Source of the DNA: Atribacterota bacterium
GTDB lineage: Bacteria > Atribacterota > Phoenicimicrobiia > Phoenicimicrobiales > Stramentimicrobiaceae
Assembly: GCA_040767965.1 (NCBI GenBank)
Contig: JAXGNR010000004.1
Coordinates: 192,001 to 256,000 of the forward strand
Direction of reading: 5' to 3'
DNA: 64,000 nucleotides
Made by a program: the position numbers and the translations under genes. The notes under the pieces were generated by a model. It worked only from the letters and a program-made list of their open reading frames with translations, did no database searches and was not told the DNA's origin. This document shows, piece after piece, positions 1 to 64,000 of this stretch; position 1 is the first letter of the stretch; each line of letters opens with the position of its first letter.

Positions 1-2
1 CG

Positions 3-215
3 GATGAAAGCAGGTTAGTTGCTCCCAGCGCCCAGTTTTATATCGGCTGGTGCTATGAGCAGCTTGAGAACTGGGAAGAAGCACTTGTGGCTTATCAGCT
101 GGTGATTGACAATTATCAGGGAAGCACTTTCAGCAACGGCAGTTCAATAACGGCATATTCCCAGGAAAGAATAGACTGGATTAATGATACTTATTTTCCG
201 GAACTGCCTGGGTAA
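3..215 (+). CDS. C-terminal fragment of a TPR/BamD-like protein (runs off window start)
   Basis: Frame 3 open from window edge: DESRLVAPSAQFYIGWCYEQLENWEEALVAYQLVIDNYQGS...; A-x-F/Y-x-IG-x-CY...EA-xxx-Y is TPR-like; stop TAA 213-215. Confidence 0.7.
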   Translation, partial: DESRLVAPSAQFYIGWCYEQLENWEEALVAYQLVIDNYQGSTFSNGSSITAYSQERIDWINDTYFPELPG

Positions 216-230
216 GAAGGGAGAATTAAT

Positions 231-295
231 ATGGGGTCAGGTCTTCACATTTTACATTATTTTGTGAAATGTCAAATGTGAAGACCTGACCCCAT
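231..295. repeat. 65-bp palindromic REP/MITE-like element
   Basis: Perfect 22-bp inverted repeat ATGGGGTCAGGTCTTCACATTT (231-252) / AAATGTGAAGACCTGACCCCAT (274-295), pairing extends further inward. Confidence 0.8.
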
Positions 296-297
296 TA

Positions 298-882
298 TTG
301 GAAGTTATGCCTCAACTGCAAGATGATTTAAAAATAATTGAATTATGTTTGCTTGGGAACACCCAGCAATTTTCAAATATTATAGAGAAATACAAAGGCA
401 TGGTTTATAATTTAGCTTATCGCATGTGCGGCAATTATCATGATTCGGAAGACATAACCCAGGAAACTTTTGTCAAGACCTTTCAGGCTCTCAGCCATTT
501 TAATCCGGCATTTCGCTTTTCTACCTGGCTTTATCAAATAGCCTTAAACGTTACCAAGGATCGATTGAAAAAGAAGAAGCTGGATAGCGTTTCCCTTGAC
601 AATAATTTTGCAGATGGCCGGGAATTACAAAATGAATTAACTTCTTTTCAAAACAACAAAAACAATCCTGAAAATTATCTGGATAGCGTTGAAAAAAAAG
701 AAATGCTGCAACAGGCCATGCTGTCTTTACCGGTGCAATACCGGGAAATTATTATACTAAGGCATCTGCAAGACCTGAGTTACCAGGAATTAGCCACTAT
801 TTTAAAAGTATCCCCGGATACCGCCCGGGTCCGCTTATTTCGAGCCAGAGAACAATTAAAGAAAATTTTAAAAAATATTTAA
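298..882 (+). CDS. ECF RNA polymerase sigma factor (SigW/RpoE-like)
   Basis: Region 2 (DSEDITQETF..., FSTWLYQIA) and region 4.2 (LP..YREIIILR..QDLSYQELA..L..SPDTARVRLFRAR); start TTG 298 or ATG 307. Confidence 0.93.
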   Translation: MEVMPQLQDDLKIIELCLLGNTQQFSNIIEKYKGMVYNLAYRMCGNYHDSEDITQETFVKTFQALSHFNPAFRFSTWLYQIALNVTKDRLKKKKLDSVSLDNNFADGRELQNELTSFQNNKNNPENYLDSVEKKEMLQQAMLSLPVQYREIIILRHLQDLSYQELATILKVSPDTARVRLFRAREQLKKILKNI

Positions 883-887
883 AGCAC

Positions 888-915
888 TGTAACATTTTTT
901 GTTCTCATTCGTATA
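888..915 (+). promoter_or_regulatory. ECF sigma promoter TGTAAC-N16-CGTATA upstream of anti-sigma gene
   Basis: tgtaac 888-893, 16-nt spacer, cgtata 910-915; fits AAC/CGT ECF consensus (B. subtilis SigW/SigX type); second copy at 4605. Confidence 0.75.
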
Positions 916-978
916 ACAAAGTAGAAGTGAAAATAAATCATTTTAATATTTATATTTTATAGGTGTAAAGATAATAAA

Positions 979-1638
979 ATGAAATGCTTACAAGCAAGAG
1001 AATTATTTCAAGAATATCTTGATAAACATATTTCCGCTGAAAAAAGAAGCCAATTAGAGGAACATTTGCTTAACTGTCCTTCCTGCCAGGAAGATTTAAA
1101 AGAATGGGAAATTCTTTTTTCAGATATTCAAATTCTTACAGAAGAGAAAACTGTTCCTGCAGGATTAACCCAGTCAATTATGTCTCACATCCAGACAGAA
1201 AAAATTACCGCAAAACAATCCTGGATAGAGAAATTAAAACACATTTTTGTAATCCCGCGCTTCTCTTTAAGGTGGGTCTGCAAGCGCACTGTTGCTTTAA
1301 CGGTAATGATATTTTTTGTTAACTTTATCTGGCTATCACCGGAAATGCTGCCAGAGGGGTTGACTGAAGTTCAGTTCAGCCTGAGAGCTGGCGGAGATCA
1401 GCCAACCAGTGTAGCGGTGGTAGGAGACTTTAATGATTGGAATCCCAGCAAAAACCTGTTAAAAGATGAAAACAACGATGGGATCTGGTCGCTAACCTTA
1501 AATCTGGAACCAGGCCGTTATGAGTACATGTTTATAATTGATGGCCAAAAATGGGTACCGGATCCGGAAGCATATCGTTATGTCCGGGATGGTTTCGGCA
1601 ATAAAAATGCAGTAATAGAAATAAGTAATTGCAGCTGA
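979..1638 (+). CDS. Anti-sigma factor: zf-HC2 (ZAS) + TM helix + C-terminal CBM48/AMPK-beta-like glycogen-binding domain
   Basis: C..(x)..HLLNCPSC ZAS motif; hydrophobic segment; SVAVVGDFNDW...GIWSLTLNLEPGRYEYMFIIDGQKWVPDP...DGFGNKN typical of AMPK1_CBM. Confidence 0.88.
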   Translation: MKCLQARELFQEYLDKHISAEKRSQLEEHLLNCPSCQEDLKEWEILFSDIQILTEEKTVPAGLTQSIMSHIQTEKITAKQSWIEKLKHIFVIPRFSLRWVCKRTVALTVMIFFVNFIWLSPEMLPEGLTEVQFSLRAGGDQPTSVAVVGDFNDWNPSKNLLKDENNDGIWSLTLNLEPGRYEYMFIIDGQKWVPDPEAYRYVRDGFGNKNAVIEISNCS

Positions 1639-1697
1639 AAAAGCTGTTAGTGTTAAGAGGAAGAGAAAGAACAAAAATTACAAGGTGTTAAAAATAA

Positions 1698-2675
1698 ATG
1701 AAAAAATTAAGGTTTACTGAAAAATTAAATAATAACAGAATATCATCTTTTCTATTTACCCTGTTATTTATTGTTCTTTTTTTGGTATTTACTGAAACAG
1801 GATTTGCGCAGGAAAAGGAACTTGCGAACCTGGAAAGAATTTTACAGCAGAACAGGTACAGCAGCTTCCAGCAGAGAATGATTATTACCACTACACAGGA
1901 ACTGTTGAAATTACAGGTTGATCATGCAGAGCTTAATAAGCTTTTATCTACCAGCATTGCTAACCGTTTTGATGCTTATAATATTAAAAAGATTTTAGAA
2001 GTAATTATTGATGCTAAAAAGAACGGGCTTTCTGAGAAGTCGCTGCTAAATAAATTTAAAGAAGGTTTAGCCAAAAGAGTAGATGAAAGATTAATTGTAG
2101 AGGTTCTTCTCAAAGAAGCTGAAAATTTAAAAATCGTAAAAAATATGCTTAAAGGCAACTTCATTGCAGAAGTATCATTTGAGCAGGATATTATAGTTGA
2201 TTCTTTAATGGAAGGTTTAAATAACGGAGTGCCGCAGGATTCTCTCTCTGAAGTAATTACCAGGGGTGCACGGGAAGGCAAAAGATTGCGGGAAGTAGCT
2301 GAAGTTAGTGCAGAAATGGGTAATTTAAGCTTAAAAGCTTATGAATTAGGTTTATCTGAACAGGAAGTAAATGAGGTATTTTCCAAAGCTGTAGCAAGCA
2401 GGAGTGGTATTGACGGTATCTGTGAAGATATACAGGATACCCTGATAGCTGCTGCAATAGCCAAAATGAACCTGGCTACCAGAAACAGCTCGGGAAGTTC
2501 CAGTCAGAGTACGTCAATAACCGGTATTTCCGAAGGTGAAGGCAGTACCTCTGGCTCCAGCTCAAGCAGTATTATTCCATCCAGCAGCAGTACTTCAACA
2601 CCTACTGCTTCTGATGACAAACCTGATACTGGCAGTACATCCGATAGCGGCAGTTCATCTCCACCGGAGAATTAA
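1698..2675 (+). CDS. Secreted helical hypothetical protein with Ser/Thr-rich low-complexity C-tail
   Basis: Signal peptide ending GFA-Q; C-terminal ~60 aa dominated by S/T/G/P. Confidence 0.7.
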   Translation: MKKLRFTEKLNNNRISSFLFTLLFIVLFLVFTETGFAQEKELANLERILQQNRYSSFQQRMIITTTQELLKLQVDHAELNKLLSTSIANRFDAYNIKKILEVIIDAKKNGLSEKSLLNKFKEGLAKRVDERLIVEVLLKEAENLKIVKNMLKGNFIAEVSFEQDIIVDSLMEGLNNGVPQDSLSEVITRGAREGKRLREVAEVSAEMGNLSLKAYELGLSEQEVNEVFSKAVASRSGIDGICEDIQDTLIAAAIAKMNLATRNSSGSSSQSTSITGISEGEGSTSGSSSSSIIPSSSSTSTPTASDDKPDTGSTSDSGSSSPPEN

Positions 2676-2843
2676 GAATAATTTACAGTTCTTTTAAAAT
2701 TTAATAAAATAGTATCGAGTATATAGCAGGTAGTATCTAGTGAAAAGTGAAAGCATGTTACGTTTTCCTGCAAAGGTGGAAGGTTATAAATGTATTTTAC
2801 TAACTACTATCGCTAACGACTAACAGATAAAGCAAGCTTCTGC

Positions 2844-2872
2844 TTGACTTTTTAAGCAAAATGCTTTATAAA
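2844..2872 (+). promoter_or_regulatory. sigma70-type promoter for Cys-rich lipoprotein 1
   Basis: TTGACT (2844-2849)-N17-TATAAA (2867-2872). Confidence 0.5.
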
Positions 2873-3084
2873 CTAAAATGATTGACTAAAGTCTTAAAGG
2901 CTGGTCACAAGCCCGCGTGAGGTCGACATGCGGAATATTTACTGTAGAAAATATTTATTTAATACAGGTAAAGAGCTTGAAGTCCAGATAAATAGAAGAG
3001 GAATTAATTAATTTCTCATAAAATCCATGGAAAAAAGAAAAATAGAAAATTAAGAAAAACAAAATTCGAAAGGAGAATTTTTTA

Positions 3085-4050
3085 ATGAAGAAATTTTTAG
3101 TATTATTACTGATCTCAGTCCTAGCCCTGTTTGTTTTTGCCGGTTGTTCTGGCGTAGTTCCAGGCGAAGGCGAAGGCGAAGGTGAAGGTGAAATCGAAGA
3201 AGCAACCGTTGAAATTGACGGTTCTGTAGTCTTAGAAGGCAAAACCTATGTTGCAGCAGGTACTCATACCATTACTGTTACTTTCCCGGCACCAGTAGCT
3301 AATGCAGGTGCCTATTTAAGTGATTGTTCTGGTGATTACAGCAAAGCACCAATGGAACCAGATATTGTCCTTTTCCCAAACGAAGACAAGACCGTCTGGT
3401 CAGGTTCCGGATCTTTTGGTGATGGTGATTGTGAACCCTGCTGTGCTTCTTACCTGTACATCGATGCCGGCGAATGTGAAGAAGATGTCTGTATTGCCAT
3501 TCCGGTAATCGTTGATGGTTTACCTCCATATGCTAAAATTTTAATTGAAGCAGATGGCGATGATTGTGTCTGTGAAGACTGTGATATTACCTTCAGTATT
3601 TATGAAAAAGAAATTGACTGTGCAGATGATGAACTTTGCTGTGGTGATGACTGCTCAGGTTTAGCCAGCTGGTCTATTGCTATCTTTGACGAAGATCCGT
3701 TTGCAGAATGCTGCACCATCCCTTGTGTAGAACCAGTCTTTACCTGCAGCGGCACAGATTGCCCAATTGAATGCTCAACCGGCTGCCTGGTAGTAGGAGA
3801 AGAGGGAGATAAGTACTATGTTATCGTCAGCATGGTTGACCAGGTTGGCAATGATATGGAATACTATGCAACCATTGAAATTGAAAGTGATTGCGAAATT
3901 ACTGTTACTGAACATGCAGCTAATATTCCAGTTGGCGGAATTTACCAATGCACAGATTGGGATGCTCCAATGCCTACTGATGTTGAAGGAACAATCGGAC
4001 ATTGCAATTTTCCAGCATGGACTAATCAATACGGAGAAGAAATCGAATAA
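3085..4050 (+). CDS. Cysteine-rich acidic lipoprotein, paralogue 1 (unknown family)
   Basis: Lipobox FAG-C, (GE)5 linker, 24 Cys in 321 aa by my count, very D/E-rich; SD AAGGAG. Confidence 0.85.
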   Translation: MKKFLVLLLISVLALFVFAGCSGVVPGEGEGEGEGEIEEATVEIDGSVVLEGKTYVAAGTHTITVTFPAPVANAGAYLSDCSGDYSKAPMEPDIVLFPNEDKTVWSGSGSFGDGDCEPCCASYLYIDAGECEEDVCIAIPVIVDGLPPYAKILIEADGDDCVCEDCDITFSIYEKEIDCADDELCCGDDCSGLASWSIAIFDEDPFAECCTIPCVEPVFTCSGTDCPIECSTGCLVVGEEGDKYYVIVSMVDQVGNDMEYYATIEIESDCEITVTEHAANIPVGGIYQCTDWDAPMPTDVEGTIGHCNFPAWTNQYGEEIE

Positions 4051-4085
4051 TAATCTAATATTAATTTAACCAATACTATAAAGAA

Positions 4086-4130
4086 AAAAAAATGGGTTAG
4101 GAATTAAATTTCCTAATCCATTTTTTATTT
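4086..4130 (+). terminator. Intrinsic terminator
   Basis: aaaatgggttaggaa-loop-ttcctaatccatttt followed by T-tract. Confidence 0.8.
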
Positions 4131-4604
4131 TCCTATTAATTTCTGTTTATTTTTTAATATTGAATTACTAAAAATATATAAAATATTTAACAACCAAAAT
4201 ACTTACAGTAAAATTATCTTTTATAACCACTCATAATTATCGATAAAGGTTTTTAATAAATATAGTTAATCATTAATACTATTATAATAATATATTTTTG
4301 TGAGTATTATTCGAAAACTACCAAAACGGTAACTATCCTTTTTTATGCTATTATATTATATGAATAATTAAATAAGCGATTGAGAAAGTGTAGTTAATCC
4401 AAATAAAGTTTTTTATAAATCTTTAAAAAATATGTTAATAATTCTCAAAAAAATTATAATTATGCAAATTGATATTTTTGATTTATTTCTATAATCTGCA
4501 ATCCTCTTTCTCTATAAATTAAGCCATTAAAAATATTCTAATAAGAAAATAATTTATTTAAAAACTATTTAAATTAAAAAAATTACAAAAAAATATAAAT
4601 ATTA

Positions 4605-4632
4605 TGTAACATCTTACTTGTCTTCTCGTATA
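4605..4632 (+). promoter_or_regulatory. ECF sigma promoter TGTAAC-N16-CGTATA upstream of Cys-rich lipoprotein 2
   Basis: tgtaac 4605-4610, 16-nt spacer, cgtata 4627-4632; same boxes and spacing as at 888. Confidence 0.72.
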
Positions 4633-4787
4633 ATAGTTAAGTGTTAATTTTATATTATAATAATGCAGAAAATAATTTTTAGTATTTTAGTATTTGAAGA
4701 ATATTAAAATACAGCAAAATTTAATTATGCAATAAATTTTAGTAAGTAATAATTAATTTAGAAAAAAGAAAAGGAGTAACAAAAAAC

Positions 4788-5804
4788 ATGAAGAAATTTT
4801 TAGTATTATTACTGATCTCAGTTCTGGCCCTGTTTGTCTTTGCCGGCTGTTCCGGCGTAGTCCCGGGCGAAGGTGAAGGCGAAGGAGAAGGCGAAATTGA
4901 AGAAGTAACCGTTGAAATAGACGGTTCTGTAGTCTTAGAAGGTAAAACCTATGTCTCAGCAGGCAACCATACCATTACTGTTACCTTCCCAGCACCGGTT
5001 TCCGGCAGCGTTTCTGCAGAGATTACCGGCTGTACAGGTTATTACGGTGATAAAGGGGAAATTCCAGAGTATAATGGAGCTGTAGTCCTTTTCCCCAATG
5101 AAGACAAAACTGTCTGGTCCGGTTCCGGTTATTTTGGAGGATATATGGGTCCTTTGAGCAGCAGACAAGGATCACCTATACCTATAAACGGATTTTACAA
5201 TGATTGCTGTGCCTCTTATGTCAGAATTAATGCCGGCGAATGTTCTGATGATGTCTGCATCGAATTTCCGGTTATCGTTGATGCTCTACCTCCTTATGCT
5301 TCAATTGTAATAGCTACAGATGATGAATGTGTCTGTGAAGACTGTGATATTACCTTCAGCATTTATGAAAGCGAAGTTGACTGTGCTGATAACGAAGCCT
5401 GCTGTGGTGATGATTGCTCAGGTTTAGCCAGCTGGTCTATTGCTGTCTTTGATACCAACCCGTTTGCAGAATGCTGCACCATTCCTTGTGTAGAACCAGT
5501 CTTTACCTGCAGCGGCACAGATTGCCCAATTGAATGCGCAACCGGCTGCCTGGTAGTAGGAGAAGAGGGAGACATGTACTATGTTATCGTCAGCATGGTT
5601 GACCAGGTTGGCAATGAGAATGAATTCTACGCAACTATAGAGATAGAAAGTGATTGCTCTATAGAGGTACAAGATTATAGCAGCAATATAGAGATTGGTG
5701 GAGTGCCATCCTGTACTGACTGGACCAACGGCCAAATAATCAGCGAAGATACTGAAGCTGGTGGCTATGTATTTGGTTATTGTGGTGATAAATTTAGAAA
5801 TTAA
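4788..5804 (+). CDS. Cysteine-rich acidic lipoprotein, paralogue 2
   Basis: Identical signal peptide/lipobox/(GE)5 to 3085; 23 Cys in 338 aa by my count; conserved Cys spacing. Confidence 0.85.
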   Translation: MKKFLVLLLISVLALFVFAGCSGVVPGEGEGEGEGEIEEVTVEIDGSVVLEGKTYVSAGNHTITVTFPAPVSGSVSAEITGCTGYYGDKGEIPEYNGAVVLFPNEDKTVWSGSGYFGGYMGPLSSRQGSPIPINGFYNDCCASYVRINAGECSDDVCIEFPVIVDALPPYASIVIATDDECVCEDCDITFSIYESEVDCADNEACCGDDCSGLASWSIAVFDTNPFAECCTIPCVEPVFTCSGTDCPIECATGCLVVGEEGDMYYVIVSMVDQVGNENEFYATIEIESDCSIEVQDYSSNIEIGGVPSCTDWTNGQIISEDTEAGGYVFGYCGDKFRN

Positions 5805-5852
5805 CCTGAATTAAAAAATAGAAAAAATAAAATAAAATATAATTGAAATTTA

Positions 5853-5891
5853 ATAAATAAAAGAGGAGGTTTAACCTCCTCTTTTATTTAT
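5853..5891 (+). terminator. Intrinsic (bidirectional-type) terminator
   Basis: ataaataaaagaggaggt-tta-acctcctcttttatttat perfect hairpin. Confidence 0.85.
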
Positions 5892-5992
5892 AGATGCTTT
5901 TTGTATCACAAAAAATAGGAAAAAATGCTATTAATTAATTAAATAAAATCAGATAGAAAATATTTTAATTTAAATCTATTTTTTGGTTTTGC

Positions 5993-6021
5993 TTGTCAAG
6001 GAAGAGATATTTCTATATAAT
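5993..6021 (+). promoter_or_regulatory. sigma70 promoter for lipoprotein at 6029 (probably leaderless)
   Basis: TTGTCA (5993-5998)-N17-TATAAT (6016-6021); ATG at 6029. Confidence 0.6.
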
Positions 6022-6028
6022 ATTTTCT

Positions 6029-6760
6029 ATGATAAAAATTTACCCAATTATAAAAAAAGGTATATTGCTCTTATCCTGTCTAGTATTTGCATTTTTATAT
6101 GCAGGATGCCATCAGGAAATTATTACCTCTAATCCGGATAATAATAATAATGATGACCAGTACTATAATGATATAAGAATACAATCGCTCCTGTTGGTCA
6201 AAGGAAATCCAGATATTGTTAAAGACTGTACTCCGGAATTTACAATATTTACAGAAAAGGATGAAGTTAAAAATATGTCTTTTAGCGGAAATGGGATAGA
6301 CTGGTCTCCCTGGATTCCATATGCCGAGAATTATGAAAATTTTAATATTGCCAGCGGCACATATGGAACTATGCGGGAATCAGGAAATAAAACCATTTAT
6401 ATCCGTTTCCAGGATGAAAATGGAATTGTCTTTCCAGCCGGATCACAGGAACCTGTTGTCTGTAATTTTAAATATAAAATGCAGGATTTGTTTTCTATTA
6501 AAATTGAACCATCAACAACAGAAGTTATGAAAGGTGGAAAAGCTAGTTTCCAAATAAAAGGATATGACATAGTATTAAATGAAGTACCTTTAGATCCTGC
6601 TCTGGCAAGCTGGACCAAGGGTTGCGGTGTGGGGGAATTAAATCCCATAGTTGGTTTAAGTACTACGTATACTGCTCCGGATATTGCCGGTGTAAGAGAT
6701 ATTGCTGCTCATTATGGATCTTTAAGAGTGGGCGCCAAAATATATATTTCAGAAAAATAA
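6029..6760 (+). CDS. Lipoprotein with Ig-like (Big) domains
   Basis: Lipobox YAG-C; FSGNGIDWSPWIPY and GNKTIYIRFQD beta-sandwich motifs; C-terminal domain similar to the 7926 protein; ATG 6029 preferred over TTG 5993. Confidence 0.7.
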   Translation: MIKIYPIIKKGILLLSCLVFAFLYAGCHQEIITSNPDNNNNDDQYYNDIRIQSLLLVKGNPDIVKDCTPEFTIFTEKDEVKNMSFSGNGIDWSPWIPYAENYENFNIASGTYGTMRESGNKTIYIRFQDENGIVFPAGSQEPVVCNFKYKMQDLFSIKIEPSTTEVMKGGKASFQIKGYDIVLNEVPLDPALASWTKGCGVGELNPIVGLSTTYTAPDIAGVRDIAAHYGSLRVGAKIYISEK

Positions 6761-6803
6761 AAATTATTATTAAATAAAGATTTTTAAAAAGGAGAAGATT
6801 ATA

Positions 6804-7555
6804 ATGAAAAAAATATTTGTCGTGTTATTAATATTATCAATAGCTCTGTTTGTTTTTTCCGGCTGTTCCGGTGTAGTCCCGGGTGAAGGTGAAGGCGAGG
6901 GTGAAGGCGAAGGTGAAGGCGAGGGTGAAGTCAAGCAAGTTGTTTTAGTTGAAACATTTGTAGCAGACGGTTGTGGCAATTGTGCCCTTCTTAAACCTAG
7001 ATTAGAAGATCTTGCTGATGAATATGATAGAAATGAAATGATCTTGGTGGAACTAATCCCATGGGCGACTTATTCACTATCTTTAGCTTATGAACGTTTT
7101 GATTGGTATTCACCAGACAACAAGAATATACCACAAACATATTTTAATGGGTCAAATAAAACAGTTGGCAGCTCTGCTTCTTACGCAACATTAAAAAGCA
7201 GAATCGATGCTCAGTTAACACTCACTCCAAAAGTTTCCATTCAGGCTTCTGCGCAGCACAAATGGCCAGACTTCAATAATTACCGGCTCAATTAAAAATA
7301 TTAGCAGCAATGATTTATCAAATCTGGTTATTAACGGAATGACTTTGAAAAGCAGAGGAAGCTTTGGTTATGCAGTAACAAATATTTTTGACAATGAAAA
7401 GATATCTCGTTTCCTCTTTAGCAGCAGGGGAGACTAAAAATTTCACAATGACATTAACAGATATAAATTGGGATGGCCAGGGTTATGATGGAGTTATTTT
7501 TGTTCAGTCTACAAGCGGCATTAAAACCATTTACCAATCTTTATATATTAACTAA
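6804..7555 (+). CDS. Omp28-like thioredoxin-fold lipoprotein (CGNC) with C-terminal Ig domain; two apparent +1 frameshifts
   Basis: FSG-CSGVVP(GE)8, VLVETFVADGCGNC, PQTYFNG; other frames continue RSTNGQTSIITGSIKN... and ...YDGVIFVQSTSGIKTIYQSLYIN*, matching the C-terminus of the 10765 protein. Confidence 0.75.
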
Positions 7556-7622
7556 ATTGTCACAGGGACGGTTTTTTTGACAATATACTACGAAAAATTA
7601 TTTTGTAGTATATTGTCAAAAA
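7556..7622. repeat. REP-like repeat copy 1 (ATTGTCACAGGGACGGTTYTTTTGACAA) plus adjoining hairpin
   Basis: 28-bp unit at 7556-7583, one mismatch to 8336-8363; TTTTTGACAATATACTAC/GTAGTATATTGTCAAAAA inverted repeat overlaps it. Confidence 0.7.
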
Positions 7623-7925
7623 TTAATATAAGTTCTTTTAAATGTAAACATAAACATTTATGAGTACAACATGAAACAGGCCTGTATCTTGATTAAATTT
7701 AAGATACAGGTTGTACTATCTTGTATCAACAATGATGTTTTGATCTAGCTTTTGTTTTTAAAAGGTTTTCAAATAAAAATTAAAAACTAAAACAAGTAAT
7801 ATTGTAAGTATCAAAAAATGAGCAGGATCACTTGTTTATATGCAAAATTCTCATTCGATCTGCCAGATATAAAAAATAAGAAAAGCCACTGAACTAAAAC
7901 ATAAACAATAAAGGAGAACTTTTAG

Positions 7926-8333
7926 ATGAAAAAAATATGTTTATTGCTTTTAATAGTAATATTCTCATTTTTAATAATCGGATGTTCCGGAGTTACACCC
8001 AATACTCCTGGAGATGAATATGATGAACAAAATACACAGGTATCTTATATAAAAGTTACACCAGCAAGTACAGAGCTTTCCTTTGGCCAGTCCAAAAAAT
8101 TTGAAGTCAAGGCTTACAATTCTGAAAACAAATTGGTTGCCATGGATGCCTCTAAGATTAAATGGACCTGTACTTATGAATGTATTGCCTGCGGAGTAGT
8201 TTGTAATGTATCACCAGTTACAGGATCAGCACAGACAACTTTTAAAGCAACCAACCCTGAAAAAACCGGCAGCTTTGAAGTCTGGGCAAATTATGATGGA
8301 AAATGGGCTAAGGCAAACGTTACTGTAAACTAA
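7926..8333 (+). CDS. Small lipoprotein with Ig-like (Big_2-type) domain and Cys cluster
   Basis: IIG-CSGVTP; IKVTPASTELSFGQSKKFEVKAY...W; WTCTYECIACGVVC. Confidence 0.75.
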   Translation: MKKICLLLLIVIFSFLIIGCSGVTPNTPGDEYDEQNTQVSYIKVTPASTELSFGQSKKFEVKAYNSENKLVAMDASKIKWTCTYECIACGVVCNVSPVTGSAQTTFKATNPEKTGSFEVWANYDGKWAKANVTVN

Positions 8334-8335
8334 AG

Positions 8336-8363
8336 ATTGTCACAGGGACGGTTCTTTTGACAA
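8336..8363. repeat. REP-like repeat copy 2
   Basis: attgtcacagggacggttcttttgacaa immediately after the stop codon, as for copy 1. Confidence 0.7.
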
Positions 8364-8516
8364 CATAAAATACTTCTCGAAGCATAAAATAGATAAGTAT
8401 TCTAATCCATTGCCAGCAGAAGAGGATTGAATTAAAAAGAATAGTACACTAAATTCACTGACACTGATAGAAAAAGTATAGATTTTAACAATATTAATAT
8501 TGTTAAGTGTGATGAT

Positions 8517-10658
8517 ATGGAATCAAAAGAAAATATGAATCAAAGAAAGAACAAAATATCATTATGGAATGAAAGCATCATTGCGGTTTTGGCAGCTATA
8601 GTAATATTTATCCCTATTATCTTTTATCCATATTGCATTCCTGCATTCGATCCAATTAAAAATACTGTCCTGCAACTACTAGCTTTGCTGGGACTGGGTA
8701 TATTTGTTCTAAAAAATATTTATACAGAGAAATTTTCTTTTGAAAAAAAACCTGTTGATAAAATTATTTTTCTATACTTATTGTATGGCTCAATTTCACT
8801 AATCTGGTCTGTAAATATTTACCACAGCATTATGGCTTGGCCTTTATTCTTGGCAGGTCCGATATTATACTTTCTTTCTTCAAATACAGTTAAAAAACAG
8901 CCTAATTTGAATTTTTTAGTATTAATTATTTTATATTCAGGAACCATTAAGGGTTTTTATGGAATTCTACAGTATTTAGGAATTGATTTTGATTTCTGGG
9001 CTGGAAATGTTAACCGTGGACAGGTTTTCGGCTTGTTTGGAAATGTAAATTATTTTGCGGAATATTTGATATTACCATTATCTTTAGCTCTGGGTTTATT
9101 TATAAATAAAGAGCGGGTGTTCTCACGATTATATTTAATTATTTCTTTAATTGCCATGGGCGGAGGATTGTTTTTTACTTTTACCAGAGGATCTTATCTG
9201 GGTATTGCAGCAGCTTTAACAGTTATGATGGTTTTATACTACCAAGGATCAATAGAAAAAACGCATAAAAAATATTACCAAAGAATGATCCTATTTTTTC
9301 TTATAATGATATTTATTGCTTTGGCTGTTATTTACATTCCTCATACTTTTAACAAAGCAGGTACTCCGCTAGGAAGGCTTAGAGAAAGAGTAACCATTGA
9401 AAATATTACCTCTGGCAATAATACCATACGAAGAATTGCCATTTGGAAAATTACCTGGTTAATGATAAAGGACCGTCCTGTATTAGGTTCCGGAATAGGA
9501 ACTTTTGATTACCATACTTTGGATTATCAGGCAAAATTTTTTGCCCAGGGAGATAATAGAGATATTTACCCTCATGGTTTTGCTGCACAGAGCCATAATG
9601 AATATTTGCAGATATGGTCTGAATTGGGATTAGTCGGATTATTGTTGTTTCTTGGAATTACTTTTGTCTATTACAGGCATGTCCTGTTAAATTTAAAAAG
9701 AATAAATAAAATAAAAGAAAAAGCAATTGTTATTGGCCTGGCAGGGGGTATAGCAGCAGTTTTAGTAGATGCCCTGGTTAATTTCCCTTTACAATTGCCT
9801 GGTTCTATTGTCTTATTTTGGTTATTCATTGGCCTTACTAACACTCAAATAAATATATCCTGTAATACTGCACAGTTGGCTGGTAAAGAAGATACAAATA
9901 CCAGGATAATCGATTCAAAAAATATTAATACTCATCAAAAAAATACTGATAGCAATTCACAGAAAAGATTTATTTCAAATAATATTGTAAAAATTACTCT
10001 GACAGTATTGGTAATATTAATTATTATCATTGCTTCTAGTTTTATTATCAGGCCTTTTATAGCCAGGGTTTATTGGTATTATGGTAATCGACAGATAGTT
10101 AAAGGAAACTTTAATGAAGCTATCAGTATATATGAAAAAGGATTAAAATGGAACCCCTGGCAGGGAGAGATGCATTTTGACATTGCAAGTATTTTAATGA
10201 GTAAAGGAATAAATAATGTAGCTTTAGAAAATTTTGAGCAAGCAGAAAAGTATGTTGCACATCATAATATACCTCAGAATATTGCTGCTATTTATTTAAG
10301 ATGGGGGGAAGCTGAAAGAGCAATTCCTTTCCTGGAAAAGAGCATTTTATATCAAAAAGACAAAAAGAGTATGCTTCCTTATCAATTACAATTGGGGAAT
10401 ATATATTTAGCTAAAAAAAACTTTCAAAAAGCCAAAGAATATTTTGGTTCTGCTATTGATAATAACCCGGATAATGCTGAAGCATATTATGGAATTGCAG
10501 GGGTTTATGTAAATACCGGAGATAAAGAGCTGACTGTTGAATCTTTAAAAAAGGTAATTGAATTAGCTCCGGAAAGCAAATTGGCTGGTTATGCTAAAAC
10601 TATGTTAATTAAAATAGAATTAGATAGCATAAAAGATACTTCGGTTTTTATCGAGTAA
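8517..10658 (+). CDS. O-antigen ligase / O-oligosaccharyltransferase family (Wzy_C) membrane protein with C-terminal TPRs
   Basis: Multiple TM helices; FGNVNYFA, TFTRGSYLG, R..IW..., GSGIGTF, HNEYLQIWSELGLVG motifs; TPR repeats at C-terminus. Confidence 0.88.
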   Translation: MESKENMNQRKNKISLWNESIIAVLAAIVIFIPIIFYPYCIPAFDPIKNTVLQLLALLGLGIFVLKNIYTEKFSFEKKPVDKIIFLYLLYGSISLIWSVNIYHSIMAWPLFLAGPILYFLSSNTVKKQPNLNFLVLIILYSGTIKGFYGILQYLGIDFDFWAGNVNRGQVFGLFGNVNYFAEYLILPLSLALGLFINKERVFSRLYLIISLIAMGGGLFFTFTRGSYLGIAAALTVMMVLYYQGSIEKTHKKYYQRMILFFLIMIFIALAVIYIPHTFNKAGTPLGRLRERVTIENITSGNNTIRRIAIWKITWLMIKDRPVLGSGIGTFDYHTLDYQAKFFAQGDNRDIYPHGFAAQSHNEYLQIWSELGLVGLLLFLGITFVYYRHVLLNLKRINKIKEKAIVIGLAGGIAAVLVDALVNFPLQLPGSIVLFWLFIGLTNTQINISCNTAQLAGKEDTNTRIIDSKNINTHQKNTDSNSQKRFISNNIVKITLTVLVILIIIIASSFIIRPFIARVYWYYGNRQIVKGNFNEAISIYEKGLKWNPWQGEMHFDIASILMSKGINNVALENFEQAEKYVAHHNIPQNIAAIYLRWGEAERAIPFLEKSILYQKDKKSMLPYQLQLGNIYLAKKNFQKAKEYFGSAIDNNPDNAEAYYGIAGVYVNTGDKELTVESLKKVIELAPESKLAGYAKTMLIKIELDSIKDTSVFIE

Positions 10659-10764
10659 ATAAAAACAAACACTCTTTTAGTGTTTTTCAAAGATTAAATA
10701 TATTTTCAATTATTTAAAAAACAAATTTTTTGAACTATATTTTAGGATTAGGTATAATAAAAAT

Positions 10765-11571
10765 ATGAAAAAAAATAAAAAATCAATTAAAAAAATAATT
10801 TTTTCTTATATTGTGATTTCAGCACTGATTTTATTATTCTCTACTTTTTCTGTTTGTGCCCAGAACGATCCTGATAAAAAGGACAGTTACTCAATCCCTG
10901 CTGAAATATCCAAAAATGTATTGATCGAACTTTTTATCAATAAGGGATGCTCTGTTTGCCCTAAAGCAGCATTTTGCCTGGAGGAGATTGTGTGGGGGTA
11001 TGAACCAGGTAAGGTAATTTTGGTAGAAAGCCATATTTGGGGTGATGGTTTTGACACACCAGAAACCAATACCCGTTATAACTGGTATGCTGGTGATGGA
11101 CCTAAAGGAACTCCTGATGCCTTTTTTAATGGAATGTCAGACAGGATGCAGGGTTTATGTTGTGATTGCGGTGATATAGATGAAAACATTTCTGCCTATC
11201 AGGAGATAATCGAAAAACATTTAAGCAAAACAACTCCTATAAAAATAACAGCCAAGCAGGAAATATATGGTGATAAGATAATCATAGAAGGAGAAGTTGC
11301 CAATAAAAGTCATTCCATGTTAAACAATCTATTTTTAAGTGGAATTATCTATTTTGAAGGAGATGAGAGCGAGTTTTTCTACCTGACTAAATATATATTT
11401 GAAAATCAGGATATCTGTCAGTTAGCACCTCTGGAAAATCGTAAATTCAGCTTTGTTGCCGACTTAGAATTAAACAAATTAGAAAAAATTGAACAGCAAA
11501 AATATCGAGGGGTGGTATTTGTGCAAGAAAAACTAAGCAAGGAAGTAGTGCAATCTTTTCTTATTCCTTAA
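10765..11571 (+). CDS. Exported Omp28-like thioredoxin-fold protein (CSVC)
   Basis: Signal peptide; VLIELFINKGCSVCP, GTPDAFFNG; extra CCDC; C-terminal GVVFVQ Ig domain homologous to 6804. Confidence 0.75.
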   Translation: MKKNKKSIKKIIFSYIVISALILLFSTFSVCAQNDPDKKDSYSIPAEISKNVLIELFINKGCSVCPKAAFCLEEIVWGYEPGKVILVESHIWGDGFDTPETNTRYNWYAGDGPKGTPDAFFNGMSDRMQGLCCDCGDIDENISAYQEIIEKHLSKTTPIKITAKQEIYGDKIIIEGEVANKSHSMLNNLFLSGIIYFEGDESEFFYLTKYIFENQDICQLAPLENRKFSFVADLELNKLEKIEQQKYRGVVFVQEKLSKEVVQSFLIP

Positions 11572-11681
11572 ATAAATAGTATCATGTAAAAAATATTTTA
11601 GTTCTTTAACAATTTCGAAGCACAATTTATACTAAGATTAGTGAAATATTTAATTCTAAAAGGCAGGTTAGATGCAGTAAA

Positions 11682-12296
11682 ATGGGGAAAAATTATAGAA
11701 AATCCAAAATAATAATTTTAAATGTTGCATTAATAGTAATATTTATTTTATCCGGCATAAGCCAAGTATTTGCACAATGTGAAATATCTTCTCCTGCTCC
11801 CGATTTTATATTACAGGATTTAAACGGGGAAACTTTCCAGTTAAACCAGATTAAAAATAAGTATCAATATGTTTTAATCAGTTTTTTGCAGGCAAATAAC
11901 TCTAATTCAATTAATAAATTAAGTGAGCTGGTAAACTTTTTTGAAAACTGTAAACCAGCAGAAAATTACCTTCTTTTAGCTATTCTTGCTGATACAGAAA
12001 ATTCAGAGTTTCAAAAAGATAAGTTTATTAATTTACAAAAAAGAACAGAGGTTCCTATAACATTATTATCTGCTGAAGATAGTCAGGTATTAGAAGATTA
12101 TCAAATAGAAGGATATCCTACAATTATTTTATTAAGAAATGATCTTTGTGTCAGGAAAATATATTCAAAATTTACTGACCATGTTGAGAAGTCTTTTTAT
12201 CAGTATCTTACATTTATAATGGCCTGCCAGAAATCCAGCAATAATAACAATAGTTCCTGTGATAGTGGAGTTTGTCCACCACCTGCCGGTTATTAA
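11682..12296 (+). CDS. Exported TlpA/AhpC-TSA-like redoxin lacking the CxxC site
   Basis: APDFILQDLNGE, YQIEGYPT cis-Pro loop; CxxC position reads NSNS; Cys-containing C-tail CDSGVCPPP. Confidence 0.7.
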   Translation: MGKNYRKSKIIILNVALIVIFILSGISQVFAQCEISSPAPDFILQDLNGETFQLNQIKNKYQYVLISFLQANNSNSINKLSELVNFFENCKPAENYLLLAILADTENSEFQKDKFINLQKRTEVPITLLSAEDSQVLEDYQIEGYPTIILLRNDLCVRKIYSKFTDHVEKSFYQYLTFIMACQKSSNNNNSSCDSGVCPPPAGY

Positions 12297-12322
12297 AAAT
12301 TAAATAATACAGGAGGGAAGAG

Positions 12323-14091
12323 TTGGATTATATAGCGAAATACCAAAAATGGCTAAAAAGTTCTTTTCTTAGTGCAGAGGACAAGAATGAACTGCTTTCT
12401 ATTTCCGAAAACAAAGAAGAGATACAGGATCGTTTTTATAAAGAGTTAGAGTTTGGGACAGCAGGATTGCGCGGTAAGATTGGCATGGGAACTAACAGAA
12501 TGAATATATATACAGTTGGAAAAACTACCCAGGGCCTGGCAAACTATTTACTGCAAAATACAGAAAGCCCTCAAGAAAGAGGAGTAGCCATTGCATATGA
12601 TTGCAGGTATAAGTCCCGGGAATTTTCTGCAAGGGCAGCCCAGGTACTGGCAGCTAATGGTATTAAAGTTTACCTTTTTGAGGATATCAGACCAACTCCT
12701 GAATTATCTTTTGCTGTTTATCACCTGCAAGCTGCTGCTGGCATAGTTATAACTGCCAGCCATAATCCGCCAGAATATAATGGTTATAAAGTTTATGCGG
12801 AAAATGCTGCTCAAATCATGCCGGAAACAGCTGATAAAATAATTGAAGAAATAAGCAAGATCAAAGATGATTCTGCAGTTAAAATAATTTCTTTACAAGA
12901 AGCACAGAATAGTTCTTTGGTAATAAATATCGGGGCAGATATAGATAAAATATATTATCAAAAAATAAAACAACTCTCTTTGAGTGAAGATATTGACAAA
13001 AAAGTCAAAATAGTATTTACCCCATTACATGGTACCGGCAATCGACCTATAAGGGAAATCTTAGAAAGCCTGAATTATGAAAACTTGTCGATAGTGGAAG
13101 AGCAAGCAGGCCCTGACCCGGAATTTTCTACTGTTGACTCCCCCAATCCGGAAAATCCGGCAGCATTTAAAATGGCGGTAAAATCAGGGCTGAAAAAAAA
13201 TGCTGATATTCTGATTGCAACTGATCCTGATTGCGACCGGATTGCAGTGGCAGTTTTCAATCCTAAAATTTTTGAAAAATGTAACGATGAGGCAAACTTG
13301 TTTGACACTATAAATAATTATGTTTTTAAATGGTAATCAGACAGGTGCCCTGTTACTAAATTATATTTTAGAGAAGAAAAGAGAATAACCAGCTACCAAT
13401 AGGATCTTTTGTCATTAAAACAATAGTAACTTCAGATCTGGGGAAAAAAGTAGCAGAAAAATACAATATTCAGATCTATGATACTTTAACAGGATTTAAA
13501 TTTATCTGCAATAAGGCAATGGAACTTGAAAAAAAAGGTGGTACTTTTTTATTTGGCTATGAGGAAAGTATCGGTTATCTGGCAGGAAATTTTGTCAAAG
13601 ACAAAGATGCGGTTATCTGTGCTATGCTGATTGCAGAAATGACCGCTTATTATAAGAAAAGAAACTTATCGCTTTTGGATGTGCTTGCTGATTTATACGG
13701 ACAATACGGATATTTCCTGGATCATCTGGAATCCATTACCTTAGAGGGAATGGCCGGGGAACTGCAAATGAAAAAAATAATGGCTTCTTTTAGAGAGCAA
13801 TTTCCAGTTATTCCCGGAATGGATGTTGCCCAAAAAATAGATTACCTGTCATCATTTCAATATGATTATCTTAAAAAAGAACAAAAATTGATTGATATCC
13901 CGCAAGAAGATGTTTTAAAGTGTTTTTTTACCGATGGGTCCTGGTATGCAATTCGCCCATCAGGTACTGAACCAAAAATAAAGATTTATATGTCTTTAGT
14001 GGGCAAAGATAAAAAACAATCTGAAGAAAAGCTATTGAAAATGAAATCTGTAATTTTACAAAAGATAAACAGTATTTTAAAGTATTCTTAG
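12323..14091 (+). CDS. pgm: Phosphoglucomutase/phosphomannomutase, split by two apparent indels near 13325 and 13386
   Basis: FGTAGLRG, TASHNP, DPDCDR, then LNGNQTG, KTIVT, LTGFK in shifted frames, GYEESIG, RPSGTEPKIK. Confidence 0.88.
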
Positions 14092-14954
14092 GGTAATTCA
14101 AGGACATTGAATTCAACATCTTCAAGATTAATCAGTAATAATTTATTTCTTAAAGAAGTTCCTCTGTTTAAAAGTACTTTTAGCACTTCCTGAACTTCCA
14201 AAGATGCTATTAAGGCCGGAGAGGCAGGTAAAACACTCAGGCGATTTTCGGAATTATCTTTTGTGTAATTTTCCTTTGGCCCATAGATATTCTGCAAACC
14301 TTTATCTTCAGGGAAAATAGTGCTAACCTGTCCAATAAAACCACCTACTGCCCCATGGATAAAGGGTATTTTTAATTTCTTACAACCTTCTTCAATAATA
14401 AAGCGACTTGGGATATTATCCAGGGCATCAACCACTATGTCAGAACCTGAAATTATTTCCCGGACATTTTCTGAGTCTATAAAACAGGAATAGCTGGTGG
14501 TATTGATACTGGAATTGATGTGTTTTATTCTTTCAAGAGCTTTTTCTGCTTTTTCGATTCCGATAGCATGCTCAGTGCATAATAATTGCCGGTTAAGGTT
14601 GCTTTCATTAAAAATGTCTCCATCAATAACAGCTATATTTCCAATACCTGTTCTGGCTAAGAGCTCTACTATATTGCCGCCTAATCCGCCACAACCGACT
14701 ACAGCTACAGTAGACTGAAGCAACTTAATTTGATCAGAAAAGCTAATAGTATCATAATTGCGCTCATAACGAGTGGGCATAATATCCTGCTGTAATGATA
14801 ATATTTCAACTTCTAAAGGCGATAGTGAATATTTTTTGGCAATATGTTTAACTTGATTGGTGGTAATTGTGAAAATAAAACTTTTCTGCGATAATTGTTT
14901 TTCCTTTATCTTTCCCAATTCGTTTATAATTTCTTTTATATTTTTATTTTTCAT
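14088..14954 (-). CDS. ThiF/MoeB/HesA family E1-like adenylyltransferase
   Basis: RYERN, GCGGLG, DGD..NESNLNRQ, DALDN..SR; no Zn-binding CxxC pairs. Confidence 0.88.
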   Translation of the reverse strand: MKNKNIKEIINELGKIKEKQLSQKSFIFTITTNQVKHIAKKYSLSPLEVEILSLQQDIMPTRYERNYDTISFSDQIKLLQSTVAVVGCGGLGGNIVELLARTGIGNIAVIDGDIFNESNLNRQLLCTEHAIGIEKAEKALERIKHINSSINTTSYSCFIDSENVREIISGSDIVVDALDNIPSRFIIEEGCKKLKIPFIHGAVGGFIGQVSTIFPEDKGLQNIYGPKENYTKDNSENRLSVLPASPALIASLEVQEVLKVLLNRGTSLRNKLLLINLEDVEFNVLELP

Positions 14955-15223
14955 TACCCACCTGCCATCATTAAAAAGAGTTTTAATTCACATGAGTGCC
15001 GGATTAAATACTCTTTATTGATATTTTTTTCTCCATTCAAAAGAATAATCCCCAGATAGTCATCTTTTATTCTGCTATCTTTTAAAACCTGCTCTACTTT
15101 TACCGGATTGTCATATTTCAGTTCAAGAAGCTGAGTATTTTTCAATAAATCTTCTTTGCTGCTCAGATATTTCGGTATGGATAGCTTTATTTTAATTGTC
15201 TTCTTAAATTTTTTCTGGTTCAA
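14954..15223 (-). CDS. MoaD/ThiS-like ubiquitin-like sulfur carrier
   Basis: 89 aa, ILLNG, C-terminal AGG di-glycine, coupled to the ThiF gene. Confidence 0.8.
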   Translation of the reverse strand: MNQKKFKKTIKIKLSIPKYLSSKEDLLKNTQLLELKYDNPVKVEQVLKDSRIKDDYLGIILLNGEKNINKEYLIRHSCELKLFLMMAGG

Positions 15224-15440
15224 TAATAGTTTGTCTTTCTATATTTGATTATAATTATAACAGTCTGGTCAAGGTTTTTTTGCTGAGAACGAGAAAAATA
15301 ATTCAAAAATAGAATAAGTATTTTGGGTATCTGAAATATGTATTTACTGTTTTTATGAATAAATATTTATTATACTTGTAAAGATTTCAATGTTATAATA
15401 AAAATATCTAATTTATAATTAATTAGTTGAGGTATATAAA

Positions 15441-16025
15441 ATGGATATTTTAGAAATTCTTCAAAGTATGTCTGGTAACAGTTCAGCACTTAAACAATTA
15501 AATAAAAAAGTTGATGCTGAACCGGAAAAAGTGGAGAAGGCAGTACAAATCAGCATTCCAATGCTAATGGAGGCATTAAACCGTAACACAAATAACCCCC
15601 AGGGTGCCCAGTCTCTGGCAAAAGCTCTTGATCAGCATCAGAATGACAATGTAGATAATCTGGAAAAATTTTTACAAAATGTTGATATGGCAGATGGCTC
15701 TAAAATACTTGAGCATATTTTTTCAAATAAAAATCAGACAGTGCAAAATAGTCTTTCCAAAACAACAGGCCTTCAGCAAGACCAGATTGGTTCAATTCTA
15801 GCCAGTCTTGCTCCAATGTTGTTAGGGTTTTTAGGCAATCAGAAAAAAGCCCAGAATTTAGATGCTGACGGCATATCCAACCTGACTTCTTCTTTATCTC
15901 AAAACCTGCAGAAAAATACAGGCGGAAATCTTTTTTCACTGGCTACCAAATTGTTAGATGCCAATAAAGATGGCAGTATTATTGATGATGTATTAAAAAT
16001 GTTTGGTAAATTTAAAAAAAGATAA
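15441..16025 (+). CDS. DUF937-type helical protein
   Basis: P.L..AL.RN...GA.SL..AL.QH, DG.KIL.HIF, LD.N.DGSIIDD motifs. Confidence 0.75.
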   Translation: MDILEILQSMSGNSSALKQLNKKVDAEPEKVEKAVQISIPMLMEALNRNTNNPQGAQSLAKALDQHQNDNVDNLEKFLQNVDMADGSKILEHIFSNKNQTVQNSLSKTTGLQQDQIGSILASLAPMLLGFLGNQKKAQNLDADGISNLTSSLSQNLQKNTGGNLFSLATKLLDANKDGSIIDDVLKMFGKFKKR

Positions 16026-16073
16026 AATATAACCTGCAACAGGTTAATTAAAATAAAAAATAAGGATATTAAA

Positions 16074-18464
16074 ATGAATGATAGTATTTCTTTGTATGAA
16101 AAATTAGGGCTTTTTTATCTAGGAAAGGAAGTAGATCCTAAAACATTTCAAAGCACCCAAAATCTGTTTCTCTATAAATCAAAGGACTTTACAACACATG
16201 CTGCTATAATTGGAATGACTGGCAGTGGTAAAACCGGTTTGGGGATTTCTATCATAGAAGAAGCAGTAATTGATAAAATACCCTCAATTATCATTGATCC
16301 TAAGGGAGATATGGGAAACCTGTTATTAGCATTTCCCGATTTAAAGGCAGAAGATTTTCAGAAATGGATAGACCCGGCTGAAGCTGAAAATAAAGGAATG
16401 GATCCAATAAGATATGCAGAAAATACTGCAAAAAACTGGGAAGAGGGATTGCACAGCTTTTTTCAAAATAAAGAAAGAATTGCTTTTTACAAAGATAATG
16501 CTGATTTTTCTATCTACACCCCTGGTAGTTCAGCTGGCATACCCATGTCAGTTTTAAGTAGTTTTGATGTTCCTTCACCGGATGTCCTTAATGATCCGGA
16601 TACCTTTTCTTCAATTATAAATTCTACCGTGATGGGATTACTTTCACTGGTTAAGATTGAGGCTGATGTGCTGACCAGCAAGGAATATATCTTATTAGCA
16701 GCCATTTTTACCCATTTTTGGAAAAACAATAAAAATTTATCACTGGAAGAAATTATTGGATATATCACCAATCCGCCATTTGATAAAATTGGTGTTTTAA
16801 GTCTGAATCATTTTTATCCTCAAAAAGAAAGATTTGCACTGGCTATGCTTTTAAATAATATTTTGTCCAGTCCCGGATTTTCAATGTGGTTAGAAGGCGA
16901 AAGATTGGATATCCAGAATCTCCTGTATACTAAAGAAGGTAAACCAAAGGTAAGTATCCTGTCCATTGCTCATCTTGATAATAGTCAGAGAATGTTTTTT
17001 GTAACATTATTTTTGAATAAATATATCAGCTGGATGAGACAGCAAAGAGGCACTCCTTCCTTGAGAACAATCCTTTATATGGATGAGATATTTGGATTTT
17101 TCCCGGCTACCGCAAGTCCTCCTTCTAAAAAGCCTATGTTGCTTTTACTGAAGCAGGCCAGGGCTTATGGTGTTGGCATAGTTCTGGCAACACAGAATCC
17201 TATTGATATAGACTATAAAGGACTTTCCAATATTGGCAGCTGGTTTTTGGGGAGGCTGCAGACCAGGCAGGATAGAGATCGGGTAATTGATGGTTTGCTT
17301 AAAAATACAGAGAATTCTTTAAATAAAAGCGATATTGAATCCCTGCTGGCTAATATGAAAAAGAGAACTTTTCTGTTAAAAAGTGCACACCTTGATGAAA
17401 TTCCAATATTGGAAACAAGGTGGGTGTTATCTTATCTGAGAGGACCTCTCTCCAGTATGGAAATAAAAGAATTGATGGAAAATAAGAAAGAATCTCCAGA
17501 AGAAAACAAAGCAGAACAGCACAGTTATCTCTGGAAGCAGGGGGAAAATTCCTCAGAAACAACAGAGGTGCTTCCTCTTATTTCTGATAAAATTAAACAA
17601 TATTTCCTGAATAATCCCCCATTTGGCGAAGAAGTAATTTACGAACCAACAATAATCTTGAATGGTAGTATAAGATTTTACAATCAATCCAAGCGTGTTG
17701 ATCAAAAAGAGAATGTATCTCTTAAATTACCAGTGAATAAAGACATGACTGATATTAATTTCCATGATGCCTTGCCCAATGATGATGATATAAACATGTA
17801 TGATATAAAACCTTTTGAACAGGCGCACTTTTCTTTATTACCTTCTTTTTTAGAAAAAATTAAAGATGTAAAGACGATCGAAGATAAGTTCAAGAATTAT
17901 TTGTATGATGAGAAAAGAGTAGAATTATATAATTGTAAGGAATTTAAACTGCTATCCATCCCGGGAGAAGAATTATCTGTCTTTAAATCCCGGATAATGG
18001 ACCTTATTAGAGAGGAAAAAGACAAAGCTGTTGAAAAATTAACTGAAAAGTATACCAAAAAAGAAGAAAAATTGGAAAAAGATTATGCAAAGCTTCTAGA
18101 AAAACTGGAAAAGGAAGAAGCTGAAGTCAAGGCAGCAACAACACAAAGCGCTTTATCGATAGGTTCCAGCGTATTAGGTGCTTTGCTGGGGAGAACTAAA
18201 GTGGGGACATTGAGTTCCAGTGTAACAGGTTTAAGTAAAGCCAGTAGAGTGTTAAAGCAAAAAAAAGATGTGGATCTGGTAAAAAAGAAGATAGAGAAAC
18301 TTACCGTGGATATTAATAAACTGGAAGAGGATCTAAAGCAAAATATAGAGGATATGTCAGTGGAATTTGATATTGATAAATATACCATTGAAACAATAAG
18401 CATCAAACCTAAAAAGAGTGATATTTACGGGATTAAAGTTGCTTTATTATGGGATTCTAAATAG
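16074..18464 (+). CDS. HerA/FtsK-superfamily P-loop ATPase (DUF87/DUF853-like) with C-terminal coiled coil
   Basis: THAAIIGMTGSGKT Walker A, IIIDPKGD, LYMDE Walker B, LKQARAYGVG arginine finger, LATQNP. Confidence 0.85.
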   Translation: MNDSISLYEKLGLFYLGKEVDPKTFQSTQNLFLYKSKDFTTHAAIIGMTGSGKTGLGISIIEEAVIDKIPSIIIDPKGDMGNLLLAFPDLKAEDFQKWIDPAEAENKGMDPIRYAENTAKNWEEGLHSFFQNKERIAFYKDNADFSIYTPGSSAGIPMSVLSSFDVPSPDVLNDPDTFSSIINSTVMGLLSLVKIEADVLTSKEYILLAAIFTHFWKNNKNLSLEEIIGYITNPPFDKIGVLSLNHFYPQKERFALAMLLNNILSSPGFSMWLEGERLDIQNLLYTKEGKPKVSILSIAHLDNSQRMFFVTLFLNKYISWMRQQRGTPSLRTILYMDEIFGFFPATASPPSKKPMLLLLKQARAYGVGIVLATQNPIDIDYKGLSNIGSWFLGRLQTRQDRDRVIDGLLKNTENSLNKSDIESLLANMKKRTFLLKSAHLDEIPILETRWVLSYLRGPLSSMEIKELMENKKESPEENKAEQHSYLWKQGENSSETTEVLPLISDKIKQYFLNNPPFGEEVIYEPTIILNGSIRFYNQSKRVDQKENVSLKLPVNKDMTDINFHDALPNDDDINMYDIKPFEQAHFSLLPSFLEKIKDVKTIEDKFKNYLYDEKRVELYNCKEFKLLSIPGEELSVFKSRIMDLIREEKDKAVEKLTEKYTKKEEKLEKDYAKLLEKLEKEEAEVKAATTQSALSIGSSVLGALLGRTKVGTLSSSVTGLSKASRVLKQKKDVDLVKKKIEKLTVDINKLEEDLKQNIEDMSVEFDIDKYTIETISIKPKKSDIYGIKVALLWDSK

Positions 18465-18523
18465 TTTTTGACTAGAATTTTAAAAGTTAAAAACAAATTA
18501 AATAAATATGTAAGGAGGTTGAA

Positions 18524-18928
18524 ATGGCAAAGATAACAGAAATAGAAGGAGTAGGAGAGGTTAATGCCGCGAAACTGAAAAAAGCAGGAATAAGCTCTGT
18601 GGAGAAATTGTTGAAAATTGGAGCTGAACCTGCTGGGCGCAAGGAAATTGCCAGCAAATCAGGATTTGATGAAAAACTAATCCTGAAATGGGTTAATTTT
18701 GCAGACCTTTTCAGAATTAAGGGAGTTGCCAGTGAATATTCCGAATTGCTGGAAGCGGCAGGAGTGGATACAGTAATAGAACTCTCCAAGAGGGTGCCGG
18801 AAAACCTGCAAAAAAAGATGGAAGAAGTAAACCAGCAAAAGAAGCTGGTGAGAAGAATTCCTACCTTGAAAGAAGTGGAAAAATGGGTTAGACAGGCAAA
18901 GGAATTGCCTAGAGGTGTTCATTATTAA
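18524..18928 (+). CDS. DUF4332 helix-hairpin-helix protein
   Basis: IEGVG...KL..AGI, WVN.ADLFRIKGV..EYSELLEAAGVDTV.EL. Confidence 0.8.
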   Translation: MAKITEIEGVGEVNAAKLKKAGISSVEKLLKIGAEPAGRKEIASKSGFDEKLILKWVNFADLFRIKGVASEYSELLEAAGVDTVIELSKRVPENLQKKMEEVNQQKKLVRRIPTLKEVEKWVRQAKELPRGVHY

Positions 18929-18989
18929 ATAAACTATTTTTTAAAAATAGCAGTCACCTTTTAATATTAATTGTTAATATTTTTATAGT

Positions 18990-19075
18990 TGTTAAATGGT
19001 AAACTATTCTAAAGAATAGGACACAAAACTATGGGTCTAAAGCTATTGCCAGGATTGCCAGGTTGCCAACTATCT
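18990..19075 (+). ncRNA. c-di-GMP-I (GEMM) riboswitch
   Basis: GGTAAAC-TATTC-TAAA-GAATAG-GACACAAAAC..GGGTCTAAAG...GCCAGGTTGCC follows the GEMM-I layout, with compensatory GT/AC pairing. Confidence 0.8.
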
Positions 19076-19175
19076 TTTTATTTCTTGAAAATAAATATTT
19101 ATCAAGCATAGTGTTTATAATATAATTGTTTTAGAAATGTGATAATAAAAATATAGATTAAAGGATTTTTAACAG

Positions 19176-19871
19176 ATGTCTGTTGCAGAAAATTTTCAGA
19201 AGATAAGATCGGGAATTCCTTCTCATGTCAAAATTGTCGCAGCTGCCAAAACACGCACAACAGGAGAAGTAGAAGAATTAATTAAAGCAGGAATAACCGA
19301 TATTGGGGAAAACTATGTGCAGGAAGCTGAAGAAATAATAAAATCTCTAAAGCCGGAACTGATTGAAAAAGTGAATTGGCATTTAATTGGTCATTTACAA
19401 AAAAATAAAATAAATAAAGCACTGCCTATTTTTAATTTAATTCAAAGCGTAGATTCCTTAGACTTAGCCAGAGAGATAAATAAGAGAGTGCAAAAGGCAG
19501 GAAAGGAATATATTTCTATTTTACTGGAAATAAATATTGGCAGCGAATTTTCCAAACATGGAATCCAACCTGATAAGAGCAATAACATAGATTTTGAGGA
19601 ATATATAGAAAAATTAGCCAGAGAGATTTCACTGCTTCCAGGGATCCGCATGGAGGGATTGATGACCATGGGACCTCAATTTGATGACCCTGAAAAATTA
19701 CGTCCATTTTTTAAAAAAACGAAAAAAATTTTTACCAGATTAGCAACATTAAATTTGGAGAGGCTTAATATGAAATATTTATCAATGGGTATGAGCAACT
19801 CTTATAAGGTGGCAATTGAAGAAGGTGCTAACATGGTAAGGATTGGAACTGCTATTTTTGGTCCCAGATAG
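19176..19871 (+). CDS. yggS: PLP homeostasis protein YggS/PROSC
   Basis: AAAKT, GENYVQE, WHLIGHLQKNK, SVDS, GLMTM, LSMGMS, VRIGTAIFG. Confidence 0.95.
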   Translation: MSVAENFQKIRSGIPSHVKIVAAAKTRTTGEVEELIKAGITDIGENYVQEAEEIIKSLKPELIEKVNWHLIGHLQKNKINKALPIFNLIQSVDSLDLAREINKRVQKAGKEYISILLEINIGSEFSKHGIQPDKSNNIDFEEYIEKLAREISLLPGIRMEGLMTMGPQFDDPEKLRPFFKKTKKIFTRLATLNLERLNMKYLSMGMSNSYKVAIEEGANMVRIGTAIFGPR

Positions 19872-20001
19872 CTTTCTTTAAAAACAGTTATAAAATAAGA
19901 AAAATTATAATTATAAAAGATTTTAATTTGGAATATTTAAGATTAAGCATAATAAATTATATAGTTAGAATATTAGAGTGAAAATGAAAGGGGAGTTTAA
20001 T

Positions 20002-21030
20002 ATGAGAAAAAAATTTTACCTGATACAAATAATGTTATTTTGTATATTTTTAGTTGTTTTTACAGTTAATTCCTTTGCAAATAATGTTAATTTTGTCATT
20101 AAACAGATGGAAGAAAGTTACAGCAAACAAATGAGCGGGATTGATGATATGACAATTGTACAAGGGATGGATGCCGGATTTTTTAATGTAAAAGCAATAA
20201 CCTATCAAAAAAAGGATATTGTAAACAATAATGAAATTTTCAAATACCGGACTGAAACAGAAGTAATGGACATGAATACTGTAACAATTTATGATGGACT
20301 ATATACCTGGTCTAACGACCCACTCAGTGGAGAAGTTGAACAGAAAGAAGGAGGAATTGATCCTTTGCAGGTATGGAAAATATTTGATCCTGATAAAATG
20401 CAGTATTTAGGTGAAGAAAAAGTTAATGACAAGGATGCCTATGTAGTACAGTTGGATGGTGCAATCTGGATGATGGGGCAGGAGGAAATTGCCAGTCAGA
20501 ACATGTCCGAAGAGGCTGAAGAAATGGAAATGCAAAGTATTTACTGGATTGATAAAAGTCAATTTATCCCCTTGAAATCAAGAAATATAATGAAAACCAC
20601 TACAATTGAAGATGGTGAAACAGTTATTGTTAATACAGTATCAGATGTTCAATTCTTAGATTACCGACTTGCTGGTTCAATGCTTATCCCCTACAAAGTA
20701 GTCATTTCAACTGAAATGGAAATTGATGACCCGACAATGAGTGAAGAAGAAAAGAAAATGGCCCAATCTATGATGAGCAGTATGGGAATGGGAGAAATGG
20801 AAATGACAGTCCAAAGTGTTGAGATAAATAAAGGATTATCTGATGACCTTTTTGATGGTACAAAATTGGAACCAACAGAAGGTATGCTGAAGCAAATGCC
20901 AGGTACCGAAGAAGGACAGAAAAGTTCAACCGGAGTACTTGACGAAATAGAGTCAATGTCTGAAGAAGACATCAGTCAGATGTTAGAAGGATTTATGGAT
21001 ATGATTAAAGATTTTGCCCCTAAAGAATAA
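20002..21030 (+). CDS. Exported LolA-like/lipoprotein-sorting-fold protein, acidic and Met-rich
   Basis: Signal peptide SFA; YDG.YTW, YLGEEKVNDKDAYVV, YWIDK, VEINKGLSDDLF; SD GGGAG before ATG 20002. Confidence 0.6.
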   Translation: MRKKFYLIQIMLFCIFLVVFTVNSFANNVNFVIKQMEESYSKQMSGIDDMTIVQGMDAGFFNVKAITYQKKDIVNNNEIFKYRTETEVMDMNTVTIYDGLYTWSNDPLSGEVEQKEGGIDPLQVWKIFDPDKMQYLGEEKVNDKDAYVVQLDGAIWMMGQEEIASQNMSEEAEEMEMQSIYWIDKSQFIPLKSRNIMKTTTIEDGETVIVNTVSDVQFLDYRLAGSMLIPYKVVISTEMEIDDPTMSEEEKKMAQSMMSSMGMGEMEMTVQSVEINKGLSDDLFDGTKLEPTEGMLKQMPGTEEGQKSSTGVLDEIESMSEEDISQMLEGFMDMIKDFAPKE

Positions 21031-21118
21031 TAATTGAGTTTATTTTACTTTTGCTAAATATACCTGTTTGGTTATTCTTTAGTTATCATCTTAGCTTGTA
21101 ACAAAACAAATAAATTAT

Positions 21119-21176
21119 GAAGAATCGATAGGTCGAACATTAAAGGCTAAAAAGCTTCTCCTATCGATTCTTCTTT
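21119..21176 (+). terminator. Hairpin, terminator-like, between the LolA-like gene and rlmN
   Basis: gaagaatcgatagg / cctatcgattcttc 14-bp stem then ttt. Confidence 0.5.
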
Positions 21177-21195
21177 AAAATCGGCATAATTAAAT

Positions 21196-22245
21196 ATGAA
21201 AATAAAAAATAAAATACAAAATATTTCCTTAAAAGAATTAGGAGATAATCTTGCAGAGGTAAATTTCCCTTCTTTTCGCGCCAAACAGGTTTTTGACTGG
21301 ATTTATAAGAAAAATGCTAGCTCTTATGATGAAATGCTGAATCTGCCAGCTAATCTTCGGGATTGGCTAAAAGAAAACTTACAGCTTGCCGAGATTGAAT
21401 GTCTTAAAAGACAAAAATCACAGGATAATTCTGAAAAATTATTATTTAGAATCGACAATCGTTATTTATTGGAAACTGTATTAATAAGAGGGAAAAAGAG
21501 AAATACTGTCTGTCTTTCATCTCAAATAGGATGTGCAAGAAACTGTCTTTTTTGTGCAACAGGCAAAGATGGCCTTCAGAAGAATTTAGAACCCGCAGAT
21601 ATAATTAATCAAATTTTAGCTGTTCAAAAAATTACCCAGGAAAAAATAAGCAATGTGGTTTTTATGGGAATGGGAGAACCTTTTGACAATTATCAGAATG
21701 TTTTAAAATCAATTCAAATTATTAATCATCAGCAGGGTATAAACATAGGAGCCCGTAAGATTACTATTTCTACCTGCGGAATCATCCCTGGTATAATTCA
21801 GTTGACTAATTGCCCGTTACAAATTGAACTTTCTGTTTCTCTTCATTCTGCTGATGATAAAGTTCGAACTTACTTAATGCCTGTAAACAAAAAATATCCT
21901 CTCAAAAAACTATTACAAACCTGCAGAAGATATGTGGAAAAAAAGAATCGCCAGATTACTTTTGAATATTTGATGTTGAAAGGAATTAACGATTCTATGG
22001 AAGACGCTTTTCAATTATGCAAACTGATTGCAGGGTTCGATGCCAAAATAAATTTAATTGCCTATAATGATATTGAAAATAAAACTAACTTAATTCCCTC
22101 TGCCAAAGATACTATCCTTTCATTTCAGAAGATATTAATAAAAAATCATATTCCTGCTACAATAAGATATTCAAAAGGAGCCGATATAAAAGCTGCGTGC
22201 GGGCAATTAAGAAAGATACATTCTCAAAGCAATAAAAACAGCTAA
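21196..22245 (+). CDS. rlmN: Dual-specificity 23S rRNA/tRNA m2A methyltransferase RlmN
   Basis: FRAKQ..W, CLSSQIGCARNCLFCATG, FMGMGEP, SLH, AACGQL. Confidence 0.95.
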   Translation: MKIKNKIQNISLKELGDNLAEVNFPSFRAKQVFDWIYKKNASSYDEMLNLPANLRDWLKENLQLAEIECLKRQKSQDNSEKLLFRIDNRYLLETVLIRGKKRNTVCLSSQIGCARNCLFCATGKDGLQKNLEPADIINQILAVQKITQEKISNVVFMGMGEPFDNYQNVLKSIQIINHQQGINIGARKITISTCGIIPGIIQLTNCPLQIELSVSLHSADDKVRTYLMPVNKKYPLKKLLQTCRRYVEKKNRQITFEYLMLKGINDSMEDAFQLCKLIAGFDAKINLIAYNDIENKTNLIPSAKDTILSFQKILIKNHIPATIRYSKGADIKAACGQLRKIHSQSNKNS

Positions 22246-22278
22246 TAGTAGATAATCAGAACTGTAAAATATAATATC

Positions 22279-22306
22279 TTGACTTTCGTTTGATATCTGT
22301 TATACT
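22279..22306 (+). promoter_or_regulatory. sigma70 promoter of tRNA gene
   Basis: TTGACT-N16-TATACT with extended TG. Confidence 0.7.
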
Positions 22307-22326
22307 TTTAAAGGAGTATTTTCTTA

Positions 22327-22402
22327 GGGCCCATAGCTCAGCTGGTAGAGCAGCCGGCTCATAACCGGCCGGTCCCTGGTTCGAATCCGGGTGGGCCCAC
22401 CA
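22327..22402 (+). tRNA. tRNA anticodon CAT, probably tRNA-Ile2 (lysidine), alternatively elongator Met
   Basis: GGGCCCA/TGGGCCC acceptor stem, TAGCTCAG D-arm, CTCATAA loop, GGTTCGAATCC T-arm, encoded CCA; 76 nt; resembles Ile2 tRNAs. Confidence 0.93.
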
Positions 22403-22514
22403 AATAATCAAATATCTGTTATAAAAGAGTTCTTATGAAAAAAAACCGCTTAAAATTATTCAAAATATCCAATAAATTAAAAAAAGATAATAAAGCTGAC
22501 TTGGCTATATTTAT

Positions 22515-22556
22515 AAAAGCCTTACTTTAAAATAAAATTTAAAGTAAGGCTTTTTT
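22515..22556 (+). terminator. Intrinsic terminator after tRNA
   Basis: aaaagccttactttaaa / tttaaagtaaggctttt then T-tract. Confidence 0.75.
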
Positions 22557-22606
22557 GTTTATATAAAAGCCTTAAATGAGAGTATTAACTTGAAAGGAGT
22601 AGTTTA

Positions 22607-23326
22607 TTGAAAGAACAGTTGCATGCCTTGCTATTACTACAGGAAATAGATACACAAATTAATAGAGAAGAAGAGAAGCAAAAACAGTTGCCTGCTAAAA
22701 TAAAGGAAATACAGAATATAATAGCAGGAATAGAAAGTAGAAAAAATATTGGAAATGAAAACCTGAAATCAATACAACTAAAAATAAAAAGAAGAGAAAT
22801 AGATGCCAAGGCAATTGATACAAAAATTGAAAAACATCAAAATGAGCTATATGGCGGAAAAACAAGTGATATTAAAGAGTTAAAACAATTGCAAAAGGTA
22901 ATAGAATTATTAAAAGCAGACAGAGACAAAGTTGAAGAAGATCTGCTAATAATTATGGATCAGGAAGATGATTTAAAAGCAGAGTTGCAAAAAATAGAAC
23001 AGGAATTATCTCAGGCAAAAAATCAACTGCAAAAAATAGAGCAAGATATGAATAAGCAGGAAAAAGAAATAAGTGCCTTTATTGAGCAAAAAACACAGGA
23101 AAGAAAGAAAATTATCAGCAGCATCAATAACGAGGATTTAATAAATAGATATAATATGCTCTGGCAAGAAAAAGAAGGCTTGGTTTTAACTGAAATCGAA
23201 GGATCTATTTGCAGTGGCTGTAACCTGTCTTTGCCCAGTGATATTATTTACCAGCTGCAAAAAAACAGTGTATTGATAACCTGCCCTAATTGTAATAGAA
23301 TATTACTGTGGAAAGAAAATAAATAA
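22607..23326 (+). CDS. Coiled-coil protein with C-terminal C4 zinc ribbon (zf-RING_7/CT398-like)
   Basis: L..LQEID N-terminus, long coiled coil, CSGC...CPNCNRIL. Confidence 0.88.
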   Translation: MKEQLHALLLLQEIDTQINREEEKQKQLPAKIKEIQNIIAGIESRKNIGNENLKSIQLKIKRREIDAKAIDTKIEKHQNELYGGKTSDIKELKQLQKVIELLKADRDKVEEDLLIIMDQEDDLKAELQKIEQELSQAKNQLQKIEQDMNKQEKEISAFIEQKTQERKKIISSINNEDLINRYNMLWQEKEGLVLTEIEGSICSGCNLSLPSDIIYQLQKNSVLITCPNCNRILLWKENK

Positions 23327-23333
23327 ATGTTTG

Positions 23334-23690
23334 CTGGCAAGTGAACCAGGTAATCGCAGGCTTAGCAATAAGCTTGAGGAAAGTCCGAGCTCCAAAGGGC
23401 AAGATGCTGGGTAACTCCCAGTAAGGGTGACCTTAGGAAAGTGCTACAGAAAAGAAAACAGCCAATATGGCAATGGTGAAAAGGTAGGGTAAGAGCCTAC
23501 CAGTTATTGGGTGACCAATAAGCTTAGCAAACCCCATCTGGAGCAAGATCAAGAAGGAAACAATTAGTTGCCCGCTAGAAGTTTCCGGGTAGATCGCTAG
23601 AAGCAGAGGGTAACCTCTGTTCAAGATAGATGATTACCGCATCATATTTTTAATATGGTGACAGAACTCGGCTTATGATTCACTTGCCAG
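23334..23690 (+). ncRNA. rnpB: RNase P RNA
   Basis: GAGGAAAGTCCGAGC, GGAAAGTGCTACAGAAA, GGTAAGAGC, AAACCCC..GGAGCAAG, ACAGAACTCGGCTTA; P1 ends CTGGCAAGTGAA/TTCACTTGCCAG. Confidence 0.97.
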
Positions 23691-23902
23691 AAAATAGATA
23701 ATTATTATTTCCCGAAACTACTCATAAAACCCCAGAAAAAATCTTTACTTAAATGAATATTTTTTATTCTCCAAAAATTATTTTTTGTTATTTGTATTAT
23801 TTTAAAATATTATTCCAATTTTCATTAAAATATCCAAAATCTTGAAAAAAATTTTTTAAAAAAAAAGAGGATTTTTTTATTTAAATGTAGTATACTGTCT
23901 TT

Positions 23903-23930
23903 AAGTGGAGGAAAGTGGAGGAAAGTGGAA
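23903..23930 (+). promoter_or_regulatory. MraZ-binding direct repeats
   Basis: AAGTGGAGGA x2 plus AAGTGGAA; GTGG cores at 23905/23915/23925 (10-bp period), just after a TATACT -10 at 23891. Confidence 0.88.
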
Positions 23931-23931
23931 A

Positions 23932-24375
23932 ATGATTTTCCTTGGTCAGTATGAACATTCCCTGGATAAAAAAGGCAGGATCATTATGCCTTCCAATTTT
24001 CGAGAAGATTTGGGAGAAAATTTTGTTGTCACTTTTGGTTTAGACAAATGCCTTTTTGTATACCCGATGGAAGAATGGCAGAAGCTGGCCAACAGCTTAC
24101 AAGGATTACCTTTGGGTAAAAAAGACGCACGCTCTTTTAAAAGAACTTTAGCATCCAGAGCATTAATCAGTAAGTTTGACCTGCAAGGAAGAGTAGTTCT
24201 TTCCAAGCATTTAAGAGATTATGCAGAAATAAGCAAAAATGTCATGATAATCGGTGTCTTTGAACGAATAGAAATATGGGATTTAGAGAAATGGCAGGGT
24301 TATGCTGAAGAAACCGAAAAATCGTACGAAGATATCGCAGAACGCATTTATGAAAAAGAAGGGCCGGATTCATGA
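23932..24375 (+). CDS. mraZ: Division/cell-wall cluster repressor MraZ
   Basis: FLGQYEHSLDKKGR, D.QGR, IGV.ERIEIW; ATG 23932 preferred over GTG 23905. Confidence 0.96.
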   Translation: MIFLGQYEHSLDKKGRIIMPSNFREDLGENFVVTFGLDKCLFVYPMEEWQKLANSLQGLPLGKKDARSFKRTLASRALISKFDLQGRVVLSKHLRDYAEISKNVMIIGVFERIEIWDLEKWQGYAEETEKSYEDIAERIYEKEGPDS

Positions 24376-25328
24376 TCGATTATCATGAACCGGTAATGTG
24401 TTCACAAGTTCTAAATTACTTAATAACTAAAAAAAATGGAATTTATTTAGATTGCACTTTAGGAGGAGGTGGTCATTCTCAAAAAATATTAGAGATTATT
24501 TATCCGGAAGGGTATCTGATTGGCTTGGACCAGGATATTGATGCATTAGAATATGCCAGAATAAAACTAAAAAAATATGAAGACAGATTAATGATAATTA
24601 AAAGTAATTTTAAAGATTTACGATTGCTTTTAAGTGAAATAAATTTCATGCAGATTACCGGTATTTTATTTGATCTGGGTTTATCTTCACACCAACTTGA
24701 TAATCGTTCCAGAGGTTTTAGTTTTATGGGCGACCATTTGCTGGATATGAGAATGGATTTAAGTAGCCAATTTACTGCTTATGATGTAATAAACGGTTAT
24801 ACTGAGCAGGAATTATGGGATATTTTCAGCAGATATGGAGAAGAACGTTTTTCTCGCTCCATAGCAAAAATAATCGTGGAAGAAAGAAAAAAAAATCCCA
24901 TTAAATCAACCACCCAGCTGGCTGATCTGGTAAAAAGACCTTATGTAAAATATAAGAAAAATAAATGGCGGATTCATCCAGCAACAAAAATATTCCAGGC
25001 CTTGAGAATCGAAGTAAATGATGAATTGAAGGTTTTACAGCAAGCATTACAGGATTCAATATCAATACTGGAACCGCAGGGAAGAATTTGCGTGTTAGCA
25101 TATCATTCTCTGGAAGACAGAATAGCCAAACATACTTTTAAAGATTATTCAAAAAAAGAAACGATTAACAAAAATGGTTACGGTTTAAAAATATTATCAA
25201 AAAAGCCATTTTATCCTACAAAAGATGAAATTGAAAAAAACCAAAGAGCCCGTAGTGCAAAAATGAGAGTTGCCGAGAAAATCTTTTTAGAGGAAGTATC
25301 TAAAAATGAAAAATATCATGCTGATTGA
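24372..25328 (+). CDS. rsmH: 16S rRNA C1402 methyltransferase RsmH
   Basis: H.PVM, DCTLGGGGHS, DLGLSSHQLD..RGFSF, FQALRIEVN, YHSLEDR. Confidence 0.97.
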   Translation: MIDYHEPVMCSQVLNYLITKKNGIYLDCTLGGGGHSQKILEIIYPEGYLIGLDQDIDALEYARIKLKKYEDRLMIIKSNFKDLRLLLSEINFMQITGILFDLGLSSHQLDNRSRGFSFMGDHLLDMRMDLSSQFTAYDVINGYTEQELWDIFSRYGEERFSRSIAKIIVEERKKNPIKSTTQLADLVKRPYVKYKKNKWRIHPATKIFQALRIEVNDELKVLQQALQDSISILEPQGRICVLAYHSLEDRIAKHTFKDYSKKETINKNGYGLKILSKKPFYPTKDEIEKNQRARSAKMRVAEKIFLEEVSKNEKYHAD

Positions 25329-25746
25329 AGAAAACAATCAATTTCAAAGAAAAAATCACAAGGTATCATTTTATATATTTTTATTTATTATATTTGTAGT
25401 CGGTTTAATGGTTATTGGTTATATATGCAGTAATATTGCATTGATGAAACTAGGATATCAATCAATTGATTTAGAGCAAAAAAGAGACTACTTTTTAAAG
25501 GAAAATGCTCAAATGGAATATTCTGTTGAATGTCTGTCTTCATTAACCAGGATAGAGCAAATTGCTTGTGAGGAATTAGGAATGCGCAGGGCAGAGAATA
25601 TAGAATTTATAGCAATGGTTCCTGCTAAAATAAATACCGAAATGGTAGCAAGCAAGCCAGCAGGGGAAATGCAACAAACAGATTATCTGGAAGCAGGCAG
25701 TCTATTCAGGGAATTTGCCAGTTTACAAATATTTAGAAATCAATAG
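25306..25746 (+). CDS. ftsL: Cell division protein FtsL-like
   Basis: Single TM + coiled coil, LSSLTRIEQIA..ELGM; position between rsmH and ftsI. Confidence 0.8.
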   Translation: MKNIMLIEENNQFQRKNHKVSFYIFLFIIFVVGLMVIGYICSNIALMKLGYQSIDLEQKRDYFLKENAQMEYSVECLSSLTRIEQIACEELGMRRAENIEFIAMVPAKINTEMVASKPAGEMQQTDYLEAGSLFREFASLQIFRNQ

Positions 25747-25797
25747 AATATTAGCATAAGAACAGAAGAATAGAATTGGACAAACGAGGCTAAGAAA

Positions 25798-27480
25798 TTG
25801 TTTCAATTGGTTGAAAAAAAGAAAAGAGTTCAATTATTAACTTTCGGTTTTATTATAATTTTTTTTATATTAATTTACCGTCTCTTTCAAATACAAATTG
25901 TGGAGGGCAGTAAGCTAAGTGAGCTTGCACGGAAAGAACATGTGGTTTCTTATGTACTGGATGGTAAAAGAGGAGCCATTTTTGATCGTAATATGAAAAG
26001 ATTAGCGGTAAATGTGGATGCCCAATCTTTATTTGCTATTCCTTATAAAATTGAAAATTCAGATGAAACAGCAAAGGTTCTTGCTGAAAAGACTGGATTA
26101 AAATACCAGAATATAAAAGACCAATTAGAAAAAGAAAGATATTTTGTCTGGATACAAAGAAAGCTGTCTTCTGAAAAATATCAAGAAATAGAAGAACTCG
26201 GATTAGAAGGAATTGATTTTGTAACAGAAAGTACCCGTTATTATCCTAAAGATTTTCTGGCTGCCAATTTACTGGGTTTTGTAGGTATCGATAATCAGGG
26301 ATTGGAGGGTCTGGAGATGTTTTTTGAGAAGGAATTAGAAAGCATACCTGGTTTATTGGTAATGGAAAGAGATGCCTCCGGAGCAAAAATTCCTTTAAGT
26401 ATGGAAAAGATGCAGCCATCCAAAGACGGTAATTCAATTGTATTGACTATAGATGAAGTTTTGCAATATATTACCGAAGAAGCATTAGAAGAAGCTTATC
26501 AGCAGTATCGTCCCAAATCTGCTGTTGCTATTGTAGTCAATCCCAAAACAGGAGAAATTTTAAGCCTGGCAGTAAGACCTACTTACAATCTAAATAATTT
26601 CCAAAATATCCCAAAAGATTTATGGAAAAACCGCGCTATAACCGATAGCTATGAACCAGGGTCTACATTTAAAATATTTACAATTGCTACAGCATTAGAG
26701 AATAATTATGCAAGTTTAAATGATCATTTTAACTGCAAAGGTTCAATAAGATTTCAGGGAACTGTTATCCGTGATATCGATCCTCATGGATACCAGGATT
26801 TGACTGAAGTGATGAAAAATTCCTGTAATGTAGGAGTAATTGAAGTAGGGATTAGAATGGATGAAAAAATTTTTGCAGACACAATACGGAATTTTGGCTT
26901 TGGTCAGCTAACTGATGTGCAGATGCCCGGTGAGGCAGCAGGATTATTCAGGCCTGTAGAACAGTGGTCTAAACTTTCTATCGCTTCCCTGTCTATAGGA
27001 CAGGAAATTTCCGTTACTCCTTTACAATTAGCCATGGCTACGGCAGCAATAGCCAATGATGGTGTTCTGATGAAACCTTTGATAGTAAAACAGGTACTTG
27101 ATTCAGAGTCTAATATAATCAAAGAATATCATCCTGAGAAAGTAAGGCAGGTTATTTCTCCAAGAACAGCCATGACTATGATGAATATATTAAAAGAAGT
27201 TGTAGATGATGGAACAGGCAGGAGGGCGATGCCTGATAATTATTCAGCAGGCGGGAAAACAGGTACTTCTCAAAAATTTGATTTTTCTTTAGGCAGATAT
27301 TCAAATGAAAAATTTACATCCTGGTTTGTTGGCTTTACACCCAGTCATGATGCCGAGCTTGCTATTCTGGTTATGCTGGATGAACCTAAGGGGAGTTATT
27401 ATGGAGGAACTGTTGCTGCTCCGGTTTTTCAGGAAATAGCCACAAAGGCACTTCCTTATATGTCAATTCCTCCTGAATAA
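25798..27480 (+). CDS. ftsI: Class B penicillin-binding protein FtsI/SpoVD-like (no PASTA)
   Basis: RGAIFDRN, RYYP, YEPGSTFK (SxxK), SCN, KTGT. Confidence 0.92.
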   Translation: MFQLVEKKKRVQLLTFGFIIIFFILIYRLFQIQIVEGSKLSELARKEHVVSYVLDGKRGAIFDRNMKRLAVNVDAQSLFAIPYKIENSDETAKVLAEKTGLKYQNIKDQLEKERYFVWIQRKLSSEKYQEIEELGLEGIDFVTESTRYYPKDFLAANLLGFVGIDNQGLEGLEMFFEKELESIPGLLVMERDASGAKIPLSMEKMQPSKDGNSIVLTIDEVLQYITEEALEEAYQQYRPKSAVAIVVNPKTGEILSLAVRPTYNLNNFQNIPKDLWKNRAITDSYEPGSTFKIFTIATALENNYASLNDHFNCKGSIRFQGTVIRDIDPHGYQDLTEVMKNSCNVGVIEVGIRMDEKIFADTIRNFGFGQLTDVQMPGEAAGLFRPVEQWSKLSIASLSIGQEISVTPLQLAMATAAIANDGVLMKPLIVKQVLDSESNIIKEYHPEKVRQVISPRTAMTMMNILKEVVDDGTGRRAMPDNYSAGGKTGTSQKFDFSLGRYSNEKFTSWFVGFTPSHDAELAILVMLDEPKGSYYGGTVAAPVFQEIATKALPYMSIPPE

Positions 27481-27589
27481 AATAAATTAAAAATTATTTT
27501 ACTTTTTATTATATATTAAGTAAGATATTCCTTGTGTGCACTATCAAGATAAAAAGCAGAAAAATTGAATTCCGGAATAAGGTGGGAAA

Positions 27590-29074
27590 TTGAATTTAAA
27601 ATCATTAATACAGGATATAAAAATTAAAGAAATAATTGGCAATACTGATATTGATATCAAAGGTATATCACAAAATTCCCAAAAAGTTCAAGATGGTTAT
27701 CTTTTTGTATGCATTGAGGGATTTTACCAGGATGGCCATAATTTTATTGCAGATGCTGTAAAAAAAGGTGCTAAGGCAATTTTAGTGCAAAAAAAAATAC
27801 CAGTTGATCAACATACTGTTTTGATTAGAGTAGAGGATACCCGTAAAGCCCTGGCTTTATTGGCTAATCGATACTATGATTTTCCTTCACAGAGAATAAA
27901 AATGATTGGGATAACAGGGACAAATGGAAAAACAACAGTAGCATATATGCTAAAGGCTATTTTTGAAGAGGCCAATAAAAAAGTTGGTTTATTAACTACT
28001 GTAGAGAATATAATAAATAATAAAAAAGTACCTTCAAAAATGACTACTATGGAGTCTCTTGATTTGCAGCAGGCATTCAGTGACATGATTGCCAGCAAAA
28101 CAGATTATTGTATTATGGAAGTATCTTCCCATTCTTTGAGCTTGTCAAGAGTAGAAGGCTGTGATTTTGATATTGCAGTTTTTACCAATATTAGCGATGA
28201 ACATTTTGAGATACATCACAATTTTCAAAATTATCTTGATAGCAAAAAAAAATTATTTCAAAATCTTACTCTAAACAGTCAAAACAGCCAGGATAAAGCA
28301 GGGATTGTTAATATAGATGAAGAATATGCAGACGAGTTTTTAAATAGTCTACAGGTAACAAAAATTACCTATGGAATTGAAAAAGATGCTATGTTTAGTG
28401 CCCAAAATATCAGGATGGATTTAAGAAAAACTAGCTTTCTTGCAAGAACACCTCAGGGAAATGCAGAAATCTTACTGAATATGAGCGGTAAGTATAATAT
28501 TTACAATTCTTTAGCTGCTATTGCAGCAGCTGTGAATCAGGGTATTCCCCTGGATACTATTGCTCTTGCATTTCAAAAATTTTCCGGTGCACCTGGAAGA
28601 TATAAATTATTAGATTACGGGCAGCCATATACTATTATAATTGATTTTGCCCACAACTTTCATGGATTGGAACATATCTTATCAACATTAGAGTTGTTTC
28701 CCAGAAATAAGATTATTACTATTTTCGGCCATGGAGGGGAAAGAGATAACCGGGTCAGAAAAAAGATGGGAAAAGTAGTTGGTACTCATAGTGATTATAG
28801 TATTATTACTGCTGATAATCCACGTAGCGAAGATCTGGAAACTATTGCCGGGGAAATAGAAAAGGGATTCCTGGAGGTAAAAAACAGTAATTATCAAATT
28901 ATTCTGGATAGATTTCAAGCTATTAAACATGCCCTTGATGTTGCTGAAAAGAATGATATAGTGCTGATTGCAGGTAAAGGCCCTGAAGATCAGCAAGTAT
29001 ATCATGATAAAACTATATACCACAATGATGAAATGGTTGTAAGGAATATTTTAAAGAACAAAGGTGGTACTTAA
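27590..29074 (+). CDS. murE: MurE ligase (DNPR motif, meso-DAP type)
   Basis: GITGTNGKTT, MEVSSH, DNPR, AGKG. Confidence 0.95.
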   Translation: MNLKSLIQDIKIKEIIGNTDIDIKGISQNSQKVQDGYLFVCIEGFYQDGHNFIADAVKKGAKAILVQKKIPVDQHTVLIRVEDTRKALALLANRYYDFPSQRIKMIGITGTNGKTTVAYMLKAIFEEANKKVGLLTTVENIINNKKVPSKMTTMESLDLQQAFSDMIASKTDYCIMEVSSHSLSLSRVEGCDFDIAVFTNISDEHFEIHHNFQNYLDSKKKLFQNLTLNSQNSQDKAGIVNIDEEYADEFLNSLQVTKITYGIEKDAMFSAQNIRMDLRKTSFLARTPQGNAEILLNMSGKYNIYNSLAAIAAAVNQGIPLDTIALAFQKFSGAPGRYKLLDYGQPYTIIIDFAHNFHGLEHILSTLELFPRNKIITIFGHGGERDNRVRKKMGKVVGTHSDYSIITADNPRSEDLETIAGEIEKGFLEVKNSNYQIILDRFQAIKHALDVAEKNDIVLIAGKGPEDQQVYHDKTIYHNDEMVVRNILKNKGGT

Positions 29075-30502
29075 ATGTTTAGGCTGAAAGATCTGGCAAG
29101 TGTTATACCAGGAGCAATTATTTTAGGGGATCCACAAACTGAATGGAAAGATATTTCCATCGACAGCAGAACAATCAAGGCAGGTGCCATTTTTTTTGCA
29201 ATACGAGGAGAAAAATTTGATGGACATCAATTTATAGTGAAAGCTTGCGAAGAAGGAGCATCAGCAATTGTTCTGGAAAATAGCTTTTATAACAATCATC
29301 AGCATTTGCATCAAGAGTTAGCCCAACCATTTTTATTAGTAGATAACACCATTGTAGCATTGCAATTATGGTCTCATTTTTATCATTCTTTATTTAAACC
29401 TCTTAATATCTGCATTACAGGCAGTAATGGCAAAACTACTACCAAAGAATTAACTGCTCATCTCTTAAAAAATAAATACCATGTCTTAAAATCACACGGC
29501 AATTTTAACAATGAAATTGGTGTGCCGTTAACTTTGCTCAATCTAAACAAGCAGCATGATGTATTAGTAATGGAGATGGCTGCACAAAAAACAGGAGAGA
29601 TTAGAGAGTTAACAAATATTGTTAAGCCGGATATAGCAATTATTACCAATATTGGCGAAGCTCATATTGGATTGTTTGGCAATAAAGAAAATATCGTCAG
29701 AGAAAAGGCTGAAATAATTTTATCTCTGAAAGATAAAGGAACAGCTATTTTAAATAGGGATGACCATTATTTTGAATATCTAAAGAGTTGTACTTCAATA
29801 CATAATGATATAATCAGTTTTGGCTTTCATACTGATGCTGATTTGAGGGCGGGAGACCTCGAGCAGGAAGAAACAGGTAATATGCAATGTAAATTGTATT
29901 ATGAAAATCAGGAATACAAGCTTTTATTGCCATTTTTAGGCCTTTTTAATATTTATAATACCTTAGCCGCTTTAGCAGTGGGAATAAAAATGCATATTGC
30001 TATTGAGGAAATGATTGAACTTCTAAAGGAATTTAATATTCCCTTAATGCATATGGAGAACCGTCAGATGCAAAATGATATAACCTTAGTAAATGATTGC
30101 TATAATGCCAATCCAACTGCTGTAAAAGAAGCTCTAAAGAGTATTGCCCATTTGCCTGGTGAGAAAAATAAAATAGCTATACTGGGAGATATGCTGGAGT
30201 TGGGAGAGCAATCCTCTTTTTATCATCAGGAAATAGGGAAAACAGTGGCAGAACTCTCTTTTGATCTTTTGTTCGTTTATGGAGATGAGGCCAGTTGGAT
30301 AGCTAAAGGAGCAAGAGAACAGGGAATGCCAGCTCAAAAAATATACCATTTTGAACGAAATAATATAGAGGGATTAGTTATAAAATTAAAAAAAGTAATT
30401 CCTCAAAATAGCATTGCTTTAATAAAAGGTTCAAGAGGTATGCAGATGGAGCAAATTTTCTGCTTATGGGAGAAATGTTCTATAGAGAAGGAGAATTGTT
30501 GA
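29075..30502 (+). CDS. murF: MurF ligase
   Basis: DSR, GSNGKTTTK, GNFNNEIGVP, DCYNANP, GDMLELG, KGSRG. Confidence 0.96.
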   Translation: MFRLKDLASVIPGAIILGDPQTEWKDISIDSRTIKAGAIFFAIRGEKFDGHQFIVKACEEGASAIVLENSFYNNHQHLHQELAQPFLLVDNTIVALQLWSHFYHSLFKPLNICITGSNGKTTTKELTAHLLKNKYHVLKSHGNFNNEIGVPLTLLNLNKQHDVLVMEMAAQKTGEIRELTNIVKPDIAIITNIGEAHIGLFGNKENIVREKAEIILSLKDKGTAILNRDDHYFEYLKSCTSIHNDIISFGFHTDADLRAGDLEQEETGNMQCKLYYENQEYKLLLPFLGLFNIYNTLAALAVGIKMHIAIEEMIELLKEFNIPLMHMENRQMQNDITLVNDCYNANPTAVKEALKSIAHLPGEKNKIAILGDMLELGEQSSFYHQEIGKTVAELSFDLLFVYGDEASWIAKGAREQGMPAQKIYHFERNNIEGLVIKLKKVIPQNSIALIKGSRGMQMEQIFCLWEKCSIEKENC

Positions 30503-30506
30503 AATA

Positions 30507-31466
30507 ATGAAAGTATTGCTATCTTTTATTATTGCTTTTATAATTCCTATTTTCTTAACTCCTTTTTTTATTAAAATTCAAAAAAAATACCGAATCGGAC
30601 AAAGAATTAGACAGGAAGGCCCTGACCTGCATCAGCATAAATCCGGAACTCCCACCATGGGAGGCCTGATGATATATATGGCAGTTGCTGTAGCATTGCT
30701 TTTCTTCCAGTCAAAAGATATCAATGTCTATATAATCTTTTTTTTATTAATCAGTTTTGGGATAGTTGGGTTTTTAGATGATTTTATAAAAAATTATAAA
30801 GAAAGATCTTTAGGATTGAAAGCAAGAACAAAGATTCTCCTGCAGCTGATTATTTGCGTGCTTTTTTTATACTGGCATAGTCAGCATAGTTCTTTTAACC
30901 AGAATATATTAATTCCTTTTTTGCATAAATCATTTTATTTACAAAAAATATTTTATATACCTTTTGTTATTTTAGTTTTTATTTCTTCGACTAATGCCGT
31001 AAATTTAACAGATGGATTAGATGGCTTGGCAACAGGATTAATGATTATTGCTTTATTTGCTTTTGCTGTTATTGCTTTTTTCCAAAAGCAAACTGAAATT
31101 CTCTTTTTTATAATTATATTGATTTCAGCCTGTGCTGGATTTTTAATATTCAATTATCATCCAGCAAGGATATTCTTAGGAGATGTAGGCTCTTTAGGAT
31201 TAGGCGGTGCATTGGCCGGGATTGCAATCCTGACCGGAACTGAATTGTATCTGCTCTTAATAGGTGGCGTCTTTGTTGCAGAAACACTTTCAGTAATAAT
31301 TCAAGTATTGTCAATAAAATATCGTAAAAAGCCTATTTTTAGGATGAGTCCGGTTCATCACCATTTTGAGCTCTTAAAATGGAGAGAAAAAAAAATAGTT
31401 TCATTGTTTTGGGGCACTGGAGTTATTCTGGCGATATTGGGAATAATTGCTTACCCTTTTTCTTAA
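30507..31466 (+). CDS. mraY: Phospho-N-acetylmuramoyl-pentapeptide transferase
   Basis: KSGTPTMGG, GFLDD, NAVNLTDGLDGLA, FLGDVGS, PVHHHFE. Confidence 0.97.
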   Translation: MKVLLSFIIAFIIPIFLTPFFIKIQKKYRIGQRIRQEGPDLHQHKSGTPTMGGLMIYMAVAVALLFFQSKDINVYIIFFLLISFGIVGFLDDFIKNYKERSLGLKARTKILLQLIICVLFLYWHSQHSSFNQNILIPFLHKSFYLQKIFYIPFVILVFISSTNAVNLTDGLDGLATGLMIIALFAFAVIAFFQKQTEILFFIIILISACAGFLIFNYHPARIFLGDVGSLGLGGALAGIAILTGTELYLLLIGGVFVAETLSVIIQVLSIKYRKKPIFRMSPVHHHFELLKWREKKIVSLFWGTGVILAILGIIAYPFS

Positions 31467-31508
31467 TTAATAAAACAGAAAAGCTTTATTTAGAAGGAAA
31501 TTACAGAA

Positions 31509-32630
31509 ATGAATATATCTGACAACAAGCAGCCTGATTATTTTTTACTGGGAATTATATTTGTTTTAATGACTTTTGGCATTATTATGGTTTTCAGTTC
31601 CAGCTATATTATGGCTTACAAATGGTATGACAACAGTTATTATTTTTTTAACAGACAGATTATCAATGCTTTTATTGCAATTTTAGCTTTTATTATTGCT
31701 TTGAATATTGATTATCATTTTTGGCAGAAAGTTGCCATTCCAGTTCTAATATTATCTATTTTATTGTTGATCTTGATATATGTCCCCGGTCTTGGTCGTC
31801 ATGTAAGAGGAGCTAAGAGGTGGTTGGATTTAGGACCTATTCCCCTGCAGCCTTCTGAATTTGCTAAATTTGCACTGGTATTATATATTGCTGACAGGCT
31901 TACCAGGAAAAATGATAGAATTATAAGCACTTTTGTGAGTGGGATTTTGCCGGTATTTATCATAACAGGATTAATATTTGTTCTGGTATACGAACAGCCC
32001 GATTTCAGTACTGCTATAGTCATAATGGGATGTTCTTTTATAATGCTATTTATAGGTGGAAGCAAAATTACTCAATTATCTGCTTTAATTCTATTAATTA
32101 TTCCTCCAGGTCTCCTTATGGCTTTGGGAAAAGAGTATAGACGGGTGAGGTTGCTTTCATTTTTAAATCCCTGGCAAGATCCCTTAAATAGCGGGTTTCA
32201 CATAATCCAATCATTGCTTGCGCTGGGTAGTGGAGGTCTTACCGGTGTAGGGATTGCTGAAAGCAGGCAAAAATATTTTTATCTTCCAGATCAGCATACA
32301 GATTTTATTTTTTCTATTATTGGGGAAGAGTTAGGTTTTATTGGAGCTGCATGTGTAATATTGCTCTTTATTATTTTTTTGTGGAGAGGATTTCGTATTT
32401 CCTTAAATGCCAGGGATAACTTTGGATTGTTATTAGCCGCAGGCATAACTTCTATGATAGTATTCCAGGCAGTGGTTAATATCAGTGTTGTTACTAAGAT
32501 AATCCCCACTACCGGAATTACATTGCCTTTTATAAGTTATGGAGGCTCATCTTTAATTGTTAACATGTTTAGTAGTGGAATTATTTTAAATATTTCTAAA
32601 TATACTGTTCAAAAAAATGGAGCTTGGTAA
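31509..32630 (+). CDS. ftsW: SEDS peptidoglycan polymerase FtsW
   Basis: GAKRW, QPSEFAK, QPDF, HTDFIF, GITLPFISYGGS. Confidence 0.95.
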   Translation: MNISDNKQPDYFLLGIIFVLMTFGIIMVFSSSYIMAYKWYDNSYYFFNRQIINAFIAILAFIIALNIDYHFWQKVAIPVLILSILLLILIYVPGLGRHVRGAKRWLDLGPIPLQPSEFAKFALVLYIADRLTRKNDRIISTFVSGILPVFIITGLIFVLVYEQPDFSTAIVIMGCSFIMLFIGGSKITQLSALILLIIPPGLLMALGKEYRRVRLLSFLNPWQDPLNSGFHIIQSLLALGSGGLTGVGIAESRQKYFYLPDQHTDFIFSIIGEELGFIGAACVILLFIIFLWRGFRISLNARDNFGLLLAAGITSMIVFQAVVNISVVTKIIPTTGITLPFISYGGSSLIVNMFSSGIILNISKYTVQKNGAW

Positions 32631-32635
32631 ATCTG

Positions 32636-33748
32636 ATGAGAATTATTATAACTGGAGGTGGCACTGGCGGACATATTTATCCTGGTATAAGTCTGGCAAG
32701 GCAATTTCAAAAAGAAAATCAGGGGAATGAAATATTTTTTGTTGGAACAGAGACCGGAATGGAAGCAGATATAATTCCCAGAGAAGGATTTAATTTTTTT
32801 TCTTTAAAAGTAAAAGGATTTAAAAGAGAAATATGTTTTGAAAATATTTCAGCATTTTTTCTTTTTTTAGGGTCTATTTTTAGTTCGGTTAAATTAATTA
32901 AAAAAATAAAACCTGATTTAGTTATTGGTACAGGAGGATATGTTAGCGGATCGATTTCTTTAGTATCAGCAATGCTGGGAGTTCCCACTTTTATCCATGA
33001 ACAAAATGCCTTACCGGGTATAACGAATAAAGCGTTATCGTTTTTCAGCAAAATAGTCTTTGCTAGTTTTCCGGAATCAGAGAAATATTTTTGGAAGAAG
33101 ACAAATATTATGTGTTTAGGAAATCCGGTAAGAGAGAACATCTGGCATGGGAATAGAGAAAAGTTAACTGATCTGGGAAAAATAAGTATAGATAAAAAAA
33201 CAATTCTTGTTTTTGGAGGAAGTAAAGGTGCAAATGCTATCAACCAGGCATTTATTGATTGCCTGAATTTGATAGACAAGGTATTATTTGCTAAATGGCA
33301 GATCTTGTTAATAAGCGGGAAAGAGGATTATGAAAATATGCAGCTAAAAATTAACAATTCCAAATATCATGACTATGTTTACATTGTACCATATCTATAT
33401 AATATAGAAGATGGTTATAACCTGGCTGATTTAGTAATTTGCAGATCTGGAGCAACAACAGTAGCTGAGCTTACAGCCTGTGGATTGCCTTCCATTTTAA
33501 TACCATACCCATATGCTACTGGCAACCATCAAATGCACAATGCTCAATACCTGGAGAAACAGCAAGCAGCAACAATAATTCCACAACAAGAATTATCAGC
33601 AAAAAGACTTGCAAGTGAATTAATGAAATTTTTAGCAAATGATGATTTTCTAAATACTATGTCTCAGTACAGTAAAAAAATAGGCAACAGAACAGCTGCC
33701 AATGACATAGTAAAAGCGATTTATGCTAGTTTAAAAAAAGAAAGATAA
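32636..33748 (+). CDS. murG: MurG glycosyltransferase
   Basis: GGGTGGHIYP, HEQNALPG..N, GNPVR, FGGSKGA, RSGATT. Confidence 0.97.
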   Translation: MRIIITGGGTGGHIYPGISLARQFQKENQGNEIFFVGTETGMEADIIPREGFNFFSLKVKGFKREICFENISAFFLFLGSIFSSVKLIKKIKPDLVIGTGGYVSGSISLVSAMLGVPTFIHEQNALPGITNKALSFFSKIVFASFPESEKYFWKKTNIMCLGNPVRENIWHGNREKLTDLGKISIDKKTILVFGGSKGANAINQAFIDCLNLIDKVLFAKWQILLISGKEDYENMQLKINNSKYHDYVYIVPYLYNIEDGYNLADLVICRSGATTVAELTACGLPSILIPYPYATGNHQMHNAQYLEKQQAATIIPQQELSAKRLASELMKFLANDDFLNTMSQYSKKIGNRTAANDIVKAIYASLKKER

Positions 33749-33838
33749 TCTTTTTTTAAACTATTTTAATAATGAAAAAAATAAGGTAAACTATTATGGT
33801 AAGGAGTAGGTGCCTTATTAAAAAAGAAAGGCGAATCT

Positions 33839-35239
33839 ATGAATATAGAAGAAAAACGTATTCATTTTATCGGAATCGGTGGAACGGGAATGAGCGGTAT
33901 CGCCTCAATTCTACTTGATTTAGGGTATAAAATAAGCGGATCTGATTTACAAAGCACAATTGTTACAAAGAGACTGATAAACAAAGGCGCTCTGATATAT
34001 AAAGGGCATGACGGAAGCCATATAAACGGGGCCAATCTAGTGGTAATATCTTCTGCCATTAAAGAAGAAAATAAAGAAATAATAGCAGCTAGAAAAAATA
34101 AGATTGAAATAATCCCTCGAGCCGAAATGCTTTCCAGAATTATGCTGCAAAAATATCGAATTGCAGTCTCAGGAACTCACGGTAAAACAACCACAACCTC
34201 TATGATAAGTTTGATACTTGAGCGAATGAACCTTGACCCAACAATTGCCATTGGTGGAGAAGTTAATGATATTGGGGGAAATGCCAAATTGGGCAAGGGT
34301 GATCATGTGGTGGTAGAGGCAGATGAAAGTGATGGATCTTTTTTGCTGCTTAACCCTAATATTGCCGTTGTTACAAATATTGAAAATGACCATCTGGATT
34401 ATTTTACCAGTTTAGAAAAAACAATTTCCAGTTTTCAGAAATTTATTGACAAAGTTCCTGATGATGGCTCTATTATTTTCGGATATGACTGTCCCAATGC
34501 CTTGCAGCTGATTAAGAAACAAGTTTCCAGAAAAAGAATTATTTCCTTTGGTTTTCATAAAAATGCTGATGTTAGAGCTGAAAATGTAAGTTTAATAGAA
34601 AACTCTTCTATTTCTAATATCTATTCTGGTAATAAAAAAATAGGAGAACTAAAGCTGAATATTCCCGGATACCATAATATTTCAAATGCTTTAGCTGCTA
34701 TCGCAACTTCAATGGAGCTGGGAATCAAGTTTGAAGATATTGCAAATATATTGTTTTGCTTTAAAGGAGTTAAGCGCCGACAAGAATTTGTTGCTGATTA
34801 TAAGGATACACTCCTGATTATCGATGACTATGGTCATCATCCTTCAGAAATTAAAGCAACTTTAAAAGCTATTAATAAAGGTTGGCCAAACCGCAGAATA
34901 ATAACTGTATTTCAACCACATCGTTATAGCAGAACTAAATTTTTACTGGAACAATTTGCCAATGCCTTTGAAGACTCTGATATGGTTATTATTAACGACA
35001 TCTATGCTGCAAATGAAAAACCAATTCCTGGAATTTCTGCAGAACTGGTATATGAAAAAGTGAAAGAGGCAAAAAGGAAAGACGTTTTTTATTTGTCTGG
35101 CAGAAAGGAAACCAATGCCTTTCTTTCTGAAAATATCCAGAAAGGTGATATAGTAATAACAATGGGGGCCGGGGACGTCTGGAAAATAGGAAAGGACCTG
35201 GCAAAAGAAAAAAGAAATATCAAAATAAAACAGGTATGA
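33839..35239 (+). CDS. murC: UDP-MurNAc-L-Ala ligase
   Basis: HFIGIGGTGMSG, GTHGKTTT, EADESD, DDYGHHP, FQPHRY. Confidence 0.97.
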   Translation: MNIEEKRIHFIGIGGTGMSGIASILLDLGYKISGSDLQSTIVTKRLINKGALIYKGHDGSHINGANLVVISSAIKEENKEIIAARKNKIEIIPRAEMLSRIMLQKYRIAVSGTHGKTTTTSMISLILERMNLDPTIAIGGEVNDIGGNAKLGKGDHVVVEADESDGSFLLLNPNIAVVTNIENDHLDYFTSLEKTISSFQKFIDKVPDDGSIIFGYDCPNALQLIKKQVSRKRIISFGFHKNADVRAENVSLIENSSISNIYSGNKKIGELKLNIPGYHNISNALAAIATSMELGIKFEDIANILFCFKGVKRRQEFVADYKDTLLIIDDYGHHPSEIKATLKAINKGWPNRRIITVFQPHRYSRTKFLLEQFANAFEDSDMVIINDIYAANEKPIPGISAELVYEKVKEAKRKDVFYLSGRKETNAFLSENIQKGDIVITMGAGDVWKIGKDLAKEKRNIKIKQV

Positions 35240-35246
35240 AGGGTAA

Positions 35247-36161
35247 ATGCTTGATAAGAGATTAATTTGGGAAGAAATAAAGAAGCATAATTTAGGAAAT
35301 GACATTCATAAGGATGAGTTATTAAAATATCATACATCCTGGAAAATTGGAGGTTTTGCTGACTTTTTTTCTGTTCCACAAAACTTAGAAACACTGAAAA
35401 ATATTATAACATTTTCCATAGAACATGAATTGCCTGTTTATATTATTGGTAATGGCTCTAATATTTTAGTTCCTGATGATGGGATTCGGGGTCTAGTTTT
35501 AAAAATATCCGGTACTCTCGACAAAATAGAATATTCTGGTAAAATGATGAAAACAGGGGCCGGCGTACTCTTGCCTTCACTGGTAAGAAAAACAGTACAA
35601 AGTGAATTAAGCGGCCTAGAATTTGCTGCACATATACCGGGAACTTTAGGAGGAGCCCTCTCTAATAATGCCAGCTTTGGCTCAAAGTCTATTTCAGATA
35701 TTGTTCATAAAATAGTCATTCTGGATTTTCAAGGGAACATTAAAGAAATAGAGAAAGCACAATGTAATTTTTTTTACAGAGGGCTTGATATAGGGCTAGA
35801 TAGATATGTTATCTTAACAGCTTATTTGCTTATGCAGCAAGATAATAAAGATAACATAATAGCTAAGATCAAAGAAGTTTATGATAAAAGAAAAAAAACA
35901 CAGCCTACTGAATATTTAACAGCAGGATGTATCTTCAAAAATTCTTCCTACAGCCCTGCTGGTTATTTAATTGAAAAATCAGGGGCGAAAGGCCTGATAA
36001 TCGGCGACGCCCAGGTATCTGAAAAGCATGCTAATTTTATTATTAATAAAGGCAATGCAAGCAGCAAAGATATATTGTTATTAATAGAGGCTATAGAAAA
36101 AAAAGTTAAAAAAGAGTTTGGAATTACTCTGGAACGCGAAATAGAATTTATTGGTTTTTAA
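35247..36161 (+). CDS. murB: UDP-N-acetylenolpyruvoylglucosamine reductase
   Basis: IGG.A, GNGSNIL, GLEF..IPG, AGCIFKN, HANFIIN, LEREI. Confidence 0.96.
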   Translation: MLDKRLIWEEIKKHNLGNDIHKDELLKYHTSWKIGGFADFFSVPQNLETLKNIITFSIEHELPVYIIGNGSNILVPDDGIRGLVLKISGTLDKIEYSGKMMKTGAGVLLPSLVRKTVQSELSGLEFAAHIPGTLGGALSNNASFGSKSISDIVHKIVILDFQGNIKEIEKAQCNFFYRGLDIGLDRYVILTAYLLMQQDNKDNIIAKIKEVYDKRKKTQPTEYLTAGCIFKNSSYSPAGYLIEKSGAKGLIIGDAQVSEKHANFIINKGNASSKDILLLIEAIEKKVKKEFGITLEREIEFIGF

Positions 36162-36175
36162 AAACAGATGATGAT

Positions 36176-37041
36176 ATGAAATTTAGAGCTTACCAGAAAG
36201 TTTCGAACTATAATATTAAGTTTAGACAAGAGGGTTTGCCGGTATAAGATATCAGGATTCAGATGAATTTGAAGAAATCTCATCAATAGATGAACAAGAA
36301 AATAGCGGGAAAATAAATTTTTTTAAAGTTCTTTTTTATTATATTACAATTGGATTTGTGGGTTGGGCATTTTTTAGCTTTATCTTTACATCTGCCTGGT
36401 TTAATATAAAAAGCGTAGAAATTGACGGAAATAGCTATCTTAGCAGTAATAGTATTATAAAATATGGTGAAATTGATTTTAATACTAATATTTTTCATTT
36501 TAATATCAAAAAAGCAAATCAAAATTTACTTTCTAACCCTTGGATAAAAGAAGTTAATATCAGAAAAAAATTACCAAATAAACTGGAGATAGCTTTAATA
36601 GAAAGAAAACCTGCTAATATTGTAATATATAATGATCTTTTTTACCTGATTAGTCAGGAAGGGATTATTTTATCAATATTAGAAAATTATAATAATGAAT
36701 TAGGATTATACATTATAAGTGGTCTGAACCTGGAATATAAAAAAGAAGGGGAATCAATTTTTGGCTCATTATACCAGGAAATTCAAAATATTATTTATGC
36801 CCTGGACAATGTTTTCCCAAAACAGTTTTATAAAATAAAAATGGTGGCAGAAGATGAATTTCTTTTGTATCATAGAATAAGTGAGATTATTGTCAGGATT
36901 GAAAATGGAGACAGGCTAATTAACGAGTGGTATCTATTGGAGAGGGCGCTTCAAAGAGTAATACAGGAAAAAATCCCGATAGAAGAAATCAACATGAAAT
37001 ACAGGGATAGGCTGTCAATTATTTTAAAAGAAGAATTATAA
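36176..37041 (+). CDS. ftsQ: Cell division protein FtsQ/DivIB; N-terminus apparently frameshifted
   Basis: POTRA (FNIKSVEIDGN...NPWIKEVNIRKKLPNKL..ER.P); frame 1 open from 36226 without a start codon until mid-TM, ATG 36176 lies in frame 2. Confidence 0.8.
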
Positions 37042-37115
37042 GATATATAAATTGGATAATGTTCTTGATAATTATCTGAAATTTATTGCATGATTAGACA
37101 TGCAGGAGGTTGTTT

Positions 37116-38348
37116 ATGAGAGGTGAGATACTAGTAGCCGGTTTAGACATTGGAACAAACAACACTAACACTTTAATTGCGGAGGTGGGTGATGATAACC
37201 TGGTTGAAATCGTCGGTGTTGGCTCTGTTCCATCAAAGGGTGTTAAAAGAGGTGTTATTATTGACTTAGACCAGGCAGCAGAAGCCGTAAAAGAATCAAT
37301 TAGCAATGCTGAAAGAATGGCTGGAGCAAAGATTGAATCTGCCGTAGTGGCAATAAATGGAAGCCATATTTCTTCTTTTAATAGCCAGGGAGTGGTAGCA
37401 ATATCAAAGGAGCATCCTGAAATAGAAGAAGAAGATATAGAAAAGGTAATAGAGGCAGCCAAGGCAGGTGTTATTTCTCCTGAAAGAGAACTAATCCATA
37501 TACTTCCAAGAGAATTTATTCTGGACGGACAAAAGGGCATTCAGGATCCCTTGGGAATGGTTGGTTCGAGACTGGAAGGGAAGGTACACATTATTACCGG
37601 TTCTGTTACTGCTGTTAAAAATTTATTAAAATGTATGGAAATGGTTAATATAGATGTAGATGAATTAATTTTTGGCAATTTGGCTTCCAGTAATGCTATT
37701 TTGACTAAAACAGAAAAAGAATTAGGTGTTTTGCTTGTGGATATCGGGGCTGGTTCAGCTGATATTTCTGTTTTCATCAATAACAATATGGCTTATTCTT
37801 CTGTACTGCCTTTAGGCGGTATGCAAATAACAAATGATCTTGCTATTGGCTTAAAATCTTCAATTGAAGAATCTGAAATTATTAAGATAAAATATGGCAG
37901 TGTTATCGGAAAATATATTTCTCCTGATGATTTTATAGAAATGTCCAAAGCAAATGGACAGGGGAAAATTACGGTTCCCAAAAAATATTTAGTTGATATT
38001 ATTGAGCCTAGAGTACAAGAAATATTTAATATGATTAAAGATGATTTAGAAAGGGCTAATTATTATAATGCCATTACCCAGGGTGTTGTTTTAACAGGGG
38101 GTACTGCTTTATTACCGGGAATTGCTGAGTTGTCGGAAAAAGTATTTGGGAAGAATGCCCACATTGGAAAACCTAATTATAAAGGAGAACTAGGCGATCT
38201 TATTAATGAACCCAGGTTTTCTACTGTAGTTGGACTGATTGATATTGCAATTGAGCAAGAAAGCTTATACAGCTCTCAAAGATCAAAAAGAAATAAGAAT
38301 GCTACATTCTTTTCTAAGTTAACAAGCTGGATGCGAGATTTTTTTTAA
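37116..38348 (+). CDS. ftsA: Cell division protein FtsA
   Basis: GLDIGT, VDIGAG, GG..ITNDLA, GVVLTGG. Confidence 0.96.
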   Translation: MRGEILVAGLDIGTNNTNTLIAEVGDDNLVEIVGVGSVPSKGVKRGVIIDLDQAAEAVKESISNAERMAGAKIESAVVAINGSHISSFNSQGVVAISKEHPEIEEEDIEKVIEAAKAGVISPERELIHILPREFILDGQKGIQDPLGMVGSRLEGKVHIITGSVTAVKNLLKCMEMVNIDVDELIFGNLASSNAILTKTEKELGVLLVDIGAGSADISVFINNNMAYSSVLPLGGMQITNDLAIGLKSSIEESEIIKIKYGSVIGKYISPDDFIEMSKANGQGKITVPKKYLVDIIEPRVQEIFNMIKDDLERANYYNAITQGVVLTGGTALLPGIAELSEKVFGKNAHIGKPNYKGELGDLINEPRFSTVVGLIDIAIEQESLYSSQRSKRNKNATFFSKLTSWMRDFF

Positions 38349-38418
38349 AATAATAAGAAAAAAATATAAGATTAATAATCAAAGAATAATTTCCCAATAA
38401 TTGGAAGGAGGGTTAATT

Positions 38419-39540
38419 TTGAAGAATACACCAGAAAGACCTGGTTCGTTTGTTGATATAAAAGTGATAGGAGTTGGCGGCGGGGGTGGCAATGCGGTAA
38501 ATCGGATGATAGAAGAAAATATTAATGGTGTTCGTTATATTTCTGCCAACACCGATGCGCAGGTGTTGACTTTATCCAATGCTGAGCAAAAAATACAAAT
38601 AGGAAGCAGAATAACAATGGGTTTAGGGAGTGGCTCAAATCCTGAAATTGGTAAAAAAGCCGCCGAAGAAGATAAGGACAAGATCAGCAAAGCGTTAGAA
38701 GGAGCTGATATGGTGTTTATAACTGCAGGTATGGGCGGTGGAACAGGAACCGGAGGAAGTCCTGTTATAGCCCAGATTTCAAAAGAGTTGGGTGCTTTAA
38801 CAGTTGGAGTAGTTACAAAACCATTTACTTTTGAAGGTATTAAAAGAAGAAAACAGGCTGAAGAAGGAATCAATAGGTTAAAAGAATATGTAGATACTTT
38901 AATTGTAATTCCCAATGATCGCCTGCTGCAGGTTATCGCTGAAGATACACCAGTCTTAGAAGCGTTCAAGGTAGCTGATGAGCTTTTACTGCATGGGATT
39001 AAAGGAATATCAGAGATCGTTGTTCAGGCAGGATTGATAAATGTTGATTTTGCTGATGTAAAAATGATCATGGAAGACGCAGGTACTGCTATTATGGGAA
39101 TAGGCAGAGCCAGTGGTGAAAATCGTGCTGTTGAGGCAGCTCATAATGCTGTCAACAGTGCTCTTTTAGGGACCAAGATTACAGATGCCAAAGGAATACT
39201 ATTTAATATCTCTGGCGGAAAAAATATGACTTTATTTGAAGTAAATAAAGCTGCTGAAATTGTCCAGGAGGCAGCAAATGAAGATGCTAATATTATCTTT
39301 GGAGCGGTAATTAATGAGTCTTTGGGAGAGGATATCCGGATAACAGTTATCGCAAAAGGTTTTGATGAAAAAAATCCTGAAGAAAAAGAAAGAGAACAAA
39401 TAAAAGAAAGAATCATGGAAACAAAAAAAGAGGAATATGTGGAAACTAAAAAAGAAAACAATTATGAAATTCCCGTTGCCAACAATGACTATAATTACAA
39501 TGATTTAGAAATCCCAACTTTTTTACGGAAAAATAGATAA
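38419..39540 (+). CDS. ftsZ: Cell division protein FtsZ
   Basis: [28 protein letters not shown]-terminal [10 protein letters not shown]; TTG 38419 after GGAGG. Confidence 0.98.
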
Positions 39541-39574
39541 GATATTTAATCTTTAAATAAAATATATTTTAAAA

Positions 39575-39624
39575 TAAAAAATATAGGCTGTTCATTTAAG
39601 TTAATGATATGCCTATATTTTTTA
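39575..39624. terminator. Bidirectional terminator between ftsZ and the convergent island gene
   Basis: aaaaaatataggc ... gcctatattttttt. Confidence 0.65.
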
Positions 39625-39679
39625 TTTAAAGATTAAGAAAATTAATATTTAGAAAATATTAGTAAAAACCAATATTATA

Positions 39680-40798
39680 TTATATTTTTTTTGCAATTTC
39701 CTTAGCAACATCCAATGTGCTTGCATTACCACCTAAATCATATGTCTTTATTTTTGCTTCTTGAACAACCTCAACAATAGCGTTATGTAATTTTTTTGAT
39801 AGTTGGTTTTCATTTAAATATTCTAACATTAAAACTACTGCTGACAACATTGCTATAGGGTTTGCTTTATATAAACCAGCATATTTAGGAGCAGAGCCAT
39901 GGATTGGTTCAAAAACAGCATAATTATCACCGATATTTGCGCTAACACCAAATCCTAATCCACCTACAAGCTGTGCTGATAAATCTGAAAGAATATCTCC
40001 AAACAAATTAGTGGTAACTAATACACTATAATTTTGAGGATTTTTTATTAACCACATAAGCATAGCGTCAATATTTGTATCCTGTAATTCTATTTCAGGA
40101 TACTCTTGAGCAATTTTACGAGCCTCCCTTAACATAATTCCACTAGTTTCTCTCAATACATTTGCCTTTTCAACTATAGTAACGGTTTTCTTTTTATTTT
40201 TTTTAGCATATTCAAATCCCTGCCTAATAATTGAATCTGAGGCTTTTTTTGTAATCAGCCTACATGATAAAGCAATATCATTAGAGGGGACATCTTTAAA
40301 TCTTTCCATTTTTGGATTATATTTAATTAAAACTTCTCTTAATTCTCCAGGTAGCGGGTAATATTCTATACCACTATATAATCCCTCAGTATTTTCTCGA
40401 AAGATTACCAAGTCAATATCATCTCTATAATTAAGAGGGTTGCCTTTTATGGATTTGCATGGCCTAAAATTGGTATGAAGGTTTAGTTTTTGTCTTAATG
40501 ATATAATAGGACTATAATATATATATCCTTTGCCTTTTAATTCCGGATTTAATTCAAGATCTGCCTCTTCTTTTGGTTTGGAGGTTATAGCCCCAAATAA
40601 ACAACAGTCAGTTTCTTGTAAGATTTTTATAGTTCTATCAGGAAGGGGATTTCCTTCTTTTTTCCAAAATTCCCAACCCACATCTCCATTCACATATTCG
40701 GCATCGAGTTTTATTTTGTCAAGAACTATTCTAGCTGCTTCCATTACGTCAATTCCTATTCCATCACCAGGCAACCAGGCAATTTTATATTTTGTCAT
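39680..40798 (-). CDS. Isocitrate/isopropylmalate/homoisocitrate/tartrate family beta-decarboxylating dehydrogenase
   Basis: LPGDGIG, RENTEGLY, KANV, FGDILSD, EPIHGSAP; FGAITS..YSPIISLR resembles homoisocitrate DH. Confidence 0.9.
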   Translation of the reverse strand: MTKYKIAWLPGDGIGIDVMEAARIVLDKIKLDAEYVNGDVGWEFWKKEGNPLPDRTIKILQETDCCLFGAITSKPKEEADLELNPELKGKGYIYYSPIISLRQKLNLHTNFRPCKSIKGNPLNYRDDIDLVIFRENTEGLYSGIEYYPLPGELREVLIKYNPKMERFKDVPSNDIALSCRLITKKASDSIIRQGFEYAKKNKKKTVTIVEKANVLRETSGIMLREARKIAQEYPEIELQDTNIDAMLMWLIKNPQNYSVLVTTNLFGDILSDLSAQLVGGLGFGVSANIGDNYAVFEPIHGSAPKYAGLYKANPIAMLSAVVLMLEYLNENQLSKKLHNAIVEVVQEAKIKTYDLGGNASTLDVAKEIAKKI

Positions 40799-40838
40799 TA
40801 TTTATACTCCTTATAAATTTTACATAGATAATTTTCTT

Positions 40839-41336
40839 TTAATGTTGATTGTTAACAAAAAGGTCAATATCTTTAGTGTTTTCAGCATAATCAGCATAGA
40901 ATATATTTTCTTCAATAATAGCCAAAGCTACCACCAACTTAATGCCAGTAAGGGTATCTTTTGTTAAATGCCCTCCGAAACTATGAATCTGTTCTCCATC
41001 AACAGTTGAAGCTGAAAAGTGAGCATGTACTGCTGGTACATTGTCTTTTTTTCTGGTAATCCATCCAGCTAGAGAAAGTAATTCTAATGGTTTGTTGATT
41101 TCGTAATAAATTCGATCAGTTGTTTTTACAGGATATTCTTCAGGAAACCATTTTAGATTCCTGCATACTGCTTTACTTAAGGCACCAATGCCGGATATTA
41201 TAATAGCTGAATTGATTTTTTGCTCTATAGCAATTTGGGTTATTGCATCCAAAAGACTCACATTTTCTTTTATTCGAAATTGAATTATTTCTTTTATTTT
41301 GCTTCTACCAATACAATCAAAAGTTTCACTATCCAT
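40839..41336 (-). CDS. PPC/DUF296 domain protein
   Basis: GIGAL, ELLSLAG.I, HAH, GGHL. Confidence 0.85.
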   Translation of the reverse strand: MDSETFDCIGRSKIKEIIQFRIKENVSLLDAITQIAIEQKINSAIIISGIGALSKAVCRNLKWFPEEYPVKTTDRIYYEINKPLELLSLAGWITRKKDNVPAVHAHFSASTVDGEQIHSFGGHLTKDTLTGIKLVVALAIIEENIFYADYAENTKDIDLFVNNQH

Positions 41337-41476
41337 ATTCTCACCTTATTTACCTTTCTAATTTTAAAAAAATTTTATTTAACTAATAATTTAACTAATA
41401 TTAATTTAAAGATGATTGAAAGTAAGATAATAAAAATTATAATTCCATAAATTACAATCAAAATTTAATATATTTT

Positions 41477-42739
41477 TTATGATAAAATTGGCAAAATATC
41501 ATTCGCAAAAGGAACTATATAATAATCTTTATTATTTGGATTATCATTTACAGCTATTTTATAAGCTTTTTCAATAGAATTACAATGTTCAACAAATATT
41601 TCTTTTAATTTATCTTTTTTAAGTTTATCTGAAACAATTATAATTTTATGTTTGATTAATCCTCTTGCAAACATGAAAGCTTTTCCAGAAGCTTCACCTG
41701 TATAACCTTCTTTTTTGAATCTTTCTATAACATCTTTTGGATTTACAGCTTCAATCAACCATTTTGAAAACTTGCTCATTCCATCTCTGCATTCCGAAAC
41801 AAGAATTATTGTTCCACCAGGTTTAGTTATAAGTTCTCCGCAAGACAAAGCCTTTTGAGATTGATGTAAATCAATATCTCTGGGATATCCACCAGGGCTA
41901 ACAATACTGATATCAGCAAGCTGTTTTACTGGTGTTTTCCATAGCTCTTTTGAAATTTTAACACCTTCAAGGTGTGCTTGATTCAAACTCCCTGCAACAG
42001 CTGATACGATTTCATGTTTATTATTTAATATAACATTCAATATAAAATCTACCCCAACTTTTTCAGCAGCTTTTAATGATTCAGTATGAAATGAATTATT
42101 CTCAATTTTCCCCAACATTATATCATATGGCCTAATTGGAAATGAGTGGTGAACTTCTAATGATTTTATTCCTGCTATGCCTGGCATTATACTTTTCCGA
42201 CCTCCACTAAATCCGGCAATATGATGCGGAGTAATCACCCCAGTTATAATTTTTAAATCTGAATTCGCCACTACATTATTTATCCATATTGGCAAATTAG
42301 AATCTGTTTTCCCCAAATATTTTAGATTATTTTCATCAAAACAATTATGATTGATAACCTTATATCTTTTTAATATGTCTTTTCCAACCATACTTTCTAA
42401 CTCTTTAAATGTATTAGCACGATGATTACCAGTAGCAACTATAATGTTTATATTTTTATTATCAATATCAGCTGCTTCAATTTTTGGTAATAGGGTTTCT
42501 AGCATTTTTTTTGATGGAGAAGGTCGGGTAATATCACTTATAATAATACTAACGGTTTTTTTATTTTTTGCTATTTCTTCTAATTGTATTGTTCCTATTG
42601 GATTATCAACAGCATTTTTCAAAATGTTATAACTTTTGTCTGGAGTAATATTTTTTTTATTCTCAATAATCCCTAAAAAATTATTATTCGGAAGAATAAA
42701 GTCCTTAAATCCATTTCCATATGGAATTGTAAATTTCAT
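41477..42739 (-). CDS. LarA-family nickel-pincer alpha-hydroxy-acid racemase/epimerase
   Basis: DITRP, ATGNHR, HNC, AGFSGGRKS..PG, GGYPRD..L.Q..K. Confidence 0.9.
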   Translation of the reverse strand: MKFTIPYGNGFKDFILPNNNFLGIIENKKNITPDKSYNILKNAVDNPIGTIQLEEIAKNKKTVSIIISDITRPSPSKKMLETLLPKIEAADIDNKNINIIVATGNHRANTFKELESMVGKDILKRYKVINHNCFDENNLKYLGKTDSNLPIWINNVVANSDLKIITGVITPHHIAGFSGGRKSIMPGIAGIKSLEVHHSFPIRPYDIMLGKIENNSFHTESLKAAEKVGVDFILNVILNNKHEIVSAVAGSLNQAHLEGVKISKELWKTPVKQLADISIVSPGGYPRDIDLHQSQKALSCGELITKPGGTIILVSECRDGMSKFSKWLIEAVNPKDVIERFKKEGYTGEASGKAFMFARGLIKHKIIIVSDKLKKDKLKEIFVEHCNSIEKAYKIAVNDNPNNKDYYIVPFANDILPILS

Positions 42740-42913
42740 TTTTCCCTCATTTCTTTTATTGTGTTTAATAATAATTCAATAAGTGAATATAATAAACAGC
42801 CTTTTGTTCAATGAGATCCAAAAATTTAACTGAATTTTTGGATAAGATAGAATTTATTTTAAATAATTTATAAAGATTTGAAAATTTTAAACAAAGATGT
42901 TATATTATAAACA

Positions 42914-42949
42914 ATTATATATAATATTATATATAATATCATATATAAT
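42914..42949. promoter_or_regulatory. Three tandem palindromic 12-mers, candidate GntR operator
   Basis: ATTATATATAAT ATTATATATAAT ATCATATATAAT in the divergent larA-like/gntR intergenic region. Confidence 0.45.
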
Positions 42950-42980
42950 AATTTTTTCATAATTGAGAAAAATTTTAAAT

Positions 42981-43619
42981 ATGGGAAAAACCGAAGAAGT
43001 TTATCAGACACTTTTAATTAATATCTTAAAAGGAGAATTGCGTTTAGGTCAGAGATTAATAGAAAACGATCTAATAAATAAATACCATGTTAGCAAAACT
43101 CCACTTAGAGAAGCCTTGTTCAGACTTGAAAAAAACAATTTGGTTACCAGGACCCCTAATCGGGGCTTCGAAGTTATAAGTTTGAAAAAAAATGATATTG
43201 AAGAAATATTCGATCTAAGGGAAGTTTTGGAGGGTTTATCAGTACAAAAAATTTGTAATAATCTTACAGAAGAAAATAAACTAAAACTGTCCCAATTAAT
43301 TGAAATAGATAAAATGAGATTTTATGCCTCAACTAATAACATAAAAGAATACAGGAAATTAGACACACACTTCCATTTATCCTTATGCGAAATGAGCCAA
43401 AATCAACGGTTATTGGACATAATAAAAAATATACATTATCAAATAAGAATATTGCTACATTCTACTATATATTTTTACGATAAAAAAAGAATAGAGATAT
43501 CCTATACGGAACATAAAAAAATATATGATACTATCTTATTAAAAAAAACTGATACTGCTGTAAAACTAATCAAGGAACATATTGTAAATATAAAAAAAGC
43601 AATATTAATGCAATTATAA
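42981..43619 (+). CDS. GntR/FadR-family regulator (FCD domain)
   Basis: G..L.E..L...VSKTPLREAL..LE, D..FH, N.RL, EH..I; alternative start TTG 42963. Confidence 0.92.
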   Translation: MGKTEEVYQTLLINILKGELRLGQRLIENDLINKYHVSKTPLREALFRLEKNNLVTRTPNRGFEVISLKKNDIEEIFDLREVLEGLSVQKICNNLTEENKLKLSQLIEIDKMRFYASTNNIKEYRKLDTHFHLSLCEMSQNQRLLDIIKNIHYQIRILLHSTIYFYDKKRIEISYTEHKKIYDTILLKKTDTAVKLIKEHIVNIKKAILMQL

Positions 43620-43964
43620 TAATATAAATTGCTATAAAATGTTTAGAATTGCTAGTGATGATTATTAGTATTAATCTCAGTAGTGCAAGCAAAATAGATA
43701 GTTTTTTAAAATTAAAATTAAACCTGAAAAATTATTTTTTATTTAATAATTCAATATTATTTTTTGAACATTAATCCCAGTATAAATTCAAATTACAGAA
43801 TCGAGGGAATTTTAAAATAATTTTTGTATTAGATCTTTATTCAATTAAAGCTAATAGGGTATATTAAAACTATTAAATTATAAATAAACAGATAAATTAT
43901 CAACACTGAAAAGATTTCTGTGTATTTTATCGGTATCAGTAAAAAGATGAGAGAGGTGTAAAAA

Positions 43965-45035
43965 ATGACCGAAAAAGTAGTTGCTAGAGAATATTCAGAT
44001 ATTATTTTTGTACAAGAAAAAAGAAAGAATATTCGCCTGAACAGAGAAAAAATATTTAAAGAAATACCAAAAGAAAAACTAATTAAGATTTATCGAAACA
44101 TGGTAAGGACAAGAAAATTAGATGAAAAATTAGATAATATGCTAAGCAGAAGTATTTCATTAAGCCAACATTCAACTTGTGGACAGGAAGCGACACCAGT
44201 TGCTTCTATTGCAGCCCTGGAAAAAGAAGATTATATTTTCCCTTATCATAGAGGCTGGGCTTGGGCTATTGGGAAAGGTATGGATCCCAAACTCATAATA
44301 GCTGAATTGCTTGGTAAAAAAACTGGTTATTGTAAGGGAAAAGGCGGACCTCATTTAGCTAGTTTCGAATTAGGGGTAATGGGAAGGTCAGGAGTACAGG
44401 CTGCTCATATTCCTATTGCTGCAGGAGCTGGATTTGCCATAAGATATAAAAATGAAAAAAAAGCGTGTATTGCTTTTTTTGGAGAAGGTGCAAGCGACAA
44501 TGGTAATTTTCATGAGGGTCTAAATCTAGCAAGTATATGGAAAGCGCCTTTAATTTATATTTGTGAAAATAATCAGTATATGCAATTTGATAGATCAGAT
44601 AATACTAATTCAGTAGCTGATATTGCTTTAAGATCAATTGGTTACAGTATTCCTGGTTATATAGTCGATGGAAATGATGCATTGGCTGTTTATCATATTG
44701 CTTCAAAGGTTATTAGTGATGCCAAAAATGGCAAGGGCCCTAGTTTTATAGAGGCAAAAACATATAGATTACATGGTCACACCGGTATAGATAAAGGGTA
44801 TTATGGAGGATATAGAACAAAAGAAGAGGTAGATCAATGGCGGGAAAAATGCCCCATAGAAAGATTAAAAAGTGATTTATTAATAAATAATTATATCACA
44901 GAAATTGATATGATTCAAATAGAGAAGGATGCAATTAATGAAATGGATGAAGCAGAAGAATTTGCTGTAAATAGTGAATATCCCGATAAAGATGATTACC
45001 TAGATGATATTTTTTTTAACGAAAATATGAGATGA
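43965..45035 (+). CDS. ThDP-dependent dehydrogenase E1 alpha subunit (AcoA/PdhA-like)
   Basis: GQEA, YHR, GKGG.H, FFGEGA...ENN ThDP motif, TYRLHGH. Confidence 0.92.
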   Translation: MTEKVVAREYSDIIFVQEKRKNIRLNREKIFKEIPKEKLIKIYRNMVRTRKLDEKLDNMLSRSISLSQHSTCGQEATPVASIAALEKEDYIFPYHRGWAWAIGKGMDPKLIIAELLGKKTGYCKGKGGPHLASFELGVMGRSGVQAAHIPIAAGAGFAIRYKNEKKACIAFFGEGASDNGNFHEGLNLASIWKAPLIYICENNQYMQFDRSDNTNSVADIALRSIGYSIPGYIVDGNDALAVYHIASKVISDAKNGKGPSFIEAKTYRLHGHTGIDKGYYGGYRTKEEVDQWREKCPIERLKSDLLINNYITEIDMIQIEKDAINEMDEAEEFAVNSEYPDKDDYLDDIFFNENMR

Positions 45036-45046
45036 GGTAGAAAAAA

Positions 45047-46018
45047 ATGAAAGAAATTACCTTTGCAAATGCAATAAAAGAAGCCTTACAGGAAGAGATG
45101 AGAAAAGATGAAAATATATATATAATGGGTGAGAGCATTAGGCACAGTGTCTGGGGTGTTACCAGAGGAATGGATGCCGAATTTTCTAAAAAAAGATTAG
45201 TTAATGCTCCAATATCTGAAAGTGGATTTGCCGCAGCCGCATTGGGGTCAGCTCTTTTAGGCTTAAAACCTGTTGTTGAATTGATTTTTGGAGATTTTTT
45301 GCTTTTAGCTGCTGATTCAATTGTAAATGAAGTTGCAAAATATAGATATATGTGTGGTGGAGGGGAATTTAAAGTCCCAGTTGTAATTAGGGTTGCAGGT
45401 TGCGGTGTTGGGTCAGGTGGTGGTCCTCATCATGCCCAATATTTAGAAGGAGCATTCCTGAATTATCCTGGCTTAAAAGTAGTTACACCCTCAAATCCAT
45501 ATGATGCAAAAGGACTATTAAAAACTGCCTTAAATGATAATAATCCCATATTATTTTTTGAACATAAATTACTTTATGGCATGAGAGGAGAAGTCCCAGA
45601 GGAAGAATATTACATTCCATTTGGCCAAGCAGAAATAAAAAAAGAAGGAAAAGACATTACTGTTGTTGGGATTAGCAATAGCTGTAATAAAGTGCTTATT
45701 GCTGCAAATGAGTTATCAAAAGAAGGAATAGACATTGAAGTTATTGATCCTAGAACATTGATTCCGTTCGATAAGGAAACACTATTTAAATCACTAAACA
45801 AAACCAATAAACTTATTATAGTTGAAGATGGACCAAAAAGAGGAGGGGTTGGAAGTGAAATATCAGCCATGATAGCTGAAGAAGCTTTAACATTATTAGA
45901 TGCGCCAATAGTCCGCGTAGCTGGCAAGGATGCTCCCTTGCCATCGGGGAGATATGGTGAAAAATTCATGGTTCCTTCTGTTGAAGAAATTATTAATAAC
46001 TGTAGAAAATTGGTATAA
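45047..46018 (+). CDS. ThDP-dependent dehydrogenase E1 beta subunit
   Basis: PISESG, LKPVVE, PSNPYDAKGLL, EHK, EVIDPRTL.PFD, LDAPIVRV. Confidence 0.93.
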   Translation: MKEITFANAIKEALQEEMRKDENIYIMGESIRHSVWGVTRGMDAEFSKKRLVNAPISESGFAAAALGSALLGLKPVVELIFGDFLLLAADSIVNEVAKYRYMCGGGEFKVPVVIRVAGCGVGSGGGPHHAQYLEGAFLNYPGLKVVTPSNPYDAKGLLKTALNDNNPILFFEHKLLYGMRGEVPEEEYYIPFGQAEIKKEGKDITVVGISNSCNKVLIAANELSKEGIDIEVIDPRTLIPFDKETLFKSLNKTNKLIIVEDGPKRGGVGSEISAMIAEEALTLLDAPIVRVAGKDAPLPSGRYGEKFMVPSVEEIINNCRKLV

Positions 46019-46195
46019 GTATTATATTAAAATAAAAAATTTACAGAAGCAAAACTAATATCTATCTAAGCATGGTAGAGAGAATATATACCCGAATGTA
46101 AGATTAAGGAAATGATAAAGAAATTAAAAATAATTTTGAAAAAGTAAATATAGAATAATGCTGAAGGAACTAATAGTTAATAAGGAGTAGTATAA

Positions 46196-46999
46196 ATGAG
46201 ATTAGAAGGCAAAGTTGCCATTATAATAGGTGCTGGCTCTGTGGGTTCAGGTATGGGAAATGGGAAAGCAAGTGCAATTTTATATGCCAGAGAAGGAGCT
46301 AAGGTACTTTTGGTTGACTATAACTTGAATGCTGCTGAAGAGACCAGAAATATTATTCTTCAAGAAGGTGGAAAAGAGTGTATTTCTTTCCAGGCAGATG
46401 TCCGATATGCTGAACAATGCAAGGGCATAATGGATAAATGTATTAGTAGCTTTGGGGAAATAAATATTTTACATAACAATGTTGGTATTAATATTAGAGA
46501 TGATATTGAAAAATGCAGGGAAGAAGACTGGTTGAATATTCTTAATACAAATCTTACCAGTATGTTTTACACTTGTAAATATGCAATTCCTTTTATGTTA
46601 GAAAATAATTCTGGTTCAATTGTTAATATCTCTTCTTTGAGAGCAATTAGGGGAGATGGTGTTCCTGCTACTGCTTATTCTGCATCAAAAGCAGGTATTC
46701 TTGCTCTAACCAGAGAGATTGCTATTCAATATGCCAAAAAAGGTATTAGAGCAAATACTGTAATACCTGGGAAAATAGACACACCCAGAATTTACACCAA
46801 TAAAGAAAAGGCTTATGGTGATACAATTGATGAGAAGAAAAAAAATCGGACTAAGGTAATTCCAATGGGAAAAGAAGGTGATGCCTGGGATGTTGCCTAT
46901 GCATCACTATTCCTAGCGTCTGATGAAGCAAAATATATAACGGGTACTACATTAATAGTTGATGGTGGTTTGTCTTGTGTTTATGGTAGTTTTGATTAA
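46196..46999 (+). CDS. SDR family NAD(P)-dependent oxidoreductase
   Basis: GAG...G.G, HNNVG, NISS, YSASK, PG.IDT, ITG..L.VDGG. Confidence 0.93.
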   Translation: MRLEGKVAIIIGAGSVGSGMGNGKASAILYAREGAKVLLVDYNLNAAEETRNIILQEGGKECISFQADVRYAEQCKGIMDKCISSFGEINILHNNVGINIRDDIEKCREEDWLNILNTNLTSMFYTCKYAIPFMLENNSGSIVNISSLRAIRGDGVPATAYSASKAGILALTREIAIQYAKKGIRANTVIPGKIDTPRIYTNKEKAYGDTIDEKKKNRTKVIPMGKEGDAWDVAYASLFLASDEAKYITGTTLIVDGGLSCVYGSFD

Positions 47000-47019
47000 T
47001 TTTTTAAAAGAGGCAAAAA

Positions 47020-48065
47020 ATGAAAACAAAAGCGATCATTTCATATGAAAAAGAGACTAAAATTGACAATTTAGATATTTCTGAATTATCTGATGAATTT
47101 TCATTACTTAAAGTGGCATGTGCCCCATTTTCTTATCAAGATTGGCTATGTTTACAAAATAATACAATTAAATATCCTTATATTCCTGGTAAAGAGGCAG
47201 TAGGCTATTTAGAAAAGATAAACAAGAAATCAAGATGTCTTTCTTATGGCCTGGAAAATGCACAAGAAGGAGATCTTGTTTACATTGAACCTTCAGTTGT
47301 TTGTTTGGATGTAACTTGCAAGACCTGCTTAAAAGGTTCATATTCTTTATGCGCTGGTGGTAGAAGATATGGGGAAAACGATATTAAAAAATATCCTTAT
47401 CTATTAGGTGCGTTTAGTGAATATATGGTAATATTACCTGGTTCAAAAATATATAAATTATCAGATGATTTACAAATTAATCATTTTAATCTAATTGGTT
47501 TAATATCAAAGGCAATTAGGGCAATTTCAAAAAAAGGGAAAGCATCGATTGGGGATAATTTACTTGTTTTGGGATTTGATCTTTTTAGCATATGTTGTGC
47601 TTTAGTTGCTAAACATATTGGTTTAAATAAGGTAATTATCTTTGATAAAGATTTTGATGATAATACAAAAAATATTTAAGTAATATGCGTATTGATTTTC
47701 TAGATAAACTACCTGAAGATGAATACAACATAATAATAGATAATAAAGGAGAAGAAGAATTGTTCAATGATGCTTTGGGTTTAACTGCCCCGGAAGCAAA
47801 TGTTTTTATTCCATTTGAGTTCTTGAGCGAGGCGCTTAATATTTCTAAAAGAACAATAATCCGCAAAGAAATTTCAATAACAGGGTTATCCGAATCTTCT
47901 TGGGATTCAGGACAGGCAATTAAGTTTATTATTAAAAATCAAGATTTATTAGCCCAGATACCTTTTAAAGAATATAATCTTGAAGATTTACTAAAAAGAA
48001 TAAATAGTAATTTTCAACAGATTGATTTTAAATTATGTAACAATTTAATTAAACCATGGGTTTGA
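47020..48065 (+). CDS. Degenerate zinc-type MDR alcohol dehydrogenase homologue (one frameshift in an A-run near 47670)
   Basis: GroES-like N-domain with structural Cys cluster, but PGKE for GHE and no GxGxxG; adding one A joins ORFs 47020 and 47685. Confidence 0.7.
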
Positions 48066-48077
48066 GGTGAAGGTAAA

Positions 48078-49154
48078 ATGGTAAAAAAATGCATAGCAGC
48101 AGTATTAGAGTCACCAAAAAATTTTCAGATTAAAGAGTTTCCAATTCCAAAAGTAAAAAGTGATGATATGTTGTTGAAAGTTGAGCTGGTTACAATATGT
48201 GGAAGTGATAAGCATCATTTTATAGGAGATCATGCTGCATCTTCATATCCTAAAATATTAGGGCATGAATTTGTTGGTTTTATAGAAGAAATAGGGGAAA
48301 AAGCTGCCAAAAAATATAATTTTAAAAAAGGAGACAGGGTAACCGTTGAGGCATCTAGATTGTGTTTTTATTGTGAATATTGTCTTTCGGGCACCTATCA
48401 GATGCATAAACCAAGAAATGGTTATGGTGTTGGTTTAACATGTGATAAACCACCTTATTTGTTAGGGGCGTATAGCCAATTTATCTACCTTTTTGATGGC
48501 AGCAAGTTGCATAAAATTAATGATGATGTACCAGCAGAGGCCGCTGCTTTATCATCAGTTATTGGTAATGGCATAAGATGGGTTAGAGAGAAAGCAAAAT
48601 TAAAGTGCTGTGAAAGTATAGTAATTGTGGGTGCAGGAGCCCAGGGGCTGGCTACTACTATCGCTGCCAAAGAAGCCGGCGCCTATCCCATAATAGTAAT
48701 GGGTATTAGTAATGATTACAAAAAATTTGAATTGGCAAAGGAATTTGGTGCAGATTATATAATTAATATAGAAAAAGAAGATCCTGTTGAAAAGGTAAAA
48801 GAGCTTACTGAAGACAAGTTAGCTGATGTAGTAGTTGAGTGTTCAGGAAACATGAATGCTATTAATATGGCAACTAAATTAATCAGACCAAGAAAAAGAA
48901 TGGTATTAGTTGGCTTAACAGGAGGAAAAGAGGTAAAAATAAATACAGATTTATTTATAAACCGTGAAGTGCAGATAATTGGGGGTCATGGACAGAATTG
49001 GGACGTAGAAGATGCCGTGAGATTAATTAATTCAAGAAAATATCCCATAGAGAAAATAGTATCACATAAATTTCCATTAACAAAAGTAGAAGATGCTATG
49101 GATTTCTTTTTTAAAGCTCCACCAGAATGCATAAGGATAGGGCTTGTTCCTTAA
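48078..49154 (+). CDS. Zinc-dependent MDR (sorbitol/threonine DH-like) dehydrogenase
   Basis: ICGSD.H, LGHE, CFYCEYC, GAGAQG, VVECSG. Confidence 0.92.
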   Translation: MVKKCIAAVLESPKNFQIKEFPIPKVKSDDMLLKVELVTICGSDKHHFIGDHAASSYPKILGHEFVGFIEEIGEKAAKKYNFKKGDRVTVEASRLCFYCEYCLSGTYQMHKPRNGYGVGLTCDKPPYLLGAYSQFIYLFDGSKLHKINDDVPAEAAALSSVIGNGIRWVREKAKLKCCESIVIVGAGAQGLATTIAAKEAGAYPIIVMGISNDYKKFELAKEFGADYIINIEKEDPVEKVKELTEDKLADVVVECSGNMNAINMATKLIRPRKRMVLVGLTGGKEVKINTDLFINREVQIIGGHGQNWDVEDAVRLINSRKYPIEKIVSHKFPLTKVEDAMDFFFKAPPECIRIGLVP

Positions 49155-49311
49155 AGATAAAATAATATTATTGTATTGCCTTTATTCGGTTACGATAGGA
49201 TTAAATAAAGAATTTATTAGAATAAAGGCAGAGGTAAGGAGGTGAAGTATAGTCAAAAAAAAGAAAATAATCCGTCAGAAAGAATTATAAATCAAAAAGG
49301 AGGATTTTGTA

Positions 49312-50271
49312 ATGAGAAAAGTATTATTATTTTCTATATTGTTAATTTTTGTTTTTACTATGGGATTATCAGCTGCTGACTATCCAAGCGATAACATCAA
49401 ACTTATTGTTGGCTGGGCAGCTGGTGGTGGTAGTGATACTATGGCGAGAGTAGTAGCTCCCTACCTGGAAAAACATATAGGCGTTCCAGTTGTGGTTGAA
49501 AATAGACCTGGGTCAAGTGGAGAGGTATCCTTTGTATATCTCTATAATGCTAAGCCTGACGGTTATACGCTTGGATTAAGCAATATTCCTGTTCTTTTTT
49601 CACCTGCTTTAATGAGAGAAGTCCAGTATAATTGGAGAGAATTCGAACCATTAATTAATGTAGTTACAGACCCGGGAGTCATTGCAGTTAAAGCAGATGA
49701 TGATCGTTTCCCAGATCTGGAAACATTTTTAGCTTATGCCAAAGAACATCCAAAACTATTAACTATTGGTAATACTGGAGTAGGAAGTGGAGATTATGTA
49801 TCTGCCTTAATGCTGGAAGAAGAAGCTGGTGTAACATTTAACAATATTGCCTTTGATGGTGCTGGTGAATGCATTCCTGCATTATTAGGTGGTCACATTG
49901 ATGCTATAGGAGCAAATGCGTCAGAATTAGTTCAATTTGTAGAATCTAACCAAATGAGAATATTGGGTTCTATGTCTGAAGAAAGATATCCTGATTATCC
50001 GGATGTTCCTACTTTCTTAGAATTAGGTTATGACCTTCTTGCCAGTTCCAGTCGCGGTATTTCAGCTCCTCCAGGAACACCTGATGATGTATTAGAAATT
50101 CTTGGCGAAGCTTTTGAAAAAGCGGTAAATGACCCAGAATTTCTGGAGCAAGCAAAAATAGCTGGATTAGCTTTAAATGTTAAGCTTCTGGATGATTATA
50201 GAGTAATGAGAGACAATATGTGGGAAGATTACGAAGAATTATATTCTAAACGTCCATGGGGTGGCGAGTAA
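49312..50271 (+). CDS. tctC: Tripartite tricarboxylate transporter substrate-binding protein (TctC/Bug)
   Basis: Signal peptide, YP...I.LIVGWAAGGGSD..AR, VENRPG, KPDGYTL, LGGHID, PDVPT..E.G. Confidence 0.92.
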   Translation: MRKVLLFSILLIFVFTMGLSAADYPSDNIKLIVGWAAGGGSDTMARVVAPYLEKHIGVPVVVENRPGSSGEVSFVYLYNAKPDGYTLGLSNIPVLFSPALMREVQYNWREFEPLINVVTDPGVIAVKADDDRFPDLETFLAYAKEHPKLLTIGNTGVGSGDYVSALMLEEEAGVTFNNIAFDGAGECIPALLGGHIDAIGANASELVQFVESNQMRILGSMSEERYPDYPDVPTFLELGYDLLASSSRGISAPPGTPDDVLEILGEAFEKAVNDPEFLEQAKIAGLALNVKLLDDYRVMRDNMWEDYEELYSKRPWGGE

Positions 50272-50285
50272 TCAAGATTAATTAA

Positions 50286-50333
50286 TTAATAATTGAATGA
50301 CTCAGGTTTTTACCTGAGTCATTCAATTATTAA
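50286..50333 (+). terminator. Long perfect hairpin after tctC (terminator/mRNA stabiliser)
   Basis: ttaataattgaatgactcaggt / acctgagtcattcaattattaa 22-bp stem. Confidence 0.75.
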
Positions 50334-50366
50334 ATTAATAAATGATATTAAAGGAGGGTATGATAC

Positions 50367-50801
50367 ATGAACTTGACAAACAAAGTTAAAGACAGAATTT
50401 TAGCTTTTATTGTTTTATCCTTAGGATTTGCTGGTTATTATGCCACCAGATCATTTCCTGGACAATCAGGTGTTTTTCCAAGAGGTATTTTTGTCTTCTG
50501 CAATGGCATCAGCAGCTTTATTATTTTTGGTACTTTTTGGCCTTTCCTTAAAAAGAAAAAAGCGAAAAATACAACTATAAAAGAGTTTTAATAATTGCTC
50601 TATCAACTTTAATTTATTTCCACGATTAATTTCTTGGGATATTTTATTGCAACGCCCTTATTTCTTTTTACTGTCAGTTACCTTTTGGAATTGCGTAAAT
50701 TTAAAAATTATTAGTACTATACCCATTAGGATTTACTTTTTCTTTATGTAAGCTTTGTAATATTGCTGCATGTTCCACTTCCAATGGGAATTTTTGAATA
50801 A
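50367..50801 (+). pseudogene. tctB: TctB small membrane subunit, multiple frameshifts
   Basis: Hydrophobic N-terminus with FP motif; LGYFIATPLF and C-terminal LLHVPLPMGIFE* in other frames. Confidence 0.7.
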
Positions 50802-50841
50802 ATGAATAAGTTTTAACTAAAGTAAAAGGCAGGTGTAATTT

Positions 50842-52364
50842 GTGTGGAATGAATTAATAAATGGAATCTGGATAGTTTTATCTATAAAACATTTAATTTA
50901 TATGACATTCGGAGCGTTGCGGGAATTGCAGTAGGTGGGCAACTCCTGGTTTGACATCCAGCATGGGTGTGTAGCTCTTTTGATTCCAATAACATTTTCT
51001 ATGCCGGCGACAACAGGATTAATTTTTGGAAGCATGAGTATGTTGGTTCAGTTTACGGAGGTTCTATCTCAGCTATATTAATAGGGGTATTCCTGGCACA
51101 CCGGCTTCTATTGCAACATCTTTTGAGCAGCGGTCACGGTGTTGTGAAGAATGGTGAAGCTGATATGGCTTTACGAACATCTATATCTGCATCAACTGTT
51201 GGGGGAATAATTGGTGCATTATGCTTAATATTTATAGCTCCTCCACTAGCAAAAATAGCACTTTCTTTTGGTCCAGATGAATACTTTTGGGTCGCTGTCT
51301 TTGGCTTAACAATTATAATATCTATCGCGAGTAAAAATCCAATAAAAGGGTTCATATCAGCAGCACTTGGATTTTTTGTGGGAACAATTGGCATGGATCC
51401 TGTTATTGGCAATACAAGATTTATTGGCAGTACAGAATTGATTGGTGGTATTGATGTAGTTGTATTATTAATAGGACTTTTTTCTATACCGCAGGCTTTA
51501 AGTAATGGCTGAAACAGGTGATATAAAGGCTTCATATAGTATTGAAAACGGAATAAAAATGGCAACTTTTGTAGACGTAATATGAAAGATATAAAGAACA
51601 CTTTGGGTAACTTATTTACGTTCATCAATATTAGGAACAATTATTGGAATTATTCCTGCGTGCCGGTGGAAGTATAGCTTCTTACCTGGGATATAACGAA
51701 GCAAAGAGATGGCCGAAGAGACCAGAATTATTTGGTACAGGTATAGCAGAAGGAGTTTCCGTTGCTTCAGAAGCCGCTAACAGGCCGCTGTTGTTGGAGG
51801 AGCCATGGTTCTTTTTATTGGACATTGGGAGTTCCGGGTAATAATGTTTCTGCTATTTTGATTGGGGACTGATGATTCAGGGATTAAGGCCTTTTGACCA
51901 ATGTTGTTTGTTCAAAACCCAGATGTAGTTTATTCTTTCATGTTTTCACTACTATTTGCTAACTTTGTAATGCTATTTTTGGGTTATTATGGTGCTAATT
52001 TCTTTGTAAATATTGTAAAAATTCCCAACAATATTTTAGCCCCATCAATTATAACATTAAGTATGATAGGTTCTTATGCAATTAGAAATAGTTTTTTTGA
52101 TGTTGGATTGATGATATTTTTGGTTTTCTTGGTTACTTGATGAAAAAGTTAATATTAGTTTTGCTCCAGCAGTTTTAGCTTTAATCTTAGGACCAATTGC
52201 AGAGTCAAATATCAGAGAGCATTCCAGATTAGTAATGGCAGTGTTAGTATACTTTTTTCCAGTATGCTTGATTGATATTAATTTCATTGAGCATTATTTC
52301 AATATTTTTCGCTTTAGTAGTTTTTATCAAGGATCGCAGACAAAGCAAAATTTCTGTTAAATAA
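50842..52364 (+). pseudogene. tctA: TctA large membrane subunit, many frameshifts
   Basis: Fragments YVGSVYGGSISAIL, ALSFGPDEYF, IGMDP, GLFSIPQ, YNEAKR..PELFGTG..EGV, IGSYA, ILGPIAE. Confidence 0.8.
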
Positions 52365-52453
52365 AGTACTAATTACTTGTTAGAAACATAAACCATTTTA
52401 AATTTTATGAGAATATCTAAATATAATTTACCAATGTGAAATGAGGTAAAATT

Positions 52454-53312
52454 ATGAAAAATAACTCTATTAAAAAATTAATCAATGAACCGGAGATATT
52501 GATAATGCCGGGTGTGCATGATGCTTTAAGTGCAATAATTAAGCGAGAAGGCTGGTTTCAAGGCAGTACAAGGTTCCGATGGGTTTTGCTGGTAGTTATC
52601 TTGGTTTGCCTGATGTAGCCATCCTGTCTTCAAGCCAGATGATAGAAATTACCCGAATATTGCTAAAGCTGTAAATATCCCTGTTATGGCAGATGGTGAC
52701 ACGGGATTTTGCACGTTGCCAGTGTATTCTATAAGAAACAGAGGGTTTGAAGATGCCGGTGCTTCCGGAGTTAATTTAGAGGACCAAGTTTTTCCGAAAA
52801 GATGTGGGCATATGGAAGGAAAAAAAATTATTCCCATGGAAGAAATGGTAAAAAAGATTGAAGCTGCTATGGAAGCAAAAAGAGATAAAGATTTTGTTAT
52901 TAATGCAAGAACTGATGCTATTGCAATTTCAGGAGTAGATGAGGCTATAAAAAGAGGAAATGCCTATGCCAAAGCTGGTGCTGACCTTATCTTCGTAGAA
53001 GCCCCTACTAAAGAAGAAGACATAAAAAAAGTTATCAGTTCAATTAATGCACCAGTTAGCATCAATTTGCTGCAAGGAGGAAAGACACCTTTAGTCCCTA
53101 TTGCAAAATTACAGGAATGGGGTGCGGCTAGAGTAAGTATTCCTGTTACTTCTGTTATGATAACTGCAAAGGCATTGATGAGGGCTTTTGAATATATTAT
53201 CAAAAATAGAGAGATATCCGGATTAGAAGGAGATGCTACAACTTTTTCAGAATATACCAAGCTGGTAGGTTTGGATGATATAAAAGAATTGGAAAAGAAA
53301 TACTCAATATAA
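52454..53312 (+). CDS. Isocitrate lyase/PEP mutase family C-C lyase (PrpB/2,3-dimethylmalate lyase/OAH-like); N-terminal third frameshifted
   Basis: MPGVHDALSA at 5' end, LGLPD, ADGDTGF, EDQVFPKRCGH, ARTDA, AGADLIFVEA. Confidence 0.85.
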
Positions 53313-53413
53313 AAATCATTTTTTAATATATTTTGTATTTTCGCATTTATTTAATTGTAAAAATTGTTGTTTTTTATTATAGAATAATAACTTATAAAAA
53401 GAGAGGATTTTGG

Positions 53414-54418
53414 ATGTCAATTAGAATTCTAGATTGTACTTTAAGAGATGGTAGTCATGCCATAAATTACAAGTTTGACAAGGATTTAACTAAAAAAGTA
53501 CTAAGCGGATTAGAGAATGCAGGGATTGAATGGATTGAGATGGGACATGGCCGGGGACTGGGAGCAAGTAAGAGAAGTGGCAAGGCAGCACCGTTGAGTG
53601 ATGAAGAATACATTGATTTAGCCCAAGAAACATTAAAGAAAGCTAAATTTGGTTTTTTATGTCAAAAGAAGTTTGGTAATGAAGAAGATGTAAAAATGGT
53701 TGCTCAAAAAGGGGTAGATTTTATCAGAATTGCTACCAATATAACTGAGACTGATCAAGTTGAAAATTTAATAAAATATGCAAAAGAACAAAATTTATCA
53801 GTATTTGTTGCCTTAATGAAGGCTCATACTGTGCAAAATATGAGTGAATATATAAAAATATTACAAGAATTACAGAATTGGGGAGTAGATCTTGCCACGT
53901 TAATGGATTCAACAGGGACTATGTTGCCGGAAGATGTGCAAAAATATATTAATTTTGCCAAAACTAATGTAGATTTAAAGATTGGTTTTCATGCCCATAA
54001 CAATTTGCAACTAGGAATAGCAAATGCAATTTCTGCTGCAAAATCAGGGGCAGATTCTGTAGATGCAAGCATAGGAGGGCTTGGTAGAAGTTCAGGGAAT
54101 GCCCCTACTGAGATTATGGCTTTAATATTTAAAAAATATGGCTGGAATGATAACGTAGACTATAAAATAATTTCTCAACTTAATGACGAACTTATTTTCC
54201 CATTAATAAAAGGGGAGAACAGGTTTTCCTCAAAGGCTATTACCTTTGGGTATGCTGGTTTTCATTCAAGTTTTTTCCCAATAGTGGAGAATGTCGTAGA
54301 GAAAAACCCTAATCTAGATTATCGAGATATAATTATGGAAATCAGCAAAATAAATCAGGTAAATGTAAATGAAGAAATAGCTGAGAAGGCAGTTGCTAAT
54401 TTATTAAAAAAGCAATAA
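53414..54418 (+). CDS. DRE-TIM aldolase, 4-hydroxy-2-oxovalerate aldolase (DmpG)-like
   Basis: LDCTLRDG, IEMGHG.GLG, DSTG, GFHAHNN, GLGRSSGN, GYAG.HSSF. Confidence 0.85.
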   Translation: MSIRILDCTLRDGSHAINYKFDKDLTKKVLSGLENAGIEWIEMGHGRGLGASKRSGKAAPLSDEEYIDLAQETLKKAKFGFLCQKKFGNEEDVKMVAQKGVDFIRIATNITETDQVENLIKYAKEQNLSVFVALMKAHTVQNMSEYIKILQELQNWGVDLATLMDSTGTMLPEDVQKYINFAKTNVDLKIGFHAHNNLQLGIANAISAAKSGADSVDASIGGLGRSSGNAPTEIMALIFKKYGWNDNVDYKIISQLNDELIFPLIKGENRFSSKAITFGYAGFHSSFFPIVENVVEKNPNLDYRDIIMEISKINQVNVNEEIAEKAVANLLKKQ

Positions 54419-54437
54419 TAAGGAGAAAGAAAAAAGG

Positions 54438-55418
54438 ATGAGTAAAGGGAAAAAATATAAAGTATTAATAACAAGCCCAATTATTTGTCAAGATGCAATT
54501 GACATGTTAGAAAAAATTGCTGATGTAAAAATAATTGACGCTAATTCCTCAGAAGAAATTGTCATTAATTCTTCTAAAGATGTTGATGCTATTTTAGCCA
54601 GAACTGTAAAAATAACCAAAAAAGTTATAGATTCTGCCAAAAACTTAAAAATAATATCCCGTCATGGAGTCGGGGTTGATGGGGTAGATATTGAAAGTGC
54701 AACAAAAAAGGGAATTTATGTAACAATTACACCAGAAGCTAACGCAGAGGCAGTGAGTGAATTTGCAATAGCATTGATGATGACTTTTAATAGAAAAATT
54801 ATTGATTGTTTTGAAACTGTAAAGTCTGGTTCCTGGGAAAGAGGAAGGCTAATACAAAGTGAACTTTTTAATAAAAAACTAGGTATCGTAGGGCTAGGGA
54901 ATATTGGTTCCAGAGTAGCTAAAAAGGCCAAAGCTTTTGATATGCAGATATACGGATATGATCCTTATATTTCTCCTGAAAGAGCTGCTAAAATTGGGGT
55001 TCAATTATTGAAATTTGAAGAACTATTAACTGAATCAGATATAGTAACCGTACATATCCCAGCAAATCCTGATACAAAATATCTGTTTGATAAAGTTCAG
55101 TTTGATTTAATGAAAAAAAGTGCTCTTTTTGTTAATACTTCCCGGGGTGATATTGTCAATGAAAAAGCATTAATAAATGCCTTAAAGAATAAAGGCATTG
55201 CCGGAGCCTGCTTAGATGTATTTAGCAGTGAACCGATTAAAGGGGATAATGAATTATTATTTTTAGATAATGTAATACTTTCTCCTCATGTAGCAGCCCA
55301 ATCCAAAGAAGCTTTGGAGAGAGTTGGCAAAGAAGCAGCACAGAATATTATTAAAATGCTGAATGGGGATATACCTAAGGGTGTATATAATAAAGAACTT
55401 GTTTCTAATAATAATTAA
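54438..55418 (+). CDS. D-isomer-specific 2-hydroxyacid dehydrogenase (SerA-like, no ACT)
   Basis: RHGVGVD, GLGNIG, NTSRG, DVF..EP, SPHVAA. Confidence 0.92.
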   Translation: MSKGKKYKVLITSPIICQDAIDMLEKIADVKIIDANSSEEIVINSSKDVDAILARTVKITKKVIDSAKNLKIISRHGVGVDGVDIESATKKGIYVTITPEANAEAVSEFAIALMMTFNRKIIDCFETVKSGSWERGRLIQSELFNKKLGIVGLGNIGSRVAKKAKAFDMQIYGYDPYISPERAAKIGVQLLKFEELLTESDIVTVHIPANPDTKYLFDKVQFDLMKKSALFVNTSRGDIVNEKALINALKNKGIAGACLDVFSSEPIKGDNELLFLDNVILSPHVAAQSKEALERVGKEAAQNIIKMLNGDIPKGVYNKELVSNNN

Positions 55419-55469
55419 AATTATAAAAGTTATATTTATTTAAATAATAATCCAAAGGAGGATCATATC

Positions 55470-56522
55470 TTGTCTGATAAGATTAGAATTCAAGAAGACC
55501 AGTTACGTTCTTTTAGTACTCAGCTATTCCAAAAGGTAGGCTTAAATGCTGCTGATGCCCATACAGTTTCTGATGCCCTGGTATTTGCCAACTTACGCGG
55601 GATAGACTCTCATGGTATCCTCAGACTTCCCTTTTACCTGAAAAGATTAGAAGTAGGAGGATCCAAGTCCAACCCCAATATCTCTACCATCAAAGAAAAA
55701 GCCGCCTATGCCCTCCTGGACGGTGATAACGGCATGGGTCAGGTTATCGGAGCATATGCTGCCAGAATGGCTGCTCAAAAAGCCAAAGAAGCCGGCATCA
55801 GCTTCATTGCTGTCAGAGGCAGTGCCCACTTTGGTGCAGCTTCCTACTATTCCAATCTGATAGCCAAAGAAAACATGATCGGTTTTGCCACCACCAATAC
55901 CACCCAGATAATGGCTGCCTGGGGAGGATCTGATAAGATCCTGGGAAACAACCCCATTGCTATTTCAGTGCCCAAAGATGGCGAACCTTTAGTCTTGGAT
56001 ATCTCTATGAGCAGGGTAGCAGGAGGCAAGATCAAACTTTATGCCAAAGATGATAAAAAAATCCCCTTAGGCTGGGGTTTAGACAAAGAAGGCAGAAACA
56101 CCACTGACCCCAATGAGGTTATCAACGGTGGAGCCTATCTGCCTTTCGGTGAGCATAAAGGGTATGGATTGGCAGTAATCCTGGAAATCCTAAATGGTGT
56201 CCTAACAGGAGCCAGCATGCTAAGTGAAACTTTCTCCTGGTGGAAATATCCTGAAAGACCTCTTAATCTAGGCCATTGTTTTGCTGCTATCAATATAGAA
56301 GACTTTATTGGTCTGGAAGAATTCTCGCAAAGATTAACAAGAATGTCCCAAGAAATAAAAGCTTCTTCCCCTGCAGAAGGTTCCAGTGGAGTTGTTATGC
56401 CTGGGGAAATTGAAGACAGAGTAAAAGCAGAAAGAAGCAAAGAAGGGATACCTGTATCCCCACAGATCGTGGAAGATTTAAAGATGTTATCAGAAAAATA
56501 CGATGTACCGTTTAGCTTATAG
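55470..56522 (+). CDS. Ldh_2 family (ComC/AllD/DlgD-type) NAD(P)H 2-oxoacid reductase
   Basis: GIDSHG, HFG, GNNPIA, DISMS, GEHKGYGL, PGE.E. Confidence 0.92.
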   Translation: MSDKIRIQEDQLRSFSTQLFQKVGLNAADAHTVSDALVFANLRGIDSHGILRLPFYLKRLEVGGSKSNPNISTIKEKAAYALLDGDNGMGQVIGAYAARMAAQKAKEAGISFIAVRGSAHFGAASYYSNLIAKENMIGFATTNTTQIMAAWGGSDKILGNNPIAISVPKDGEPLVLDISMSRVAGGKIKLYAKDDKKIPLGWGLDKEGRNTTDPNEVINGGAYLPFGEHKGYGLAVILEILNGVLTGASMLSETFSWWKYPERPLNLGHCFAAINIEDFIGLEEFSQRLTRMSQEIKASSPAEGSSGVVMPGEIEDRVKAERSKEGIPVSPQIVEDLKMLSEKYDVPFSL

Positions 56523-56558
56523 GTAATAATAAATAATTATCAAAAGATATTAAGGAGA

Positions 56559-57344
56559 ATGATAATGAAAAATCAGGAGAATAAAATAAAGAAGAAGTTA
56601 AAACTAGAACAAGTAGTTTATGGAACATGCATTAATGCGCCTAGTCCTGGTTTAGTTGAACTTGCTGGATTTTCTGGCTTAGATTTTTGTAGAATTGATA
56701 ATGAGCATACCTGGAGACAAGACGGAAGTATGGATAATATGATGAGAGCGGCCTTAGTTGGAGACATTGTAGCTATTCCAAGAATTGACAAGGGTAATCC
56801 ATTTCTAATTCGAAAAATATACGAGATTGGTGCAAAAGGTTTTATTATTCCCGATATCTATAATAGCCAAGAGGTAATTGATATTATAAAAGCTGCAAAA
56901 TTTCCTCCAAAAGGAAATAGGGGATATAGTAGTAATTGTTTATCCTCACAGTATGGTTTACATAAAGGAGAAGATTATATTAAATGGAGTAATGAAGAAT
57001 TGTTGGTGGGAATAATGATAGAAGAAAAAGAAGCCTTAGATGACATCGAAAATATTATGGCTATAGAGGATTTGGATTTTGTCCTTTTTGGACCTGCCGA
57101 TTATTCTTTAAGTATTGGATTACCTGCTCCCAGCAAAAATCATCCTAAAGTTCAGGATGCTATCAAAAAAACCATTGAAGCTGCTAATAAAAATAACAAA
57201 TATGTAATGATTGGTGTTGGCTACCCCTGGGAAGAAGAGGCACAAAGCTATATAAAAATGGGTTGTAAAATGATAGAAATAGGGCATGACTATTCCATTC
57301 TAAAAACTGTTTGGAGTAATACTTTAAATAATTTGGTAAAATAA
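56559..57344 (+). CDS. HpcH/HpaI class II pyruvate aldolase family
   Basis: GLDF..IDNEH, KFPP.GNRG, MIE, FGPADYS. Confidence 0.9.
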   Translation: MIMKNQENKIKKKLKLEQVVYGTCINAPSPGLVELAGFSGLDFCRIDNEHTWRQDGSMDNMMRAALVGDIVAIPRIDKGNPFLIRKIYEIGAKGFIIPDIYNSQEVIDIIKAAKFPPKGNRGYSSNCLSSQYGLHKGEDYIKWSNEELLVGIMIEEKEALDDIENIMAIEDLDFVLFGPADYSLSIGLPAPSKNHPKVQDAIKKTIEAANKNNKYVMIGVGYPWEEEAQSYIKMGCKMIEIGHDYSILKTVWSNTLNNLVK

Positions 57345-57422
57345 TATTTTAAATACATAATCTAATATAAAGATATAAAAAATTTTATAACTTTTCAAAA
57401 ATAGAATTAATTTTATTATTTT

Positions 57423-57472
57423 TTAACAGGAAGTAGCTTAAAATTAAAGACTATAGGTTACTTCCTGTTAAG
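57423..57472 (+). terminator. Hairpin after the HpcH gene
   Basis: ttaacaggaagtagc ... gttacttcctgttaa. Confidence 0.55.
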
Positions 57473-57495
57473 TTAGAAAGGAAAAATAAATCATA

Positions 57496-57807
57496 ATGTC
57501 AATGAAGAAAACAGCTTATATGTTTGTATCTGCTGGAGTTGATCCAAAAATACATAGAAATTAAATAATGCGTCCAAATGGAAAAGAGTTGATTACTATT
57601 GGAGTAAGAAATTATGCACAAGGTGTAGAAGTAGCTAAGGAATTAGTTAAAGAAGGTGTTGTTGGTATTAGCTTATGTGCTGGTTTTGGGAATTACGGAG
57701 TTTCAATGATTACCAGTGCTGTTGAAAGAAAGGTACCGGTGGGAGTGGTAAGGTTTGATTACCATCCAGCATTAGAATTTAAAAGCGGAGATGAAATTAA
57801 CTTCTAA
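57496..57807 (+). pseudogene. DUF6506-like small protein with an in-frame TAA at 57562
   Basis: MSMKKTAYMFVSAGVDPKIHRN*IMRPNG... same frame; LCAGFG and PVGVV motifs. Confidence 0.6.
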
Positions 57808-58149
57808 ATTGTTGATAGGTTAATATAAAAACATGAAAATTTTACTGGCTTGATTTTGTTATTATGAATTTACGAAATAATGATAAAGAATTAACAGTTT
57901 TTTAACTTACTATTTAAAAATAAATTTTTAAAAATTATTTATAATATAATTTTTACTGATTATTTTGGAATATTTTGTTTTTATCTATAAATTGCATATC
58001 TGCCGAAATATCCCAAGACAAAGATATATTCTAAATTAATCTAAATTAAATAGAATGTATCTTTCTAATATATCTACATGTATTATAAAAATCCTCTTTT
58101 GCTTAACATAAACAATTTAAAATTATTCATTTATTATATTAATACTATA

Positions 58150-58202
58150 TTGACATTCATTATTTAGCGTATTAGTATTAGTGATAACTCTAAATATGGA
58201 GA
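58150..58202 (+). promoter_or_regulatory. sigma70 promoter with two NrdR boxes
   Basis: TTGACA (58150)-N17-TAGTAT (58173); NrdR-box-like 16-mers ATTCATTATTTAGCGT (58155) and ACTCTAAATATGGAGA (58187), 32 bp apart, the second covering the SD. Confidence 0.7.
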
Positions 58203-58207
58203 AATAT

Positions 58208-58666
58208 ATGAAATGTCCTTTTTGTAAAAATATGGATACCGGGGTAATTGAATCCAGAGCTATGGAAGATGACACAGTTATCAGAAGACGTAGATATTGC
58301 AAAAAATGCAAAAAACGTTTTACCACACATGAAAGAATTGAACTTGTTCCCTTGATAGTAATAAAGAAAAATGAAAACCGGGAAGTTTTTGATCGAGGGA
58401 AAATTATAAAAGGTATTATAAAAGCCTGTGAAAAAAGACCGATATCCTTAGAAAAAATTACACAAATTGTTGATGAAATAGAAGAAAAACTTAAACAAGG
58501 TGCAGGCAATGAAATTAGCAGTCAGGAAATAGGAAGGTTAGTCATGGATCAATTAAAAATGATAGACGAAGTCGCTTATGTAAGATTTGCTTCAGTTTAC
58601 CGTCATTTTGAAGATATTGGTAGCTTTTTAGATGAGATTAATAAAATCAAAAAAGAAATTAAATAA
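58208..58666 (+). CDS. nrdR: Transcriptional repressor NrdR
   Basis: MKCPFC, SR, RRRR.C..C..RFTT.E, ATP cone, VAYVRFASVYR.F. Confidence 0.97.
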   Translation: MKCPFCKNMDTGVIESRAMEDDTVIRRRRYCKKCKKRFTTHERIELVPLIVIKKNENREVFDRGKIIKGIIKACEKRPISLEKITQIVDEIEEKLKQGAGNEISSQEIGRLVMDQLKMIDEVAYVRFASVYRHFEDIGSFLDEINKIKKEIK

Positions 58667-58680
58667 ACAAAGGCAAGGGA

Positions 58681-61113
58681 GTGCTGATAATGGTTGACAA
58701 GATCAAAAAAAGAGAAGGTTATCTGGTTAATTTTGATCAAGAAAAAATATACAATGCCATTTTGGCTGCCATGGAGGCTGTAGAGGAAAAAGAACTGGTT
58801 CAGGCCCGAAAAATTACAGATCATGTAATCTACAGATTAGAAGTGAATTTTGAAAAGAAAATTCCTTCGGTGGAGGAGATACAGGATATAGTAGAAGAGC
58901 AACTTATTGAAGCAGGATTAACAAAAGTAGCCAAAGCTTATATACTTTATCGAAATAAAAAAAATGAGCTGAGAAAAAAATTATATGTGAGAGATAAAGC
59001 AAGACAATATAAGGATAGTACCGAAATGTCTCTACTGGTTTCTGCTTCTGCAAAAGAGGAAATATCTCTGTGGGATAGGAATAAAATCATAGATGCTTTA
59101 TGTAAAGAAGCTGAAATACCCTTGTCTGTTGCTCAGAAGATTGCCAAGAACGTAGAAGAAAAAATATTTGCTTTAAATTTTAATAATATTTCAACTACCT
59201 TGATAAGGGAATTAGTAGATAATGAGTTATTTACCAGAGGGTATGAACAAAAATGGAACAAGCAAAGAATTATTGGAATGCCTGCCTATGATTTAAAGAG
59301 ACTTTTCCTGTCTAAAACAAAAGAAAATAGCAATATTGCTACTAATAACCCGGAAGCCATTAATCTTACTATTGCTGAAAATACAATTAAGCAATACATG
59401 TTACAGGAAGTGTTTAGCGAAGATGTGGCAGATGCTCATTTAAAAGGGGTCATCCATATACATGACTTAGGATATCCAAGGGTTTATTGCTCAGGACATT
59501 CCCTGGAATATATTAAAAAATACGGGTTAAAACTGGATAATTTAGATACGGCTTCTTCTCCCGCCAAGCATGCCAGGACTTTGACTGGTCATTTGAATAC
59601 TTTTCTTTCTTCAATGCAGGCATATTATGCTGGAGCATTGGGGATTGCATATCTTAATATTTTTTATGCTCCTTATCTGGAGGGTATGCCATATGAAGAA
59701 ATGAAACAGGAAGCCCAATATTTAATATTTAGCGGCTCCCAGAATGCTTTTTCCAGAGGAGGGCAGAGTTTATTTCTAGATTTCAATGTTCACTTAGGAG
59801 TACCTGATTATTTAAAAGAGATTCCTGCTATTGGTCCAGGGGGCAGATATACCGGAAAAACCTATCAGTATTATGAACAGATCTCACAATTATTTTTAAA
59901 AGCTTTAATGGAAGTATGGGAAGAAGGTGATTCTAATGGAAAAGTATTTGCCTTTCCCAAAATGGATTTACACATTAATAATAATTCTTTTCAGAATCCT
60001 GCAGAAAGAGAACTGTTGCAATATGCATGCAAAATAGCGTCTAAAAATGGAACCCCTTATTTTATTTTTGACAGAGACAGTGTTTCGCTTTCAGCATGCT
60101 GCAGGCTTAAAAATGAAATTACAGATATGAATATGATAAAAAACCCTGAAAAATTAAGATTTTCCGGCATACAAAATGTAACAATAAATTTACCACAATG
60201 TGCATATAAAGCAGTGCAGGAAAGCAAGAAAAATAATGGCGATAGTCCAGTTTCAGACAGCCTCCAAAATCTGTTTAATATATTTTTTGAACACATAGAA
60301 TTTTCTTTAAAACTCGCTGTAAAAGCTCATCAGGAAAAGAAAATATTTTTAAAGCAGATGATGGATTCCCCGGAAGGACCTTTATGGCAGATAGGCAAAA
60401 TTAGTCCAGACGGTGAACCTTATGTTGATTTGGAAAAAGGTACTTATTTAATAGGAATTATCGGTCTCAATGAGGCTATACAGTATTTAACCGATTGCCA
60501 AATGCATGAAGATGAAAAATCTTTTATTTGGGGATTAAAGACTATTTCTTTTTTAAATTTAAAATGCAATGTTTATGGTGAAAAATATAGATTAAAACTG
60601 TCCTTAGAAGAATCACCTGCGGAGAGTGCTGCAGGGAGGTTAGCTAAAATTGATTTGAATGAATATGCAGAGAGCAAAAAGGTTATAAAGGGAAGCATTG
60701 AAAATGATGAATGTTATTATACTAATAGTATTCATTTTGCTGCATCTGCTGATATTGATTTCATCTCCAGAATCATCAAGCAAAGCAAATTTCATCCACT
60801 TATTAAAAGCGGAGCTATTATTCATGCTTTTGTTGGAGAAAAAAGACCTCCTGCAGAAAGTATTTATAATTTATTAAAAAAAGTCTGGGAGAATACTCTG
60901 GCAGCACAATTGACAATTTCTCCTGAATTTACCATGTGTAACCAATGTAAAAAAATTAGTCCGGGACTGCTGAACAGTTGTGGCTACTGCAATAGTGAAG
61001 ATATATATGGTATTACCAGAATTGTAGGTTATTATAGTAAAGTAAATAATTGGAATAAAAATAAAATTGGTGAATTAAAAGACAGAAAATCCGGGAAATA
61101 CCAGATTGTGTAG
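58681..61113 (+). CDS. nrdD: Class III anaerobic ribonucleotide reductase with two ATP-cone-like domains
   Basis: H..G.IHIHDL, YC, SACCRL finger loop, VTINLP, PAES, YTNS, CxxC..CxxC, TRIVGY glycyl radical loop. Confidence 0.95.
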   Translation: MLIMVDKIKKREGYLVNFDQEKIYNAILAAMEAVEEKELVQARKITDHVIYRLEVNFEKKIPSVEEIQDIVEEQLIEAGLTKVAKAYILYRNKKNELRKKLYVRDKARQYKDSTEMSLLVSASAKEEISLWDRNKIIDALCKEAEIPLSVAQKIAKNVEEKIFALNFNNISTTLIRELVDNELFTRGYEQKWNKQRIIGMPAYDLKRLFLSKTKENSNIATNNPEAINLTIAENTIKQYMLQEVFSEDVADAHLKGVIHIHDLGYPRVYCSGHSLEYIKKYGLKLDNLDTASSPAKHARTLTGHLNTFLSSMQAYYAGALGIAYLNIFYAPYLEGMPYEEMKQEAQYLIFSGSQNAFSRGGQSLFLDFNVHLGVPDYLKEIPAIGPGGRYTGKTYQYYEQISQLFLKALMEVWEEGDSNGKVFAFPKMDLHINNNSFQNPAERELLQYACKIASKNGTPYFIFDRDSVSLSACCRLKNEITDMNMIKNPEKLRFSGIQNVTINLPQCAYKAVQESKKNNGDSPVSDSLQNLFNIFFEHIEFSLKLAVKAHQEKKIFLKQMMDSPEGPLWQIGKISPDGEPYVDLEKGTYLIGIIGLNEAIQYLTDCQMHEDEKSFIWGLKTISFLNLKCNVYGEKYRLKLSLEESPAESAAGRLAKIDLNEYAESKKVIKGSIENDECYYTNSIHFAASADIDFISRIIKQSKFHPLIKSGAIIHAFVGEKRPPAESIYNLLKKVWENTLAAQLTISPEFTMCNQCKKISPGLLNSCGYCNSEDIYGITRIVGYYSKVNNWNKNKIGELKDRKSGKYQIV

Positions 61114-61138
61114 AATTGAGAAAGAGAGCAATAAAATA

Positions 61139-61405
61139 ATGAAAATTAAGATATTTTGGAAAAGAGATTGTCCCAATTGCCCTCAGGCAAAAAAGGTAGG
61201 GAAGTTAATCAAAGACATTATTAGTGTAGAATATCTGGATATCGATACCGTTGATGGGCTTGCTGAATCTTGTATATTTAATGTCATGGCTACTCCCAGC
61301 ATGGTTCTGGTTGACGATAAAAACAAAGAAATAGAATCCTGGAGAGGTGTGGTACCTGAATCTGATGTCATTAAAAGAAGCATTTCAGACAAAAGAAAAT
61401 GTTAG
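61139..61405 (+). CDS. Thioredoxin/glutaredoxin-like protein (NrdH-like) in the nrdD operon
   Basis: CPNCP, DTVDGLAE, VMATPS. Confidence 0.85.
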   Translation: MKIKIFWKRDCPNCPQAKKVGKLIKDIISVEYLDIDTVDGLAESCIFNVMATPSMVLVDDKNKEIESWRGVVPESDVIKRSISDKRKC

Positions 61406-62105
61406 AATTAATAAAATGATTGAGTCATCATTAATTGATTGGGAAGGAATGATTGCAGCAACCCTTTATGTTGGAGGGTGCAACTTTCGCTGTCCATTTT
61501 GTTATAACAGGGAATTAGTTATACATCCTGAAATTTTACCTGTAATCCCGGAAGGGGATATTCTATCTGCCTTGAATGAAAGGAGGCCTTTTCTGGATGG
61601 AATCTGTCTTAGTGGCGGAGAACCAACAATCTATACTAACTTAGAAAAGTTTTTAAAGATCTTAAAAGAATATGGCGTAAAGATTAAACTTGATACAAAT
61701 GGTAGTTTCCCTGATAGGCTAGAAGAATTAATTAGAAATAATCTTGTTGACTATGTAGCAATGGATATTAAAAATAGTTTTCATGACCAAAAATATTATC
61801 AATTAACAGGCAGTAAAGATCCATTCCTGCTGGAAAAAATTCAAAAAAGTATTAATCTGATCAGGGAAGCAGACATTGACTATGAATTCAGAACCACTGT
61901 TATTCCTGGTTTCCTGGATGAATTGGAAATAAAGGAAATTGCCTGTTATATTCAAGGAGCAAAAAAATATGTATTACAGAATTTTGTAAATTCTGAAAAA
62001 ATGCTGGATCCTTCTTTGAACAAAATTCAACCTTATACTGAAGAAAAAATGCAAAAAATGGCCCAAAAAATTGAATATTTTGTAGAGAAAGTATTAGTCA
62101 GATAA
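61347..62105 (+). CDS. nrdG: Anaerobic RNR activating radical SAM enzyme (start uncertain, possibly ~61400-61416)
   Basis: SLIDW, GCNFRCPFCYN, SGGEPT, KLDTNGS, AMDIK, EFRTT. Confidence 0.92.
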   Translation: MWYLNLMSLKEAFQTKENVRINKMIESSLIDWEGMIAATLYVGGCNFRCPFCYNRELVIHPEILPVIPEGDILSALNERRPFLDGICLSGGEPTIYTNLEKFLKILKEYGVKIKLDTNGSFPDRLEELIRNNLVDYVAMDIKNSFHDQKYYQLTGSKDPFLLEKIQKSINLIREADIDYEFRTTVIPGFLDELEIKEIACYIQGAKKYVLQNFVNSEKMLDPSLNKIQPYTEEKMQKMAQKIEYFVEKVLVR

Positions 62106-62210
62106 AAATTCCTACTGAAGTTTTTGTTTAAGCGTAAAAGAAATATTAGAACGACATATTATATAAAAAATATATAAAAAATATTTATTTCTAATATAAT
62201 CACGTTTATA

Positions 62211-62257
62211 AAAAAGCAGAGCAATGATATCATAATATCTTGCAGTCTGCTTTTTTC
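62211..62257 (+). terminator. Terminator after the nrd operon
   Basis: aaaaagcaga ... tctgctttttt. Confidence 0.6.
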
Positions 62258-62584
62258 TTTTTTAAAATATTAAGTATTAATTTATGATTCAAAAAGAATT
62301 TCTTAATTGCAATATTTTAATAATTAATAAATTGCAATATTGAAGAGTAAAATGATAAGATATAAAAATGATTTAGAGAAATCTTAGCAGATACAAATCA
62401 AACAAGTTGTATAAAGATTTTTCCAGTTTATCAACAAGACTGTAAGATATAAAAAAATTTTTAATTTATTTTTTATAAAGGAGGAGAAGAGAAGGGCTAA
62501 ATAAAAAAGACGATTGTTAAATGTGAAAAACTACTGTGTACCAATTTTCAGTGGTTATTATAAAAAGGAGGAATAGAGGAAGAT

Positions 62585-63730
62585 ATGAAAAATTTTATAA
62601 AAATATTTAGTTTTTTAGTAATAATTGTTTTGTGTATTAACATCAACGGAATAGCTCAAAATGACTCAGTATTAATAGGATTGCAAGGTCCTTTAACCGG
62701 GTCTGAAGCTATTGAAGGTGAAATGGCCAAACGATGCGTAGAAACAGCTGCTAAAATGGTAAATGAAAAAGGTGGTATTCTTGATGGAAAGATGATTGAG
62801 GTTATTGTTGTTGATGATGAATGTTCACCTAGAGGTGGTTCCTTAGCAGCTCAGAACCTGGCTTCAAAAGGAGTAGTTGCCAGTATTTCTACATACGGAT
62901 CTTCAGTTACCCAGCCTGCTTCAGATATTTATGAAAGCTATAAGCTGGTTAATATTGCTTATGGGGCAACCGTTTCTCAGTTATCAGAGAGAGGTTTGAA
63001 ATATTTTTTCCGCACCTGTGGAAGAACAGATACTCAAGGAATGTTTTTTGCCAATGAAGTGATTCCTTATTTTACAGCAAAAAGAGTTGCTATTATGCAT
63101 GATAACACTTCTTTTGCTTTAGGATTAGCCGAAGAGGCGAGAAAATACCTCTTAGAAACAGAAGAAGCAGAATTGGTCTATTTTGACGCGATTACCCCGG
63201 GAGAATCTGATTACACTGTTCCTTTAACAAAATTACGTGAAACAAATCCCGATGTATTCTATTTTACTGGTTATTTTTCTGAAGCAGGATTAATAGTAAG
63301 ACAAGCAAGGGAAATTGGAATAGAAGCTATTTTTATAGGAGGAGATGCTGCAATTAATGAAGATTTTATCAAAATAGCAGGTTTGGAATATGCAGCAGGC
63401 TGTTATATGACTCAAGAGGCCTTAATTCAATATTTTACTAACCCGGAGGCCATAGAATTTAAAGAGAAATATCAGGAAGCTTATGGTAATCTTCCATCAA
63501 GCCCATGGTCTGTTTATGCGGCTGATGCGCTTTTAGTTTTAGCTGAGGCAATAGATAAAACAGGCTCAACTGATTCTGACATTTTGGCAGGTTATCTGAA
63601 AAATGAAATGATGGAATTCCCTAGCATCACAGGTCCTATCGGGTTTGATGAAAAAGGAGATCGTGTTGGTACGGGAATTAATTTATATGTAGTAAATAAT
63701 GATGGCAGTTATGCTATTGTAGAAAGATAA
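62585..63730 (+). CDS. Branched-chain amino acid ABC transporter substrate-binding protein (LivJ/K family)
   Basis: Signal peptide, IG..GPLTG, N..GGI.G, DD, FFRT, D..F..GL, ITGPIGFDEKGD. Confidence 0.92.
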   Translation: MKNFIKIFSFLVIIVLCININGIAQNDSVLIGLQGPLTGSEAIEGEMAKRCVETAAKMVNEKGGILDGKMIEVIVVDDECSPRGGSLAAQNLASKGVVASISTYGSSVTQPASDIYESYKLVNIAYGATVSQLSERGLKYFFRTCGRTDTQGMFFANEVIPYFTAKRVAIMHDNTSFALGLAEEARKYLLETEEAELVYFDAITPGESDYTVPLTKLRETNPDVFYFTGYFSEAGLIVRQAREIGIEAIFIGGDAAINEDFIKIAGLEYAAGCYMTQEALIQYFTNPEAIEFKEKYQEAYGNLPSSPWSVYAADALLVLAEAIDKTGSTDSDILAGYLKNEMMEFPSITGPIGFDEKGDRVGTGINLYVVNNDGSYAIVER

Positions 63731-63750
63731 TTATCCAGGAGTACTAGTAA

Positions 63751-64000
63751 ATGAAGTTAATTGTTGAACAGATCTTAAACGGGCTAACAATAGGGTCCTT
63801 TTATGCCTTAATCGCTTTGGGATATTCTATGGTATATGGAGTAATGAAGCTTATCAATTTTGCTCATGGAGATTTATTTACCCTGGGATCATATCTGGGT
63901 TATACATTGCTGGTGATGGGGACTGCCTATATAACTTCTACTTTTGGAGTATGGGGTGGAATGATTGCGGCTATTCTGATAGCCGCAATCGGAACCGGTA
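63751..64000 (+). CDS. livH: Branched-chain amino acid ABC permease LivH (runs off window end)
   Basis: MKLIVEQILNGLTIGSFYALIALGYSMVYGVMKLINFAHGD. Confidence 0.9.
   Translation, partial: MKLIVEQILNGLTIGSFYALIALGYSMVYGVMKLINFAHGDLFTLGSYLGYTLLVMGTAYITSTFGVWGGMIAAILIAAIGTG

Follow-up and report, generated by a model that had tools for sequence, protein, structure and literature searches.

A candidate lineage-specific cell-envelope locus with Cys-rich lipoproteins in the JS1 class of the Atribacterota

What does a 12-kb run of genes for exported proteins and lipoproteins, all pointing the same way, do for an uncultured anaerobe? The run occupies positions 298-12296 of the window (the whole stretch of 64,000 nucleotides that was analysed) and holds 11 genes, all on the plus strand. 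An earlier note, made from the sequence alone, had listed these genes and read them as an ECF-controlled system that builds a disulfide-cross-linked or metal-binding, possibly glycosylated, lipoprotein surface layer with dedicated folding catalysts. The list was confirmed, each gene lying where it had been placed, and the interpretation is partly supported. The best explanation, to which we give a probability of about 0.55 for envelope protein, ECF control, redox function and glycan ligation taken together, is a cell-envelope locus that is specific to one lineage, the JS1 class (Phoenicimicrobiia) of the Atribacterota. Its main product would be an acidic lipoprotein of tandem Ig-like sandwiches with about 10-16 intramolecular disulfides, and it would count among the major proteins of the envelope or surface, held there by its lipid and a flexible linker of GE repeats. 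The interest lies in the combination of a disulfide-rich lipoprotein, a stress sigma factor of its own, thiol-redox proteins of an unusual kind and an enzyme resembling glycan ligases, all in an anaerobe in which no DsbB, VKOR or MauE was found.

Gene order and transcription signals

The organism is an anaerobe-type member of the Atribacterota, as had been supposed, and a diderm with BamA; its genome of 2.33 Mb is 98% complete. The order TPR lipoprotein, sigE, anti-sigma, Ser/Thr-tailed protein, Cys-rich lipoprotein, (Lp255), thioredoxin-fold lipoprotein, Lp135, Wzy_C protein, DUF1223-like protein, (redoxin), or as much of it as the contig holds, recurs in all 12 of the relatives' loci, which were fetched around Cys-family matches and two of which are contigs of one genome; the synteny scan also took in the two loci of the genome's own lone Cys paralogues. 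Between them the relatives represent the two families of Phoenicimicrobiales, the JS1 order, and genome G085 adds another locus. The earlier note had staked its reading on co-conservation in related genomes; the genes are co-conserved, so the reading survives that test. The Cys-rich family occurs in 14 of 21 genomes of one family and 10 of 30 of the second, the CxxC family in 15 of 21 and 21 of 30, and neither was found in the 34 genomes from other Atribacterota families. Among the Atribacterota genomes searched, the cluster is, by these matches, confined to the uncultured JS1 branch. Its conserved upstream neighbour, recognised by tblastn, is a TPR lipoprotein gene whose 3' end lies at 3-215 (+) and whose full ORF (C4:190926-192215) encodes 429 aa; matches lie directly 5' of sigE in L011-L015 and L037, and one orthologue (L012:16199-17410) has TPR families, a YfiO/BamD-like PF13525 match (6e-14) and CarbopepD_reg_2.

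The sigma/anti-sigma pair is what it had been taken for. The product of sigE (298-882, +) has 194 aa with regions 2 and 4 (ECF or group 4 factors of the sigma-70 family have about 190 aa), and matches Sigma70_r2 (9.7e-20, 70.6 bits), r4_2 (4.8e-16, 58.6 bits) and Sigma70_ECF (22.5 bits), all above cut-off; orthologues in syntenic loci are 44-70% identical. Its best NCBIfam model is SigW (NF007223; 1.7e-48), with 164.9 bits under an equivalog cut-off of 209, so by profile score it is SigW-like rather than SigW. The anti-sigma gene (979-1638, +), 96 nt further 3', encodes an N-terminal zf-HC2 domain (3.6e-8), a membrane span and an extracytoplasmic C-terminal domain like CBM48/AMPK1_CBM (AMPK1_CBM 9.1e-12, CBM_48 3.7e-7), and is also matched by NCBIfam anti-sigma models.

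An ECF-type promoter motif, TGTAACAT-N13-TCGTATAA, lies at 888-916 (+), and a second exact copy at 4605-4633 (+), 155 nt 5' of the Cys-rich gene cysB. The promoter motif of the sigma/anti-sigma pair had been said to recur inside the locus; it does recur, but the first copy precedes the anti-sigma gene, between sigma and anti-sigma, rather than sigE. In the 2.33-Mb genome, TGTAACAT-N13-NCGTAT occurs exactly twice and TGTAACA-N14-16-CGTATAA likewise, each time at these two places, and within the locus only the anti-sigma gene and cysB have the motif directly 5'. With equal spacing it precedes the anti-sigma gene in nine other genomes. In the collected loci all 13 distinct matches to TGTAAC-N15-17-CGTA lie on the coding strand 5' of anti-sigma (8), Cys-rich (2) or redoxin (3) genes, and beyond these there is one further site before an anti-sigma gene. 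Three genomes (G026, G023 and G038) have the motif 5' of the redoxin gene; searches in them gave no orthologue of the anti-sigma factor, and their best sigma match is only ~31% identical. The placement of the motif before anti-sigma, Cys-rich or redoxin genes across genomes supports the proposed ECF control. CysB would be expressed once the sigma factor is freed from its membrane anti-sigma, and the same factor would also drive the anti-sigma gene and that of the Ser/Thr-tailed helical protein.

CysA, the other Cys-rich lipoprotein, appears to be expressed differently, with a promoter like those of sigma-70 and a structured 5' leader that is conserved. The promoter (CTTGACT-N17-TATAAA, 2843-2874, +) is predicted from its position and consensus match; by eye, most orthologous upstream regions, though not all, have at the corresponding position a TTGAC-type hexamer and, after it, an A/T-rich -10-like element. 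The leader (2894-3035, +) forms four helices, with a nearly invariant P2 loop, GAGGTCGA. In an alignment of 11 genomes 95.9% of cells are paired, against 35-48% when the alignment is slid, and nine pairs have compensatory changes, a number reached by 0 of 500 shuffles. Its covariance model (R1) has 29 matches in 24 of the 52 genomes of the order and only one in this genome; the upstream region of cysB has none. None of 4227 Rfam models reached its gathering score anywhere in the window, and on 2650-3120 the lowest E-values were 2.2-5.2; by this comparison the leader belongs to no known Rfam family. In two genomes (G033 and G035) it also lies 5' of secreted proteins that read as DUF3494-type.

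Strong terminator-like hairpins follow cysA (4087-4126, +; 17 pairs, then a T run) and cysB (5853-5891, +; 18 pairs, then a T run), and the run is therefore several transcription units rather than one operon. Three metatranscriptome runs of one study hold contigs on cysA with 0 differences (3005-4072, 3090-4093 and 3090-4073), together spanning 3005-4093 and ending at 4072-4093, near the hairpin. Their word depth is 45-70, whereas the neighbouring genes have only contigs of 165-460 nt at depth 2.6-8.4; contig depth cannot rank genes and RNA libraries may contain DNA, so this is a hint that CysA is well transcribed.

Thiol-redox proteins, the Wzy_C protein and other neighbours

Two CxxC proteins had been called Omp28-like. 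The similarity is there (1e-6 and 1.3e-8 against the Omp28 model NF033782), far below the cut-off at 28.1 and 34.4 bits against 150, and the match to PF11551 has an E-value of 0.16. The first, a CGNC lipoprotein (6804-7555, +), is present with its gene broken by two apparent frameshifts in the assembly, the first frame (6804-7295) being continued in frames 7219-7437 and 7379-7555. A near-identical, independent RNA-library contig has one base fewer at 7408, which removes the second frameshift, and aligned orthologues are unbroken ORFs of about 246-272 aa. The second protein (10765-11571, +), secreted, with CSVC and 8 Cys, also matches DUF1223 (PF06764; 2.3e-4, 21.7 bits under a 30.7-bit gathering cut-off) and the Omp28-related selenoprotein model (1.7e-4, sub-cut-off). 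The family, a clade restricted to JS1, is better placed by fold: all 15 sequences aligned keep C62 and C65, and its profile matches PDB thioredoxins (2e-5) in an alignment that spans the CxxC. We know of no function for Omp28 or DUF1223 proteins.

The redoxin (11682-12296, +) has the AhpC/TSA fold (PF00578; 4e-10, 40.1 bits over a 26-bit cut-off) with a sub-cut-off match to ResA (2e-9). The CxxC or peroxidatic Cys expected at the canonical position is absent from nine of nine aligned family members; at the C-terminus they have an invariant C-x4-C with prolines after it. The CxxC proteins and this atypical redoxin may form, shuffle or maintain envelope disulfides, and the Cys-rich lipoproteins would be prominent among their clients. 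To call them dedicated catalysts was too strong, for the redoxin-CxxC pair also occurs in five JS1 genomes, from two genera and with a completeness of 88-93%, in which no Cys-rich family was detected at E<=1e-10, and so is not exclusive to such clients; in the four of these that were examined it adjoins housekeeping genes. Searches for DsbB, VKOR and MauE in the 98%-complete genome found none, and the only recognised thiol-transfer membrane proteins are two DsbD_TM/CcdA homologues. Membrane proteins of this type classically supply reductant, so that an oxidase role is unsupported by precedent.

The Wzy_C protein (8517-10658, +) is polytopic with C-terminal TPR repeats, as described (Wzy_C, PF04932, 1.3e-24, and TPR families), and is the only Wzy_C match in the genome. 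Sub-cut-off NCBIfam matches are to IctB (1.8e-26) and to the exosortase-associated O-glycosylation ligase (5.8e-19). Like a WaaL O-antigen ligase it has the Wzy_C domain (87.1 bits), but nothing indicates that the organism makes a lipid A-core acceptor: no LPS genes had been noted nearby, and LpxC and KdtA were not found in the genome, both being detected in control genomes. PglL_A (PF15864), the motif that marks PglL-type O-OTases (PMC3643930), is not among its Pfam matches at E<=0.01. The 12 kb of the locus itself hold no glycan-synthesis genes. The enzyme could ligate an undecaprenyl-linked glycan not to lipid A but to another acceptor, a protein being the most plausible, for example the Ser/Thr tail or the lipoproteins. 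The Ser/Thr-tailed protein (1698-2675, +), whose gene always comes after that of the anti-sigma factor, is predicted to be all-alpha, helical-repeat and membrane-anchored or secreted; its AlphaFold2 model (pLDDT 79) has helices over residues 12-264 and bears out the Ser/Thr tail that had been noticed, a disordered stretch rich in Ser/Thr/Pro (265-319, pLDDT <50). It has no Pfam or NCBIfam family, and its 47 homologues are all unnamed.

Two smaller lipoproteins complete the set, Lp255 (255 aa; 5993-6760, +), recognised by its lipobox and co-conserved with orthologues of 41-53% identity, and Lp135 (135 aa; 7926-8333, +), whose orthologue matches residues 169-252 of Lp255 (30% identity, E 1.5e-4). 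As to the Ig domains ascribed to them, neither has a Pfam or NCBIfam match, the sole sequence hint being a weak PDB profile match to a Hoc-like protein (E 0.005).

It is possible, though unlikely, that these genes are neighbours rather than one system: a general ECF pair for envelope stress, a thiol-reduction or repair module that is general to the periplasm and draws on proteins of the CcdA type, an enzyme that ligates or polymerises polysaccharide, and lipoproteins with no relation to these. The separate promoters and terminators would fit, as would the DsbD_TM homologues, the solitary Cys paralogues elsewhere in the genome, the redoxin-CxxC-DUF1573 mini-cluster that stands among housekeeping genes and apart from Cys-rich genes in G026, G023, G025 and G034, and the Wzz-type and sugar-nucleotide genes near the cluster in relatives, which point to polysaccharide work. 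Against this, the order of the genes persists in two families, and one and the same ECF motif lies 5' of Cys-rich genes in some genomes and of redoxin genes in others. At the level of the class, Cys-rich and CxxC proteins are distributed alike, and the CGNC lipoprotein has a signal peptide and GE linker in common with the Cys-rich proteins and almost nothing else: genome-wide, (GE)3+ follows the signal peptide in only four ORFs, three Cys paralogues and this lipoprotein.

The Cys-rich lipoproteins and their cysteines

CysA (3085-4050, +) and CysB (4788-5804, +) are paralogues of 73% identity with 24 and 23 Cys and an acidic composition (65 D+E against 8 K+R, and 57 against 9), as the earlier note had seen. 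Two more paralogues (C8:123534 and C5:116608) stand alone in unrelated contexts. The lipoboxes FAGC, FSGC, YAGC and IIGC can be read from the lipoproteins of the locus, and in the Cys-rich family G20 and C21 are invariant in 112 of 112 members. The profile search that had been proposed for these two proteins led to no characterised family: they match nothing in Pfam or NCBIfam, and among the 120 listed of 452 homologues all are unnamed or 'hypothetical'. The AlphaFold2 model of CysA is all-beta (pLDDT 86.3, pTM 0.78), and its matches are Ig/FN3 tandems, generic at Z 7-9, values commonly seen. The Cys-rich proteins can thus be modelled as tandem Ig-like sandwiches behind a GE-repeat linker, and may assemble into a surface layer.

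Such folds are typical of adhesins, and InvE, SdrG and SiiE are among the matches. The Cys-rich lipoproteins might accordingly be binding proteins, either receptors or adhesins that attach to partner cells or to particles, with CysA and CysB as alternative variants and CysB turned on under envelope stress. The multiple diverged paralogues per genome would suit this, as would the leader RNA before DUF3494-type proteins. We consider it quite unlikely, since the matches by fold are of a generic kind, the proteins could be assigned to no ligand-binding family, and the full cover of cysA by identical RNA-library contigs equally suits an abundant structural protein.

The cysteines themselves were read through their numbers, a logic that a preprint on MauE (10.64898/2026.03.05.709764) credits to Dutton et al. 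(2008). Beyond the lipid-modified Cys, the count is even in 93 of the 112 family members, although as relatives they are not 112 independent trials. Even counts outnumber odd ones by 86 to 32 in exported proteins with at least two Cys and by 541 to 432 in cytoplasmic ones (Fisher p 3.5e-4), the split being a crude genome-wide classification. Variable cysteines come and go in matched pairs: for five pairs, the numbers of members with both, only the first and only the second are 31/0/0, 97/0/0, 10/0/0, 102/1/1 and 104/2/1, and the partners of the 102/1/1 pair are 122 residues apart. This argues for intramolecular disulfides over metal sites, so that, of the two readings of the cysteines in the earlier note, disulfides gain and metal binding loses; cross-linking between the lipoproteins may occur as well. 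A metallothionein- or Fe-S-like role, in which the cysteines hold metals or metal-sulfide clusters and the proteins buffer or scavenge metals at the surface, is very improbable: it would suit the CxC, CxxC and vicinal CC motifs, the very acidic composition, the sulfidic anoxic habitat expected for the lineage (record labels are landfill and digester) and the presence of CopC and CrdA among the generic fold matches (Z 8.1-8.4), but the cysteines sit in a confidently modelled beta-sandwich, their totals favour even numbers, as do those of exported proteins genome-wide, and the variable ones change strictly in twos, where the cysteines of a metal site would be expected to come and go three or four at a time.

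Comparison with known systems

The regulatory pair resembles SigW/RsiW of Bacillus subtilis in its two-domain ECF sigma factor with SigW as best NCBIfam model, in the adjacent gene for a zinc-finger anti-sigma with a membrane span, and in a motif with the AAC-type -35 and CGT-type -10 of SigW promoters. It differs in the score of sigE below the equivalog cut-off, in the conserved promoter between sigma and anti-sigma instead of 5' of sigma, in the CBM48-like outer domain of the anti-sigma, and in an apparent regulon of lipoproteins and thiol-redox proteins.

A Wzy_C protein with C-terminal TPR near surface-protein genes recalls the S-layer loci of Paenibacillus and Geobacillus (WsfB/WsaB) and PglL. 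WsfB and PglL are described as Wzy_C enzymes of this layout, which published S-layer O-OTase candidates also have (PMC2943079), and PglL genes as often adjoining those of their targets (PMC3643930). The likeness to WsfB rests on domain layout; unlike PglL, the protein described here lacks a PglL_A match at E<=0.01, and unlike S-layer glycoprotein loci, this one has no glycan-synthesis genes in its 12 kb and a diderm host with BamA.

The CxxC proteins share with Omp28/DUF1223, including the Omp28-related selenoprotein model, a thioredoxin-like N-terminal half with a redox motif, and one of them is a lipoprotein. This similarity is weak but consistent, with scores far below cut-off (28-34 bits against 150; 21.7 against 30.7) in a JS1-restricted clade. 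Exported CxxC thioredoxin-fold proteins beside disulfide-rich clients also recall the DsbA-DsbB, VKOR and MauE pathways, from which the locus differs in that its 98%-complete genome yielded none of DsbB, VKOR or MauE.

Chlamydial OmcA/OmcB and the Cys-rich wall proteins of planctomycetes are Cys-rich envelope proteins of atypical envelopes, one class of them lipidated. CysA and CysB would likewise be Cys-rich proteins of the envelope, lipidated as is that one class; a Pfam scan at E<=5 matched them to no family, and in contrast to that comparison the evidence here points to intramolecular disulfides within Ig-like domains.

A syntenic envelope locus specific to JS1

The locus comprises eleven genes in one shared orientation (window 298-12296). 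It opens with an ECF sigma factor gene (sigE, 298-882), followed by genes for a zf-HC2 anti-sigma factor whose C-terminus forms a CBM48/AMPK1_CBM-like domain (979-1638) and for a protein of 325 aa whose tail is rich in Ser and Thr (1698-2675). Next come two acidic lipoproteins, CysA (3085-4050, 24 Cys) and CysB (4788-5804, 23 Cys), a lipoprotein of 255 aa (5993-6760), a CxxC lipoprotein (from 6804), a further lipoprotein of 135 aa (7926-8333), a membrane protein with Wzy_C and TPR (8517-10658), the second of the CxxC proteins (10765-11571) and an AhpC/TSA-fold redoxin (11682-12296). Profile searches of Pfam, NCBIfam and PDB gave no usable match for the 255-aa and 135-aa lipoproteins. The gene list of the earlier note is right but needs corrections, for example in the 6804 gene, which is broken by two apparent frameshifts; the aligned orthologues are unbroken ORFs of about 246-272 aa. 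A phosphoglucomutase/phosphomannomutase gene is likewise split, into ORFs 12323-13336 (domains I-II) and 13519-14091 (domains III-IV), and is a single ORF of 597-615 aa in relatives. Taken with the double shift of the 6804 gene, the split points to either assembly indel errors or recent decay. In a DNA contig from a different sample there are 2 extra bases after 13322; by frame arithmetic this insertion is insufficient alone to cure the split frame. A perfect inverted repeat with 17-nt arms (233-293) stands directly before the TTG start of sigE and probably serves the upstream TPR gene as its terminator. The window also holds a c-di-GMP-I riboswitch aptamer (18988-19070; 69 bits, E 2e-11) upstream of ORF 19176-19871, a tRNA-Met (22327-22402) and a class A RNase P RNA (23338-23690; 295.6 bits).

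Source names on the CysA homologues and related contigs are Atribacterota. 'Candidatus Stramentimicrobium fermentans', a relative in the same family, is placed by NCBI taxonomy in class Phoenicimicrobiia, order Phoenicimicrobiales. According to the accessible sections of PMC11227167, Phoenicimicrobiia is the former JS1, has two families and is widespread in habitats that are anoxic and rich in carbon; the isolates of Atribacterota mentioned there, and in the part of PMC13408713 consulted, are all from the other class. A profile of the Cys-rich family matched 14 of 21 and 10 of 30 genomes in the order's two families and none of 34 genomes (several of them single-contig genomes) from the five other Atribacterota families. 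A profile of the two CxxC proteins matched 15/21 and 21/30, and again 0/34; many of the genomes searched are fragmented MAGs, in which 'not found' is not 'absent'. These counts rest on the per-genome profile search rather than on a profile scan of genome contigs, which returned at least five loci, all from Atribacterota among the matches listed. Every one of the 120 CysA homologues listed, of 452, is unnamed or 'hypothetical', and almost all are without a Pfam domain. Atribacter laminatus has a lipoprotein with high expression, mentioned in the accessible part of PMC7736352, which was considered as a possible homologue and set aside, as the family was found in none of the 34 genomes outside the JS1 order.

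Synteny was compared in 12 loci of relatives around Cys-family matches, two of them contigs of one genome; the same scan, with the window's proteins as queries, took in two loci of the host's own lone Cys paralogues. The conserved order is TPR lipoprotein, sigE, anti-sigma gene, Ser/Thr-tail protein, Cys-rich gene or genes, sometimes the 255-aa lipoprotein, CxxC lipoprotein, 135-aa lipoprotein, Wzy_C/TPR protein, second CxxC protein and sometimes the redoxin. It recurs in G003, G015, G008 and G019 as far as their contigs reach, in parts in G020, G012, G014, G006, G005, G022 and G037, whose contigs are shorter, and also in G085, a genome of the second family. The earlier note had proposed a single envelope system, an idea that would have failed without co-conservation; the genes are in fact co-conserved, since their order recurs in relatives of both families.

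An ECF-type motif before anti-sigma, Cys-rich and redoxin genes

The pattern TGTAACA-N14-16-CGTATAA has two sites in the 2.33 Mb host genome, both in the locus and with the same spacing (TGTAACAT-N13-TCGTATAA). One lies between sigE and the anti-sigma gene (888-916) and the other 155 nt before CysB (4605-4633). By composition arithmetic, a second exact site with this spacing is expected about 0.2 times per genome, and about 5e-4 times on one strand of a 12 kb stretch. Allowing one mismatch and three spacings adds six genome sites, none near related genes, and the looser TGTAAC-N15-17-CGTA has five sites genome-wide, two in the locus and three elsewhere.

The stronger argument for ECF control is the conservation of the motif rather than its rarity in the host. 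All 13 distinct matches of the looser pattern in the fetched loci are on the coding strand and precede genes of three types by 32-303 nt, in a sample that is biased, the loci having been fetched around these genes, and in which many other genes have no match. Eight precede the anti-sigma gene (G003, G015, G008, G020, G019, G012, G022 and G085), two a Cys-rich gene (CysB in the host and the G085 gene) and three a redoxin gene at the head of a redoxin-CxxC-DUF1573 operon (G026, G023 and G038). One additional site precedes the anti-sigma gene of G025. No anti-sigma orthologue was found in G026, G023 or G038, where the sigma factor's best match has about 31% identity. The best NCBIfam model for sigE is SigW, at 1.7e-48 and below cut-off. 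Promoters of the SigW group are of the AAC/CGT type, which the motif of the locus resembles. CysB would be a stress-induced isoform.

An Ig-like lipoprotein family with paired cysteines and a covarying leader RNA

CysA and CysB are 73% identical, and the host genome has two more paralogues outside the locus (C8:123534 and C5:116608). The combination of signal peptide and (GE)n linker is found in this family, in the CxxC lipoprotein and almost nowhere else; (GE)3 or longer near the N-terminus occurs in only 4 of the host's 2880 ORFs of at least 80 aa. A further 194-aa lipoprotein (C5:57309-57893) has 23 Cys, 22 of them after the lipobox Cys, and a search of the host genome detected no relationship to CysA or CysB.

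An alignment was made of 112 of the 120 listed homologues, eight much longer or shorter ones being left out. The AF2 model of CysA built from it is all-beta (pLDDT 86.3, pTM 0.78), with one domain at about residues 37-146 and a second at about 147-269. Foldseek and VIA-align retrieved Ig/FN3/filamin-type tandems at Z 7.4-9.2, values described by the tool as generic, and the ESM Atlas gave weak matches (0.81) to Big_7/Big_13 Ig clusters, which are leads only. A three-copy complex prediction for residues 38-321 scored 0.39 (mark 0.42) and was counted neither way.

In this alignment, 21 Cys columns are invariant or more than 90% conserved. The Cys total is odd, and hence even after subtracting the lipid-modified Cys, in 93 of the 112 members, a count over kin sequences rather than 112 independent trials: totals of 21, 23, 25, 27, 29, 31 and 33 occur in 7, 12, 22, 20, 19, 11 and 2 members. 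The variable columns change as exact or near-exact pairs. Counted as both present, first only and second only, the exact pairs give 31/0/0, 10/0/0 and 97/0/0, and the near-exact ones 102/1/1 (residues 185 and 307) and 104/2/1. Residues 221-230 and 270-289 are also among the covarying pairs. Metal binding had been entertained alongside disulfides as the role of these cysteines; their parity and paired gain and loss favour disulfides over metal sites. CysA has 23 mature Cys, and therefore one may be free.

Upstream of CysA, a sigma-70-like promoter (2843-2874) is followed by a leader segment at 2894-3035 that is strongly conserved across 11 genomes. RNAalifold predicts four helices from the 11-genome alignment of this leader; 95.9% of cells pair, as against 35-48% with the partners slid. 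Compensatory double changes occur in nine pairs, seven of them in helix 3, and none of 500 shuffles matched the pairing and compensation values. A DNA operator is the less well fitting explanation because helix 4 varies only from A-U to G-U, a pattern that suits RNA pairing more. A covariance model, R1, found 29 matches in 24 of the order's 52 genomes. By coordinate comparison, 21 have a Cys-family gene directly downstream on their own strand, three (one in G035, two in G033) precede secreted proteins read by eye as DUF3494-type, one is of uncertain context and four are at contig ends. In loci L047 (G035:C75) and L048 (G033:C81) the genes behind the leader encode secreted proteins or lipoproteins with an ice-binding-like pattern, again by eye, that are not Cys-rich. 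The host has one copy of the motif, and CysB is without it. No Rfam family matched the leader, a compact and covarying motif that is new and goes with genes for secreted proteins. Structured leaders of considerable length are known from S-layer mRNAs.

Expression was read from contigs, not raw reads, of three metatranscriptome runs in one anaerobic-digester study. Zero-difference contigs span CysA end to end (3005-4072; 3090-4093; 3090-3411 with 3382-4073) and end at or just before a terminator-like hairpin (4087-4126). Starts at 3005 fall at a helix common to other strains and are probably assembly breaks. Word depth is 45-70 for these contigs and 2.6-8.4 for the short ones that alone represent other locus genes, a hint that CysA is highly expressed and no measurement of it: the depth of contigs is no basis for ranking genes, and some of the material in RNA libraries may be DNA. 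Stretches of the locus with no such contigs are no evidence of silence. We infer that the Cys-rich lipoprotein is an abundant surface component.

Thiol-redox proteins, the glycan ligase and known systems

The known disulfide-generating enzymes are lacking: DsbB, VKOR and MauE were not found in the 98%-complete host genome and were detected in control genomes. About 20% of species have none of the three, according to the accessible part of a preprint on MauE (10.64898/2026.03.05.709764), which also cites Dutton et al. 2008 for the logic of even Cys numbers. Applied to the host, by a crude census with our own ORF calling and signal-peptide heuristics, proteins with at least two Cys are even : odd 86:32 when exported and 541:432 when cytoplasmic (Fisher p = 3.5e-4), a bias that remains without the four Cys-family paralogues. 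The host has two DsbD_TM/CcdA homologues.

The two CxxC proteins are paralogues with the motif invariant in 15/15 sequences. Their N-terminal half is thioredoxin-like, the profile matching PDB thioredoxins at 2e-5; they also resemble DUF1223, lipoproteins of the Omp28 family and an Omp28-related selenoprotein model, in each case below threshold. The redoxin has a ResA/AhpC fold; the canonical CxxC is missing in 9/9 members, and the C-terminus carries an invariant C-x4-C followed by prolines (C-x4-C-PPP). A second atypical redoxin with this tail is encoded outside the window (C8:82921-84290), before a 240-aa lipoprotein that looks DUF1573-like, and mirrors the pair after the cluster in G008 and G006. 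In G006 (L022:3448-5724, contig C14), a 758-aa lipoprotein joins a CxxC thioredoxin-like module to He_PIG/Big_9 Ig and caspase-like Peptidase_C14 domains, and a second fusion of about 810 aa adjoins it.

The Cys family was not found in G026, G023, G025, G034 (genera g12 and g13) or G038 (g11), and all five have the redoxin and CxxC lipoprotein side by side in a housekeeping neighbourhood. A DUF1573-type protein follows in three (G026, G023, G034), the contigs of the other two ending there. In four of the five (G026, G023, G025, G038) a conserved 405-430-aa membrane protein is encoded just upstream (L033:7640-8932, L034:8244-9461, L035:7533-8774, L036:7573-8847); the host has one outside the window (C11:26316-27548). 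It combines an outer CxxC glutaredoxin-like domain with six helices and two invariant Cys, in NPC and ACTGQ motifs. The membrane domain matched neither DsbD_TM nor DsbD_2 in Pfam and nothing in PDB, the sole match being ArsG at 2.3e-6, below cut-off. Because the pair occurs where the Cys family was not found, the redox module is older and broader than that family, a distribution compatible with either an oxidising or a reducing direction. The same occurrence, and the presence of several transcription units, weaken the view of the locus as a single system.

The CxxC and redoxin proteins would act on the Cys-rich lipoprotein. A wider reading, to which we give roughly one chance in five, is that JS1 forms structural envelope disulfides independently of DsbB, VKOR and MauE through a new relay. 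Its components would be the JS1-specific Omp28-like CxxC proteins, the redoxin with its C-x4-C-PPP tail and the thioredoxin-fused six-helix membrane protein, C11:26316-27548 in the host. The relay would chiefly serve the lipoprotein that dominates the cell surface, with the ECF sigma factor and the new leader RNA adjusting how much client and catalyst is made.

The Wzy_C+TPR gene is the sole Wzy_C match in the host. The lipid A genes are lacking, in that LpxC and KdtA were not found in that genome, and BamA is present; the host therefore reads as an LPS-less diderm, in which a WaaL role is unlikely. We infer instead that the enzyme glycosylates a protein. In relatives, Wzz-type, UDP-sugar and glycosyltransferase-like genes adjoin the cluster, the Wzz-type being family-scanned and the rest read from ORF N-termini; in the window a phosphoglucomutase gene follows it. 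In the model of the Ser/Thr-tailed protein a helical repeat, with pLDDT >90 over about 40-264, precedes a disordered tail; the very end of the protein carries a short Ser/Pro-rich motif that is found again at relatives' ORF ends. The protein had no informative family match and nothing at E<=0.001 in Foldseek; fold searches returned mainly designed helical repeats (VIA top Z 11.6, a designed cage), and the ESM Atlas unnamed clusters only. Its glycosylation is only a hypothesis. The enzyme shares its architecture, Wzy_C with C-terminal TPR, with PglL and with WsfB, an S-layer O-OTase candidate, as described in the accessible part of PMC2943079. Unlike PglL, it had no match to the PglL_A model in a Pfam scan (cf. 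the accessible part of PMC3643930).

The literature searched yielded no treatment of JS1 envelope proteins, and the locus names a concrete candidate for the major one and for its regulation. How structural disulfides arise without DsbB, VKOR or MauE is an open question of Dutton et al. 2008, restated in the accessible part of the 2026 MauE preprint. The locus is a sharp test case: a genome of strict-anaerobe type in which none of the three was found yet has a family with 10-16 apparent disulfides, adjoined by CxxC proteins, as yet uncharacterised, that lend themselves to complementation tests in E. coli. Our searches of the literature, Rfam, Pfam and NCBIfam turned up no description of the combination, the unnamed families, the atypical redoxin or the leader RNA. 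Each part is of a known kind: an ECF module, an Ig-like lipoprotein, a thioredoxin fold, a Wzy_C enzyme and a structured leader.
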